64,000 nt of DNA from Eutreptiella sp. 'Long Island Sound 2002'. Its lineage: Eukaryota > Protista > Euglenida. Numbering within the stretch: position 1 is the first letter of the stretch; each line of letters begins with the position of its first letter. The stretch is taken from the NCBI GenBank assembly GCA_964036045.1, contig OZ038378.1, positions 200,260,001 to 200,324,000 of the forward strand, written 5' to 3'. Of the stretch, positions 1 through 64,000 are shown one piece after another. The position numbers were made by a program, and so were the translations under genes. Under the pieces are notes generated by a model. That model did not search any database. It was given only the letters and a program-made list of their open reading frames with translations, and was not told where the DNA came from.

Positions 1-524
1 TCATGTTTCACCCCACCCGTGGCCCCCAAGCCACCCAAGGCCACCGCCCATCAAGATAATGGGCATAGAGTCGGTGAAGTGGGTCACGTGGGCTACAATT
101 ATAATGGTTCAAGCGGTTAGACCATTGAACCTCGTCCACCACCATATTGAGATATTCGCAAACCTTTTTCACAGTTGTCTCAACAACCTCACCACAGTGT
201 CGAGAATACGAGACACGAGGAGCTTGGGATTTTGTTGCCGATTGTGATGCCATCTTTTCGGCCTCCTTCCACTTCTTCCGCGCCTTATTCATCGCAACCT
301 CTGCGTTTCTTCCTCATTGCAAGCCATAGTTCGTACTCCGAATCCAAATCCAAAATTCTTGGTAGATAGCACAAAACTACAAGAAAGGATGCAAAACATG
401 AGCGCAAAGCACGCAAGTAGCTCAAATAAATGCATAACAAGGCTCATTGTTATTGATACTAGGCACCACTATGCAGATTGGGTATGGTCCTGTACAAACT
501 TTGTGCACAGCGCGCAATAAGCCC

Positions 525-1112
525 CCCTAAAATCGACCTCCAAATCCGGGCCCCTTTGATAAACTTCTTTTTTTTTTCCTGAGGAATGATTTTCTGATGT
601 GGGGCTGCAATGGGTCAGGTTGCAATGTCCGCATTAGGCTCCAGCCGTGCCTGCTCCCCACGGCCTTCACCGCCTACTGTCCACTGTTTGAGCCAATGTC
701 CGCCGATCGTCCGCACAGCCAATGTCTTGTGTGCTCGCTCCCTGCCCTATCCCTAGTCATCTCGCCCTTTACGGTCAGATCTGGGCCCGTTGGAGTCGTG
801 GGCTCTATTGGGTTAGGCGTGCATTCCGGTCAGTGGTCAGTCCCACATTGTGCGTGCTGATTGCTGGCCCTGTTCGGCCCGCACCACGTTGGACGCATGT
901 TGGACCTTAGGTTTAAGAACCCAGTGGGTACAGGCGTTGGTTAGGAGGTCACTACATACAACATACAACATTCAGGGTGGGGTTGTGTTCTAGGGGGTAA
1001 AGCACAGTGAGCTTTTTGATGTGGGGGGGGGTCAGCCAAAATCCCACAGAGGGGGGGCAATTCAACCCCCCCCCCCCCCGCCCCGTATCACAAAGCAAAG
1101 GCCCGGTCCAGA
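525..1112 (-). mobile_element. Interrupted, degenerate copy of the hAT-like MITE found intact at 62577-62812
   Basis: 525-604 (cctaaaatcgacctcc...cctgaggaa...ctgatgtgggg) and ~1013-1112 (gatgtggggg...tcagccaaaatccc...gtatcacaaagcaaaggcc) match consecutive parts of the reverse complement of the 62.6-kb MITE. They are separated by ~400 bp of unrelated sequence, with tgatgtgggg at both junctions. Confidence 0.65.
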
Positions 1113-2641
1113 TACAGGGCAACTACCTCCCTCTCAACCGCCGACCAAGGGCGTGGTCCGGGGTCTCTGGACCCCGTCCCTCAGACGACGCCCTGTCCAA
1201 ACAACGGCCCGCGCTGTTCCCTCACCTTCTGGGACCATGTAATTCGGCAGTTCTGTTCTTCTGCGTTCATGGATTGGTATTGCATACCCCCCGCAGAGGC
1301 TGATCTTTCTCCTCTTACTCCTCTTCCATAGCCACAAGGTCACACGAGCAAGGCACTGGACAAGAAAGGGTAGAACTTGCGTCCATGGGTGAACTTGTGC
1401 GTAACACACAATGCACCCTCTCTAACGAACTCCGAAAGGAATGACGTGAGCCTGTTCAGGCTCTGCAAATCCCCCAGCAACCGAAGTGTCAAGTACAACC
1501 AGGGCCGGGAACTTTCCTGTCCTAAACTTGGCCCAATTGCAAAACTCTTGCCCGTCTGTTCGAAAACAAAGCCGCAGCAATGGTGTTGCACTGTGTGTGC
1601 ACGGTGTGCATATCTGGCAAAACGCACTGGAGACAAAACCATGGGTGAAGGGTTGAAAGCGGATGCAAATGGGGTGAAACGGGGTCAAAAAGGGTGAAGT
1701 GTGCTTAGCGCGCCCCATGCGTCCCGAACGTGGCCGCGTAATAACTGTGTGCCAACTGTGTCAGCCAAACCTCACCAAACCCAAAACCCCTTTCAAGGGT
1801 CCCTCTCCTACACAAACGTTTATAACATGGATGGCACTAATAGAATTAGACTGACGTTCCACCCAAGAAACCCAACAGCTTGTGGGAAAAGCCCAAAGCT
1901 ACTTTGCACTGCGTGCGCATTGCAATGCGGAGGTTGAGGCAGGCCATTTAAAGCGCCTCCCGGCGTCGCGGCGGGCCCCAGGCAGTATCCTTTGGATTAC
2001 GCATGCTGCTCGTAATGACCGGGGATACTTCTGGCTTTGAACGCTTGCAATGAAGATGCTCCTAATTGTATCGTTTCTGAGGCTTGCCAAGGCACCCCGT
2101 ATATTCTAGCCCATATTCTACCCTGTACCCTGTGTTTTCTAGGCACTCCGCGAGGGCCATTCCCCATCGAACTCGGGAAACACCGGCGGGGCACGCAGTG
2201 TCGGTTGTGGCTTCTTGCGTTTGGTCGTGGTGATCCATTGGTGGTCCATCGTCGAGCACCAGCGTTTGCTGGCTAAAACCTCTTGCCCCAGCAGTGGCCG
2301 TGCTGCGTCTTGGGGGCCTGTGTAAACTCATCAGACGGTGGACTCTCATCGAACGGGCCAAATCCAACGCTCCCCTCAAATGCTTGCGGCCACTGAATCC
2401 CAATGCCACACAATTCAATGCGGCTCTGAGCCAAACGACAGCGGTCGCCGACGAACCGACAGTCGTTGCACTGGACGTGTTCTCAGAACACCAGCCCTGG
2501 CTGCACCACCTGCGCAGTGGTGCATGACCATATAAACCACAACATTGTGCCTCAACGGCGCTGCGCCTCCTGACCGCTTTGCGAGGGAACCGCTATGCCC
2601 CCGGAACACTTACGCAGCCAGCGACAGAAGGAGTAATGGCG

Positions 2642-3034
2642 CTACCCGTACTTCAGGGTATACATCAGGATACTCGCTGCCGTGCTCACGTTGAAGGACT
2701 CTAGCGTGTCGTTGGCAATGGGGATCGACACCCGCACGGCATCACCGGGTAGACACTCCCAGGCCTGCGCAGGGACCCCTTCCCCTTCCCCGCCCAACAC
2801 CAGCAAAGTCCCCGCGGAGGGGGCAGCATCCCATGTCTGGGGCTGCACCGCGTGTGACGGTACAGGCCCCGCCGGCCGTGGGTCAAGGTCAGAGTCACGA
2901 TCCGGACATGGGTCACGTGTAGAGCTGCGGAAAGTGCTGGTCAGGTGGCTGCGACCGGGGCTAAGGCTGCGGGGGCTGGGGCTGAGGCTGGGGGTGGGGC
3001 TGGGGGGGAGCTTGCACTGCGCGCCCTTTGCGAC
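2642..3034 (-). CDS. SpoU/TrmH-family RNA 2'-O-methyltransferase, 3' exon (SPOUT C-terminal knot)
   Basis: Encodes LLVLGGEGEG ... VSIPIA ... ESFNVSTAASILMY, the SPOUT motifs 2 and 3, and ends at a TAG. The exon start is inferred from in-frame joining to the 5' exon. Confidence 0.85.
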   Translation of the reverse strand, partial: VAKGAQCKLPPSPTPSLSPSPRSLSPGRSHLTSTFRSSTRDPCPDRDSDLDPRPAGPVPSHAVQPQTWDAAPSAGTLLVLGGEGEGVPAQAWECLPGDAVRVSIPIANDTLESFNVSTAASILMYTLKYG

Positions 3035-3434
3035 CATTTCAGCAGGAAACACAACCCCATTTCCCCTGTGTATGACAAGAGCCCCCCCAGAGTCTCCGAA
3101 GCGGAGCAGAATCACAGAACTACATCACGTCTGCCGTGAATAAGCCCAGACCACGAGAAGGATGACAACTAGTTCCATTCTCCCTTCCTATTCCACACCC
3201 ACCCTCGCGGGATGCTCCATTCCCTCTTGCGACACCAAATTGCTTAGTCATATGCAAACCCGGCAAGTTTGCCACACTAAGCCTCAAACGGACCAAATTC
3301 TCTTCAGTTGTTTTGTGGGGTTGGGGTTGTACGAACATATTGCAAAAGCCAGCAAAACAACGTTCCAATTCGGCTTCGGAAACCTCAAAATAGGGTGTGA
3401 TGATACTCCATTTCAAACTTTCACATTGGGTTAC

Positions 3435-3868
3435 CCCTCCCCCAAATTCTCTTAAGATATTTAGGGCTTAGATTAGGGTTAGCGCTAGGAAGGGTCAGGG
3501 TAAAGGTCTTAAAATAATTTCGCATCAGGCTTACAGTTGGAGCAAGGGTATACTATATAGTATACTATATATATATATATACTCTTAAGATACTTTGTAT
3601 TAGGGTTAGGGTTCGGGTTGGTATTGGGGCTATAACTCTGTGAAGATATTTTACCATCTTCTTAGGATAATTATTGTCATCTTAAGATAATAATATTTTG
3701 CTTGAGATAACTTTTGGGATTATCGTTAGTTTTACGGTTGGGGCAAGGGTATAATTTTCTTTTAGATTCTCCTAATCTTTTGAATAGAATTACAATTATT
3801 TGAAGATAATCACAATTCTGCCAAGATAATCATAAATCGCTTAAGATAGTTTGTATTAGGGTTAGGGT
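3435..3868 (+). repeat. AT-rich ~255-bp-period spacer with TTAGGG clusters
   Basis: Recurring ttaagataat/ataatt motifs, punctuated by ttagggttaggg and variants. Confidence 0.8.
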
Positions 3869-4987
3869 CACCGAGCTGGTGGAACCAGTCTTGGTTTTAT
3901 AACCCTTTTTAGTGTCTAGGGTGGACCTACCAGGTTTAGCAGCAGCAGCAAGCAGCAGCAAGCAACAACACGCGCGAAATGGGTAAAAATCAGAACTCCG
4001 TCGTGGTGCTTTGGATTTGGTTGAAATTTTGGTGCATGATACCTATGGGTGTGAAGTACAATCACACAAAGTTTGAGCAAGAAACTCAACGGTGGCGGCC
4101 GGGAACGGGATTTGCAACTGGCGGACCTCAGTTTCAAAAACTGCAGTTTAGGGCCAAAAACAGCCACTTTTGGGCAAAAAAAGCCTTGGAACACATTCAA
4201 AACAGCCAAACGAAGGGAAACGGTGGGTACACCCCACGTGCGGCTTGACTTCCCCGTGTCAACGAGCTCTTTGCGGCCCTCTAACTCCATGATATGTCCC
4301 GGAAACGGCTGAAAAATGCCCCCAGAAGCTCCAAATGCCGACAGCCACAAACCAAGAATAGGCCATATCTTTGGCTACATGGCTCAAAATGCGATTCCGA
4401 GGGCACCTACTCCACCCGCACCCCCCCACTTTCTGTGGTTTCCACCCCTCAAAATTGCCCAAACAGACGCCTAGATCCCAATACCTCGGCCCACTAGGCT
4501 GCAGCAAGCTGCAAGCTCAAGCCCAAATAGGTGGGTGCCCAAATGGGTCAACAGGGTCCAATAGGGGCAAAAAGATGACTTTTCTCAAAAATGATCCTAG
4601 ACCATGTGCGACGCTAAAACAAGTGTTTTTGGACCGTTTTGAGCTTGTGGTGGCCCATTTTGGTCCTCCGAAAATCCCAAAATGCCTTGAAAATGGGCTG
4701 TTTTGGGACCAAAAATGGGTCAAAAATGGGTCCAAAACACATTTTTTCAAACCTCATCCTCGACCATTTGGGGTGCACAAACGGGTGATGAGCCCATTTT
4801 GAGCCCATTTTGGGGGCCCTCAGAAGTCCAAAAAGCCTTGAAAGTGGGTCTTGTGGTGATGGGGTTCACTTGCAAGCTGATTTCACTTTGTCAAGAGCCA
4901 TCAATGCGTGAATCATTCTTGATGTCCCTCACTAGTCATAGCTGATGTTCCCTCCCCCACCAGCTCGGTCCCAATATTCAGTCTTGA
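3869..4987 (+). mobile_element. ~1.1-kb non-coding element, family A, copy 1
   Basis: Starts CACCGAGCTGGTGG immediately after TTAGGGT, has the subterminal inverse CCACCAGCTCGGT at 4957-4969, and is followed by TTAGGGT. Near-identical to 5247-6394. Confidence 0.75.
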
Positions 4988-5246
4988 TTAGGGTTCGTTT
5001 TGAGGCTATAATTCTGTGAAGATACTTGTATTATTCTGAGGACACTTATTCTTAAGATTGTTGAGATAATGATATTTTTCTTGAGATAATTTTTTGGGGT
5101 TATCGTTAGTTTTAGAATTGGGGCAGGGGTTTCTTAAGATAATCCCAATCCTCTGAATATAATTACAATTATTTGAAGATAATTACAATTCTCCTGAGAT
5201 AATTATCAATCTCTTAAGACAATTTGTTGTTGTTGTTGGTTAGGGT
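4988..5246 (+). repeat. AT-rich TTAGGG-bounded spacer unit
   Basis: Homologous to 3600-3868. Confidence 0.75.
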
Positions 5247-6394
5247 CACCGAGCTGGTGGAACCAGTCTTGGTTTTATAACCCTTTTTAGTGTCTAGGAT
5301 GGACCTACTAGGTTTAGCAGCAGCAGCAGCAAGCAAGCAGCAGCAAGCAAGCAAGCAAGCAGCAGCACGCGCAAAATGGGTAAAAATCAGAATTCCGTCG
5401 TGGTGCTTCACATTCGGGTGAAATTTTGGTGGATGATACCTATGGGTGTGAAGTACAATCACACAAAGTTTGAGCAAGAAACTCAACGGTGGCGGCCGGG
5501 AACAGGATTCGCAAGTGGCGGACCTCAGTTTCAAAAACTGCAGTTTAGGGCCAAACACAGCCATTTTTGGGCCAAAAAAGCCCTGGAACACATTCAAAAC
5601 GGCCAAACGAAGGGAAACGGTGGGTACACCCCACGTGCGGCTTGACTTCCCCGTGTCAACGAGCTCTTTGCGGCCCTCTAACTCCATGATATGTCCCGGA
5701 AACGGCCCAAAAAGGCCCCCAGAAGCTCCAAATGCCGACAGTCACAAACCAAGAATAGGCCATATCTTTGGCTACATGGCTCAAAATGCGATTCCGAGGT
5801 CACCTACTCCACCCGCAACCCCCCACTTTTTGTGGTTTCCGGCCCTCAGAATTGCCCAAACGTACGCCTAGATCCCAATACCTAGGCCCACTAGGCTGCG
5901 GCCAGCTGCAAGCTCAAGCCCAAACAGGTGGGTGCCCAAATGGGTCAACAGGGTCCAGTAGGGGCAAAAAATTGACTTTTCTCAAAAATGATCCTAGACC
6001 ATGTGCGACGCTAAAACAGGTGTTTTTCCACCGTTTTGAGCTTGTGGTGGTCCATTTTGGTCCTCCGAAAATCCCAAAATGCCTTGAAAATGGGCTGTTT
6101 TGGGACCAAAAATGGGTCAAAAATGGGTCAAAAACACATTTTTCCAAACCTCATCCCAGACCATTTGGGGTGCACAAACTGGTGAAATGAGCCCATTTTG
6201 AGCCCATTTTGGGGCATTTTGGCCCTTCAGAAGTCCAAAAAGCCTTGAAAGTGGGCCTCGTGGTGATGGGGTTCACTTGCAAGCCGATTTCACTTTGTCA
6301 AGAGCCATCAATGTGTGGATCATTCTTGATGTCCCTCACCAATCATAGCTGATGTTCCCTCCCCCACCAGCTCGGTCCCAATATTCAATCTTGA
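5247..6394 (+). mobile_element. Family A element, copy 2
   Basis: Direct repeat of 3869-4987 with the same TTAGGGT flanks on both sides. Confidence 0.75.
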
Positions 6395-7225
6395 TTAGGG
6401 TTAGGGTTGCTGTCATGGCTATAATCCTCTTCAAATTCTTATAATTTTCGGAGGATACTTATTATTATCTTATGGTTATGACAATGTTGTTCAGATAATT
6501 GATGGGTTAGGGTTAGGCTGGGGTTAGGGTTGGGGCTAGGGTATAATTTTCTTAAGATAATTCGAGTTCTCTGAAGACAATTTTTCTTTGCAATTGTTTG
6601 AAGAGAGTTACAACTCTCCTGAGATAATTATAAACTATCTTCAGATAATTTGCATTAGGGTTAGGGTTAGGGTTAGGGTTGGTGTGAGGATTATAATTCT
6701 CTGAAGATACTTATAATTTTCTCCCGAAACTTATTATGATCTTAAGATAATGATAACTTTCTTAAGATGATTGGTAAGGTTAAGGTCAGGGTTGGTGCAA
6801 GGGTATAAATTTTATAAGATAATTCAAATAGTCTGAAAAGATAATTGCAAGTTTTTTGAAGATAATTACAATTCTCATGAGAAAATTGCAAATCCCTCAA
6901 GAGAGCTGCATTAGGGTTAGGGTTGAGGTTGGTGTTCGGGTTTCAATTCTAATAAGATACTTATAATTTTCTGCCAATAATAATTGATATATATCTTCAC
7001 ACAATAATAACTTTCTTACGAAAATTTGTGTTAGCGGTATAATTATCTTAAGATACTTATAATTTTCTTGGGATAATTAATATTATCTTCAGATAATAAT
7101 AACTTTCTTAAGATAATTTGTGGTAGGGTTATAATTATCTTAAAATACTTACAACTTTTTGATGATAACTATCGGTAGGACAGTAATAACTTTCTTCAGA
7201 TAATTTGTAGGGTTAGGGTTAGGGT
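6395..7225 (+). repeat. ~3 AT-rich spacer units with interstitial telomeric repeats
   Basis: (TTAGGG)4 at ~6655-6678, further clusters near 6400, 6910 and 7210; period ~255 bp. Confidence 0.8.
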
Positions 7226-10200
7226 CACCGAGCTGGTGGAACGGGTCTTGGTTTTTTAACCTGCTTTGGTGTCTAGGGTGGACCTAAAGGGTTTGGCGAG
7301 CAGCAAGCAGCAAGCTACAAGCAGCAAGCAAGCACGTGCGAAATGGGCAAAAATCACAGCTCCGTTGTGGTGCTTCGGATTCCGCCAAAACTTTGGTGGA
7401 TGCTACCAGAAACTCAATGTGGCGGCTGTTCCCGGTGTTCCAAGTGCCGGACCTCCATTTCAAAATCTGCAATTTAAGGCCAAAATCAGTCGTTTTTTTG
7501 CTCAAAACCGCCTTAGAACCCGCTAGAAATGGCCAAGTGAAGGGAAATAGTGGATACTCTACACATGCAGCTAGACTTCCCCATGCCGAGGGGCCCTCTA
7601 GGGCCCTCTAATTCGAACCGCGCCGAAAAGGCCCCCGAAAGCACCAAAATTTGTGCACCTTGGCCGCCGACAGCCCTAAACCAAAACCAAGATTGAATAT
7701 TGGGACCGAGCTGGCGGGGGAAGGAACATCGTCTAGGAGATTTCAAAGGCAAATGAGGTACGCAGTGGAAAGTGGATGAGAGCGGCCCAAAAGGCGCTAA
7801 GAATGAGTTGTATTCATCCGTTTGGGCACCACGACTGGACTGCGATCATTTTTGGGAAATCATGGGTTTGACCCCTTTTTGAACCATTTGTGGTCCCAAA
7901 TTGGCCCATTCTCAAGGCCCTTTTGGCCTTAACAGGGGCCAAAATTGCTCAACGGGGGCTCAAAATGGGCTGATTCCACTTGTTTGTGCACCCCAAATAG
8001 TACAAAAGCATCTTTGGGAAAACACTTTTTTGAACCATTTTTGACGCATTTTTGGTCCCAAAACATTGCATTTGGCTCAAAATGGGCTCATTTCACTTGT
8101 TTAGGCACCCCAAATGGTCTAGGATCATTTTTGGAAAAGCACATTTTTGACCCATTTTTGACCCATTTTTTGTCCCAAAACAGCCCATTTTCAAGGCATT
8201 GTGGGATTTCACGAGAGCCAAAACGAGCCACCATGAGCACAAATTGCGCTAAAAATACTTGTTTTGGCATTGCATGTGGTCCATGATCATTTTTGAAAAC
8301 AGTCTTTTTTTTTTTTGCACCCGGTGGACCTTGTAGACCCATTTGCCACCCACCTCTTTGGGCTACCTCTTGCAGCTTGCCGCAGCCCACTGGGCCTAGG
8401 TACGGGGGTGTAGGTGTCGGTTAGGGCAATTTTGAGGGGTGGAAAACACCAAACGTGGGTGGTTGCGGGTGAATTCGCTGCGCTCGAAATCACGTTTTGA
8501 GGCACGGAGCCCAAAATATGGTATGTTTGTGGTTTGGCACTGTCAGCGGCCAATGTGCACAAATCCTGGGGATTCGGGGGTTGTTTGGGGGCGGTTTGCG
8601 GACATATTGTGGAGTTAGAGGGCCCTAAAGGCCCTTCGGGAGGGGGAAGTCTAGCTGCATGTGTAGAGTAGCAACTATTTCCCTTCACTTGGCCGTTTTA
8701 AGTGGGTTCTGGGGCAGTTTTGAGCAAAAAAAGACTGATTTTGGCCCGAAATTGCAGATTTTCAAATGGAGGTCCGGCAATTGCGACGCCCGTTCCCGGC
8801 CGCCACCCTTGAGTTTCTGGATCATACTTTGTGTGGTTGTCCCTCATACCCATAGGTAGCATCCAGGAAAATTTGGGCCGAATTCGAAGCACCACGATGG
8901 ATTTGTGATTTTTGCCCATTTCGCGTGTGCTTGCTTGCTGCTTGCTGCTTGCTTGCTGCCTGCTGCCAAATCTGTCAGGTCCACCCTAGACACTAAAGAG
9001 GGTTGTAAAACCTAGACCGGTTCCACCAGCTTGGTGAAGAGACCATATCTTGGGCTACGTGGCTCAAAGTGCAATTTCGATCGCACCCACCCGGAGGGTT
9101 ATAAAACTAAGATTGGTACCACCACCTCGGTGACCCTAATCCTAACTAGGATTGAATATTGGGACCGAGCTGGCGGGGGAAGGAACATCGTCTAGGAGAT
9201 TTCAAAGGCAAATGAGGTACGCATTGGAAAGTGGATGAGAGCGGCTCAAAAGGGGCTCAAAATGAGCTACATTCATCTGTTTGTGCACCACAACTGGACT
9301 GCGATCATTTTTGGGAAATCATGGGGTTGACCCCTTTTTGAACCATTTGTGGTCCCAAATTGGCCCATTTTCAAGGCCCTTTTGGCCTTAACAGGGGCCA
9401 AAATTGCTCAACGGGGGCTCAAAATGGGCTCATTCCACTTGTTTGTGCACCCCAAATAATACCAAAGCATATTTGGAAAATAACATTTTTGAACCATTTT
9501 TGACGCATTTTTGGTCCCAAAACAGCCCATTTTCAAGGCATTTTGGGAGTTTGAGTGGCCAATATGGCTTGCAATGGGCTCAAAATGGGCTCACTCCACT
9601 TGTTTGTGGACCCCAAATAATCCCAAAGCTTCTTTGGAAAAACACGTTTTTGATCCATTTTTGACCCATTTTTTGGTCCCAAAACAGCGCATTTTCAAGG
9701 CATTTTGGGACTTTGAGTGGCCAAAATGGCTTGCTGTGGGCTCAAAAAGGGCCCATTCCACTTGTTTGTCGCCCCAAATAGTCGAGGATGATTTTTGGAA
9801 AACCACTTTTTTGACCCATTCTTGACCCATTGTTTGTCCCAAAACAGCCCATTTTCAAGGCACTTTGGGATTTTAGGAGGGCCAAAATGGGCCACCACGA
9901 GCTCAAAACGCGCCAAAAACACTTGCTTTGGCATCCCATGCGGTTCACGATCATTTTTGAAAACAGTCTTTTTTTTTTTGCACCCGGTGGACCTTGTTGA
10001 CCCATTTTGCCACCCACCTCTTTGGGCTACCTCTTGCAGCTTGCCGCAGGTCACTGGGCCTAAGTACAAGGGTCTAGGCGTTGGTTAGGGCAATTTTGAG
10101 GGGTGGAAACCACCAAAAGTGGGTGGCGGCGGGTGGATTGCTTGGACCTAACAGGTTTGGCAAGCAAGCAGCAAGCAGCAAGCCGCAAGCTGCAAGCACT

Positions 10201-11030
10201 CGCGAAACGGGCAAAAATCACAGCTGTGTCGTGGTGCTTCGGATTCCGCCAAAACTTTGGTGGATGCTACCTATGGGTGTGACGGACAACCACACAAAGT
10301 ATGAGCGAGAAACTCAACGGTGGCAGCCGAGAATTGGCGTCGCAAGTGCCAGACCTCCATTTCAAAATCTGCAATTTAAGGCCAAAATCAGTCTTTTTTT
10401 GCTCAAAACCGCCCTAGAACCCGCTGAAAACGGCCAAGTGAAGGGAAATAGTGGCTATTCTACACATGAAGCTAGACTTCCCCTTGCCAAAGTGCCCTCT
10501 AGGGCCCTCTAGCTCCACAATATGTCCGCGCCCAAACCGCCTCCAAAAGGCCCCCAAAAGCCCCAGAATTTGCGCACAATGGCCGCTGACAGCCCCACAC
10601 CAAAAACAGACCATATCTTCAGCCAGGTGGCTCAAAACGCGATTTGGAGCGTCGTCGATCCAACCGCAACCACCAACTTTTGGTGTTTCCACCCCTAAAA
10701 ATTGCCCCCGTACCTAGGCCCAGTGGGCTGTGGCAAGCTACAAGAGGAACCCCAAAGAGGTGGGGGCAAAAGTGGGTCAACAAGGTCCACCGGGTGCAAA
10801 AAAAAAAAGCCTGTTTTGAAAAATGATCAAGGACCACATGGAATGCGAAAACAAAAATTTTTGGCGCCTTTTGATCTCGTGGTGGCCCGTTTTGGCCCTC
10901 CTAAAATCGCAAAATGCCTTGAAAATGGGCTGTTTTGGGACAAAAAATGGGTCAAAAATGGGTCAAAAATGTGCTTTTCCAAAAATGATCCTAGACCATT
11001 TGGGGTGCCCAAATAAGTCAAAACCATGGT
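7226..11030. mobile_element. Cluster of diverged or partial family A copies in both orientations
   Basis: Plus-strand partial copy 7226-~7680; reverse copy ~7690-9036; reverse copy ~9150-10140; plus-strand partial copy ~10141-11030. They share the same terminal motifs and (gcaagca)n tracts. Confidence 0.7.
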
Positions 11031-11131
11031 TTTCCAAAAATGATCCTAGTCCAGTAATGGGTTGGGACATCAGTGCAACTGTGCCTTCCTCCCTTCAGAG
11101 CCTCATCACATGTAGCCCCCCCCCCCCCCGT

Positions 11132-11190
11132 GTCTAAACAACGCCAAAAGTTCCAAAAGTTGCGGAAACAACGGCAGGTGTTGTTTAGAC
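11132..11190. repeat. Small hairpin (11-bp perfect stem) near the intron 5' end
   Basis: gtctaaacaac at 11132-11142 and gttgtttagac at 11180-11190, next to a poly-C run. Confidence 0.7.
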
Positions 11191-11241
11191 GGAGGCATGT
11201 TTTGCGCGCGCTGCAAGTTCTGCACTGCGTCTGCACTGCGT

Positions 11242-12099
11242 CCAGCGCTCCCCCTTAGGGCTGCGACCAGGGCTAGGACTAGGGCTGGGGCCGCGGCTGG
11301 GGCTCGGGCTGGAGTCAGGATCTGGCTCCGGGATAACAATGTGGTCCGCATTCGCAGGAAATTCTCCATCACAAGCGGCATCAGGTGCCCGATGCGCCGC
11401 GCTTCGCGCACCGGATGAGTGCAGGGCAGCGCCATGGGGCGATGGGTGCACGGCGCGGCCGGACTGTCGGCGCGCTTCGATGTACTGCGGCAGCGGTACT
11501 GAGTTCGGTGCCCGATCCGCCACCACAACGTTTGGTGGTGCCCCAGAGGCGACGCGCATGCGTGCGACCAGCGACCGCAGCTCCGGCCAGGCCCCGACCT
11601 CCAACGGCAGCATGAGGCACGCGCCGCGCGAGGCCCGGACCATCTTGGCGCAGTGGACGTCCGGGGCCCCGCCGCACAGCAATGCCCCGTCCCACCCCAG
11701 CCCGTGGGCGGTGCGCACAATGTTCCCGATGTTCCCAGGGTACCGCAGCCCGACCAGCGCAACGACGTGGGGCGCGCGTGCGGCCGAGAAGCACAGGCCA
11801 GTGCGCGGGATCTCCGCCTCTGCCAGCAGCCGCAGGCCTTTGCACTGCGCGATCTCTGCCATCACGTCGCGCGTCACGACGGAGGTCTGAGCGGCGGGAG
11901 GAACGCCTTCCTCCCCCTCAACGCAGAGCAAGTGTTTGATACGGATGGCGTCGTGGGCACTGAGCTCTCGTACCAACTGCCGGCCATCGATGACGGTGCT
12001 GCCCGCCTGCCGGCGGTAGGCCGCGTCCTGTTGGAGCCGCAGGAAATGTTTGACGGTGGGATGCCGGAGGGATCCGAGCACTTTCGGGATCACGGACAT
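11242..12099 (-). CDS. SpoU/TrmH-family RNA 2'-O-methyltransferase, 5' exon (~416 aa spliced)
   Basis: MSVIPKVLGSLRHPTVKHFLRLQQ...VIDGRQLVREL (substrate-binding N-domain) and VALVGLRYPGNIGNIVRTAHGLGWD...KMVRASRG (SPOUT motif 1); GC-rich coding composition. Confidence 0.9.
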
Positions 12100-13054
12100 G
12101 GTCCGCTGCCGCACAGACTGAGGCTGTTAGTCAGCAACACATGGTGAGGGAGGCCTGGCACATGGCCCCTCGGGCGCCTGTGGTACAGTGCACTTGTCTG
12201 CGGAGGCACACACGAGGGTGGGAAGGCTGAGGCAACTGTGGGTCGGCAGAAAACACGGATGAGGAATGTGCGCCTGAACCGCTCGGGACTGCGGCGTTGG
12301 GGAGGTGCCCTTTGCAGAAAACATCTGCAAGAACATCATCCAAACGCACAGTGGCACGTATGCGGGCAGTGCAGGCGGCGATGAGCCAATTCAATCAATG
12401 CGCTGCGTTCACCGTACAGGTCGAAAAGCGCATGCACCATCCGTATTGAGCCGTCCAAGGCCCGATATCCGGCCATTTCAAAAGGAATGCGGCTAGGCCG
12501 TCCTCACCGCCCGCCGACCCTCAGTGGTGAGCAGTCTCCCGACTGCGACTGTGCAACCCAAGGCTTTTTGGTCATTCACTGGGGTTTTAATGCGCGGCAG
12601 CAGAGTGGGTGTGCGGCAGGGGGGGTATCCCTGCGGTGCTTTGAGGTCTGGTACTCAGGTGCACGCACCACACCCAGGCAGGCCAGGGGTCCATACCAAC
12701 AGTCAACTTTAGATGATTGCTGTGTATTTGGCATTGAACAGAACGTCACACAATCCCCCCTCCCCCCCAAGTGAAGCAATCAACATGGCTTCAGTGAAAT
12801 GGGCTGCCTGAAACTGGCTGCAAAATGCATGACAGCAGCATTCAGAACACTTGCCCTGTGAGTGACATGAGAGATCCTGAAATGAGAGACTCTGCAGGGT
12901 CTGCAAACGCATGATGCACAGCAACTCCCTCATACAACCCTTGAAATTGCGTCCGTACAGTTGTTGAAAGGGCTGAAACTCCAATGCAAAACTATGAGGG
13001 TGCCGTCGCACGGTGCGCGCACAGTGCGGCCCGTTTCCGATGTTTCCAGGGATT

Positions 13055-13320
13055 TTACCCGGTGAAGAGGCCCACTGCAAACCACTTTGGCGGGTGTTGT
13101 GATGGAAATAATGGGGGTGATGGGGAGGGGCTCCTGATCTGAAACTCAATGCAGTGGAGTGCAGCGGCCTCATGGACAACTACTTTGCCACCAACTTCAT
13201 ATTGGATCCGCAAATAGTCCCGGGGCTGCGGTGAGGAACCCAACACAATTGCTGGTACTCGATCAGCAGTACTCTCGCGATCGTAGAAGACTTGTGTACC
13301 AGGGGTGACCCAGGACAAAG
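13055..13320 (-). pseudogene. Isolated Tudor/SH3-like barrel ORF fragment, probably repeat-associated
   Basis: WVTPGTQVFYDRESTADRVPAIVLGSSPQPRDYLRIQYEVGGKVVVHE has a Tudor-like beta-strand pattern; no full gene context. Confidence 0.35.
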
Positions 13321-13769
13321 ACATGATAAATCCAAGCTGGGGAACAACACACATGACCATTAGGAACACTACAACGTACATAAATAGGCAAGCAAAAATA
13401 AGGTTTAGTTACAAGCACCCCAACGCAGACCACCGTACCATAACCTGGTGCCTTTGAGCTTGAAGCAGGGAAAAAACAGTGCCCAAGAAAACGCATATAT
13501 CGAAACTTTGCGGGGTGCGCAGGGTGCATGCAACTCCGTCTATGACTGCACAGTGAGGGCATTTGCACACAGCAGCGCACAGCGAGGGCCCGGCTACTTT
13601 GGGAGGTCTTCTGAAAAATCCCCCAACCCCCCAATCAGGTTCCCAATCATCATCCAGAGTCACAGTGCCGTTTTTTGGGGGGGGATAAATGTAACTCAAG
13701 ATCACCCAATACCAAAAATGAAAATCCAACTTGCAAATGTCAAAAATGGCAATTGCAGGTTCTGTGGCC

Positions 13770-14865
13770 ACTTTATTCATCTCTGCTCTAGAGCACCTGA
13801 TATGGTAGGGGTTATGTAGTCACTAGATTCCTCCCCACTCTACGATTCTCGATAGCTGTTGCAACTCCTCTGTGCTTTGGAGCACCTAGTAGGGCACAGG
13901 TGATGTCGGAACTGCATTCCTCCCCACTCTTAAGCACCTGATAGGGCAGAGGTCATGGTGCAACTTTATTCCTCTCCACTCTGGAGCCCCTGATATAGCT
14001 GAAGTCATGTAGCAACTTTATTCGTTTCCACTTTCCTCTCTTTATTCCTCTCCGCTCTGGAGTCAGCGAAAACGCAGAGGGTATGTGGCCACTTGACTCC
14101 TCTTTTCGCTAGAGCATCCAATATGGCAAAGATTGTGTAGCCACCGGATTCCTCTCCACTCTAGGGCCCCCTATGTGGCTAGGGTTATGGATTACTTTAT
14201 TCCTCTCCACTATAGAGTCCTTGGTGTGGTTGGCAACTTCATTCCTCTCCGCTCCAGAGTCCCGGATGTAGCGAGGGTTAAGTGGCCGCTTTATGCATCT
14301 CCGCTTTGGAGAACCTGATACATGATACAGTGGAGACTTTGTAGCAACTGCTTTGTCTTTACTCTAGAGTCCCGAAAACAGCTGGGGATATGTAGCCACT
14401 ATATTCCACCCAATACTACCCGATACAGCCGGGGAGATGTAGCAACTTCATTCCTTTACACTCTAGCATCCCCAACACGGTAGGGGTCATGCACCCACAT
14501 CCTCTCCACTCTAGAGTCCCAGAAACAGCAGGGGTTATGTCGCAACTTCATTCTTCTCCGCTGTAGAGCACCTGGCACAGCTGGGATTATGTAGCAACTT
14601 TATTCCTCTCCGCTCTAGAGCAGATATGGTAGGGTTTATGCAGCCACTTTAGTACTCTCCATGTTGGAGTGCCCCACACAGTTGGGGCTGTGTAGCGACT
14701 GCATTCTTCTCCACTCTACAGTCCCCAATACAGCTAGGCTTGTGTAGCAACCTTATTCCTCTCCGCTCTATAGAGTCCCCAAGACGGCATGCATTACGTA
14801 GCAACTTCATTCCTCTCCACTCTAGAATCCCTGAGTTGGCAAAGATTATCTGGCAACTTGAATAC
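13770..14865 (+). repeat. Degenerate ~52-bp minisatellite
   Basis: About 20 units resembling tttattcctctccgctctagagcacctgatatggtaggggttatgtagcaac. Confidence 0.85.
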
Positions 14866-14899
14866 ACTCAGCACTTTCGAGTCGTTGAAAAAATCATAT

Positions 14900-16300
14900 G
14901 ACAATGTGCATGGGTCTTAGCCGGCCAAAATTCAACAATTTTTTGCCATTTGTGGAATTGGGGTTGGTCAGTAACATCCATTGCCACGGCTTGAACAAAT
15001 TGCATCTGTTAGTGCCCTTCCTTTCATTTTGTGCAATTTCATATTTGGAGGCACAAAGTTTCCATGATATGTTGGAGAAAAAGTTAAAATATCTTTGCTA
15101 GGCAGGTACAGCAGTGCGGCAAAAATCTTGTGATATACGAAGACTGCCCACAGCTATTTCAGCATGTTCTCTGGCATGTAGTGGAGATATAATTGGCACC
15201 TGCACCAGTTGATCCAGAAAGAAACGTTGCATCTTTTCACCCCTTTTTGAATTTGAATGAAGACCCGGGTCTGCACCGCGCTCAGTGCTCCCTCCACTGT
15301 CGACATTGCCATTCGTGTGCTCTATCCAAATGAACTTGCGCTGCCCTCTAGGCCCAGCTCCTCCGAGACTTCGCCTAGACGTTGATTGTCCAGGTGGGAC
15401 TCTTATCCTACGTTTGCCATCTTGTCTGCCTCATGGTTGCATTTCATGCCCAAACGTGATGGCACCCGCTCCTGCTTACACAAAATTTGCTCCCAGAAGT
15501 CGCGGTGCCACCATTCACGGTTTTCCACCCGCCACTGTTGGTGCCACCATTTCTTGTGATGACAACCATCAATTCCACGATTTCAAAAAGCACCTCGTCG
15601 CACTGTTTGGAAAAGACCTTGCTTGCGCGGTGGGGATTCCCATGTTCTCTGAACAACCTGCAACAACTCCACCCCGTAACTGCTAGCCCTTGGCATTCAT
15701 TCTCCATGGGAACTACCAAGAGAGATAAGCAGGGGTGGGTCATGATTCTCCGTTCTCATTTGGTGGGGCAACAGGAGTGAGCCGCAGTTGGGTGTTCCGC
15801 TTGGAAGCTGATTCGAAATGCATTGTGCCTAATCTGACGCTTTCAATGCTATATGGTGCTTGAAACGCAGGGGACGGCGGGAACGAAGACATTACACAGT
15901 TATAACTGCACGCCGTTGCGGCAATTTTCAAGCACCGTAACAATGGGACATGGGTCCCTTCAGAGAACAAATGCTGAACCGCTCCCTTCACTATTGAGTC
16001 TTTGAGAGCTGTCTACATCTTTCTGAAGAAGCACCATTCTGCTCGTCCCATCTCGTATCGTTTGTGCTATTTGTTTGCAGGGAAGGGGATATCCTTGACA
16101 TACCAACGAAGCAACCAGAAGTACTGTCGCCTCCCACCATTTGCGGTGGTTATCCCAGGAATTGCCGGATCCTTTCTCATCCCCACTACGATGCTCTTTG
16201 CGGTACATTGCCAACGGCGTCTATGGATTACGGGCTGCGTGCCATGTACAGTGCTGGGGAGCACTGTCAACAGGTTAGAGCTCAAACCTACTCGTCGGAT
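14900..16300 (-). mobile_element. Degenerate non-LTR retrotransposon 3' remnant with RNase H
   Basis: Minus frame (with stops) reads VENREWWHRDFWEQIL...RVPSRLGMKCNHEADKMANVG...EELGL. This parallels WVKVPSH..NEEADKLAEEG...QELGL of the LINE at 59 kb. The outer limits are approximate. Confidence 0.55.
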
Positions 16301-18644
16301 TGGGTCGGTTGATGGTTGGTTGGCGACTGGGCTCGTTAAGGGTGGGTGTATCCCAAGGCATGGTGGCATGACTCGGAGGCCCTCTAGATCCCCGCACCTG
16401 GATGCACTGGTTGTGCCTCCACAGGTGTCTTACTCCCACACTGCTAGCGAGCAGGAAAAGGGGGGGGAAGGACACCAGAGAAGGAGGGACGGAGGTGGGA
16501 AGAAGGAAGGAGAGAGGACAAAGGGGGGCCAAAGGTCAGGAGAGCGGAGTGCAATGACGGAAAAAGAAATAGAGGCACTGAAGGAGCGACCGTGATCTGG
16601 ACTGAATGTCCCCAAGAGGTACGCTTCTCTGTAAAGATGTACTTCCTTTACGCTCAACCTCACATGGGTTTGTGAAGTGGCACCCCTGGTCCCCCGCACA
16701 AAGGCCACGGTGAAGGGCCCTGCTGGCAATGGGTCGTGACAATGGCCTGAGCTACACCCCCAAACCATACAAAAAGTAATCGGGCCCGGGTCATATTGTC
16801 ACAGTGGACAGTGCAAATGTCCTGGTGGCCCACTCACCAACACATGTGACGTGGTGACAGAATGCTTGTGAGACCAGATCAGACGCAACCAAAAAAGCTA
16901 TGGCGAGGGCTGTCCTGACATCAGCGGACCCACCAACCAACCCCAAACTGCCTCAGGGACCCCTCCGGCCGCCAGTCATCCCCAATACCCGTCGCTGACC
17001 CATCGGTGATCCCCAGCTGCCGTTGGTCACGTCACACACCAACTGCCATTGATTCCCCTCGCCGTCAGGCTGTCCAGATCAAACAAAAATCAAATTGGAC
17101 CCTGGAGACGAGCAACGACCCTAACAGTGGTGACCACTCGCCCAACAAGATGGACGAATTCAACAAAAAAGAAGTCGCTAAAACCCAAGGTGGTCCGCAC
17201 TGGCAGGCTGCGGCAAAGAATTGCTGCTGGGATTCCCGACAGATTCAACCGGGCTTTTTCGGACAGAGCTAAGGGACAGAGAACGCAGGGAGCAAGGTGT
17301 GGGGTCCAGGAGGCTTAAAAGCTATGAAAGAAGTCTATGAAACTGATGAAGCAGGCAGAAGTTTGAACACCGGTGGACACATTTCCTGGTTCACTGACCC
17401 TCCCAATCAATCCTGCGCCCCCCCCCCCCCCAACATTACTGTGACGACTCCTCAGCGAAAAATTGAGCGGGACTATGGCTGAAAAGGGTCGTTAAAATGA
17501 ATCCTCTTTCCTTTTCTTGGGGCAGCCTCCTAATTAAAAACAAATGAAACAAAACATCGGGTCCCATGACATTTGGTGCATCAAATTGATACAACTCCCT
17601 TTGACAACGGGTCACAGGGCCATATGAGCTTGAAGAAAGGCAAACATTCATGTTTCCCTCGTATGCATGTAAATGGCCTCAATGTGTTAATGATCAAAAA
17701 GGCATAGGACAACTCTCACTCGTGTTGCTAGTTTTACCCATCGTGTCAGAGGTGCCGATGACGAGAAATACAACAAAGATAGAGAGACAAATAGTAGGAA
17801 CTTCCCTTTGACCGCCAGCCTCAAACAGCGGCCAACTTACTGTTGGATGGCCAGTCAGCCTTTTGTCGCTTTCAGCATGTGCAAATAGATCCGGGGCCAG
17901 GTGTAGGGCTCGGGCTGTATAGCTGACAGCTTGGCTAGAAACTTGGGGCACTCTGCCACACAGACAACTGAATTTGTGAATCCCCTATGCAATTGCCGTT
18001 TCCCTTGCAAAGATACATTAACCATGACCTGTGCACCAACCCTCTCGCCCATTTGTCATACTGCCCGCATGGCATTTGCTGCGACGACTCCAACAGTGAA
18101 GCATAAATCTGACAGCACACTATCCTCTCGCTCATGTCAGTCATGATGATGACGGATTGCCATTGATCGAGTCAAAACAAAACGTGGGGAATTGATACTG
18201 CTGGAGGACAGACTATGCGTAAAAAAAATGAGGGTCAGGCTGGCCTGGTAGGAAGCAGGCAGAACTGCTCAAATGCAACCCCCCCCCATCCCCCCCCCCC
18301 CTCCACACATCCTTGCACCAGTATGCTGGAACGGGGCAAAGGGCTGGGCCTACATCCCGCAGAAGTTGTTATAATTCTTGATGATGAGCTGCATGAAGGT
18401 TAGTCGGGAGCAAATATATGCAATATAAGACAGAGGAGACAAGACAAAAATACGCTCAACCCTGACGCACCCCTGCGCTGACACGTCCTCCCTTTCGCAC
18501 TCGCGTCCAGGACCTCAAAAAGCAGATGCCTGCGCTGACATGTGGTACTGTACCGAGAGTCTGGAGTCCGCCTGTGCTCCGAGCAGGTATATGCACACCC
18601 GTAGAATACACACACGAAAGCACCCAGAAATGCACAAATCCGTC

Positions 18645-18683
18645 TGCACACACAGACACACACACACACACACACACACACAC
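18645..18683 (+). repeat. (CA)n microsatellite
   Basis: Visible cacacaca tract. Confidence 0.9.
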
Positions 18684-20065
18684 ATCCGTTAGACCAAAAA
18701 CGGAAGTGCAAAAGACGTCCAATCGATGCTTGAAAGTACAGGAGATGCAGTTCGCAGCTGCTAGTACCAGACAGAACATGGTGAAGCGCAGCCCTGACTC
18801 ACACACTTACATACCCTTAGCTGTCGGCTAGAAAACCGACAATATACAGCACACCACCAGCGAGTGGTGCTCTTGGCCCACTGCAACTTAGGTTCACCCA
18901 AGTCATCCCTCTCCATCAGCAAACGCACACGCACACACACACATGCTCGCATGAACAGAATGCACACCTGCATTCCAAGATGCATGAGCACACACGCATA
19001 CGCAACGCACACGTGTGGACATGTATGGATAAGGGGAGCCACCTGCAAACCCCCTTCAGGAACACCCATCCAGAGCAGGCCACGAGCCTTCAATCCCAAG
19101 GGCATACCCTCCTTGGCACACAGCCGCCCGCTGGCAGCCACCGACCAAGCGTGCCATTCAAGTGCACACTACCCGCCGCTCCGCGTGCAGTTTGCAACGC
19201 CCTGTTCCAGCCCCTTCACCGCCGAGGTCCGCACAATAACAGACAGCACAGCCCTGCATTGTCTCGAGAGGTCTCGTGATGACACTGACTGTTGGATCAT
19301 CTCTGAGCCTTGGTTGGTCAGCACTACAGCTACCTACATGACTGGACGACAAGAAAAGGAGTGAGGACACATGATTGGGTCGAGGTTTCAGTTTCTGCAA
19401 CCTAAACCGGCTACCACTGTCGGGTTTCTTGTGCAAAATTTGCGACATTGAACATCCCATGTCAAAGTATGATCCACCAAAGTGGATCCAGCAAGGCCAA
19501 ACTTCTGTCTTTTTGGCATTTCGCCCAGACATGCTGATGGTAATGCTGGTGCCACTGCGGCTGGTCGTGGTGTTGCTGCGGCTGTTAAGACTGCACAAGG
19601 GGGCCTCAGAATGGGCCTGGTGTGGGCTGACGCTTGTGCTGCTGGTTGTGGTAGTTGGTGCTGGTGCTGGTGCTGGTGCTGGTGCTGCTCGCCTCTACAA
19701 AAGATCAATGGTCAGTACCGATTGACTGAATCCCCGCCCATAGACACTTTCAGTCCAATGAGGTCCAATGAATTGTGGTAGTCGGCGAAGCGCTTGTGCC
19801 GCGTCAGTAGATGGCAACTCTGAAGATGCCGCACACAACGCTCGATGAGGCTGAACACGGTTACTTATGCCACAGGGCGGGGGCGGAGCCACGCTCGACC
19901 CTCCGACGGGCTACGTGCTGTCGCCCAAAACATGCAGCGCAGGGCTAACCGTAACCAGAGTTCAGATACCTGCAGACGACGAGCAGAGACACCTTCGGGG
20001 CGTGAATATTTGGGTGGACTGGGTAACTGGACAGGGCAGATGTCGTGTGGATGGCACCTTCACCA

Positions 20066-21457
20066 TTACACCGCGGTGACAGTCCATGGCAGAGTCAGCA
20101 TGTGTATCAACACCTCCTGATCGAAATGCCAGATTTGCCTCCAGCAGTGGCTCCGGGATTCATAGCGCACTACGTTACCGGCCCTCCCACACACAAGCAA
20201 CTCCTCCTCATACACATGGCCGTGGACGGGTTCAAAAGGCAAGCCAGGCCACGTGACCCACTGCCCTGCGGCTGGATCGTATGCCTCTGCGGTGTAGTCC
20301 GGGCCGCTCTGGTGGCCCCCGAGCACCACAAGCATGTGCCTCCATAAAACCACCACAGCATCGGCCCGGAGATGTTGCATCTCCGGCAGCATCTCCCAGC
20401 ATGCCTTGCTGAACACGTATTGCTTCAGGGTGCGGCTCCCCGGGGACATCATGGGCATCACAACAATTCGGTCCTCCAATTCGGTCGGACATTGCTCGTC
20501 CAAGGTGTTCGGCGGCCCCGGCAAACGCTTCCAGCAGCCGTGGTCGTACACTGCAAACCCCAGTTGGCCTCCGGATGTTGGACGATACAACGCCGCAAGA
20601 AGGCCGCTCACAGATACAAGGGTGGAGTCCTCATCCAGAAGGAAAAATGCGGGAAGTGGGACGCTATGCCAGACCCCTGCTGGGTCCAGTGCCTGAAGCT
20701 CGAAGGCCCCCGGTGACCGCTCGAAGAGCAGTACTAACCGCCCGTCCGACACCACAATCATGTCCCAGATCTCGAAGGTGATCCCCGGCAGCGTGACAGT
20801 CCTCCACGCCCACATATCAACGTCCAGCAGCTTCAGCGACGGGTGGCCGTCCGGTCCGAATGTCGCCACCACCAAAGACCGGCCCCACGGTACGCACGTG
20901 TCCATATGGTAGTCCACGTCGGCGTGGCGCGGGGCACGCAACTGCCGCCACCCGCCCACATCGGGCTCGTAGACGTGCGGGCGGCAGCCCATAGTTGTGA
21001 CTGCGAGGAGGCACTTCTGCGACTGGACCTGGCGCCGCAAGTCCGGCACTGCGTAGAACGCCACCTCGCGCTGTAGGCCCCGCAAAGCCCCGCGGCCGCT
21101 GGGTCGGTACACTGTTCCGTCCCGAAAGTACGCCAGCACAACCGCAAACCACCGCGGGTCGCGGTCCACAAAGAAGTGCTCCATCTCCTCGGAACCGTCC
21201 GCAAACATCCCGGAGGTTAGGGCTGAGAGGTAGTGCGGCCCGTGGCGCTGCAGCGCGTCCCGGCCGGCGTGGAAATGCGTCCCACCTACGTCCAAGTACA
21301 CGCACTGGGCCTGACGTGCATTGAGGGTCTGCACGTCGGCGCTCCGCGCCTCAAACTGCTGCCGTTGAAGCGCCAAGTGCTGCGATCTGCGCGCAATAGC
21401 CTGTTCCAAGGAAGTCAGCGCCGTGGCCAGGGCACATGTAGGGCCTTGCATTCGCAT
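20066..21457 (-). CDS. BTB/POZ (KCTD-type) domain protein with C-terminal Kelch-like beta-propeller, 463 aa, single exon
   Basis: VYLDVGGTHF...L...YLSALTSGMF...FFVDRDPRWFAVVLAYFRDG...EVAFY is a KCTD-type BTB signature. Repeats such as YEPDVGGW, LVVLGG and AEAYDPAAGQW are Kelch-like. Confidence 0.9.
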   Translation of the reverse strand: MRMQGPTCALATALTSLEQAIARRSQHLALQRQQFEARSADVQTLNARQAQCVYLDVGGTHFHAGRDALQRHGPHYLSALTSGMFADGSEEMEHFFVDRDPRWFAVVLAYFRDGTVYRPSGRGALRGLQREVAFYAVPDLRRQVQSQKCLLAVTTMGCRPHVYEPDVGGWRQLRAPRHADVDYHMDTCVPWGRSLVVATFGPDGHPSLKLLDVDMWAWRTVTLPGITFEIWDMIVVSDGRLVLLFERSPGAFELQALDPAGVWHSVPLPAFFLLDEDSTLVSVSGLLAALYRPTSGGQLGFAVYDHGCWKRLPGPPNTLDEQCPTELEDRIVVMPMMSPGSRTLKQYVFSKACWEMLPEMQHLRADAVVVLWRHMLVVLGGHQSGPDYTAEAYDPAAGQWVTWPGLPFEPVHGHVYEEELLVCGRAGNVVRYESRSHCWRQIWHFDQEVLIHMLTLPWTVTAV

Positions 21458-22619
21458 AAGAACAGCGGCAGTCTGTGCACAAGAACGGGGTAGAGGACTC
21501 TACCGCAAGGGCTGTAGTGAAGGCCGCGCGTGAAGGCGTCTGTCACGCGGCATCTGACCACCCCCGGAATGCCGCCCCACACCCACGCCACATGCCCCCC
21601 GCTGTCATTTCCCCGGCAACAGGTCCCTTATTCTGAGCCCCATGCAGGGGACAACGTAGGCCTCCCTGGCGCCACAAAAGCACCTGTACCACACGTTGGG
21701 GCCCAGCTCCACCCCCACCCCCCTTTGCTCAGGGGACACAGGACAACTGCGTCACACCACCGGACAGCACTGGAGGGACAGAACGGAACAGAGGTCCCAT
21801 GTGCAGTGAGAAAGACGCCCGCACCGCGCGCACCGCGTTGTGCACCGCGCAGGCGTTTCTAGCAACCCTCTTCTGCATTTTTCAAGTTTTTTTCAGGGTG
21901 GCAAGGACGTGGTGGCCTAAGGGGTACGCATACAACAACGGTGGCCTCCACTCCAGCCTCCTCACCAAAGGTGGTTGTAGCTGCCCACACCCCCTGCCAG
22001 GGGAGGGCCGTAGGAAGAGGAAGAAGAAGATGTAGAACTCTCCGGTACGGCCGCTCGACCGAAGAGCCTAGTGCCCCACAGGGTGCCCAAGCATGTGGAG
22101 CCGTTTCGAACGTTTCGTGTTTTGACATGTTGCTCAATGGGGTGCCCATTCCCATGATGCAACCATTTCGGTGTGCTCGGCTCAGTAATGCACTCGTTTC
22201 ATGTTTTGTGTCTTTGTAGGGGTCGTGTTGGTGTAGGGGTCGTGTTGGTGTAGGGATCGTGTTGTTGCAGGGGTCGTTGTAGGGGTAGGCACCCGTGGCA
22301 ATTGTCCGCCATCGCGACAGCCATCGCAACCTGGCTTGGCGCCCTATCCCGCAGCCACGGCACGCGGGCTCACCACAAGGGAGGGGCAAATAGTGGTGAG
22401 GTGCAGAAAACAGCACAAGGGGAAAGAAAAAGTTGTCGGTGCACTTGGAAAACGCCCGCACCGCGCGCGCACCGCGTGGTGCACCGCGCGCACCGCGCAA
22501 GCGTCTTTCTCAGTGCCCATAGGCAGGCCCCAGGCAAGCAATGTACCGCCCAGGTTCCACAGTCCCAAGGAGCACAGCAGCCCCAACAGTACCAGACTGC
22601 CTGCAAGAGTGACGACACC

Positions 22620-25150
22620 CCACTGCACCCAAAAGTTGGGTTTGAAATTCTGGGTCAAATTGGGGTACCCCTGGTGACATACCCATATTTGGCTGGAATG
22701 GCCTGGGGCTGGGCTGGCCAGAAATGATTTTGCCCAGGCGGGGGCATGGCGCGATGCGGCGCGCAAAAAAAAAAGTCCATTTTCACCACGAATCCATTTG
22801 GGTCCAATCGGCACAATGAAAAACGTAGGAAAAGTTGGGTTTGAACTTCTGGGTCAAAATGGGGTACCCCTGGTGACATACCCATATTTGGCTGGAATGG
22901 TCCAGGCCTGGGCTGGCCAGAACTGATTTTGCCCAGGCACCTGTGCGGCGCGGCACAGAGCGCAAAAATGTTTTCATTTTCACCTTACATCGATTCCGGT
23001 GGAATCGGCACGGTGAAAAAAGTACGAAAACTTGGGTTTGAACTTGTCGGTCAAGACTGGGGTACCCCCGGTGACATACCCATATTTGGCTGTAATGGCC
23101 ATGGGCTGGGCTGGCCAGAACTGATCTTGTTGAGGCGCGTGCGCGACACGGCGCGCAAAAAAGTTTCCATTTGAGTTGAAATGGATTTAGGTGGAACCGG
23201 CATGGTTAAACATGTAGGAAAAGATCGGTTTGAACTTCTGGGTCAGACTGGGGTACCCCCGGTGACATACCTATATTTGGCTGGAATGGCCCTAGGCCAG
23301 CTAGGCTGGCAAGAATTGATCTTGCCCAGGCGCGTGCGCGGCGCGGCGTGCAAAAAATATTTCCATTTTGATGCGGAATCAATTTGGGTGCAATCAGCAT
23401 GGTTAAAATGTATGAAAAAGTGGGTTTGAACTTCCCATATGGGGGTGGAATGGCCATGGGCTGGGCTGGCCAGAACTGATTGTGCCTAGGCGCGTGCACG
23501 GCGCGGCGCGCAAATGTTTTTTCTATTTTCCCCGGGAATTGATTGGGGTGGAATTTGCATGGCGAAAAGCGTAGGGAAAGATGGGTTGGAAATTCTGGGT
23601 CAAACTGGGTACCCCCGGTGACATACCCATATTTGGCCGGAATTGTCCTTGGCTGGGCTGGCCGGAACTGATTTTGCCAGGGCGCGCGCGCGGCGCGCAA
23701 AAAACATTTCATTTTCACTAGGAATGCAGTTGGGTGGAATCGGCACAATGAGAAACGTAGGAAAAGTTGGCTTTGAACTTCTAGGGCAAACTGGGGGACC
23801 ACCGGTGACATAGCCATATTTGGCTGCAATGGCCCTGGGCTCGGTTGGGTAGAAGTCATTTCGCCTGGGCGTGTGCGCCGCGCGGAACGCAAAAAATTTT
23901 CCATTTTCACCGGGAAGCAATTTGGCTGAAATGGGCATGGTGAAAAACGCAGGAAAAGGTGGGTTTGAACTTTTGGGTCAAACTGGGGTACCCCCGGTGA
24001 CATACCCATAAAGGGGTGGAATGGCCATGGGCTGCCGTGGCAAGAAATGATTTTGCCCAGGGGAGCGCACGGCGCGGCACCCAAAAAAGTTTCCATTTTC
24101 ACGGGGAATCAATTCGGGTGGAATCAGCATGGTGAAAAGCGTAGGAAAAGGGGGGTTGGAACTTCTGGGTCAAACTGGGGTACCCCCGGTGACATACCTA
24201 TATTTGGCTGGAATGGCCCTAGGCCAGCTAGGCTGGCAAGAATTGATCTTGCCAAGGCGCGCGCGCGGCGCGGTGCGGCGTGCGGCGTGCAAAAAATATT
24301 TCCATTTTGATGCGGAATCAATTCGGGTGCAATCAGCATGGTTAAAAATGTATGAAAAAGCGGGGTTGAACTTCCCATATGGGGGTCCAATGGCCATGGG
24401 CTGGGCTGGCCAGACCTGATTGTGCCTAGGTGTGGGCACGGAGCGGCGCGCAAATGTTTTTTTCTATTTTCCCCGGGAATCAATTGGGGTGGAATTTGCG
24501 TGGTATAAAGCGTAGGAAAAGGTGGGTTGGAACTTCTGGGTCAAACAGGGGTCCCCCCTGTGTCATAGCCACATTTGGGTGGAATGGCCATGGGCTGGGC
24601 TGGCCTGAGCTGATCTTGTCCAGGCAAGAACGTGATGCAGGGCGCAAAAAAGATTCCATTTGCACCGGGAATCATTTTTGGTGGAATCAGCATGGCGAAA
24701 AACGTAGAAAAACTTGGGTTTGAACTTCTGGGTCAAACTAGGGTACCCCCGGTGACATACCGATATTCGGGTGGAATGGCCATGGGCTGGGCTGGCCAGA
24801 ACTGATTTGCCCAGACGCGGAAAAAAATGTCCATTTTGACTGGGAATCGATCTGGGTGGAATCTGCATGGTGAAAAACGTAGGAAAACTTGGGCTTGAAC
24901 TTCTGGGTCAAAATGGGGTACTCCCCATGACATACCCATATTTGGCTGGAATGGCCCTGGGCTAGGCTGGCCAGAACTAATTTTGCCTAGGCGCGCGCGC
25001 GGTGTGGCGCGCAAAAAAGTTTCCATTTTCGACGGGAATGAATTTGAGTGGAATCGGCATGGTAAAATCGATAGGAAAAGTTGGGTTTGAAATTCTGGGG
25101 GAAACTGGGGGACCCCCGGTGACATACCCATATTCATTGGGGTATCCCAT
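22620..25150 (+). repeat. ~190-bp tandem satellite, ~13 copies (family B)
   Basis: The marker gggtcaaactggggtacccccggtgacatacccatatttggctggaatggcc recurs at ~22652, 22851, 23049, 23240, 23598, 23783, 23976, 24167, 24538, 24730, 24907 and 25098. Confidence 0.9.
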
Positions 25151-25479
25151 TTTGACGCGGAATTGCAAATTCTATTGCCTTCGGCAAGGCACCTCGAAGA
25201 GGGGAGAGGTGCGAGAGGGCAGTTTAAGCAGTGAGGAGACACATGCTAGGGCAGGGTCGCTATGGCATGAGGGGTTGGCATGCATGGTCACCAAATGAAA
25301 ACCTTTTTGGTTGTCACATAGTGTCGGGCACCTCCGAACTGTTGGGTATGCGGCCTAGGTGCTCCGAATTGTTGGGTATGCGGCCCAGGGGTGATCCGAC
25401 TATTCGCATTGCCCCTACTTGTTGTACGGTAGGGTTGCATCGGCTTGGGTATTTCCGGCAATGTGTGCCCAAGCCCCCT

Positions 25480-26260
25480 TAAGAGCACCCCCCCACACAC
25501 ACCCAAATAGGGTGAAAAACACATGAAGAGGGGCCAAAACATGCTTTAGTTAGGATGTTTGATCATTTTGCATGGTCAAAGTATGAAAAAAATCAGTTTC
25601 AGAAATTTCCATTTTTGAGCTACCGAGGCTGGAAAATAGCATAAGCAGGTTGTGTGCCCTAGACCCCTTGGTACCCCCCCCCCCACCCCAATAGGGTGAA
25701 AAACACACAAAGAGGTCTAAAACATGCTTTAAATAGCATATTTCGTCATTGTAAGTGGTCACAATATCAAAAAAATTTGCAAAATTTTCCATATTTGACC
25801 TATAGAGGGTGGAAAACTGCTTAAGCAGTTTGTGCACACCCCAAATGCCATTGAACCACCTACAAACAGCAATTTTGAAGCTTTTGGGGGGCCCATGGCT
25901 CGGGCTACATGGGCCCAGTGGCCACTGCGTGGGCCCCCATGGGTGCTCAAGCACCCGTATTGTCACCAAATGACCACCCAAACCCATCCTAGGGGCAACA
26001 AAAGGGTTTCGGAAAAAGTGGAAATGTGAAAAACCTTCAAGTGTCACTAAACAGCCTACGCAACAGCAATTTTGGGGCTTTCGGAGGGCCCATCCCCAAA
26101 CAAAGGGGGACAAAATCAAAAGTGGGTGCCTCACCCCTGCCTTCTCGCAGGCCCCAAAGAGCGCTGGAAAAGCTACGTCAGCCCTCCGTCCTCGCGGGTC
26201 CCCAAACAAAGGGGGCAAAATCAGAATGGGCTGCTTCACCCCCGCCCACGGGGGCCGCCG
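25480..26260. repeat. Dispersed composite repeat, including isolated units of the 105-bp satellite
   Basis: cccaaatagggtgaaaaacac...aaacatgcttta is duplicated (~25502 and ~25687). 26090-26260 matches the family D unit. Confidence 0.6.
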
Positions 26261-26749
26261 CCAGCCAATGTGTGACCCCGAGGGGTGTTCGACGGTTTGG
26301 GGGGCTGTAGGGGGGGGGGACCCCATCCCCCTCTGAAGCCCCCCCCCCCCCCTTCGTTGACCCAAACCCAGCACTGTTTCCGTCAGGCCCCGTCCAAGTG
26401 CGGAAACACACAAAGCTAACAAGACGCACTGTGACTGTTCATAGCTCATGATTGTTTTGCTGCGCTGCAGCACTTTCAGAGCAATACTGAATGTTGCCTT
26501 GAGTTCGCCCAAAGGCCTTCCCTTCCCCTTGTCACAAACCACAGACATATATATAGAGAAGTGAAGGGAGGCCAAATATTTTAATAAATTGTTTACTTTC
26601 TAAACCATTGGTTTTCTCTAATTAATGGCTGACAGCAGGTTATTTTCCCAACTTTCTTTTTTTTTTTGCACTATGCCTCCCAACCATCCGGGTGGGGGCT
26701 CCCGATCATAACTACCTAGGTGGCACATGGTTCTCTCGCTAGCGCTTCC

Positions 26750-27720
26750 GTTTCCGCTGAGTCCATGCTCTCTTTACCCCTTGTCGCCCAACCCGGGCTC
26801 CAGAACACTCTGTCTGCAAGTGACTTCACGGTAGTGGTATCCCGTGTGTACATGCTACTATTGCTTCTTCTTTGGAAAGAATCACCCCCTACTGCACGCT
26901 CGTTGTATATCTTGCACACAAAGACCTCTCCGGCCTCGCAACATTACAAGTTCTCCTTGAAACCATTTTGATTCTACCTGTACGTTTTCCTGTAGGCCTA
27001 CTCAAAAAACCTGGAATAGTTGCTTTTGGCCCACCAGTACCCATGTATCAATGCGCCCCCTGGTTTGCCAAGTGTTAAACACACGGTATGTAACGTCTGC
27101 CCATTCCTAACCTTCTATAGGTGCTACGGCCTTAGCGGCTTGTTGGCTCCCCCGGGTCATTCTGCAAACTATCAGTTATGCTTTGAATCATGAAGGAGAG
27201 CTTTGAGATTTTGTTCTACTACTAATTGCCTGTACAAGGTCTAAAACCATTGTAGGTATGCACAAGCGGTGTTGTGGATCATGGTGCCGTCAAATGCAAG
27301 GGTTTGTGGGTGGCATCTGCAGTACAACGCTTAGGTGTCATCTTGTTCGTTAAAACTGAATGGTTATGAAAAGCAAATGAAGCCAAGGTTGAAGCAATGG
27401 ACAATTGCCCCTTAGGTTGCGGTCAAAGGAGTTTCAGCATGCTGAAAATACGGCAGCCCCGGACTTTCTTAAGGCAAAAAAAAAATGCTCCAACGTTACG
27501 AGGGGCGCCGAAGGGGAACAATTACACTTTTCCAATTGATGCAAATGCGCCTGCTACCGAGATATTCACTTCCATTGTTTGTGTCCTTGGGAACCAGAAA
27601 ACATGACTTCATACGCGCCACAGTCTGAGATTGTTGGTGTTTCTCAAAAAGATGTGAATTAGCAATAGCTGGTTCGCAAATTTTGAGCACTTTGAGCACA
27701 ATGTGGGGACGTAGGCCATA
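26750..27720 (-). pseudogene. KDZ (Kyakuja-Dileera-Zisupton)-like transposase remnant
   Basis: Across frames, in the expected order: DCGAYEVMFSG, then HFFFALRKSGAAVFSAC, then ALYCRCHPQTLAFDGT (first catalytic Asp context, ~27283-27330), then AIVACTHGIPL (C-x-H-G, ~26830-26860). Many stops and frameshifts. Confidence 0.6.
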
Positions 27721-28429
27721 CCATTACTTGTCAGGGCTGAAAACAGGCAAGAAACGATGCAAACTGACGTTCCAAAGTTGTAGTTCAGGGACCACTGGGT
27801 GATTGCACTAGACCTCGTGCTTCCTGACACGCTGCAAGTGCCAAATATGTGTCCCTGCTCTGCATTACGAAAGGGAGCAATACTACCAATGTATGTGAGT
27901 ACAAGATGAAAATTGTTCAGAAATATCTCTCGATTGGGCATTCAATTGCAACCGATCACATTTGCTTCCTTTTTGTTGACCAATCGAATTCTCTTTGCCC
28001 CGAACCACAGTTGTTTTCCAATTGCTCCCCATGGCTTTGTCCTCCGGGTGCCTTCCACGTACCTAAGCTCACCTCCTCTTTGCCCTCTCTATAGTGGTAA
28101 TCAAAGCCAAACAAAAATGCAATTCAAACTCCCAGCTTGCTATCTCCATTGTCATCATAGAGGTCGAAATCCACGTTTGTGTGTGCTCTCGGGCACTGTG
28201 TAAATTACAGCAATGGGGTGGCAAAATTGGAAAGAAAAGCAGTAGACGGCAACCACGCTATCTGTGGTTAGAAGCGGAATGTGACGACCACCTCATTTCA
28301 GGTTCCATCTCTCAGCAAAACGTTGCAAATTCAGCAACATGGTGAGGAGTATTTCCGCAGAACATTAAACAATCAATCTCAGCGCTCAAGCAACCACCCT
28401 TGGCTTACATCAAAGACCATCGCTATGAT

Positions 28430-29235
28430 TCAATATAAAAGAAGACGGGCCAGCTTAGGAGGAACAAATCCTCCAAGACTATCAATGGCATCGTAGAGGC
28501 CATTGATAGCTGCTCTTTGGTCCGCCTCCTGCTGAAGCCTCCTCCGCTTTACCCGGCGATCACTCTCCCTGTGGCTGCGACGAATTGCGTCGCAAGCTTG
28601 CTGCGCCGTGTACTCGTTCCCTTTGCGACGCCTTCCTCTCTTTGCAGAAACAGTTTCCGGCTGTGCCGGTTGTTCCTCCTCTTGCTCCCCCTCGTATCCG
28701 TCATCCTCATCCTCTTCGTCAATGGCAGCGGCATCATGTTTGTAAGCAGCCCAGTCCTCATCCTCATCCTCAGTCTCTTCCTCGTGGGCATCTGCCTCAT
28801 CTTCCTCGTCGTTGTCCTCTTCATCTTCCGAATCTGAATCGTTCTCCAACACCGCCGCAAGCCCTGCGGCTCTACTCCACTCATCTCCCATCGGCACGTG
28901 GTCTCGACCACCCTCTGCCAGCTCCTCATCCTCTTCCTCATTGTCCCGCCTCTCGTCCTCCTCTTCTTCTTCCTTGTGCTCCTCTTCCTGCTCCTGATCC
29001 TCCTCCTCCCCACCTTTGTCCTTCTCCTCTTCTTCCTGCTCTTCATCGTCCTCCTCATGGACGTCATCGTACCAAAATTGGAATGGGTCTTTTGAATCAG
29101 AAAGTGTGCCATTGTCCGCGTCTGCTTCTGCTGTGTGTAGCATTTTGTCCTCCGCCTCCCCTTCTCTCTTCTTTTTTTCCTCCCCCGTAACTTCCCCCTC
29201 CTTGGGCTCCACCTTCTTCTCGAGACCCTCGCTAC
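28430..29235 (-). CDS. TRF-like Myb protein, exon 2: long Glu/Asp tract plus basic NLS-like C-terminus
   Basis: Acceptor ttgcgtgttccag|GT (phase 1); open to a TGA; acidic tract followed by KRGRRRK and KRRR. Confidence 0.7.
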
Positions 29236-29474
29236 CTGGAACACGCAAGAATGTGTCAAATCAAGTGTGGACCTCCTAATGAAGACATAGATGTGAGCCA
29301 CAGAGATTAAGACACCCCGGGACATACAACGTTTGCACAACATTCACTGAGCATGGGCTGTAGGCTTTTAGTATGGCCAGGCTCCCTAAGAATGGGGCAG
29401 AAAGCTTCGTCATCAACGAACGTGAAATGATGCGAAACAAAAACCAAACAACCTCAACAGTAATGAGCTCGTAC

Positions 29475-29637
29475 CCGCCTCCTTTTTCAGGATTCTCCAG
29501 CGGTCTTTTGCGGCAACATTTGAGCGCTGGGCCAAGCGCGAGTCCTTGACGGTGGCTTGCCAACTGCCCTCCCCATACAGCAAAACCCCTCGGCGAAGAG
29601 CGGCATCCTCCAAAGGTGACCAACTAAGGCGCGACAT
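29475..29637 (-). CDS. TRF1/telobox-like single Myb DNA-binding domain, exon 1 (~322 aa spliced protein)
   Basis: MSRLSWSPLEDAALRRGVLLYGEGSWQATVKDSRLAQRSNVAAKDRWRILKK; donor GCG G|gtacga is phase-compatible with exon 2. Confidence 0.8.
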
Positions 29638-30429
29638 TTTGCAAGACTGAGATCTGAGATAAACTACATGAGGGATCCTACATCAGGCAATACGAATAGA
29701 TCAGCGGAGCGCCACATGTCACGGGTAGCAAGTTCAAGAGAAGTTTTGGTTGTGCATATACAAGGCCATGCACGCACGTAGCTATACGTTGCCACCGCAA
29801 GACTCTGGATATCTAGGCGAGCGTGACGGCTAGCAACTGCAATGAAAAAAGCAAGTCGCCTGTCCAGCGCCGCGAGCGGAAGAGAAGGTGTGGAGGTTGA
29901 CATCTCGGGCGGTGCACACACAAGGTGGTGAACAGACAGAGCGGTGCATACACTAGGCAAAATATGGCCTGGGCAGAAGGCTACTTATTTGAAGAGTATG
30001 GGGGCGGGCCCCACCTGGCAGTGAAGGGAGCCATCTCTCGAGCACACGCGATTCAAAGAAAAACGTTTGGCGGTTCACACACCAAACGGCACATGCAAAG
30101 GGCACGAGAGACACAAGGCGGTGGACAAACAAGGTGGTCCGTCCCTACCGAAAGAGTCTTGTTATTTAGGGGGGATTCGAGGGTTGGCCCTTGCATTGAG
30201 CGAAGCGAGCCATCTGTTGTGCGAAGCTAGTCAAAGGGTACGCAAAAAGTATGGCGAGGTGGGTACGGAAAGGTACGGGCGGCAGGGGGTATGGGGGTGT
30301 ACAGCAGAGCTAGAGAAAGGGGGTATAGCAGGATATGGGGGCAATGGTAGAGGGCGGCACAGCTTGGTATGGAGGGGGTAGGGGGGGGGGGCAGCAGGAG
30401 GATACAAAGGGCTACGGGGGGCTGGAGGG

Positions 30430-33400
30430 GGATCACATGTGGGTGCAAAGGGGGCACAGGGGAGGGGCTTTGGGGAGGCTGCTACGCGGGGGCAAGGTCA
30501 TGCCAACTATCACAAATGGGCTAAAAAGTACAGGTTTAAAGAAAAGCATCAGCCGATCGGCATCAAGGGAGGATTCAATCCTCAACATTGCTGAAAGGTG
30601 CTCAACAGGCACAAGGCCATTTCTATTGAAGTTTGAGGGCAGACGCAAAACAAATCGGTCCGATTCAAGTGGCATGTGTGAACATATGGTGTGAGACACC
30701 ACAATGAACTTTGTCTCTAGAAGTGCATGTTCTAACCCACCTACGGACGTACGTTTCAAAGCAGCGGTGACTACCGTTTGTCACATGTTTGACCCATATG
30801 TCGTCGTAGGCTACTGTTGTTCGTCGGACTTGGGTCATTTTGGGCGCTATGCAACGCCCCTTCGGCATTCCTGGTGCTAAAAGCGCATACTGAATAAAAA
30901 TCCCAAAAACTAAAGGTTCCAGGCCATGACAAGAATGTGAGCACCGTCTACGAGGTGTCGTATACCAGAGAATGGAACACTGCCTCCAAGAAAAACAGCA
31001 AGGCTTTGATTGTCATTTTATAATCTTCCGTCTTTCGTGTACCCTCTGTTGTTGCTACTGCATTTACACCTGATGAGCCGTGAAGTGAACAATGCTTTTT
31101 GCAGGCCTGTTCAACACCCTTATAAACACTCTCAAGCATTCAATGGACATGCAAAATTCCCTACCTAGCAAATGTGTATTCCCCAGTTGGTACAGAGTCA
31201 CGTAATGTTGCCTTTTTCCAGCAATTGGGGGCCTCAAAGGGGATTTTCACCAATGACGCTTTCCCGGTCACGCGACGCATGTACACCTGCATTGATGACA
31301 ACACAAACTTCAACTCTGTGCTTCATTAATTATCATTAGGTGTTCTACACCGTCTACGTCGCATGAGACAAATTGAGGTGCGATCCTTTTGGCATGTATA
31401 CGGATTTTCATGAACAAAAGGCGATAGTAAAGTTGTTGTAATCTACAACGACCGCTTGTTTAAAAAAATCACGTTGTTGTGTCACCACAGCACCAAGCCA
31501 TTGAGCCTTTGCTGGCAACGCACACTGACTAATAACTCCGCATTTGCTTCATCTTATGGCCCTTCATAGCTTCTGATACGCTAGCAGGGATAGTGGAAGC
31601 ACCACGTTTTGATTTGTCTCTGCTTTAGCCAGTCATAGTGGTCCTTGAAAGAACCTATTGAACTTGTATAGGAGCAAGGAAAGTCTTTTAAAACATTTCT
31701 GGTTTTCTTTTGCCGGATGAGTGGAACCGCAAACGCTGCAAATAGACGAGCACATGCCTTTCCAAATTTATCCCCCCCAATGCTTGCCTGTGCAGGACCA
31801 TCAGGTCCTTCTGGTTGCACGTCTGCAGGGTACCCACGGAAGCAAACTGACGGCTCACAGGTCACCTTTTTGGCACTGTGAGCCCCAAGGTTGCCTCTTT
31901 GGTGCTGAGGAGGTCACATCCACATGCCAAAGCCTGAAACTGCTTTAGAGATGATCCTCACAGTGCCGACTAGCAATGAAAAATGCAGTCCTGAACAGCC
32001 CAAAAGATAACCCCTGCGGTAGAAAAACTTGTGCCATAAAAGGTTGCGTGTCCATCACCATCAACTGCCCCTGCGCGCACTGGCCAAAGACCCTCAGTGG
32101 AACACACTGAAGGGCTTGGAGGTAGGTACCCACGCCTTCAAGCTGCTATAGGGGTTGTCTTGGGAGTGACAAGTGCGAATGAAAATAGCTGTCGTGAACA
32201 GAGAATGAAAAAAACTCATTGAGCAGCCCAAATTTTAATGGAAAAGGTTGCGGTGCAACACCATCAACTTTTCCTACTTGCAGCTCTAGAACACACCTAG
32301 ATTATCACCGTGAAAGACTGCAGGTCCATTGCAATGGTTTTCAGTTGGTCTAACAGAGGTCGTTAGCGTATAAACAACACCTGCTGCTGCTCGCAGTCCT
32401 GCAAAATACTTAGGCCTCTGTTTGCCAAATGCAAAGACAACGGGTCTTCGCGGTCTTTTTCTTTGGAAAACATTTCCCGACCACGGTGCCAGTCTTTTAG
32501 TTTGGCAGACAATGCCTTTCGTTGTGAAACTTGGTACCAAGGAACGAGCACCTATTATGACAATCCCTGCCACGCAAGACGGAATTGCATGGGACGGCGG
32601 CGCAGTGTATTTCAATGTTTGTCCTATAGAAGACGACCGAGCAGGGAAGCAGGCACCCACAACAAGGCAAGGACCATCTAATCATTGCAGTGATCGGAGC
32701 AGACAGCAAGATGGGATCGTCCGACACAGTAATTCTGACGTTATAATGGCTGGGGACACGGGTATCAAGGTTAGTGACACTTTGAGGGCCGAACAAGGGG
32801 TTAGGCCATATAGCTCAAGGCAAACAAAGGCACAAAACCCATATAGAACATGCAAGAATGACCTTGATCTTCAATGTGCCATCAGTCATGGTCAGCATTG
32901 TGAAAACCAAGCTGTCAATGCTAGCAATAGGGCGGAAAGCCGAGGTCACATGAAGTTATCAAAAAAAGAGTCCAACTCACACATTACACAATACGGAGGG
33001 GCTACTCAAAGTTGCCAACTCATGGACTACCATGTGAGGTCAAGGTTTTGGGACTTGCGGTACAGAGTTTGATGATGTCCTTCTTTCAGAAACAATGCAC
33101 TCTGCTCTTTCTCCACCATTGGTACAAGGCAGGCGGACATAGCAGGTGTTGAGGCTAGTCTGAAAACGACATGTTTTTGCAAAACAAGCTGCCGAGCGCT
33201 ATGTGGCACCCCGCCTAAGATCAATGTATGTTTGTTGCTGTTGGGCTGCTGTGAACTCGCCTGTCTGTTCCCTTCTGGCTCGGAGGGATTCAAGTTCGGG
33301 GGCTCGTCCACGAAGAGAGTTTCGCAAACTTCTATCTGTTGTGTGTCTGCCGGTGGTTGGGTTGAAGGCACTAGATCACCGCGTCTTTGAAGCCAGCTGC
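30430..33400 (-). pseudogene. Decayed multi-exon coding sequence of unknown family
   Basis: Protein-like minus-strand segments (30433-30759, 30665-30868, 30948-31300, 31581-32300, 33027-33371) broken by stops, with GT/AG-like splice motifs between them; no family recognised with confidence. Confidence 0.4.
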
Positions 33401-34164
33401 CATGGGTCAGTCTGCTCGCTCTCTTTTTTGTGTGTCCTATGTGTATGCTGGCCTCCTATGATGGATGTTGCACTTCGCATGCCGTTGGACTCCTTTCATT
33501 TTTTTGCTTTCGGTCGAGTCAGGTTGAGGCCTGGAATATCGATAAACGAATTTTTGCATTGTGCATCCCCCCGATTCCCGGGGTGCTGCAAGCGATGAAC
33601 TAATTGAGCCAAGAATTCAGAGTGTTTGTTAGGCACCTATGATTCATAGCACATTCCTCGAGAAGTTGCGGCTATACCGGTAAAGAGAGTACACCATTTG
33701 AGTTCAAGATGTCATCCCATGGAACTTGTCTACAGACTTGAAACAACCAATGTAGACTCAGTAGTAAGAGCACAAGCGCTACATGCACCCAGCACCATGC
33801 AGAGTACCCTGCATTAGCTTCACATTACTCGAAAGCAGATGTCATGGTTCAAATTGAACCATCGCAATCGTACTACTCGTGGAAAAAGTGAATTGAGCCT
33901 ATTATTTCCAAGGAGGGCTGCGTTGGGCACCTCACACAGGTGCTCTCAATAACATTCAAGCCACCAAAGGGACTTTGTTTAGCATGCATCTGATGAACCA
34001 CAATCGTTTGATGCATCATCAGGATCGAGCATTTCAGTATCCAGATCCTCCTCCTCTTCGGAGCCATCTTCCGAACACAGGTCCTCGGAGGATATGGGCT
34101 CCGTATTCTCAAGGGCATCGTCAAACATGGCCTCATCGCGTTTGCCAGTGAAATGCGAGGAGCT

Positions 34165-34715
34165 TTTGTCTCCGTACCAATCCACTAACTCCTCTCGAAT
34201 TAAAATCTCCCTTTTACTCACAAGCAACATAACACCCTGCGGAGCAGATTGCCGTTCAGGTGTGCTACCTTGTTCCCTTGACCTCAAATTCCTTGTTTGC
34301 TCTCCTGTGTTTGTGCTAGACGATGCGTTGCCATAGCCTTTGAATAGGCAAGGACGATTCTCAAACACAGTATATTTTTTTTCGCGCGGATGTCTGTGAG
34401 CGGTAGCCACCTGGTGGTGCAGTTGGGACTGCTTTCTTGGGAGTTTACAAATGAACCGATGACATTGTGCAAGGATCCTTCGTCCCAAGTTGCCATAGCA
34501 GTTTCCACTTTGCTGATGCTTCTTAAGCCATCGATCACAAAGTTACACCCAAACCAAGGACTAATGAAATAAGACGTGTCAGCTCGGCTGCCCTTCGGTA
34601 TCATTGCCCCCAAAAAAGAGCAACAGTGGTGTTTTTAGGGATGGAGGAGCCGTGGTTAAAGACCCCGCGGCCAGCATCCTTGCCATTGATGCAAGAATGC
34701 TTTATTGCCAAGTGC
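34165..34715 (-). pseudogene. SET-domain (lysine methyltransferase-like) sequence with two frameshifts
   Basis: LAIKHSCINGKDAGRGVF...IPKNTTVALFWG, then SYFI...FVIDG...GSFVNSQESSPNC, then MLLVSKREILIREELVDWYGD. These are the SET N-motif, the NHxCxPN-like motif and the ELxF/YDY-like motif, in order. Confidence 0.75.
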
Positions 34716-34869
34716 GGATGCCGACTGCCCTGCGGTGTGCGCCACAGGAGACCATCCGGCAAATTTGCTTTTCGATCTTCTATAGCCCGAGTGCAAACAG
34801 CCATCTCTTTAAACCACTCAGCCAAATGGGCTGAGCAGTTGCAGAGCTGTACCAACCTGAAACCTTTCA

Positions 34870-37810
34870 TGACAAATTCTTGGAACCTCTGATTGTCAGT
34901 AATGGAGGCATCTTGCTGAAAACCGACAAGTCAAGAAAAAAAGCAGCAGCAGCATCGCTCATATCAACAACAGTCTTATGTTGTGGCGAAAGTCTTTGTA
35001 CTGTCAGCGAAACCAGCGAAAGGAGTGGTTTGAATAGGCGAACATCCGTCCAATCAACACGAAACACCATGAGAGAGATAAATGCTATGTTGTCCAAGTG
35101 CCAGGGTTGTACAACAATTGCACAAAGCAACTTGCTGCCAAGAAACGCTGCGAGGATTGCGGGCTGCTTATCAAGAATGCGTGACCTCACACCATTGTCC
35201 CCTTTGAAGCTTAATAGGCTATGTGAAACCTCCCACTGGTGAGACCACCTTAGACACATCGTGCACAGCGCGACTAATGTCCTACCCAAGGTAACGCGCA
35301 ACCTAGGAGCGAAAACCAAAAAAAAGTGTCACTTTGTTCAAGGTGGCGCACTGCCATGAACACAATCACACGGCACCACGTACATGCACATGTGGGTCAC
35401 TCAGCTCCCAGGTGTTATCTCCGGTCCCAACAGGTCTCGCTCTTTGACCGCATCATTAGCCATTTCCATTGGAAAGCACACAATCTTGATGGGGAATCTG
35501 TAAAAGACACGGTTCCACAAGGATGAAAGCCCAAGTATTTGTCGCACTACAACGAATCTTGAACACAGACACGTTGTTTTTTGGTAATTATACCGCGGTG
35601 TACAAAACTGCCATCACACACCTGCTAGTGCAGAGTTCCTCCTCCACAACAATCTTATTTGCATTTCGAATGAAGTCAACATTTGGACCATGATGTTCTT
35701 CGGTGAGTTCAATGGTCAATGTACCACTATAGCAAAAAGTGTCATTGAAACCTTTCAGGATGCTACAACCGTGATCGTCCAATTGTCCGGATTGGGATGC
35801 ACACATACCACAGCAATTCCTGCGTGTACAAAGTGCTCTGGATACAGGTTGGATGTTCTGTAGTGGATTGCAAAATGTGTAGGAGAACGGCGGAATCTTT
35901 CAGCAACAAGTCTCGGACAGCACTTGCTAGTTGTACTATTTTGGTAAGCCCTAGAAATTGTTGCACTCCAAGCATGGAAGGTAATTGACCGGCGGATCTT
36001 TCGATATGCCGGGCATACAAGGGACGCATCGCATTTACAAAGAATAACACAGATTGCCACACAGTGAGTAAGCGCCACGTCGTGCAGTGGAGCCAAACCA
36101 AAGGGATCATCGCTGGTGCAAGGACCAATTGTAAGACCAAAACAAATCGATTGGATACAACCACGTTGCTTTGTATCATCCCCGGACCAAGTGATGTGGG
36201 ATAACATGCAATGCAGATGGAAGGAAACACCTAGTTGGACATGTTCCTATCTCCTTCAAGAAGACATGGTAGGTACTTAGTTTGTCCATGGTAGGAAACT
36301 TTCTGCGGTGCATCTCATCAAGGACTGTTGCAGCAAGCTCAAGGGTACACCTGCCACGGAGAGCAATGTTACAGGTTTCATGATTTGTAAACACCCTTTT
36401 AGCTACACATGCCACATACCTATTGTTCCATAGTGGTGTTGGCCACAATTCATCTCCCTTTAGTCGGCTCAACCGATCATCCATTACAGCTCTAAAGGAT
36501 GACTTGCACAAAAAGAGTGTGCAAGAGACTTCTCCATCCCAAGGAGTCATCTCCTTCAACACATCCCATGGGTCTGCAGCAGCCTTTAGAAGCTTTGCTA
36601 CCGACTCCATTTCGTGAGTGAAAGGGTATATGAACGGGTGCCCCTTGGCAGTAAGTACATAGTGCCGAGCGATGACCAGCTGCAACGGGAAATGAGACCT
36701 CAGTAAGATGCACAAAATTAAGCCCCTAATACAAAGAAAAGACCCGCAACTCCTTCCTTTGACTTGCAAATCCAACAGGTCTCGACGCCCCCGCATCTTC
36801 CTTTCGCTTCTTGGCTTTTTTGGATTTTCGGCCAGGTTGACCCCCGTCTTTCACTTGTCTTGCTTTTCGGCAGCCTCGAGGAGGGTTTTGTCGCGTCTTC
36901 TCTGGTAAAGGAGGGGAATCTTAACTTTCCTTTGGATCACTTTCATTTGGTCGGGTCCGTTTCTTTGGCGTTATCAGAACTTGCCGCGTTTGAGCTAAGA
37001 GGAAATAGATACACAGGAAGGTGTTCGGCATGAAAAGACAGCATACATAAACGAAAAGACAGCATACATAAACATCTGACGGTTCAAAACCTGATAGAGG
37101 AGGCTTGCTTGAGCGGAGGGGGTTCGGACTTTGACTTCTTTGACTTTGACTTTGCGGCTGTGACCCCTTTTCCACGATGAGCCGAAGAGAAGGTGAGACT
37201 CACTTACCATTTGATACTCTTTTACAACACTGCAACAAACATGTAAATGCAATGCAACAAACATTTAAAGGCTGTCAAACACACTTTCTACCTGCATGGC
37301 ATCATCAATCACCCCTTGCAATTTGGGAATGACACCCTTTTCACCACGCATGGAGGGGAGGGGCCTCATGCATCGGAATCATCCTCCCACTCGTTGCGTG
37401 CCCTCTTGCTAGTACTCTTGGTGGCGAGCACGCTTCTTTGGCCGGGTTGCTTGCGATCTTTTGACCCAGCAGGCTGCCGGCCCATTAGACATGGATTCCG
37501 ATGGCACATAGTCACTAGTGCCTGACGGGGCAGTACTGCTGGAGGATGCACTCGTACTGGAGGAGGCATTGGTGGTGGAGCTGCTGCTACTACTACTGCC
37601 ACTACTACTACTACCCTCGTTTGGCCAAGAGAGAAGAGCAGGGGGAACAGTGGGTAGGGCCGGCGGCGCAGCAGGCTTTGCCTTCGGCGGCAATGGGGCC
37701 CGGAAATTTTCAAAGGCTTGCAACACCTTTGTCTTCTCCTCTTCGCTGCACCGGGCATAGTCATGGGACACACCGGGCTGCGCTTGTGCCATGTGGTGTC
37801 GCATGGCGTA
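34870..37810 (-). pseudogene. Decayed multi-exon coding sequence upstream of the SET remnant, truncated by the 85-bp satellite
   Basis: Protein-like ORF pieces at 37409-37804 (Ser-rich), 36176-36670, 35763-36000, 35588-35806 and 34867-35200; canonical splice-like sites such as ATG|gtaagt (~37206), ttcctcttag (~36996) and cccgttgcag (~36680). Confidence 0.45.
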
Positions 37811-37814
37811 GGTG

Positions 37815-38570
37815 CAATGTTAGTGGGCAAGGTAGCTACATAGGCCCTGCCGCCTTGGGGGTCCCCTCCGCTTCAGAGCGGGGGACAAAATCAGAAGTGG
37901 CCAACAAGTGGGCAATGTGGCTACATAACCCCTGCCGCCTAGGGGGTCCCCTCCGCTTCAGAGCGGGGGACAAAATCAGAAGTGGCCAACAAGTGGGCAA
38001 GGTGGCTACATAACCCCTGCCGCCTTGGGGGTCCCCACCGCTTCAGAGCGGGGGACAAAATCAGAAGTGGCCCACAAGTGGGCAAGGTGGCTACATAACC
38101 CCTGCCGCCTAGGGGGTCCCCTCCGCTTCAGAGCGGGGGACAAAATCAGAAGTGGCCCACAAGTGGGCAAGGTGGCTACATAACCCCTGCCGCCTTGGGG
38201 GTCCCCACCGCTTCAGAGCGGGGGACAAAATCAGAAGTGGCCCACAAGTGGGCAAGGTGGTTACATAACCCCCGCCGCCTAGCGGGTCCTCACCGCTTCA
38301 GAGGAGGGGACAAAATCAGAAGTGGTCCACAAGTGGGCAAGGTGGCTACATAACCCCTGCCGCCTGGGGGATCCCCACCGCTTCACACCGGGGGACAAAA
38401 TCAGAGGTGGCCCACAAGTGGGTAAGGTGGCTACATAACCCCCGCCGCCTGGGGGGTCCTCACCGCTTCAGAGCAGGGGACAAAATCAGAAGTGGCCCAC
38501 AAGTGGGCAAGGTGGCTACATAACCCTTGCCGCCTCGGGGGTCCCCACCGCTTCAAAGCGGGGGACCTTA
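37815..38570 (+). repeat. 85-bp tandem satellite, ~9 copies (family C)
   Basis: Unit agtggcccacaagtgggcaaggtggctacataacccctgccgccttgggggtccccaccgcttcagagcgggggacaaaatcaga; highly homogeneous. Confidence 0.95.
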
Positions 38571-39589
38571 ACAAAAAAAGATCTCGTCCCTTAACGACCG
38601 CCCTGGCTAACGCTCAAGCAGGCTCCCATCAGCCAACGTCCGACCCGGAGGCCGGGTTGGGGTCAAATTCCTTTTTTGTGCTTTTCAGCCATTTTCGAAT
38701 TCTCTAGAAATTCTGAGTATTTTGAGTACAGACACATAGGGTCAAACAAAAAAAATTTCCCCCTTCCGTATGCGTAAAACAAAATATCTGGCGCCGACAA
38801 AGCACATTGTTCCGTGGGACAATTTTGGGGACCGTAGAGCCCCCCCCCTCCCCCCTTTGGGCAGTGCTCCTCATCGTCGCGCCGCCGGCGGCTTTATATT
38901 GGGCCCTTGCCCTGCTTGCCCAGGCTGGTGTACCTCCCCTGTGGGCTGGCGTAGCCTTGCTCACGGCTGTGCCCCTAGGAGACAGCACCCTGGCGCTGCC
39001 CCGGCTCATGACTCCGTATGTCTGTGGCACGTTGTGGGTGTACACCACAGCAGGTGTGTCCCATCGGTGGGCCCTCGCGCCCACCGCCGCGACTCAGTGA
39101 CGAGCCGCCGAAACTCCGTGACGTCCCCGTGTTGTGCCAGTGTAGGGCTGGCAGAGGTAAGTCAGAGCCCCCCCCCCCCCAGGGCCCAGTGCAAGGGGTT
39201 GAGCCCAGCCCAGGGACCCCCCCCCCCCGCGTGACTGACAGGTCCGGGGCCGGGCCAGGCGCGGCACTGCCGTGTGACCCGACGTGCCTCGCAGCCCAGC
39301 CAGTCCACGCCCCACACCCACCGGTAGCGCGCGTGTCCCATACACACAGGTACTGCGGCATCTCCCTCCCGCGTGTGCCACCGCGGGGTACGGGGGTGGT
39401 CATCAGTCCGGTAGGCCTTGAGACCGGACAACCGAGCACCCACCGGACCAGTTGTGACGCGCAGGGAAGGGCGACGTCCATGGTCCCGGAGGTCCGGATG
39501 AGGCCTTGACCCAACCCAACCCAACCCCCCCCTTTGGGGTCGGGTCCCGACCAGGATCGGCCCCCATCCCCCTGCCTTGTTGGGACCCC

Positions 39590-42500
39590 AAAAGAAGGTG
39601 GAAATGCTACCTCATCACTGCATTCTCGGGGGTCCCAAAACAAAAGGGGGCAAAATGGGAATGCGCTACCTCAGCCCTCCTTCTCGGGGGCCCAAAAGAG
39701 GGCGGAAATGCTACGTCATCCCTGCATTCTCGGGGATACCCAAACAAAGTGGAAGAAATCAGAAGTGGTTGCCTCACGCCTGCCTTTTCGGGGGGCCAAA
39801 AGAGGGCGAAAATGCTACGTCACCCCTGCATTCTCGGGGGTCCCCGAACAAAGGGGAACAAAATCAGAGGTGGCTACTTCACCCCTGCCCTCTGAGGGGG
39901 CCAAAAGAGGGCGGGAATGCCACGTCACCCCTGCATTCTCGGGGGTTCCCCAACAAAAGGGGAAAAAATCAGAATGGGTTGCCTCACCGCTGCCTTCTCG
40001 GGCTCCCAAAAAAGGGCGGAAATGCTACGTCACCCCGGCGTTCTTGCGGGTCCCAAACGAAGGAGGGGAAGTTAGAATAAGCTACCCCACCCCTCCCTTC
40101 TCGGGTGCCAAAAGAGGGCAGAAATGCTACGTCACCCCTGCATTCTCGGGGGGGCCAAAAAGGGCGGAAAGGCCACATCACCCCTGCATTCTCGGGTGTT
40201 CCCAAACAAAAGCAGACAAAATCAGAATGTGTTGCCTCACCCCTGCCTTCTCGGGGTCCCAAAAGAGGGCGGAAATGCTATGCCACCCGTGCGTTCTTGC
40301 GGGTTCCCAAACAAAGGGGGGGGGAAATCAGAATAAGCTACCTCACCATTCCCTTCTCGGAGGCCCAAAAAGGGGCGTAAATGCGATGTCACCCCTGCAT
40401 TCTCAGGGGTCCCCAAACAAACGGGCACAAAATCAGAATTTGCTGCCTCAACCTTGCCTTCTCGGGGGCCCAAAACACGACGGAAATGCAACTTCACCCA
40501 TGCATTATCAAGGGTCCCCAAACGAAGGGGGACAAAATCAGAATGGGCTGCCTCACCCTTGCCTTCTTAGGGGCCCAAAAGAAGGTGGAAATGCTATGTC
40601 ACCCTGCATTCTCGCGGGTCCCCAAACAAAGGAAGCCAAAATCAAAATTGGCTGCCTCGCCCCTGCCTTCTCGGGTGTCCAAAAGCGGGGGGAAATGCTA
40701 TGTCAACCCCGCAATCTTGGAGGTCCCCAAACAAAGGGGGACAAAATCAGAATGGGCTACTTCAATCCTGCGCTCTCGCGGGCCCAAAAGAGGGCGGAAA
40801 GGCTGCGTCACCCCTACATTCTCAGGGATCCCCAAACAAACGGGCACAAAATTAGAAGTGGCTACCTCACCCGTGCCCTCTCGCGGGGCCAAAAGATGGC
40901 GGAAATGCTCAATCGTCCCCGTATTCTCGCAGGTCCCCGAACAAGGCGGGATAAAATCAGAATGGGCTGCCTCACCCCTGCCTTCTCCGTGGCCCAAAAG
41001 AGGGCGGAAGTGCCACGCCACCCCTACATTCTCGGGGATCTCCAAACAAAGGGGGACAAAATCAGAATGGGTTGGCTCAGCCCTCCTTCTCGGGTGCCCA
41101 AAAAAGGGCGGATATGGTATGTAACCCCTGCTTTCTCGGGGGCCCAGAAGAGTGCGGAAATGCTACGTCAACCCTGCATTCTCGTGGGTCGTGAAACATA
41201 GGAGGACAAAATCAGAATGAGCTGCCTCACCACTGCCTTCTCGGGGGCCCAAAAGAAGGTGGAAATGCTACCGACTACGGTACATCACCCCTGTATTCTC
41301 GGGGGTCCCCAAACGGAGGGCGACAAAATCAGCATTGGCTGCCTCACGCCTATCCTCTCGCGGGACCGAAATAGGGCGGAAGTGCTATGTCACCCCTGCA
41401 TTCTCGGTGGTCCGCAAACAAAGGGGAACAAAACCAGAATGGGCTCCCTCACCCCTGCCTTCTTGGGGGACCAAAAGAGGGTGGAAATGCTACCTCACCC
41501 TTGTAATCTCAGGTGTCCTCAAACAACAGGGGACAAAATCAGAGTTGGCTGCCTCACCCATGCCCTCTCGCGGGGCCAAAAGAGGGTGGAAATGCTACCT
41601 CACCCCTGCATTCTCGGGTGTCCCCAAACAACGGGGGACAAAATTAGAATGGGTTGCCTCACCCCTGCCTTCTCGGTGGCCCAAAAGAGGGCGGAAATGC
41701 CACGCCACCCCTCCATTCTCGGGGATCCCGAAACAAAGAGGGACAAAATCAGAATGGGCTGCCTCACCCATCCTTCTCGGCGGCCCAAAAGAGGTCGGAA
41801 ATGCTATGGCACCCCTATTTTCTTGGGGGCCCAAAAGAGGGGGGATATGCTATGTCACCCCTGCTTTCTCGAGGGTGCTGAAACAAAGGGGGACAAAATC
41901 AGAATAGGTTGCCTCGCCCCTGCCTTCTCGGGGGCCCAAAAGAAGGTGGAAATGCTACCGACTATAGTACATCACCCCTGCATTCTCGGGGCTGCCTAAA
42001 CAAAGGGCGATAAAATCAGAAGTGGATGCCTCACCCTTGCCTTCTAGGGGGACCAAAAGAGGGTGGAAATGCTACGTCACCCTTGCATTCTCGGACGTCC
42101 CCAAACAAAGGGTGACAAAATCAGAAGTGGCTGCCTCACCCCTGCCCTCTCGCGGGGCCAAAAGAGGGCAGAAATGCTATGTCACCCCCGCATTCTCGGA
42201 AGTCCCCAAACAAGGGGCAAAATCAGAATGGGCTGCCTCACCCTTGCCTTCTCGGGGACCCAAGAGAGGGCAGAAATGCTATGTCACCCCTGCATTCTCG
42301 GGGGTCCCGAAAAAAAGGGGGACAAAATCAGAATGGGCTGCCTCAACCCTGCCTTCTCGGTGGCCCAAAAGAGGGCGAAAATGCCACGTCACCCCCGCAT
42401 TCTCGGGGGTCCCAAAACAAAGGGGGCAAAAATTAGAACGGGCTCCCTCACCCCTGCCCACCTTTTCAAGGGCCCAAAAGAGGGCGGAAATGCTACGTCA

Positions 42501-43160
42501 CCCTTGCTTTCTCGCGGGGCCAAAAGAGGGCGGAAATGCTACGTCACCCCTGCATTCTCGGAGGTCCCCAAACAAAGGGGGACAAAATCAGAGTGGGATG
42601 CCTCACCCCTACCTTCTCGGGGGCCCAAAAGAGGGCGGAAATGCTACCTCACCCCTGCATTCTCGGGGATCCCCAAGGACAAAATCAGAATTGGCTGCCT
42701 CACCCTTGCCTTCTCGGGGGCCCAAAAGAAGGTGGAAATGGTACGTAACCCCTGCATTCTAGGGGTCCCCAAACAAAGGGGGACAAAATCAGAGTGGGAT
42801 GCCTCACCCCTGCCTTCTCGGGGGCCCAAAAGAGGGCGGAAATGCTACGTCACCCCTGCATTCTCGGGGCTCCCCAAACAAAGGGGCACAAAATCAGAAG
42901 TGGCTACCTCACCCCTGCATTCTCGGGGATCCCCAAGGACAAAATCAGAAGTGGCTGCCTCACCCTTGCCTTCTCGGGGGCCCAAAAGAAGGTGGAAATG
43001 GTACGTAAACCCTGCATTCTAGGGGTCCCCAAACAAAGGGGCACAAAATCAGAAGTGGCTGCCTCACCCGCACTTTCTCGGGGGCCCAAAAGAGGGCGGA
43101 AATGCTACGTCACCCCTGCATTCTCGGGGATCCCCAAACAAAGGGGGACAAAATCAGAAG
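39590..43160 (+). repeat. ~105-bp tandem satellite, ~34 units (family D)
   Basis: Unit acgtcacccctgcattctcgggggtccccaaacaaagggggacaaaatcagaatgggctgcctcacccctgccttctcgggggcccaaaagagggcggaaatgct; generates the long 35-aa-periodic ORFs in the track. Confidence 0.95.
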
Positions 43161-43275
43161 CCAAAACCTATGCTAGGGGTAACAATGATGCCCCTAGTAT
43201 CTCAAAGTATGGGTCTCTAGTACAGCCAGACGCCCAAAGAGTTGCACTGTGCTGAGTGCACCCCCTTAGTGCACC
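43160..43275 (+). repeat. Terminal module (family E) capping the 105-bp array
   Basis: aacaatgatgcccctagtatc...gtatgggtctctagtac...gacgcccaaa..gttgcact; also present at ~50585-50760 (two copies) and ~56815-56935. Confidence 0.75.
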
Positions 43276-44857
43276 CCCTAAAATGTCACCGGTGCTGCAC
43301 GGGTCAAAAAATTGCCCGGCAGGCGCCCGGCTAACGCTCCCCCACTAGTTCCCCACTAGCTAGTCCCAAATGTTGCCTGAGGTTCATCACCTGTATAATG
43401 GTTCTGAGCCTGCATATTCGGTAGGGTCAGCTCTCCTGCTACGCTCCCTTGCAACCAAGGTCATTCTTCGGGCCAGACTCATCACATTCCCTTTATCACA
43501 GGTCACCCTCGTTTACCTTGGTCCCACTCAGGCCCTACCTACACGGGGTCCCGGTGCTCAGATAAGGCTGTCCTTGGGGGCGACTCGTAGTACAAAAAGA
43601 GGGTATGCAGCAAAAACCTGTTGATACCTCAGCGCAACCAGAATTGTCACATCAGGGCACCACAACGCAACGTGCAGGCCTAACTCAGCACCTTATGTAA
43701 GTACATTTGACCTCATAGTACTGCACCACGACGCGACACACTCGTGTGAGGAGGTACGGTGGCTCCAAAAGCTATCTTGGCAGGGCCATGGATGCGCCTT
43801 TTCAATCGTCCTCTGCGTCTGTGCCTGACTTGTCCAAAGTCCATGGCATGCAGGGCATCACACCATACTCATTTACACAATAACCTGGACCACCGCCCAC
43901 ATGCCAGAGGCACGTTGTGCCCTGTAGAAGTGACGAGACGTTCAGTGCTTAAAAACAGAGATCGTGCACCTGACAGAATATATCCACACACCCCATTCTG
44001 CACATGATGGAGCAAACACCTCACCTTCCATATGCTGACTGCGATGCGACAGATGAATGCTGTCAAACCACAGATGCCCAAACAAGATGTGGATTTGCGT
44101 GGCTAGGCGGCTGTGGTGCATCAGTTGGGATTGCAAGCGAAACGCCGCTCCATTTGATACAATCGAACCGACTCTGTTGGACCAATGGACTTTAATATGG
44201 ACTGCATTTCACCCCATAAAAAGCATGACCTAGAAGCTGCAAACCAAGTTTCATCCATTATTCAAAGGGCCGGATCTGCAAACTCCCGTTCAGTCTGAAC
44301 TCGCATTACCAGGACTTTGCATTGCAAATTGCCTGCAATTTACAACACTGACCTCTTTACCAACCTTTTGTGTACAAGCATGTTTCTGAGTGATGTAGGC
44401 AGCGTCATGAAGCAAGCTGCCAGCTGCCACAGAATGTGAACCAAATTATAACCAAATCATCACAAGTCATGCATCCATGATCGGCGATTGACTCCTTGGT
44501 GATGACCGGGACACTGATGCTGCTGCTGCCACCTGGATTCCTAGATATGCTGGTCATGATCTTGACAAGGCTGCTTGTAATATCAATTCCCACATTGCGA
44601 TTGATCATTTGCCTGAAATGTCTTATCAGACACTGGATATACGTGGTGACGCCTGAGACATCATCGATAAGCAAAAGTTTCAAAGCAACAATCTGGTTCT
44701 GCAACTGTCCCTGTCACATGCAATTTGGTGAAACGACTCGTCGAAGGAGATGGTATTTAGGGGACGAAAGACTGTATCTTCTCATGGTCTGTGCTCCGCA
44801 TGAGGGTACTGGGGCAATACACTCTGCGAGAAAGTGCTAAAACAGAGACCAGGAGGC

Positions 44858-44999
44858 CCCGGGGGGAGGGGGGGGGGGGCGACCCCTCGGTTCTGGACGC
44901 CAACTACCCCCCCCAACTAACTGTTGGCCGGAGGCCCCTTGGGGGGGGGGGGGTTATTGGCGTCCTCGGACCCGCGGAGTCGCCCCCCCCCCCCCCGGG
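44858..44999. mobile_element. 142-bp MITE with poly-G/C terminal inverted repeats
   Basis: Starts CCCGGGGGGAGGGGG..GGCGAC and ends GTCGCCCCC..CCCGGG; flanked by caggagg(c/t) on both sides (7-8-bp TSD). Confidence 0.75.
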
Positions 45000-45936
45000 C
45001 AGGAGGTGGGGCTCCACTCTGCCCCATGTTCCACACTCGTTGCTTTTGCATATCATCCCCTCAAGCCTTGACACTCGTCCCACATTCCTCCATGCCAAAT
45101 CCTGTTTGTTATAGTGCAAGGGACTATGATGACATGCATAGCCAACATTAGATCCAAACCATCTGAAAAGCGTCTTTTGCAGGAGGCGTGTCCAGGGTGA
45201 TAAGCACATACTAATGGCCATAATAATGCACGTAATGATAATACTAATGAGCACAGGCTGCAATGGTCAGGCTTGGATTGGAGACACACCCACCTAATAA
45301 ACGGGATTCACGTCCATGACGCTCCACAATTGCCCAACCACTGCTTTTAAATCTCCGCCGCAACTTCTGATGGAAGGATGAAGTTTGGCAAGAAACCCCG
45401 CGCCCTCCCCAAAAATGGTTGCAGCCCAATGGATCGTCCAAAGTGTTTCGGGGCCATGGCTTTGGTCTCAGATGGCCTTTGGGGCGGCGTTGCTGGGTGC
45501 TACTTGCGGTTTACAGCCACTGCCCGGGGGTATGCCCCCTCCATTCGGTGTTTGGTTGCCTGCCCGATCCCCAAACTGACGGGGCGAAGCGCACCTGGAC
45601 CCAACAATGGAATCACCGAGCCAACACCGCAGCGACAGGCTTCAAAGCAAAATCTATGGCCTGTCAAACCGCGAAGCTGTGCGCATTGCGTTTGGCAGTG
45701 GCGCGCCCTCTTCTGCGCAAGCTGCACTGGGGAAGGGGATCGCGTTCGCAAATCACAGGCGGTATCCCCCATGCAGTGCCATGTGCAGTCCGTCCCCTAT
45801 GATAGGCGTACTGGCCGGGGTAATGCACCTGGGAGCTGTATTCTCGCACCGGGCAATAGGGCGGCTCGCCCCCGCCGCCCCCCTTCTGACTCATGGCAGG
45901 GGGGTGATGGTTGGGTTGCCAGGACCGCGCTTCGGC

Positions 45937-46953
45937 TTACAATTCCTCCGCCGGCCGGGTCTTCTCCTGCCTCTCTGCCACCATCTGGTCCCGATAGCCC
46001 CAGTCGGGGCCCTTGTAGTCCGTGGCCGCCCTCACGGAGGGATCAAAAGTTTCCTCGGAGACGAGACAGAGCTCGTACCCCTCCGGGTCCCGAATGATGA
46101 CCAGCACCAGAAGCCCCAAGTGCTCCTGCAGCTCCAGCAGCCCGTGCACGATCAGCCCCGGCGACTCGAAGAGCAAACGAGCGTTCACCGCCCGTACACG
46201 CGCCTCTGGCAGGGCCAGGGCGCTGCGCCCCTCCCACTGCGTGATCCTGGGCGCGGGCTCCGTCTCGGCGGCGGGCTCGAACACGAACCGCACCGGCACG
46301 TGAGGCTTGCCAAGTGCAGCCGCTGGGGAAATCACGACCACGGAGCCCGGCGGGTATGAGACGGCCTCGCCCAGGCCCGACGACCGCATCCCGAGCACGT
46401 CCGTATACCAGCGCCCCAACGCCGCCGGGTCCCTCGCCTTCAGGACGACGTCAAGGAACGGCTCCACGCGCCCCTCGAAGCCGCTGTGCAGCTCGTACTT
46501 GTAGCCGTCGGGCCCAGTGATGAGCGCCGGGCCGTTGCACAGGGCGCCCGGCGCGCGCCCCGCATCGCGGCAGGCGCCGGCGTAGCCGAGCGCCTTGGCT
46601 CGGCGGAGCGCGGCGTCGACGTGTGGCACCCGAAGCGCAAAGCTCTGGAGGCCGGTGCCCCTCTCGTAGTGGCTCACGCCGTAATTGTACGTGAGCTCCA
46701 GGGTGTAGCTCGTGTCCTCGGGCGCGTAGCCCACCATCGTCTTCGACCAGGGCGTGTCAAAGCGACCGTTGCACGTGATTGGGCAGGCACTGTCGTGTTC
46801 CTCGTGCCGCAGCACCTTCATGCCCATCACCTCCTGGGCAAAGCGCAGTGTGGCGCGCAGGTCCGAGACACGGATCACCCAGTGCAACGGCCGCTGTGCG
46901 GGCGTCAGGCCAAAGCAGATGTACAACGCGAGGACGCGCAGCATCGTCGACAT
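45937..46953 (-). CDS. Glyoxalase-domain protein (GLOD4-like, two VOC domains), 338 aa, with N-terminal signal peptide and C-terminal AEEL
   Basis: LHWVIRV...VMGMKVLRHEE...C...CNG....WSKTMVGY..ED....LELTYNYGV..Y..G is the GLOD4-type signature; the second domain ends DPEGYELCLV..E.F; hydrophobic MLRVLALYICFGLTPA leader. Confidence 0.9.
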   Translation of the reverse strand: MSTMLRVLALYICFGLTPAQRPLHWVIRVSDLRATLRFAQEVMGMKVLRHEEHDSACPITCNGRFDTPWSKTMVGYAPEDTSYTLELTYNYGVSHYERGTGLQSFALRVPHVDAALRRAKALGYAGACRDAGRAPGALCNGPALITGPDGYKYELHSGFEGRVEPFLDVVLKARDPAALGRWYTDVLGMRSSGLGEAVSYPPGSVVVISPAAALGKPHVPVRFVFEPAAETEPAPRITQWEGRSALALPEARVRAVNARLLFESPGLIVHGLLELQEHLGLLVLVIIRDPEGYELCLVSEETFDPSVRAATDYKGPDWGYRDQMVAERQEKTRPAEEL

Positions 46954-48321
46954 TCGTGGCAGCTCCAAGACCCCACGGCCCTCGGGATCGGTCAATGTCG
47001 ATGAGGACGCACACACTGCGGCGAGACGGGGGGCATCCCAACGGGCTCAAGGCAATGTCAATATCATGTTCTGAATCCAGAACCGTGGACCCGTATTCAG
47101 ACCACAAAGACAAAGGTGAATAAAGGGGGAGTCCGTCTGACTCCTCTTGTTTTCTCATGCCTTTCCCTTTCCACATGCCACCAGGCAGATACTGCCTGAG
47201 CCCAGAATCTTGTTTCTATAGCTACTCAAGCACAGTGCATGTTCATCCTCAGTGTGTTGCACTCCCTGTGGAGTGTGTGTTTGCGCGAATCGCACGTCCT
47301 AGAAATTGTCACACGCAGCAAAGGCCAGAGTAATTTACAATCGTGCGTGGTGGGCTCGTGCTGTGAGAATTTCCAAGACTCCGCTGTTTGTTTGCTTGCG
47401 TGTGCTGCCTGTTCGCTGTGCAGTGATTGGTGCCATTGGTAGAGTGGGAATACGAAAGTACATCATGGCACATGCTCCCTCCATGCTCAGGTCGGCTGGT
47501 GAAACAGCCCCAAGCTCCGGACTGGGCCAGACCTGTGGAGATTTGATGGGGGACGTAGTGGATTGGGGGCTTGGGAACCGGCGAGCAGGTAGGGCTGGGT
47601 CAACGGCACAGTGTCAAGGGGTGGTCAGTGATATGAAGCAGCAGGTGACCGGACATTGCACTCCTTTGTGACAAAACACGCTCGACTGTCAATCGAGGCT
47701 GAGATCACATGACCCCCACCTCCAAGACGGAGTTCACGCACCGCGCGCGCACCACGTCCGGTATTTGCACAACTTCTCCAGGAAATGGTGTACCTTTGAA
47801 GCCCTTGTAAATACTGTCCCTTGGTGGAAGTTGCTGGGGGGAAGTTATGGCAGGGTGTGAGGGCCCCCTTGGGTGAGCTCACATGCAACCAGTGCAGCAA
47901 CAGGCTGGAAGATGACAAATTATTGCACACCAATCCCAATTTTGCATGTGGCTACACTGCCAAAGTTCCTTCCGCAGTGGCAAGTACAGTTTTGGGCAAA
48001 AGCATAGGCGCCAACGGCACGTAGCTTCTAAATTAGTTGAAATGGTCTACGCAACAACCCCAGTATACGCAGCACGTGCACCGCACGCGCACCGCGTCTG
48101 ATCCCCCCCCCAGACGCACAGGGCTGACGTCCCTCCTTGAATCCTACAATTGCAGCAACATTTTGCAAATATCAGATGCGCTGTTCGCTTGGCATGTGGT
48201 GTTGTCCCCCATTTGTTTGCCTTTTTCAGGTCTTTCAGGCTTTCTTCATGGCAATTGGCCATATGTGCCACAGTTTTCTTCATCGCACCGATACCCACCC
48301 ACTCCTAATGGCACTGTTGTA

Positions 48322-48684
48322 CCCCCCCCCCCCCCCCCTGTGTAAGCTACGCCAATGTACACAATTATTACAGTCCCTACGCCTACTGTAGCTTGGACAA
48401 GGGCGTGGCTTGCGCGTAACACATACAACTGCCGACACACACGTGCGCAGGCCACGTGTGCTGAAATTGGCAATTCAGGACCTATGGGATGCATCAGACT
48501 AAAAAAAAATCTTGGTGCACCAGCGGGGGGCCACATGTGCTGAAATTGGCAAATGTGACGACACACCCATGTCTTATGTGGTCACACTACATTTCGTACG
48601 TAATCAAATTACGTACAAAATTATTACGGTCCCTACGCCTACTGTAGCTTGGACAGGGGCGTAGCTTATACAACGGGGGGGGGG
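48322..48684. mobile_element. ~360-bp Tc1/mariner-type MITE
   Basis: TIRs C(n)tgtgtaagctacgcc and ggcgtagcttatacaacG(n), flanked by TA on both sides; internal direct repeats (aattattac.gtccctacgcctactgtagcttggaca x2). Confidence 0.75.
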
Positions 48685-50399
48685 TACGCGATGAATTGTG
48701 GTGTATGGAGGGTGCAATCTCTTCTCTGAACTTTGGTCGAGCATTTGCTGGGTATTTGTTGCGCCACCTCACCCACGCCGGCGAATTTGCCCGGGCACCT
48801 TGCCCGGGACCAACACCGGTCTGATATTTCCGCTCGCAATGTTGGAAAGCGTTCAGGCCACGCACTTTGCTGGCCCGAACGCCGGGGATTTATCCGGACA
48901 CCTGACCAGGCGAGTCAAGGCAGATTTGTCCGGGCACTGTGGCAATGCCCCCTGCCGGCGCCCCTCCAATTTGTCTGGGCACCTTGGTGGTCCAACACCT
49001 CATTTGCTTGGCGTTATAGGTGTTTGCCTTGCCTGGCGTGCCACTGATCATGCCTACCCAAATCTCGTGCCAGGTCCCAATATTTCAGCCCATGTGGCAA
49101 CCTAACCTTGGGGCATGAAGCCGCACATATGCCACGATATATGGCTACCACGTGTGACCATGCCATGCCTCCAGCACGAGTGGCACGGCAGGTCTTGGAA
49201 AGCAGGTATCTCTCTCACATGATACACTGGATCCTTGAAGGAGATCAGAGCATAAGGGCATCGACCCATAGCTCATGCAATGCTTCATGATACTCTCTGG
49301 TGCGGTAGGCGACTGCCACACCACAGACTGCCATCGCCCTCATCATCCCCCTCTTCCCCATCCTCCTGCCAAGTGCCTCCTTTTGAATCCTGAAGAAGAG
49401 GAACCCGACATCTTCCAAAACTCCTTCTTTCCCCTCTTCCCCTTTCAGCCCCTCTTCTTTCCCGCCCCTGCCTCCTGGATGTAGTGCTCATCCGCCACCA
49501 AACCCTCATCTGTGGCCTCTATCACCACCACCTTCCCCACCTCCTCCTCCTACCAAGGGACCTTGGAAGGGGGGGGGGGGGGCACATTGTTGTAGAGGTC
49601 GGCACCTAGGCCTACTTAACTCCTACCTTCTGAAGCTCCCCATAGTGGGGATTTTCTACCCTTGTGGAATTTATAGAATCTGTGAATTTTCACTCCCGTT
49701 GTGGAGTAGCAGTGGAGGCAACTATAGCTCTTTCGGTCTGGCCACCAACTAGACTACAAGTGCGTGGCCAAATGGCTAAATCTCCCCACCTGTGCGCGCG
49801 GCTGGTGCTCCCCCCTAGAAAGGAGAACATGCAGAGAAAATGAGCAAAAAAAAAGTGTGAAAAGGGTGAAGATAGGTGAAAATGGGTGAAACTGAGTGAA
49901 AATGCAAATAACCCGTACCCCCAAGGTGGAAGACGCGACAAAACACCTGTTCACGAGGGGGCGCCCGTGCACTGTGCGCTACTTTTTAGACTAGGTTCCC
50001 CCTGAAGAGTCCCCAAGCACACCCCTTCCAAACGCCCTTATATCACCCCTGCATCACGAGCATGTCCCACTGTAGACCCTGGGAGACCTCCTTTAGTGGG
50101 GGTGGGAGGTGGTCCATCTTCCACGAATGGGGGTGGGAGGATGGACCCGGGGTGCTGGGTATGGCCGTCTAGCATAGACCCGCTACCAACCGTCTCGGGA
50201 TGACGGCACGGTACGTCTTGGCTAGCATGAAGGATCCTTGGCGTTGATCAAGCCCGTGAGGTCACCTTCGATTTTAGTACTTGGACATGATACAACACTT
50301 GGAGAGGATGCTGAATTGTCCCTTGGCCTTGATCATGATCCTGAGGTCTGACATCAGCCGTGCCTGCTCGGGGTCCCCATGATGGGGGGATACCAACAA

Positions 50400-50760
50400 G
50401 GATACATCACCCCTGCCTTCTCCGGGTCCCATGGTGTAAAGATATCAACCTAGGAAAGAGTGAATGTGGTGTAAATGAGCAAAAAAAAGTGTGAAAAAAA
50501 AGTGGAAATGGGTGAAACTAGGTGAAAATAAAAAATGCCCTATCCCCAATGTGGAAGAAGCATCAAAACCTGCTCTCAAACAAGAATGATGCCCCCCTAG
50601 TATCACGAAGTATGGGTCTCTAGTACGGCCACACGCCCAAATAGTTGCACTGCGCTAAGTGCGCCCCCGAAAACAACAATGATGCCCCTAGTATCACAAT
50701 TTATGGGTTTCTAGTTCAGCTAGAAGCCCAAATGCATCGCGCATTGCACTAAGGGCACCC
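50400..50760 (+). repeat. Family E module preceded by a half-unit of the 105-bp satellite
   Basis: atcacccctgccttctccgggtcccc...gagcaaaaaaaagtgtgaaaa...gatgcccc.tagtatc; paralogous to 56650-56935 and partly to 49820-49990. Confidence 0.7.
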
Positions 50761-51047
50761 CATTGGACAATGTGCTTTCAACTCTTGAAGACCAACATTG
50801 GCGTTTTGTGGGCCACGACTACCTGTTATCACACTTTCATGTGGTGGTATAACAATAATCTCTTCGTAACCAGTGACTTTACCTTATCCATGACCGTGCA
50901 AAAAAGTGGGTTTGAAATGATGGGTCATGATTGGGTTGCCCCCCACGATATACCCAAACGTGCAAACATGGCCAAGTGGGCAGAACAGAAATCGGCTATG
51001 CGCACACAGATAGCAACGCACAAAAAGGTTTCCGTTTTTACTAAGAA

Positions 51048-51389
51048 CAAATTTGGGTGGAATTGGTTGAATCAAAAAGGTGGAATACAGTAGTTTGAAA
51101 TTATGGGTCGAACTGGGTTGCCCCAGGCTATGTACCTGAATGGTGCAGATATGGCCCTTGGCTGCATGGAAAAAGATTGGGTTGGGTTCTGTACTGTAGT
51201 TCTTGCATGCTGTGTTCTGGAGATTGAGTGAGTTTCAAGTCCGGGCAGATTCTTGGCGGTACTTAGGGCGTCTGGATGCGAATCACAGGCACACATGGCC
51301 TTGCTTCAGCACGGACAGAAGCACCCCACGCCTCCAAACAGGACGTTTGAGACTTGATGTTGGTTTGCGTCAAATTGCCTGGGGTCACC
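51048..51389 (+). repeat. Left arm of 342-bp inverted repeat
   Basis: Base-by-base comparison with the reverse complement of 54386-54727 gives 341/342 identity. Confidence 0.97.
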
Positions 51390-52946
51390 CACCGAAACCA
51401 CTGGCCTCTGCATGTGTAGGCTGACACAGGGGCAGGCGGTTGCTGCAAACCCAAAGGGAGGGTAGTGTAGCATATTGAATCCGATGTAAATAGGACAAAT
51501 ACGATAGTGACGCGGCTGGCCAACGACATCCTGCAAGAAGGGTAGGACTGGATATGGCTGAGTTACCATGGGCAACGCGTTGACTACCAGCTCACAGTCT
51601 ATGGGATGGGGCTGCATCACAAGAGTCAGCATCAAAGAACTCAGATTGGCTGTTTGTAGATGGCAAGAAAGAGGTACAGAACTACCTCCGTGACTGTATG
51701 CACACACGCAACCTTCAGGCAGAAGAGACGATGCAACCCCCACCCCGTTGAGATTGTGGTGACCTGAATCCACCCCAGGCACCTGTCGAGAGGTATCCTT
51801 GGGGCCCACACAGCGGTGCAATTGCGCCCAGCAGCAGATCATCCTGCCACTCCTCGCCCACGAAACCCGCACCTGCGGAGGTCTCAGCATTCCAAGTCCA
51901 AGGAGGGGTTTTGACTGTGTTTTGAGGGGAAAAGGAGCGAGCGCAATGGGGGGCACACGGAGGGGTGTAGACCTGCATCGGTGGGTGGTCAACGAAACGG
52001 CCAGCCAAGGACCCCTCCATCTGTCCCTCTGACTCATGTGCTGGCGATGCCCCCCTCCGACAAGCACAAGGGTCCGAGTGGTACGGCGGCGGTCAGTGAT
52101 CTTGCCATGCGCGCAGCTGGACCCCCCCCCCTGCTCCCGTTGCACCAAAGGGGGCTGGAAGCCAGCGGGTCCAAGAGGGTGGGGTGCCTGGTTGTGCACA
52201 GGCGGCCCATAGCAATCCCTCACTTGCCCCCCCCCCCCCCGACCCACCCACCCACCACCACCACTGAGAGCACAAAAAAAGTGCACAAAACCAGAATTCA
52301 TCGTTGGCATCACCTTCTCCGGGGCATCCTCGTCATCCTGCCCATACCCCATGATGATGGGTTATACCCAGAGCACAGTGAGGCTTGAAGTAGAGTCCCG
52401 GTATCCCCCGGTGATACAAAAACGTCCCCCATGCTTCCAGTCCATGCTTCGCGATGCAGCATGTTGGTTGCTCGCGTTACAGTTTACTGGCGCGTAGTCA
52501 GGGCAGCAGAGCCGACACACTGCAGCTCCGAGAGAGACCAAGATAAGACTGTCGTCACGACAGAAGCAGCTCTCCCTTACTCTGCTCCACTCTGGTCGTG
52601 TTGGCTGAAAGCTACGGCGACTGTTACAGCCTTCGAGGTCCGTGTTGTGTGGCTGTGCCTGGGAAGCGTCGGTCGGTCGCATGCGCCCACAGAGCCGGCA
52701 GTGCAGAACCAGGCGACAGGCACCGACGCTGGGCCAATCACTGGGTGAGGACCCGACCAGGGCATGGGCATCCCGGGGAGGGCATGTGTGTGCAGATCAG
52801 ATCTAGAGAGGGTACAGCGAGAGTTGTGTGGGCGACTGGGGCGGCAGGGGACTCACACAGACTGGAGGGGTGTGTGCCATAGAGGCTGAGTGAGTGTGCC
52901 GGTTGGACTGGGGGCGGGGGGGGGGCTTCGGTCGAGCGAGCCCTGC

Positions 52947-53306
52947 CTAGCCCGTCTCAGAGAAGGTGGCCAGGGGGAGGTCTCCGTACTGCCGGAACTC
53001 CCCGTCAGCAAAGATGGGGGTGAAGATGACCCCGCGATTGGGGCCCGGATACGCAGACATGAATGCGTCCCCGGGGCTGTTTCCGGTGGAGGAGTACTTC
53101 AAGTACGCAGGTTCGGACCACCAGCTCTGGGGGTCCGGGAGCTGCACTCCATTGCTGTCGACGGCATGCACACGGCCCTTGGGAAGGCGAAGGGCCGGGA
53201 TCCAGGCCTTCAGAGTCTGGAAAGCACGTTCCCCAGTCGGGGCCATGATACCCACCGTCACAGCTTCAGCACTGGCGGCCATTGTCTGACAAGCATGCTG
53301 CAGCGC
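52947..53306 (-). CDS. DUF1824-like protein, exon 2
   Basis: Acceptor ccctatccag|GCG; TVGIMAP...AF.TLKAW..AL.L...PAYLKYSS..GDAFMS.Y.G..RGVI....Y.DLPL..F matches the cyanobacterial DUF1824 pattern. Confidence 0.8.
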   Translation of the reverse strand, partial: ALQHACQTMAASAEAVTVGIMAPTGERAFQTLKAWIPALRLPKGRVHAVDSNGVQLPDPQSWWSEPAYLKYSSTGNSPGDAFMSAYPGPNRGVIFTPIFADGEFRQYGDLPLATFSETG

Positions 53307-53874
53307 CTGGATAGGGACGCGGGGGGTGACGAGGGAGGGAGGGAGGGAGGGAGGGTGGGAGGGTGGGTCGGAGGGAGGAAGAAAGGGAGGCAAGGGAGAG
53401 CAGATGAAGAAAGAACAAACCCACAGCTGCATGAAGCCGAAGGTGGTGTGGATCTACTGGAAATGTATGCCACTGGCTCGCGCGGCTTGCATGGTGCCGA
53501 TTCACCGCAGTTGCCGGGTCCATCTGTCCCAACCCCCACCCCAATCATACGCCAGGCACATTGTGTGGTGTTGCTGCCTGCCGTGTGACGGGCAGCACAA
53601 CACATATTCATGCGCCTCAATGAGAGACACACTGCTGGATTGTGTCGGGCGCTGTGCACATGCAGCACCCAGTTTGGAGCGCCCTGATCAGAAGTGAATG
53701 CAGAGCGGCACTGGCATAGGCTGCCGAAAGTGCACTTTGGCGCATCACTCATCAGGCCATTGCTTAGTGACCCGGCGGGGAGGCTCGGCCAGGGCTCAGC
53801 CACCCACCCACCCACCCACCCACCCTGCGAGGGGGGCGGGTCTGGAGGAGACGCAACAATGAAAGGGTGGAAAC

Positions 53875-54312
53875 CTCCCGCTCCTTTGCAATGCCGGCAG
53901 CGCCCAATTCTTGGACCCGGCGGAACTCTGCCACCTCAATTGCCTCCCCCTTCTGTCGGGCGAGAGACGACCGCTCCAGAAACGCCTTGTCGTACTCCTC
54001 CAGAAGGCGCTGGGCATCAGCCACTTCCTCGGAGGACGCAGGCGTCGAAGAGACTGCGCTCAGGCGCACGACGTCCGCCGGCCTTTTGTGTGGTACCAGG
54101 GCCCGTGGCACAGCGGTCGCCTGAGGAACGCTGCGAATGGGCACCACAGCAGGGCTCCACTGCACAATGGGGGACTGGTAGAGCGAAGATGGTGGCACCC
54201 AAGACCAACACACGCCGAGCACTGCAGCCAGGCCCACGAACAGGGCGCAGAGGGCCAGCGTACGGGGGACTTGGGGTGGTGGCCGGGGCTCATCGCAGAA
54301 GTGAGGGAGCAT
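53875..54312 (-). CDS. DUF1824-like protein, exon 1: bipartite plastid-targeting leader and start of mature domain (265 aa spliced)
   Basis: ATG at 54312; hydrophobic LALCALFVGLAAVLGVCW followed by an S/P/A/V/R-rich transit-like stretch; donor GAG|gtttcc in phase 0 joins KERE to ALQHAC (GT-AG intron 53307-53874). Confidence 0.8.
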
Positions 54313-54385
54313 GGCTGAGTACGTTTGTGGGGTAGCCCTTCGTGGCACTGATGGGTCTGACATGTCTAGATGAAACGCAGCAAGT

Positions 54386-54727
54386 GGTGACCCCAGGCAA
54401 TTTGACGCAAACCAACATCAAGTCTCAAACGTCCTGTTTGGAGGCGTGGGGTGCTTCTGTCCGTGCTGAAGCAAGGCCATGTGTGCCTGCGATTCGCATC
54501 CAGACGCCCTAAGTACCGCCAAGAATCTGCCCGGACTTGAAACTCACTCAATCTCCAGAACACAGCATGCAAGAACTACAGTACAGAACCCAACCCAATC
54601 TTTTTCCATGCAGCCAAGGGCCATATCTGCACCATTCAGGTACATAGCCTGGGGCAACCCAGTTCGACCCATAATTTCAAACTACTGTATTCCACCTTTT
54701 TGATTCAACCAATTCCACCCAAATTTG
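54386..54727 (-). repeat. Right arm of 342-bp inverted repeat
   Basis: Reverse complement of 51048-51389 with one mismatch; lies 73 bp upstream of the DUF1824 ATG. Confidence 0.97.
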
Positions 54728-55399
54728 CGTTTTGCCAACGCACACGGCCAACGTGTGTGCCAAAGCACTGCTCGGGTATACCCAATAGAAAATGCGGGCG
54801 GTGCTCCGGGAGACATTCCAGGAGATGGCGGAGGGAACACTCGGGAGAGACTGGGGGAAAGGGGCATGCGAACCCGGGTCAAACGGTCCCTACCTGGCTC
54901 TCCTGATACTAATTCCATGGAAATCCACGGGTCCGGGGCTGTTGGCGGCGTGGGCGGACGGGCTGGTTCCATGAAGGCTGGTTGGGTACCCTGTAGCACA
55001 AGCAGTCCCCAGTACCATGTCTTTTGTGGGACCGGGATTGCAGTTTTTGGGTTGCAGTGGAAGGTTCTTTGACTGCTCACGGTTGCATGGAAAGCGAGAC
55101 ACAAGCATCATGATGGCTGAGCACAACAGCATGGCCAAGAATACACTTCTTCAAAAATTGTGTGCCCTTCATTCCATGGTCAATGACAGCGGAAATGTTT
55201 CGTCGGTTCAATGGCTCCATGATGTTTTATAAGCTTGACCGCTTGACGCTGAAGGCCTGACCACCTGACACGCTCACCACTTTGCACTGGATTGCTCTGG
55301 TTAGGGCTCAGCAGAGATGGCTTGGCCTTTTTTGCAACAGGAATGGAGCAATTGGGACCACAGACGCTTGGACACCCACTTAGCGCATAGAATGTCACG

Positions 55400-58300
55400 G
55401 TGCAATAGGGACTAGGTGCCCTCAGAATCAGTTTTTAGCCACATGGCCCAAGGTATGGGCCATTCTTGGTTTCATGGCTGTGCTGCAAAAATTGCACCAA
55501 TTTTGGGTCACAAGCGTTTGGTACATGGGACTCCATGCATGAAGGCCTGTTTTGTCCCATACACTTTGAAAAAGCCTTCGACTTAGTGACACACACCTAT
55601 GCGGAAACCTTCTTTCGCATGATGCACATTCCGCTTGAGTATGTGACCGTACTGCTCAAACTTTTCCAAGCACCTATTGCACCAATCATTCACGGCAGGG
55701 TTGGAGATAACACCGCGCATTTCTGAAGGTGGGGGTGGGGTGGGGGGTAGGGGGGGGTTGCGAACCATGTGTCACCAACGGTTCAAACCAATGGTTTCTT
55801 GTGGTACTAGAGACTCCGGTGCACTGATAGCCATGTCCACAGTGTTCCTTTGTACCCTGAACCCCCCATGTAATCTCCCACCTGTCTTTGTATTGGCATG
55901 CACACTCTTTCATTTGTCATGCCCCGGACCTGGCACTGTGAATATGGCGGCAGCTGTGCTGAATGTTGATGCTACTGCCTGCCGTGTGAAACACGCCAAA
56001 TTAAAGAAGAAGGCTGCAGTGTGTGAGGTCGTGGAGCAACAACGGAAACAAATTTTGGCTGCCAATGTTGTTGTGGTGTCCATGTGGAGTGCGTGTGCAA
56101 GCCTGGAGGATGTTGGTTGCTCTGACCACGTACCATTAGCCATTAGCCATTAGTCCCAATGGGGGGGGGGGTCACGTGGGGGACCACCACCACTCCTTAT
56201 GGGAGTGTCCTTGCCTGCGCATGCACTGCGCGCTACTTTCGAAGAGCCGCAGGCACACCCCTTCCAAACACCCCTAAATTTAGGTCATCCAAAGATCCTC
56301 CCATAGAGCTAGAACACACAGCATAGAAGGTAAAAAATAGTAGGAAAACGAGATTCCGGGCTGTCATGAGATGAGGAGGAGTCTGAGCTTCCTGCACTTA
56401 TTGTAGAGCCACCAGACATATACTCATCATCATCATCATCATATGAACCACCACGAGCAAGACTGCTACTCCTCCCACTGTCACCACTACTGCTAAAGCT
56501 ACTAATGTTGCTACTGTTGTTGCTACTACCGCTGCTACTACTCGTCGGGCGACACAGAAGTTGATGCTCAATGTCGCTATCAACTATGTGTATGCGCAAC
56601 AGCTTTGCTTGCCTCATGGGTTGAACACGCTGGTGGGGAGAAATCAAAATGGCTACATCACCCTTGCCTTCTCGGGTCCCCATGGCAGGGAGAACTCAAC
56701 CTAGAAAAGAGTAGATGTGATGGAGCAAAAAAAAGTGTGAAAAGGGGTGGAAATGGGTGAAGCTGGGTGAAAACCCAAAAGTGCCATATCCCCAATGTGG
56801 AAGAAGCATCAAAACCTACGAGAGAGGCAACAATGATGCCCCTAGGATCACAAAGTATCGGTCTCTAGTACGGCTAGACGCCCAAATAGTTGCATTGCGC
56901 GCGCAATGCGCTAGGTGTGCACCCTATATCCAACCCTGATTCATTGCGGGATCCAACTCGGCACCAAAATTTGGTGTCAATGAGGGGTCACATCCGGCTG
57001 CCCTCTGTCCCCCTCCATGTCTCCATGTTTGCTATGCTCATTTCTCCAATGGCGGACAAGCGGAAGGCTTTGTTGCCCAAAATCACGGTCTTGCTATACA
57101 CAAACGATCTTTTGATCATCATTACAGGCCGCCAGCTCTGATGGGATCTCCGTTGTGCCAAGATGTGGACTGTCTCAAGCTTTTCATGGCCCACTTTGAG
57201 CTGCATGTCAACATTGATAGATCTGCTATACTCCTAAAAGGGGAGTGCCCCCCAGGACTGCAAGTTATTATTCTCAAGGCGACCAAGTAGCCTATTTAGC
57301 AAGATTATAAAGATTCAGGGATCAAGATAGGACATGTGACACACGAATAGTCCTACGGAGCTGCCATGCAAAAGGGCATGGCGAGAGCACTGGCTATGCA
57401 AAAGTGGCCACGGTCGCTGCCAGAGAGGGTGGCATTGCTTAAGTTGTGGATCCTCCCTCTTTTTGTGCATGTTGCCAAATTGATCTTCCCTTCTAACAGT
57501 GTCATTGACTCTCTGTCTTCATGCCTTCAGTTTACAAAACAACACCTGATTTGGACACCAAGGGTATTGCACTGGACATCTTGGCTTATTCTCCAGAGGT
57601 CAGAGGGCACAATCAGACCCCCCCCAAAAAAAAATTTCTGGCAACATTCCTCCCTTTTCATCGATGACGTTACCAACCCTACCCTATAGTCTCCCACCCC
57701 ATGGTCAGCCAACCTTTCTTGCGTTTCGCAACGCTGCACAGCATGGAGGTCGGGCCTACACAGCTTCTCCTCTTCTAGATGGCGACCAATGTCGTGTGAA
57801 AGACCATGCTATACTTGGTGTGGAGTGCTAGAGCCTTCTCACGAGTCAGACAACCGGTCAAAGGAATCACACAGGACCTTCGAGCATACAATACCCCTCT
57901 TTGGCATAATTCGTTGTTTCAAAATCGGCATGGACAAACTTATTACTGCCCTAAGCTAGTACGAATGAACGTTCGGACGGTGGGTGCCATACTGGAAGAC
58001 GACTCATTGTGGAATCATTTAGCCCCATTGTGGAAACCCATTTACGAAGCTGCGTTAGCTAATTCTCGGGACGTCCCCCCAGACGATACAACCCTGCAAT
58101 TACTACTGAACTAGAGTACACCAGGGCATCCCCGCCCCCCCCTCCCCTGCCCGCTCTGCCCTTTTGGACCGAATGGAACAAGTAGGGGGTGGCGCTTGGC
58201 TCAACTGCATGCATTGCCCCCCGCACCGCCATAGAGGTGTGGTAGGCCTTTCATAAGTGCCCCCTCCTAGCATTCCACAAGGAGTTTTATCCATCAAAGC

Positions 58301-59690
58301 CTTTGGGAACGTCTCCAAGTGGGAGACTGACAAAAGAAATGGAAGCCATCAGAAGTCAACAGCCCTCTTGACGGCCACAGGGAAACCATCACACATGCTT
58401 TGTTTGATCATCATAAGCCTATTGATGGCAGATGCCTTCTCCGGGACCACCCGGAGGAAGCACTTTCCACCCCCCGACCCCCGGTTTCCGGGGTGGGCGG
58501 CCATCATGACAGGCTGCAAAGTCCGCGGTGTCCTCAAGCGCCTCCCGGCATTTTTAGAAAGAAAGGCGACGCTGCTCAAGGAATGGGACCGCATCCTGTC
58601 CCGTTGGGAACAATGCCGCCCCCCCCCCCCCCAACTATCGTTTTCAAGGTAGGACCTCAAAGCATTTCGACAATCGCTATTGCAACCCTCCGATACTCTG
58701 CTCTCACTCAACCCTGCCCCCCCCCAACACCGCCCCCTAGAGCAGCACAGCTAAGGGCATGACGCTGACAAGAAAGGAAACTACACTTGGCCAACAAATT
58801 GGACCCGCAACTGCTAGATCTTCAGTCCAACGGTAATGCGCTTGTTTTTACGGACGGCCCAACTAAGGAGTCGGACCAGTTATAGGCTACAGTGTCTACG
58901 TCTGTGGCACCACAACCCTCTCCGCCGTCCTCCCTTTCACGCTACGTCAATCCAATAATGTTGCAGAACTGCAAACCGCTGTTAGGGCCCTCCAAATTTG
59001 CAATAGCACTCTGTACTGATTCTAATTGTGTCTACCTAGGGGCCACAGGAGCAGCCCAGGTATGGCGTGTCCGCGGCTAGCAAGGCTCGTCAGGCCCAGT
59101 GCCCACATCGCACCTGTGGGAACAACTTTTGTATGAATTACACTGCAAAGACCGCATTGTCAAATGGGTCAAGGTACCCTCTCACGTTCAAGTGAGCACG
59201 AACGAAGAGGCGGACAAGCTAGCAGAGGAGGGTCGGCAGAGGAGGGTCAGCGCTTCAGCCATCTCTGCCCGCAAGCCACCCCTGCACATCACCGCACCAT
59301 TGACAGCCCACCACCAGGGATCAAAAAGCAGCGCACATCCCAGCGTGTGACGCTTACGCCGACAGTCTGCAAAGTCTTAACTTTCGACCAAATTGTTGAG
59401 CCATCAATCCCCTTTTTCTCCACTGTTAAATTTCAAGCCCGACTGCAGGAACTAGGGCTGTCGTCCATGGCAACGCCTCACTCATTTTCACCCAGTGCCC
59501 ACTCAGTGAGTACTGCGCGCTCATCACTTTCAGTTTGCAAAGGGAGGTCTCCCCCTTCCCACAGCTCTGCTTCTCCCCCTCCTGCTCCACTGAACGCAGT
59601 GGATGCAGCTCAGGGGAAGACACCTGCTAGTTTTTCTCGGGTGCTGTCAACTCAAATACACACTATGGACCTTCTCTTTGCCCCTTAGGA
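55400..59690 (+). mobile_element. Degenerate non-LTR retrotransposon ORF2 (RT + RNase H), interrupted at ~55730-56935
   Basis: HFEKAFDLVTH (~55560); GVTSGCPLSP (~56985); LLYTNDLL (YADD-like, ~57095); VFTDG (~58845); CTDSNCV..G.T.AAQVWRVRG; HLWEQLL..WVKVPSH..NEEADKLA (~59110-59220). Many stops and frameshifts. Confidence 0.9.
56650..56935 (+). repeat. Family E module at the right end of the insert within the LINE RT
   Basis: Paralogous to 50400-50680. Confidence 0.7.
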
Positions 59691-60199
59691 ACAGTCCAAT
59701 ATGGCCAAGTGAGTGCCTTTAATCCCTCAAGCTGAGCTGTTTCCACCCTTGTGGTTGCATGCAGGCAATGAGTATCTAGCAGTGGCTGCTGCTTATCATA
59801 TAACTCTCAACAGTCTCTCAGCCCAGGGCCACCAGCAGATTGTACGATACCAACACCAACGCATTGTACATACCCGAATCACCAATACTGTTGCAGTGGA
59901 AATGATGATTGTGCCCAAAAACTAATCGATCCCGCCATGGCCATGCATCCGGGTATACCAATACCCAACATGTCAACCCGCAAAAGCAGCCGGCTTAATG
60001 CCATCTTGATCTCCTGTCAGCTGTGGGGGACCCTCACGCCTGACAGCTACCGCACACTCCCTTTCTCCTCAGCCGGGTACCATGATGGAAACATGTGCCA
60101 GCCACTGTGTCTTTCTCGGTAGCAGAATTGGAGACCAAATCAAAACCCACCATATGCCACCCATCTTCCCACTAGACGGCCTACTCCCTCCTTGTAGGG

Positions 60200-60470
60200 A
60201 AGAGAAGGACCGATCGGGTCAGAAACTTCTTGAACAGTTGTGATCCACCATAGAGGACCCCTATCAAGCCAAGCTCTGGTGGAAACGTCAGGAGATCAAT
60301 CCCGTTGCAAACAATTGCAGTACCGCCGGCAACAGCACACGCTGCGCGACAAATTCGGTGCTGTTATCTCCGATCCCCAGCGCATGGCGGCGGAAATCGG
60401 ACTTTTTTGGCAAGAAGCTATGAGCTCCAAGGGGCACACGGTCGCGGAGTGCCGTATGCCTTATTGTTTT
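60200..60470 (+). mobile_element. Second LINE ORF2 fragment (endonuclease-RT linker)
   Basis: TLRDKFGAVISDPQRMAAEIGLFWQEAM resembles the linker motif I..L.D..G..h.DP..hA..h..FW. Confidence 0.5.
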
Positions 60471-62576
60471 TGGGTTTTTTCATGCTAATATGCAACTTTG
60501 CGAATGCACTCTTGGGCCCCACACCATTCGTAGCCGTCACCATGGACGTTGACCAGCTTAGTATGTAGTCTATCCACAACGTCCGGCCCTTCTCACTCGC
60601 TGGTGGCGCGGGCAGGGGGGCGTTGGAGCCCCTTTTCCAGACCTCCCCCCCTTCAGGGCTTACGTGACGGGGACTCCCATGGGGCCAACGGGGGAGGGGA
60701 GGTCTTGAGCTGGATCTCGTATGCACACCCCAGCTGTCTGCCAAAACCTGTACTTGATTGTCAGTCACCGCATTCCCTGGGGGCCGGGGGGGGGTCCTGA
60801 GGTACACAACACAAACGGCTCAAAAGGATCCCCCGCGATGTCCTGATCATTTTGAGGGATGTATCGTGGGGGCATTGTTTTGGAAAAAATCTTCTTCGGG
60901 TCCCCTTCGCGGCGCAGGTGATTGTGGGGCAAGGCAAATGGCTTGCACTGCACAACACAGAACAGGATTGCTTGGCGCCCCTGTACCATCGGGAGACTGG
61001 TGCAAGGACCACGCCACCCTCTTCCAACATTGGGCTGACACAGTGCCAGCAGGGCATGTGTGTGTGTGACACTACGCTTGCGTGGTGCTCCAATAGGTAG
61101 AAGATCAATGTCTCCCACTCCCCGCTACCTTCGTCCTATCCTGGTGGGCCCATGTCACGCCTGGTAGACCCAGTGTGCCGTATCTTAGAGTCCTCATGCC
61201 GTTCTGTCCCTCTGGAGGTCACCTCCCCAAGGGTAGTGGGCCATTGTGAAACGATGGCACGCGCCATGGCGTCGGAGATGCAGCCCATCACAGGTCCTCT
61301 CCCTCACTATTGATGGCAATAGAGGCATCATTAGAGTCTTTAGTCTCGCCTCTTGGGACTGGCCTGTCACCAGAGCCCCCTTTCCAGACCCCCCTCCGCC
61401 CCATCAGGGGGCTCGCACGACCCCCCCCCCCCCCCCCGCCGCTGCGCATGCCAATTTTCCACCTGCCCTCCCTCCCTGAGGCGTTCGGGGCGCAGTCTCC
61501 CCGACGCACTAGTGTGGACAGTGGACAGTGAGTGGGGCTGTGGACAGGGGGCTTTGGGGGACGGAGGAACCATTTTCGGCTTTTTTTCGCATTTCGGAAT
61601 TCCCCGTTCAGTTCTGAGCATGTAGAACACACACGAGGGGCCGGGGGGGGGGGGGGTCAGTTTGGACACACTTCTGTGGATGGACCTTCAGCTTCGTTCG
61701 CGAATGTGTGGACCCAGAGAGAGCCTGTCTGGTGTGCCTTGTGGGACAGCGGGGAAATGTGAGGCATTGTTGACTCGTGTGGTGCAGGTCCCTTCACACC
61801 AACACAGACCTCTTTGACCGGAGGTTTATGCATCATGCACCGACTACGTGTGTGTGGGGGGGGGGGGGGGCGCCGCCCCATTCACTGAGAGTGCAAACAA
61901 AATAGGGCATCGCGGAGCACGCGCAAATGAACCGGCAGAGTCACCCATCCAGGTTTGGGAGCCTGCAGAGGGGGGGGGGGGGGGCTGTCCGGCCATACGT
62001 AACTGTCCCCACGTAACTGTCCCCCGTGAATTGTGCGCCCCCTGGTCGTGAGGGTCAGGTCACATCCTCCGGGGCCCACCCCGGTGTATCTGCCTCGGTT
62101 GGGGACACGTGCTTCAAGGAGGGAGATCGGTATGTGTCAACGGGGGAAATGCGGAGGTTATTGGGGCCGTACAAGTCATGAAGGGGGCGTTCCTGCGCAG
62201 CGCGCGCACAGCGCGGGCGCAGCGCCCAATAGTCAGGGTTCCCGTGACCACCCGGAAAACCACCCACCAGCCGGGGAGCTGCGTCCACGGGGCAAAGACA
62301 GCCGATTTAGATTGAGAACTGACAGCATCGTGGCGTTTGCAGTGCGAAACATGGTTTGTTTTAACTGAGTTTTTGGACTGAGTAGGACTCTGGGGCAGTC
62401 TTGTTACCGCGGTCACCTTGGCCATCGGGGAACACGGGTCCAAAATAGCCTACTTTTCGCACAGCGCGTGCCCAGCGTGCGCCCAAAGCGCTCCATACGT
62501 GCACGACCTGGTCCGCGGCTGCGGGTCCAAGTGACATTTCTGATACACAACGGAATTCAGTCCGCTGACTTGGGTA

Positions 62577-62812
62577 CAGGCCTTTGCTTAGTGATACTGG
62601 GGGGGGGGGGGGGGTCAAATTGGCCCCCGGGATTTTGGCTGACCCACCCACCCACCCACATCAGAAAATTTTTCCTCAGGAAAAAAATGAAATTTATCAA
62701 AGAGGCCCGAACTTGGAGGTCGATTTTAGGTACACAAACTTTTTTTTGGCCTCTGACCCACCCACCCACCCCCCCCTGCGGTATACTATCAACCAGACTA
62801 AGCAAAAGCCTG
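62577..62812. mobile_element. 236-bp hAT-type MITE, intact
   Basis: TIR CAGGCYTTTGCTTAGT at both ends; perfect 8-bp TSD CTTGGGTA at 62569-62576 and 62813-62820. Confidence 0.92.
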
Positions 62813-63114
62813 CTTGGGTAACCGTGTGACAGTGTTCCATGTGTGAGTGTTGCCGCGAAGGCTACGCGGCGGGGCAGCCATGCCACAGGTACCCCAGGCA
62901 AAGGCAACGCCCACCTCTCGCACCCTTGCCAGCCCCCTCCACCTCGATCAGAGCCTGGCTGACAGCCCCTTCCGGTGCGTGCAGAGGTGGTGGCCCCCCT
63001 TGCGCACACAACGGCAAAGGCCCTGAAGGTTGCGGAACCATGTCTGCTCCAAGAGCGCCCACACCTCGTGTCAGCGGCTTGTGAGGGTACAGCAATTTTG
63101 TATGCAACGAGCAA

Positions 63115-63140
63115 GACTAGGACCCAGCTCGGTCCTAGTC
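63115..63140. repeat. Perfect 10-bp hairpin overlapping a solo family A right-end motif
   Basis: gactaggacc-cagctc-ggtcctagtc, continuing into gtcttgatta..gggttagg. Confidence 0.7.
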
Positions 63141-64000
63141 GTAAGTCTTGATTACGTTTGGGTTAGGTAGCAGGAGGTCCATCCTGAAGCCAGCAGCACG
63201 GCTGCCCCAGGTTTGCCAGTTGGTACTTCTGGGTAAACACCCTTTGCTGCGTTTTGTGGAAGTGCGTGTCTAGGAAGAGAGAGGGGTTTTGGCATGTCGC
63301 CTTGGTGTGTTGTTCTCGTGTGGCCTGTGCAGGAGGATGCAGTGGCGTTCTTGGTACTAGAGAGTCATTTACCGGCGTTGCACTGTTCCTCTGTGGGTGT
63401 GTGTTGGGGGATGGCCCCACCCCACCCCACCCCAGCCCGTCGCTTTTGCTCGTGTTGTGCCTGTGGTAGTTTACCCACCGGCAATCGTCAGCCTTCAAAA
63501 GCATGTGATGATGGTATATTGGACAACTTCAGTGCATCGGGTAGAGGGCCAGTCCACAGCCAGGGACCGCTGCAGCGCCACCGCAGCCAACAAGCCCCGT
63601 TGGGATTTGCTGTACCCCAGCACAAGACAGCGCTGTCGTCGGAGATGTGTGACCCCCTCTCCGGTTTTACATGTCCATTGGTCCGGGTTTGGGCGTGGGA
63701 CCAGGAAGCCCTCCGGCAAAAAGTGGCGGTGGCACCGAGATGAGGGCAGGGGGGTGAGCATGGGGTGAAGGTTATGAACGTGCAGAAGGGGCTCAGATCA
63801 ATGGATGATGGATGAAAACGCACGTCGTGTGCCGCGGGTCAACGGCTGGTGATGGCCTAGAGCCCAAAGCCCGAGGCTGGCGCAAGAAGTGCGACGCATC
63901 CGACGCGCACAACGTGGCGTGAGGGCCCGCACTGCGCACCAGCAAGCGCAAGGGCCGGCACCGCCACACGACGGCACGAGGGCGTCCCTGGGCCGCGGCA

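Follow-up and report, generated by a model that had tools for sequence, protein, structure and literature searches.

What kind of DNA makes up the block of lower GC content that lies near the middle of the window (the whole 64,000-nucleotide stretch of Eutreptiella DNA analysed here), and how did it come to be there? The original prediction was of a decayed giant KDZ-type transposon forming an ~11-kb block nearly free of the repeats found elsewhere in the window. The outline of that block is confirmed: positions 26712-37352 have a GC content of 0.484 vs. 0.538 for the remaining window, self-BLAST of the window revealed no repeats common to 26257-37821 and the rest, and the block sits between satellites. 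One flank is an 85-bp satellite (37822-38566, no strand assigned; 8.8 copies according to TRF), which also forms a 5-kb array abutting another member of the same family, L006, at a truncation point other than that of the window copy. The other flank is a 105-bp satellite fragment identified by repeat analysis (26093-26256, likewise unstranded), whose monomers do not continue the phase of the 105-bp array at 39.5-43.1 kb; there is therefore no insertion signature at the window copy.

What the block contains is a ~20-21-kb segment in worn and rearranged form, of which this euglenid genome has about a dozen copies beside telomere-type repeats. BLASTN aligns it along the minus strand at 80-90% identity to five paralogous loci (L001, L005, L006, L007, and L013), with homology limits at 37352 and 26710/26712. 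At least nine other contigs of this assembly carry these modules in identical order, and the claim of a decayed, large, multi-copy element carrying SET and telomere-type Myb-acidic genes together is upheld by these paralogues. The cluster of SET-like ORFs has 10 distinct members, spread over nine contigs of that single assembly. Five copies (L001, L005, L007, L010, and L011) are arranged as A-K-M-K'-M'-K'', while L006 proceeds through A-K and the beginning of M to its contig end. The young copies are mutually 97-98.5% identical over 3.7-16.4 kb, and each contains a J-K-M module of 3.1-3.7 kb repeated in tandem two to three times. The window copy has diverged from them by 10-18%, and its modules have been rearranged into the minus-strand order A-X-M-K. 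On short contigs, word depth reaches 295 + 297 for the Myb exon and 377 for the acidic exon, compared with 41 for the single-copy region X, and conserved pieces stand at ~7-14 times single-copy word depth in independent runs. All copies come from a single contig-level assembly, several of them at contig ends. The window copy, L013, and L012 lie within contigs, the last being an 850-bp solo fragment flanked by ordinary genes; such placements would also fit a mobile element.

What does the segment encode? In the young copies, a two-exon gene combining an N-terminal TRF1/TRF2-type Myb domain with an acidic tail sits within the tandem module. Its counterpart in the window lies in module M (28451-30388, minus strand), which comprises the gene and its upstream region and is 82-83% identical to two M copies each in L001, L005, L007, and L013. 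Exon 1 (29475-29637, minus strand) supplies the ATG and the TRF-type Myb domain in an open frame; exon 2 (28430-29235, minus strand; open frame 28433-29260) encodes an acidic tract, a basic C-terminal region, and the stop codon, and corresponds to the 277-300-aa ORFs of young copies. Between them lies a 239-nt GT-AG intron (29236-29474, minus strand), whose donor, acceptor, and in-frame join are conserved in four copies. The retention of this intron in all four aligned copies points to copying at the DNA level. The resulting model of 322 codons is still open in the window copy, with dN/dS of 0.32 for exon 1 and 0.30-0.57 for exon 2. The Pfam Myb profile scores 19.5 bits in the window copy (cutoff 24.4) and 25.8 bits, above the cutoff, in a young copy. 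A PDB search with the domain returned TRF1, TRF2, or Terfa as all of the 16 best matches (TRF1/TRF2 best, E = 1.4e-8), and the KDRWR recognition helix is preserved. No spliced-leader tag was found.

The second gene is an intronless ORF of 446-475 aa with a SET fold, intact in young copies. Its window counterpart (33979-35621, minus strand) can be aligned along the full 475-codon L005 ORF, its pieces covering codons 32-475 of the intact paralogue, and is interrupted by 1-bp deletions near 34920, 34617 (T7 to T6), and 34382 (A9 to A8); a further 222 bp (35220-35441, minus strand) have been inserted at codon 62. The insertion is absent from all young copies, and no second copy of it was detected elsewhere in the window or among the loci that were fetched. 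The original prediction had placed GT-AG splice motifs between the coding remnants. One such junction stands, at 29474-29236 inside the Myb-acidic gene; the SET-like pieces are not exons, being separated by these deletions and the insertion relative to an uninterrupted ORF in the paralogues, and the window copy of this gene is probably a pseudogene. The window's own pieces give no Pfam SET match and a sub-threshold Myb score; the domain calls rest on the intact paralogues. For the intact SET-like paralogue, remote homologues carry Pfam SET, the Atlas feature score for the SET fold is 0.97, the top 50 Foldseek matches are SET enzymes (50/50), SETD8 and SET7/9 align at a VIA Z of ~10, and vSET aligns over 103/105 residues (Z 9.4). 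Catalysis is doubtful, because a Ser replaces the NH-motif His of SET enzymes. Taken together, dN/dS values of 0.17-0.77 among young SET-like ORFs, those of the Myb-acidic exons, and the fold and domain matches indicate that the family carries two real genes.

The upstream part of module A (35437-37352, minus strand; 88% identical to L001 9133-11050 and L005 8272-10184) holds broken counterparts of 184-aa and 264-aa ORFs of young copies, with dN/dS of 0.29-1.06 against a young copy, and gives no Pfam match. Region X (30389-33975, minus strand), compared with the young unit by BLASTN and TBLASTX, is mostly copy-specific and single-copy, its contig depth being flat at about 41 in one DNA-like run and 31 in another; it includes a family-related piece at 31424-31823 and a stretch at 33669-33975 common only to the solo fragment L012, and likewise lacks a Pfam match. 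Within it lies motif J (49-61 bp; 33369-33429, minus strand), which BLASTN aligns to 11427-11487, 15527-15575, and 18620-18668 in the merged coordinates of ctg10644; in young copies, the motif comes immediately after the SET ORF's stop codon and after that of each of the two acidic ORFs.

In the same merged coordinates, proximal starts differ among copies (≤3930, 5624, 9399, 9717, 10010 three times, and 10335). What they adjoin is either the 85-bp satellite or a single (TTAGGG)n-plus-418-bp satellite, entered at different phases. Distally, the two copies that could be followed both run through a 252-bp satellite to the same (TTAGGG)10-19 junction, where homology stops; the common distal end is thus that of two copies, one of which also has (TTAGGG)9 at 24957. 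In L003, the K module is shortened and capped by (TTAGGG)24. All of these tracts are only 9-24 units long and, in this contig-level assembly, lie within contigs, which counts against a location at true chromosome ends.

How well does a decayed KDZ (Kyakuja/Dileera/Zisupton) transposon, with a transposase remnant at 26.7-27.9 kb, account for these data? KDZ elements are large repeated units with chromatin-related accessory genes such as TET/JBP (PMC12730594), and the present family resembles them in both respects, its cargo genes co-occurring in many copies. The supposed transposase stretch, however, is module K (26712-28446, minus strand), a non-coding spacer of the tandem J-K-M unit that recurs two to three times per young copy together with the Myb gene. 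Stops run throughout all three minus frames at 26.7-27.9 kb, no sense-strand ORF of K exceeds 93 aa in young copies, and a long ORF is missing from every one of at least eight copies, although these are 98% conserved in other respects. K pieces of at least 30 aa, from the window copy and from the 98%-conserved young copy alike, matched no KDZ, CxC, or DDE profile even at E ≤ 5, an outcome that the original prediction itself had named as refuting. Neither TIRs nor a TSD or other insertion signature was found. The KDZ reading, which also sits poorly with variable rather than constant termini, is rejected, as is that of any other recognizable DNA transposon, and we regard KDZ as extremely improbable. 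Of the minus-strand order originally proposed, the SET-like and Myb-acidic remnants do lie in sequence, and the KDZ remnant drops out; nor, given the missing profile matches, TIRs, and TSDs together with variable proximal ends and distal ends at TTAGGG tracts, is there support for a transposon that targets or remodels chromatin. The ~21-kb unit could instead be a mobile element of another kind, unknown or non-autonomous, that moves in trans or by an unrecognized enzyme and prefers TTAGGG tracts or satellites; the Myb protein would then be its DNA-binding accessory, as in PIF/Harbinger. The dozen or so copies dispersed on different contigs, the solo fragment between host genes, 5' starts that vary while the far end is shared, reminiscent of 5'-truncated elements, the intronless SET ORF, and two SET subfamilies that are only 31% identical yet linked to the same K-M array would all suit such an element. 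So would codon usage: GC3 is 0.48-0.55 in the family's genes vs. 0.87 in the nearby glyoxalase gene, as expected for selfish or foreign DNA, and this counts against the duplicon reading given below. Nevertheless, neither the window block nor the ~21-kb young unit has an ORF in which a transposase, reverse transcriptase, endonuclease, or integrase domain was detected. The absence of TIRs and of a TSD or insertion signature applies here as well, the proximal junctions are always to satellites in varying phases, and the retained intron speaks against an RNA intermediate. On the standard model, a retroelement primed on the G-overhang of a chromosome end would show TTAGGG in the orientation opposite to that observed, where the repeat follows the sense strand. 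We therefore consider a mobile element unlikely.

Less probable still is that a giant-virus DNA fragment was endogenized and later duplicated, bringing with it a SET-like gene of viral (vSET-like) origin. The vSET alignment and the intronless, low-GC3 ORF are compatible with this origin, and giant endogenous viral elements have been reported in Euglena gracilis (PMC12455990). The best Atlas feature match is a SET cluster recorded from Nucleocytoviricota, although the Atlas taxa are explicitly no evidence of transfer, and three of the remote homologues with Pfam SET (P0018, P0019, and P0020) are known from short contigs only. No ORF of the unit contains a viral hallmark domain, and the gene accompanying the SET-like one is interrupted by a conventional intron and encodes a TRF-type Myb domain of cellular kind. 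One might also suppose that there is no repeat family at all, merely ordinary host genes whose copies are haplotigs or assembly duplicates of one locus, as a single contig-level assembly with several copies at contig ends could suggest. Word depth and junctions already contradict this supposition, which we find scarcely credible: flanks and truncation points differ between copies, conserved pieces exceed single-copy depth severalfold, and the window copy is both diverged and rearranged.

Duplication of subtelomere-type segments accounts for the data better than a DNA transposon does, and we think it reasonably likely that the block at 26712-37352 is an interstitial relic, old and rearranged, from a ~21-kb duplicon family of subtelomere type, similar to yeast Y'. 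Its copies would have spread by DNA-level duplication as at chromosome ends, through break-induced replication or through ectopic recombination that extends to the telomere, with breaks healed by telomerase; transposition would not be needed. Duplication of this type would explain the variable starts against satellites, the TTAGGG ends, and the retained intron.

Several known systems offer points of comparison. The telomere-associated retroelements, among them Penelope-like Athena elements (Terminons) and HeT-A/TART, are large, carry additional ORFs, include truncated copies, and end in telomere repeats; the present family shares all of these but has no reverse transcriptase, keeps its intron, and carries TTAGGG in an orientation unfit for G-overhang priming. 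Human subtelomeric duplicons are patchwork blocks with degenerate (TTAGGG)n at their boundaries and variable proximal limits, and the D4Z4/DUX4 macrosatellite places a DNA-binding-protein gene in each unit of a kb-scale tandem repeat. The family combines the duplicated blocks, TTAGGG boundaries, and variable proximal limits of the former with the gene-bearing tandem unit of the latter, in another lineage, with other genes, and with only two to three tandem units per copy. In Saccharomyces cerevisiae, Y' elements are kb-scale and ORF-bearing, number about a dozen closely similar copies, form short tandem arrays with telomere-type repeats at or between their ends, and spread by recombination rather than a transposase (see also PMC13177704). 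Our family is like Y', and like fungal telomere-linked helicase blocks, in its ORFs, dozen copies, tandem arrangement, and telomere-type repeats. It differs in cargo (SET-fold and TRF-type Myb genes instead of a helicase), in its larger size of ~21 kb with an internal tandem module, and in being known from contigs in which TTAGGG is internal and old relics lie inside.

The Myb-acidic protein, for its part, is close to TRF1/TRF2 in its best-matching Myb structures and conserved recognition helix, and departs from them in having the Myb domain N-terminal, followed by an acidic tract, in its multi-copy nature and atypical codon usage, and in lacking a TRFH dimerization domain detectable by Pfam or PDB searches. 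The Myb protein may bind TTAGGG tracts, and the SET-like protein may act on, or bind, the chromatin at such tracts.

The block at 26712-37352 (minus strand) stands apart from the rest of the window in composition: in the composition profile, GC content is 0.45-0.53 from 27 to 37 kb but 0.52-0.68 to either side, and direct computation gives 0.484 for the block and 0.538 for the remaining window. It is also poor in repeats: when 26.0-38.5 kb is compared by self-BLAST with the entire window, no part of 26257-37821 recurs, and matches are restricted to the two flanks, a 105-bp satellite fragment at 26093-26256 and an 85-bp satellite at 37822-38566. Pfam searches of all stop-to-stop pieces of at least 48 aa on both strands of the block returned no SET, KDZ, DDE, reverse transcriptase (RT) or integrase domain, the sole match being a sub-threshold Myb domain (29416-29682, minus strand), so that the window alone cannot settle the presence of SET or KDZ; an Rfam search of the window gave nothing at gathering thresholds. 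In a collection of 5.8 billion proteins, the block's longest ORF (36179-36850, minus strand) has a single relative, which lies on another contig of the same assembly (locus L001; ENA ERZ25074135). This locus carries the block's modules in the same orientation, with an uninterrupted 446-aa ORF in place of the window's SET-like pieces, and the 90%-identity cluster of that ORF comprises 10 distinct sequences on 9 contigs. GC profile, self-BLAST and paralogues thus bear out the original prediction of a compositionally distinct, repeat-poor block with SET and Myb genes on the minus strand, and the paralogues on nine contigs support its reading as a degraded member of a family of large repeated units that carry SET and telomere-type Myb cargo. 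What did not survive are the KDZ identity and the proposed SET exons, and neither a transposase nor terminal inverted repeats (TIRs) that would speak for transposition were found.

The family was examined at eight places of the SET-like ORF cluster and in two extensions. The young copies (L001, L005/L008, L006, L007/L009, L010 and L011), near-identical units of a duplicon of ~21 kb, share 97-98.5% mutual identity over 3.7-16.4 kb. They begin with module A (a 184-aa ORF, a 264-aa ORF and then the SET-like ORF), followed by J, a motif of 49-61 bp directly after the SET-like stop codon, K, a stretch of 1.7 kb, and M, the Myb and acidic ORFs; the full order is A - J - K - M - J - K' - M' - J - K'', then ~5.3 kb more sequence. 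L006 holds A, K and the start of M only, and its contig ends there. The upstream 264-aa ORF may not be a real gene, since its dN/dS against the window copy is ~1. In independent sequencing runs, word depth reaches 295+297 on conserved parts of the Myb exon and 377 on the acidic exon, corresponding to approximately 9-14 copies of those words; the runs containing the window stretch behave as DNA (flat depth of ~41 and 31), and no RNA run contains it. J also occurs at 33369-33429 in the window and, in the merged coordinates of the ctg10644 unit, at 11427-11487, 15527-15575 and 18620-18668; in the young copies it comes after the stop codon of the SET ORF and of each acidic ORF, and it could be a common 3′-end signal or a recombination joint.

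The telomere-type Myb-acidic gene of the original prediction is confirmed. Its Myb domain scores 25.8 bits against Pfam in a young copy (cutoff 24.4) and 19.5 bits in the window copy, and its 16 best PDB matches comprise only TRF1, TRF2 and zebrafish Terfa, with E-values from 1.4e-8 to 1.1e-5 and with the KDRWR recognition helix aligned to these TRF-type structures. On the minus strand of the window, the gene model runs from an ATG at 29637 through exon 1 (29637-29475), a GT-AG intron (29474-29236) and exon 2 (from 29235 down to a stop codon at 28430-28432); the exons, which were searched separately, join in frame into a predicted 322 codons. The intron donor and acceptor are kept in four copies from three contigs, and the gene remains open in the window copy. 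Measured against the young copies, the Myb exon has a dN/dS of 0.32 and the acidic exon one of 0.30-0.57. With TRF1 and TRF2 the protein shares its single Myb/SANT domain, which is closest to theirs, and the recognition helix. However, TRF1 and TRF2 possess a TRFH domain and a C-terminal Myb, whereas Pfam detected no TRFH dimerisation or other domain here and the Myb domain, beginning at residue 4 of the predicted protein, is N-terminal. Given this placement and the lack of any other detected domain, the protein is not a TRF1/TRF2 orthologue.

The SET-like gene is divergent. Its pieces in the window give no PF00856 match, and the intact paralogues reach 18.1 bits (E=0.0036) against a cutoff of 22.4 bits. 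An exhaustive HMMER search of 1.84 billion representatives found six relatives only, namely two fragments from the Eutreptiella genome and four proteins at 27-36% identity, all four of which match Pfam SET at 20.3-25.0 bits, half of them above the curated cutoff; a profile search with the SET alignment added no further relatives. The alignment keeps the GxGVF, YxxDGxR, HNxxGSFVN and EELxxxYG blocks. The structural model (AF2) of P0005, the SET-like protein of the family, is confident over the core only, with pLDDT of 60-82 over residues 220-357 and 390-411. All of its top 50 Foldseek matches are SET methyltransferases, with VIA Z scores of 10.1 to SETD8 and 9.4 to vSET (103 of 105 vSET residues aligned), and the Atlas language-model feature score of 0.97 agrees; the fold is therefore that of SET. 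Its enzyme activity is doubtful as judged from the alignment: the NH motif (NHSxxPN) has lost its histidine to serine, the family reading GSFVNSQ where the remote homologues have GSFVNH, and an extra loop of ~30 aa precedes the last strand, although the tyrosine of EELxxxYG (ELxxxY) is retained. Among the SET-like ORFs of the young copies, dN/dS of 0.17-0.77, mostly 0.3-0.5, indicates moderate purifying selection. A second, intact SET subfamily (P0017, 416 aa, 31% identical, NH motif kept) is found at L013:6001-7251 on ctg8383, with the family's K-M tandem array immediately downstream (92% identical to that of ctg10644), its cluster comprising 3 members on two contigs; this shared arrangement, with a protein so divergent, indicates that the linkage of SET and Myb is older than the young burst.

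Compared with the intact ORF, the window's SET-like gene is disrupted by an insertion of 222 bp (codon 62; 35220-35441) and by 1-bp deletions at codons 162, 263 and 342. The pieces that had been taken for exons separated by GT-AG motifs are therefore frameshift fragments of an ORF that is uninterrupted in the paralogues. As two of these deletions fall in homopolymers (T7 and A9), sequencing error is possible for that pair; the 222-bp insertion has no second copy among the window and the fetched loci that would mark it as a repeat. The window copy is 88-90% identical to the young copies in A and 82-83% in K and M, and its modules follow the order A - X - M - K, unlike that of the young copies. 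X (30389-33975, minus strand) is mostly private to this copy and shows flat, single-copy word depth of ~41 and 31 in independent sequencing runs. The window copy is an ordinary decayed relic. A back-joint from 32392 to 30381 in read contigs was dismissed, as it rests on ~20-bp matches inside foreign contigs. A contig from a run whose label gives a second organism (X4, depth ~5) connects 28565-28705 (minus) with 30478-31453 (plus), an inversion-type joint (28565/30478) that is absent from the window and could reflect either a difference between strains or chimerism in a contig of low depth. Two estuary metagenome runs contain ~6% of the sampled window words, and three short contigs of one of them (X7, depth 2-3) are identical to the window at 29680-29889, 32888-33038 and 33227-33377, which places the Eutreptiella source or a very close relative in that habitat.

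KDZ elements are defined by their transposase, and Zisupton also by TIRs and 8-bp target-site duplications (TSDs; PMC12730594). The transposase had been placed within K (26712-28446, minus strand), a stretch that in the window has many stops in all three minus frames and in the young copies has no sense ORF longer than 93 aa, even though these copies keep 98% conservation over the remainder of the unit and have intact SET and Myb genes. K is tandemly repeated together with M inside each copy, and its 35 pieces of at least 30 aa, from the window and one young copy, matched no KDZ, CxC, Transposase_21 or DDE profile in Pfam at E<=5. The sole match, to Exo_endo_phos at 26719-26943 (E=0.038), is regarded as noise, since the homologous piece of the young copy does not reproduce it. 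K is a non-coding spacer of the tandem module. Elsewhere in the ~21-kb unit, ORFs of at least 70 aa contain no transposase, RT or integrase domain, and the precomputed Pfam hits of called genes include no mobility domains save those of an unrelated retrotransposon in L003 and L004. The latter is a chromovirus-like LTR element with a 659-aa ORF of rve integrase plus chromodomain (L003:13841-15820, minus, the same as L004:12260-14239, plus) that sits between inverted copies of the SET-like gene. A TIR and LTR search across the window block gave no terminal inverted repeats and no long direct repeats, and no inverted repeat joins the block ends. The proximal ends of the copies are kilobases apart, and termini at which a TSD might be sought are not defined. 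The flanking 105-bp satellite pieces are out of phase (23 vs 92), with no simple insertion signature, and insertion of the block into a 105-bp satellite array was rejected, as the monomer phases do not join. Among the checks suggested alongside the original prediction, the Pfam search of K for a KDZ or DDE profile and the search for TIRs at the block ends came back empty. With no transposase, no TIRs and variable ends, the block is not a KDZ transposon.

In the merged coordinates of the ctg10644 unit, the proximal limits of homology lie at <=3930, 5624, 9399, 9717, 10010 (three times) and 10335, each adjoining satellite; for L006 this is the 85-bp satellite, which in the window lies 470 bp from the limit. 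In L001, L007, L003 and L011 the limit adjoins one element, joined at different phases, that consists of a (TTAGGG)n tract, ~450 bp and then a 418-bp tandem repeat (L007:2837-3783; L001:5137-6493; L011:7473-9999; L003:6486-7273 and 9127-9999) and is absent from the window. The distal limit is seen in two copies only, plus a healed break in L003. At the same distal nucleotide, (TTAGGG)9 in one copy corresponds to a 480-bp replacement in the other, and both run via a 252-bp palindromic satellite into an identical (TTAGGG)10-19 junction, where homology stops. In L003 a copy breaks off inside K and ends in a (TTAGGG)24 cap, the capped unit recurring every 7.8 kb. In ctg10644 the distal TTAGGG tract stands head-to-head with (CCCTAA)24. 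The 252/333-bp satellite is built of 22-bp palindromic units (AAATTGTCCGACGGACAATAAA; L008:15197-19607 and, on the reverse strand, L009:15650-17215). At L008:19613-19979 (ctg10644, ~53.7 kb), (GGGTTA)19 is followed by seven copies of a 16-bp repeat (CCATGACCGCGGTCGC) and then by (TAACCC)24, head-to-head tracts that represent either an ancestral end-to-end fusion or a chimeric assembly join. Six of the nine loci lie 0-55 kb from a contig end, and the TTAGGG tracts are short and contig-internal.

Among known systems the family comes closest to gene-bearing subtelomeric duplicons, such as the yeast Y′ element and the human subtelomeric blocks that have interstitial TTAGGG at their boundaries; the cargo differs from that of Y′, and SET plus TRF-type Myb is new for this kind of duplicon. 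Features of the duplicon type are present in the highly similar copies, the variable proximal limits and the telomere repeats at the distal limit (two copies and L003). We propose that the copies may have spread by DNA-level duplication of chromosome-end-type segments, with which the variable inner limits, the outer limits at G-strand telomere tracts and the healed breaks agree; break-induced replication or ectopic exchange could have generated the pattern. An RNA intermediate is argued against by the retained intron and by the lack of a spliced-leader tag, for which a 24-nt pattern was absent from the window even with 3 mismatches allowed and had no identical counterpart in the loci. A telomere-associated retroelement is not supported, no RT domain having been found and the intron being kept in all copies. 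Transposition as the spreading mode is not supported by the available data.

A mobile or foreign origin draws on location and composition. Three members lie inside contigs: the window copy, L013 and a solo fragment of 850 bp (L012:10107-10954), the last at ~1.53 Mb of ctg10855 between a PhyH-domain gene and a cytidine/dCMP-deaminase gene; this fragment is a piece of the 3′ half of the SET-like gene and extends 300 bp beyond the young-copy boundary in common with the window copy only. GC3 is 0.48 in the SET-like ORF and 0.55 in the acidic ORF, against 0.87 in a host glyoxalase gene 10 kb from the block (L002:1-860, ~45.9-46.8 kb of the window, minus strand), so that the duplicon genes depart widely from the codon usage of the host. 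Yet no hallmark gene supports a selfish element of unknown kind, which we consider rather unlikely, and the same holds for a viral origin, which is more improbable still even though giant-virus insertions have been reported in E. gracilis (PMC12455990). Equally unlikely, to our minds, is that the family is a self-propagating, telomere-repeat-associated selfish element, encoding its own TTAGGG-binding TRF-like and SET-like proteins and propagated by host telomere repair. If so, these proteins would seat the element at telomeric or interstitial TTAGGG tracts, or the element would be copied along with the tracts, and the family would be a euglenid counterpart of Y′.

We found nothing specific in the literature on Euglena telomere or subtelomere structure and on euglenid telomere-binding proteins, and, in the literature searched, no description of such a duplicon family in euglenids. 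The earlier call of a giant KDZ transposon in Euglenozoa is removed as false, and its place is taken by a mappable family, a duplicon of about a dozen copies that carries TRF-type Myb and SET-fold genes beside satellites and interstitial telomere repeats. Should the Myb protein bind TTAGGG, it would provide a lead to the chromatin proteins of euglenid telomeres and interstitial telomere sequences, and the family would represent a case of telomere-binder genes residing in duplications that are themselves bounded by telomere repeats.

Follow-up and report, generated by a model that had tools for sequence, protein, structure and literature searches.

A two-exon gene with a TRF1-like Myb domain and a long acidic tract belongs to a small duplicated family of probable TTAGGG-repeat binders

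Results

A two-exon gene encoding a Myb domain, an acidic tract and a basic helix

The window analyzed here is a stretch of 64,000 nucleotides, and the gene under study lies on its minus strand at 29637..28430. Exon 1 (29637..29475; 163 nt, 54 codons) supplies the start codon and a single telobox-type Myb domain (29482-29631; protein residues 3-52). It is followed by a conventional phase 1 intron of 239 nt with GT..AG ends (29474..29236), and then by exon 2 (29235..28430; 806 nt including the TGA stop), which encodes a linker, the acidic tract, the basic motifs and a C-terminal helix. The spliced frame measures 969 nt and 322 codons, with a Gly codon split by the intron. The initial annotation had reported a 969-nt, phase 1, GT-AG frame containing no stop or frameshift, and our analysis reproduced it at exactly the same coordinates; the two-exon gene model is genuine. 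The ATG at 29637 is the first in-frame ATG downstream of a TAG located ten codons 5′ on the minus strand, and 16 nt 5′ of the ATG there is a conserved TCTCAG, which we infer to be a possible trans-splice acceptor. Word searches of protein collections found no spliced full-length protein of the gene. All four sequencing runs that contain the stretch consist of DNA, since their contigs span the intron; the stretch is absent from three very small runs taken to be RNA.

Two further features of the surroundings were noted. A short repeat just upstream of the gene (29887-30330) was covered as much as about 290-fold more deeply than unique sequence (9115 versus 31 in run X2), and contig variants that skip 207-224 nt of it indicate that it is a high-copy unit of about 220 bp, either dispersed or in tandem. 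At a distance of 7 kb from the Myb gene, an intact ORF of 463 aa (20066-21457, minus strand) matches BTB_2 (E 1.4e-12) as well as Kelch (E 1.2e-5) and has the appearance of an ordinary host gene.

Database searches and folding were carried out exon by exon. Within exon 2, an acidic tract that is predicted to be disordered extends over 28670..29062 on the minus strand (exon-2 residues 58-188) and consists of 56% Asp+Glu. It is interrupted by the aromatic islands FQFWY and DW..Y and by an invariant DEWSRA.GLAAVL island at 28847-28885, and in the paralogues described below it is expanded in frame by 63 and 105 nt. Because two further frames are open over the acidic stretch as well, the length of the ORF is by itself weak evidence over this part of the gene. 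The tract is followed by a basic C-terminal module (28478..28642, minus strand) that comprises two basic, NLS-like motifs and one long helix (28478-28606; exon-2 residues 210-252); the motif KRGRRRK (28622-28642) precedes the helix, while RRVKRRR (28538-28558) is located within it. Both the long Glu/Asp tract and the basic motifs had been described at the outset and are present as stated. The AlphaFold2 model of exon 2, built on three family members, had a mean pLDDT of 54.7 and was disordered save for the helix at residues 210-252, which scored 88-93, with the acidic tract mostly below 55.

Exon 2 matched no Pfam family at E<=1, in agreement with the earlier observation that the protein has no TRFH domain. 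No relative of the exon was found in the PDB, its atlas neighbors had scores of only 0.76-0.80, which is chance level, and word searches with the whole of exon 2 and with its C-terminal 82 residues returned paralogues of the same assembly only. A bHLH or bZIP identity was considered for the basic helix, on the ground of a slight visual resemblance, and rejected, given the absence of a Pfam match at E<=1 and the misalignment of the signature residues.

The Myb domain is of the telomere-repeat class

When exon 1 was compared with the PDB using phmmer, the first 16 places were all occupied by TRF1, TRF2 or zebrafish Terfa (E 2.7e-8 to 1e-5); SNAPC4 came after them (E 1e-3), and c-Myb-type repeats appeared near 0.5. 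The alignment with human TRF1 runs without a gap over 50 residues and shares LR.GV..YGEG.W and V..KDRWR..KK, and the recognition helix (V..KDRWR..KK) together with the arginine of the N-terminal arm is identical to that of TRF1. The close likeness to TRF1 proposed in the initial annotation is borne out by these matches. In Pfam, the Myb_DNA-binding model scored 21.2 bits on exon 1, below its gathering cut-off of 24.4, and the best match, itself weak, was to the CHD1 helix-turn-helix.

An HMMER search of 1.84 billion representatives with the exon-1 Myb domain returned 214 proteins at E<=1e-3. Beyond two ORFs of the paralogues, the nearest relatives with a single Myb domain were proteins combining TRFH with Myb (47% identity) and proteins with an N-terminal Myb domain and a linker-histone domain (55-57%); the TRFH-Myb proteins P0010 and P0011 do score on the Pfam model PF08558. 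A Pfam scan for partner domains covered 54 of the 148 best Myb matches and found Linker_histone in 8, TRF in 4 and Rap1_C in 1, so that among these 54 the partner domains other than Myb/SANT-type models are mostly telomere-related. One further match, P0085, which stems from short JGI metagenome contigs and not from the assembly studied here, combines an N-terminal telobox Myb domain with a weak Tudor match. The top PDB matches, the relatives found by HMMER and their mostly telomere-related partner domains place the exon-1 domain, at the level of sequence, in the telobox (telomere-repeat) class of Myb domains, and it is predicted to read duplex TTAGGG-type repeats.

A small family within a duplicated block

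Paralogues were identified as ORFs matched by exon 2, all of which came from one ENA assembly, and their contigs were fetched as loci L001-L004. With the window copy included, the family amounts to about nine copies, which fall into three diverged lineages and are spread over five contigs of a single assembly, and exact cluster look-up revealed no further contigs carrying it. L001, L003 and L004 each contain a tandem pair made up of one A-type and one B-type copy, and in L002 a B copy accompanies a 5′-truncated A copy. Sequence pieces with 90-95% likeness to the window had a read depth about 8-16 times that of window-specific contigs, which agrees with a family of nine copies. The searches gave no orthologue outside the assembly, and the family appears so far to be confined to this genome.

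Besides the near-identical blocks of L001, L003 and L004, L002 is 95.7% alike over 4.8 kb. The three near-identical blocks occupy 28.9-49.8 kb of a 1.4-Mb contig (L001), 108.7-121.2 kb of 162.6 kb (L003) and 5.3-17.5 kb of 200 kb (L004); they are 5-41 kb from a contig end and may be subtelomeric, or the assembly may break at repeats. In L002, two ORFs of at least 929 aa and of 735 aa without a Pfam match (1-5012, minus strand) lie 5 kb from the Myb copies.

By blastn, the window shares with L001 a block of about 11 kb, the parts of which are all in the same orientation as the Myb gene. An upstream region of about 750 nt (29638..30388, minus strand) is common to all paralogues at 82-84% identity, and a 1.7-kb downstream segment that we call D (26712..28446, minus strand) follows each gene copy in every locus at 82% identity. 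The rest of the block (33975..37352, minus strand; 3.4 kb) is 88-90% identical to L001 3578-6738 and holds, on the same strand, a SET-like pseudogene (33982-35529) and decayed upstream ORFs with stops (35817-37351). The SET-like ORF, downstream of which the Myb copies are placed, adjoins the Myb genes in L001, L003 and L004 and is intact in L001 (5307-6731, 475 aa), where its signals are weak but concordant (Pfam SET, E 0.0066; KMT5A in the PDB, E 0.26; SET clusters of the atlas, 0.90). Its decayed counterpart in the window needs at least four frame changes relative to L001, and the ORFs that follow carry stops, which confirms the initial description of the flanking remnants as ruined. The ORFs of the L001 counterpart of segment D had no Pfam match at E<=0.1; a KDZ-type transposase in the downstream segment was rejected on the same ground, the ORFs of its best-preserved copy being without a match at that threshold.

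An 85-bp satellite of about ten units is found just beyond one end of the block in the window (37737-38631), with a single related unit (about 69% identical) past the other end (26077-26125) and one unit in L002 (6222-6307).

Purifying selection on the two ends of the protein

We then considered how the copies have diverged, using an alignment of the window copy and seven full-length paralogues. The ATG, GT and AG are kept in 8/8 aligned copies. Stops were found in two copies, at exon-2 codon 35 of L001_B and at a Myb tryptophan of L002_B (TGG to TGA), and at most 6/7 of the full-length paralogues are open, in addition to the window copy. The intron, with a K of 0.16-0.19, diverges like the flanks and was used as the neutral yardstick. 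Between lineages, pN/pS was 0.38-0.53 (Fisher 1e-4 to 1e-7), and the corresponding omega was 0.14-0.24 for the Myb exon, 0.14-0.5 for the C-terminal 70 codons and about 0.4-0.8 for the linker and acidic tract, the acidic tract itself giving about 0.4-0.7. Exon 1 is 92% identical to the paralogues, compared to 84% for the intron (Fisher p 0.02). A change was placed on a branch when the two remaining lineages agreed with each other; counted in this way, the Myb domain and C-terminus together showed, over all branches, 17 synonymous versus 13 non-synonymous changes (p 1e-4).

These counts are small and were obtained among paralogues of one assembly; they show that the Myb exon and the C-terminal helix are under purifying selection between lineages, while the linker and acidic tract drift near-neutrally. 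The earlier proposal that the gene is kept under selection, for which dN/dS among copies was the measure, holds between lineages for the Myb exon and the C-terminal helix but not within lineages, where pN/pS was 0.5-0.95 and indistinguishable from 1. These within-lineage values, together with the two stop-bearing copies, suggest that the constraint on the family may have relaxed recently.

The window copy: an open frame with a replaced 3′ end

The window copy differs from its paralogues at the 3′ end. The native stop and the 15 codons before it, which 8/8 paralogues have in common, have been lost to a deletion of about 215 bp at about 28446-28451; the paralogues end in ...PPKLTSSPGQ[L/P]KITTWFH*, whereas in the window the homology ends after ...FVPPKL and gives way to six new codons (ARLLLY) and a new stop (28433..28451, minus strand), and homology between the window and the paralogues resumes after about 215 nt. 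The missing tail shows good conservation when the A and B lineages are compared, and the window copy may be impaired as a result. The gene was rightly described as intact amid ruined neighbors, in that its frame is open, which considering stops alone would occur by chance in about 4 of 100 cases; the copy is nonetheless not pristine, its 3′ end having been replaced.

The window copy could instead be a duplicate that is dead or dying, unexpressed and with a frame that has merely survived so far, the working genes being the A/B tandem pair elsewhere. We regard this as unlikely, although several observations would fit it. Besides the loss of the conserved C-terminal codons and native stop, all other genes of the window block are pseudogenes, omega taken over the entire window branch comes to about 0.62 (p 0.07), and in several frames the GA-rich acidic tract contains few stops. 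Against it, when 77 neutral substitutions were simulated the frame stayed free of stops in only 3.6% of runs, and the 966 nt of coding sequence contain no frameshifting indels, compared to 4.8 per kb (pairwise) in aligned non-coding DNA. Furthermore, on the window branch the Myb domain and C-terminus show 8 synonymous versus 8 non-synonymous changes (p 0.02) where neutrality predicts about 3 non-synonymous per synonymous change, and the window-specific Myb replacements I29T, R37Q and Q53E all lie outside the recognition helix. The open frame amid decayed neighbors is thus unlikely to have arisen by chance, and the window copy may be a member of the family that still works or that was disabled only recently.

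Transposon origin and TTAGGG arrays

The initial annotation had also proposed that the gene was derived from a transposon or served as a transposon-targeting protein. Neither proposal found support: Pfam matches to a transposase, integrase or reverse transcriptase were absent from the ORFs of both the window block and the better-preserved L001 block, no terminal inverted repeats of the duplicated block were found, and the Myb family is low-copy, on five contigs only. Domestication from a transposon is unsupported. TRAS1 was considered as a precedent for a transposon Myb domain aimed at telomeric repeats and was dropped, as the paper found gives no support.

Arrays of TTAGGG occur in the window at 3600-7224 (six short arrays), in L001 at 20262-20309 and in L002 at 9689-9700 and 15907-15978. 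Those at L001 20262-20309 and L002 15907-15978 are interstitial, consist of clean (TTAGGG)8 and are situated some kilobases downstream of the paralogous blocks. The L002 array at 9689-9700, TTAGGGTTAGGG, lies about 85 nt upstream of the point at which the 5′-truncated A copy begins (9786) and is located at the end of a tandem repeat that recurs in L003 (96-2201); from its sequence, the region L002 8938-9800 is a rearrangement junction, with a telomere-type dimer as its mark. Judged without a genome-wide baseline, arrays near the loci prove nothing by themselves.

These arrays have a bearing on a distinctly improbable reading, according to which the block of about 11 kb is a large mobile element and its Myb protein an accessory that steers it, or related non-autonomous elements, to TTAGGG repeats, comparable to the arrangement in PIF/Harbinger transposons. 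Such an element could account for a repeated multi-gene block whose non-coding parts are conserved as much as the introns, for the position of TTAGGG arrays 1.5-7 kb from the L001 and L002 paralogues with a 5′-truncated L002 copy abutting the dimer, and for between-lineage purifying selection alongside decaying single copies, which is a pattern of transposon genes as well. It is opposed by the lack of matches to mobile-element enzymes in the ORFs of the best-preserved block, by a block without terminal inverted repeats, and by the restriction of the family to five contigs, three of which (L001, L003 and L004) run collinear along the entire 12 kb retrieved, at 98.2-98.7%, making recent large duplicates or haplotypes likelier than separate insertions. 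The copies also form tandem units of gene plus spacer, an arrangement compatible with unequal crossing-over.

In PIF/Harbinger transposons, a repeated element encodes a small DNA-binding protein of the Myb/SANT type alongside its other genes, and the Myb domains of these accessory proteins are of the SANT/trihelix kind. The likeness to our family is one of concept only, since the domain here is a telobox Myb and not SANT/trihelix, and no transposase partner, terminal repeats or high copy number were found.

Discussion

The gene is a genuine two-exon nuclear gene from a small family within a duplicated block of about 11 kb, and we find it probable, on the sequence evidence presented above, that it encodes a lineage-specific host TTAGGG-repeat binder. 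The protein would consist of a selected Myb head, a drifting acidic and disordered middle of about 190 residues and a selected basic tail with a long amphipathic helix. The telobox Myb head would bind duplex TTAGGG-type repeats in telomeric or interstitial arrays of this genome, and the basic clusters would act as nuclear localization signals that bring about its nuclear import. Through the long helix this single-Myb protein could self-associate, a role that the TRFH domain has in TRFs and the coiled coil in plant TRBs, and the acidic tract with its aromatic islands might engage histones or other basic partners, or else mask the basic module.

The best solved relatives are vertebrate TRF1 and TRF2 (TERF1/TERF2), with which the protein shares the ungapped 50-residue Myb domain with YGEG.W and V..KDRWR..KK. 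TRF1 carries an acidic region. In contrast to TRF1 and TRF2, the window protein has no match to the Pfam TRF domain (TRFH, PF08558), its Myb domain is N-terminal (residues 3-52) rather than C-terminal, its acidic region comes after the Myb domain and is far longer, and its C-terminal basic helix has no TRF counterpart. The initial annotation considered an N-terminal Myb domain to be unlike canonical TRFs; this is true of the TRFs themselves, but there is a precedent in the plant SMH/TRB proteins, which have a telobox Myb domain at the N-terminus (PMC10167121). The repeats bound by TRBs are telomeric as well as interstitial, and TRBs cooperate with the SET-domain PRC2 (PMC10167121).

The SMH/TRB proteins are the most identical single-Myb matches (55-57%), and the likeness extends to the layout of a single N-terminal telobox Myb domain in a protein of about 300 residues and, given the cooperation of TRBs with PRC2, to the SET-like gene that is a constant neighbor of the Myb genes. 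There are also clear differences: the window protein has no match to the H1/H5 domain (GH1, PF00538), the acidic disordered tract standing in that place; the TRB Myb loop between helices 2 and 3 is about 4 residues longer; and TRBs are described as plant-specific. SMH/TRB proteins have a C-terminal coiled coil; the window protein is predicted to have one long helix near its C-terminus (exon-2 residues 210-252, pLDDT about 90). No account of proteins that bind double-stranded telomere repeats in euglenid-like protists came up in a literature search.

By analogy with the TRBs, one might imagine that the Myb-acidic proteins and their SET-like neighbor form a lineage-specific chromatin module that marks or silences interstitial TTAGGG arrays, as an independent analogue of the TRB-PRC2 partnership, but we would give this idea little weight. 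It is very improbable that the protein is a chromatin or transcription factor with a non-telomeric target, its telobox likeness reflecting shared ancestry only: one domain of 50 residues gives little ground for predicting specificity, the weak best Pfam match is to CHD1, and the main sites of action of plant TRBs are short promoter teloboxes (PMC10167121), but the recognition helix and N-terminal-arm arginine are those of TRF1, and the recognizable partner domains among the nearest relatives are mostly telomere-related.

As a single gene known from its sequence, the window copy is a modest lead and hardly a surprise. If its reading as a host TTAGGG-repeat binder is true, a TRF1-like head placed on a different body, made of an acidic disordered tract and a basic helix, would represent a third way to build a telomere-repeat binder, and the family would be a concrete candidate for what binds the interstitial TTAGGG arrays, of which there are many in this genome.
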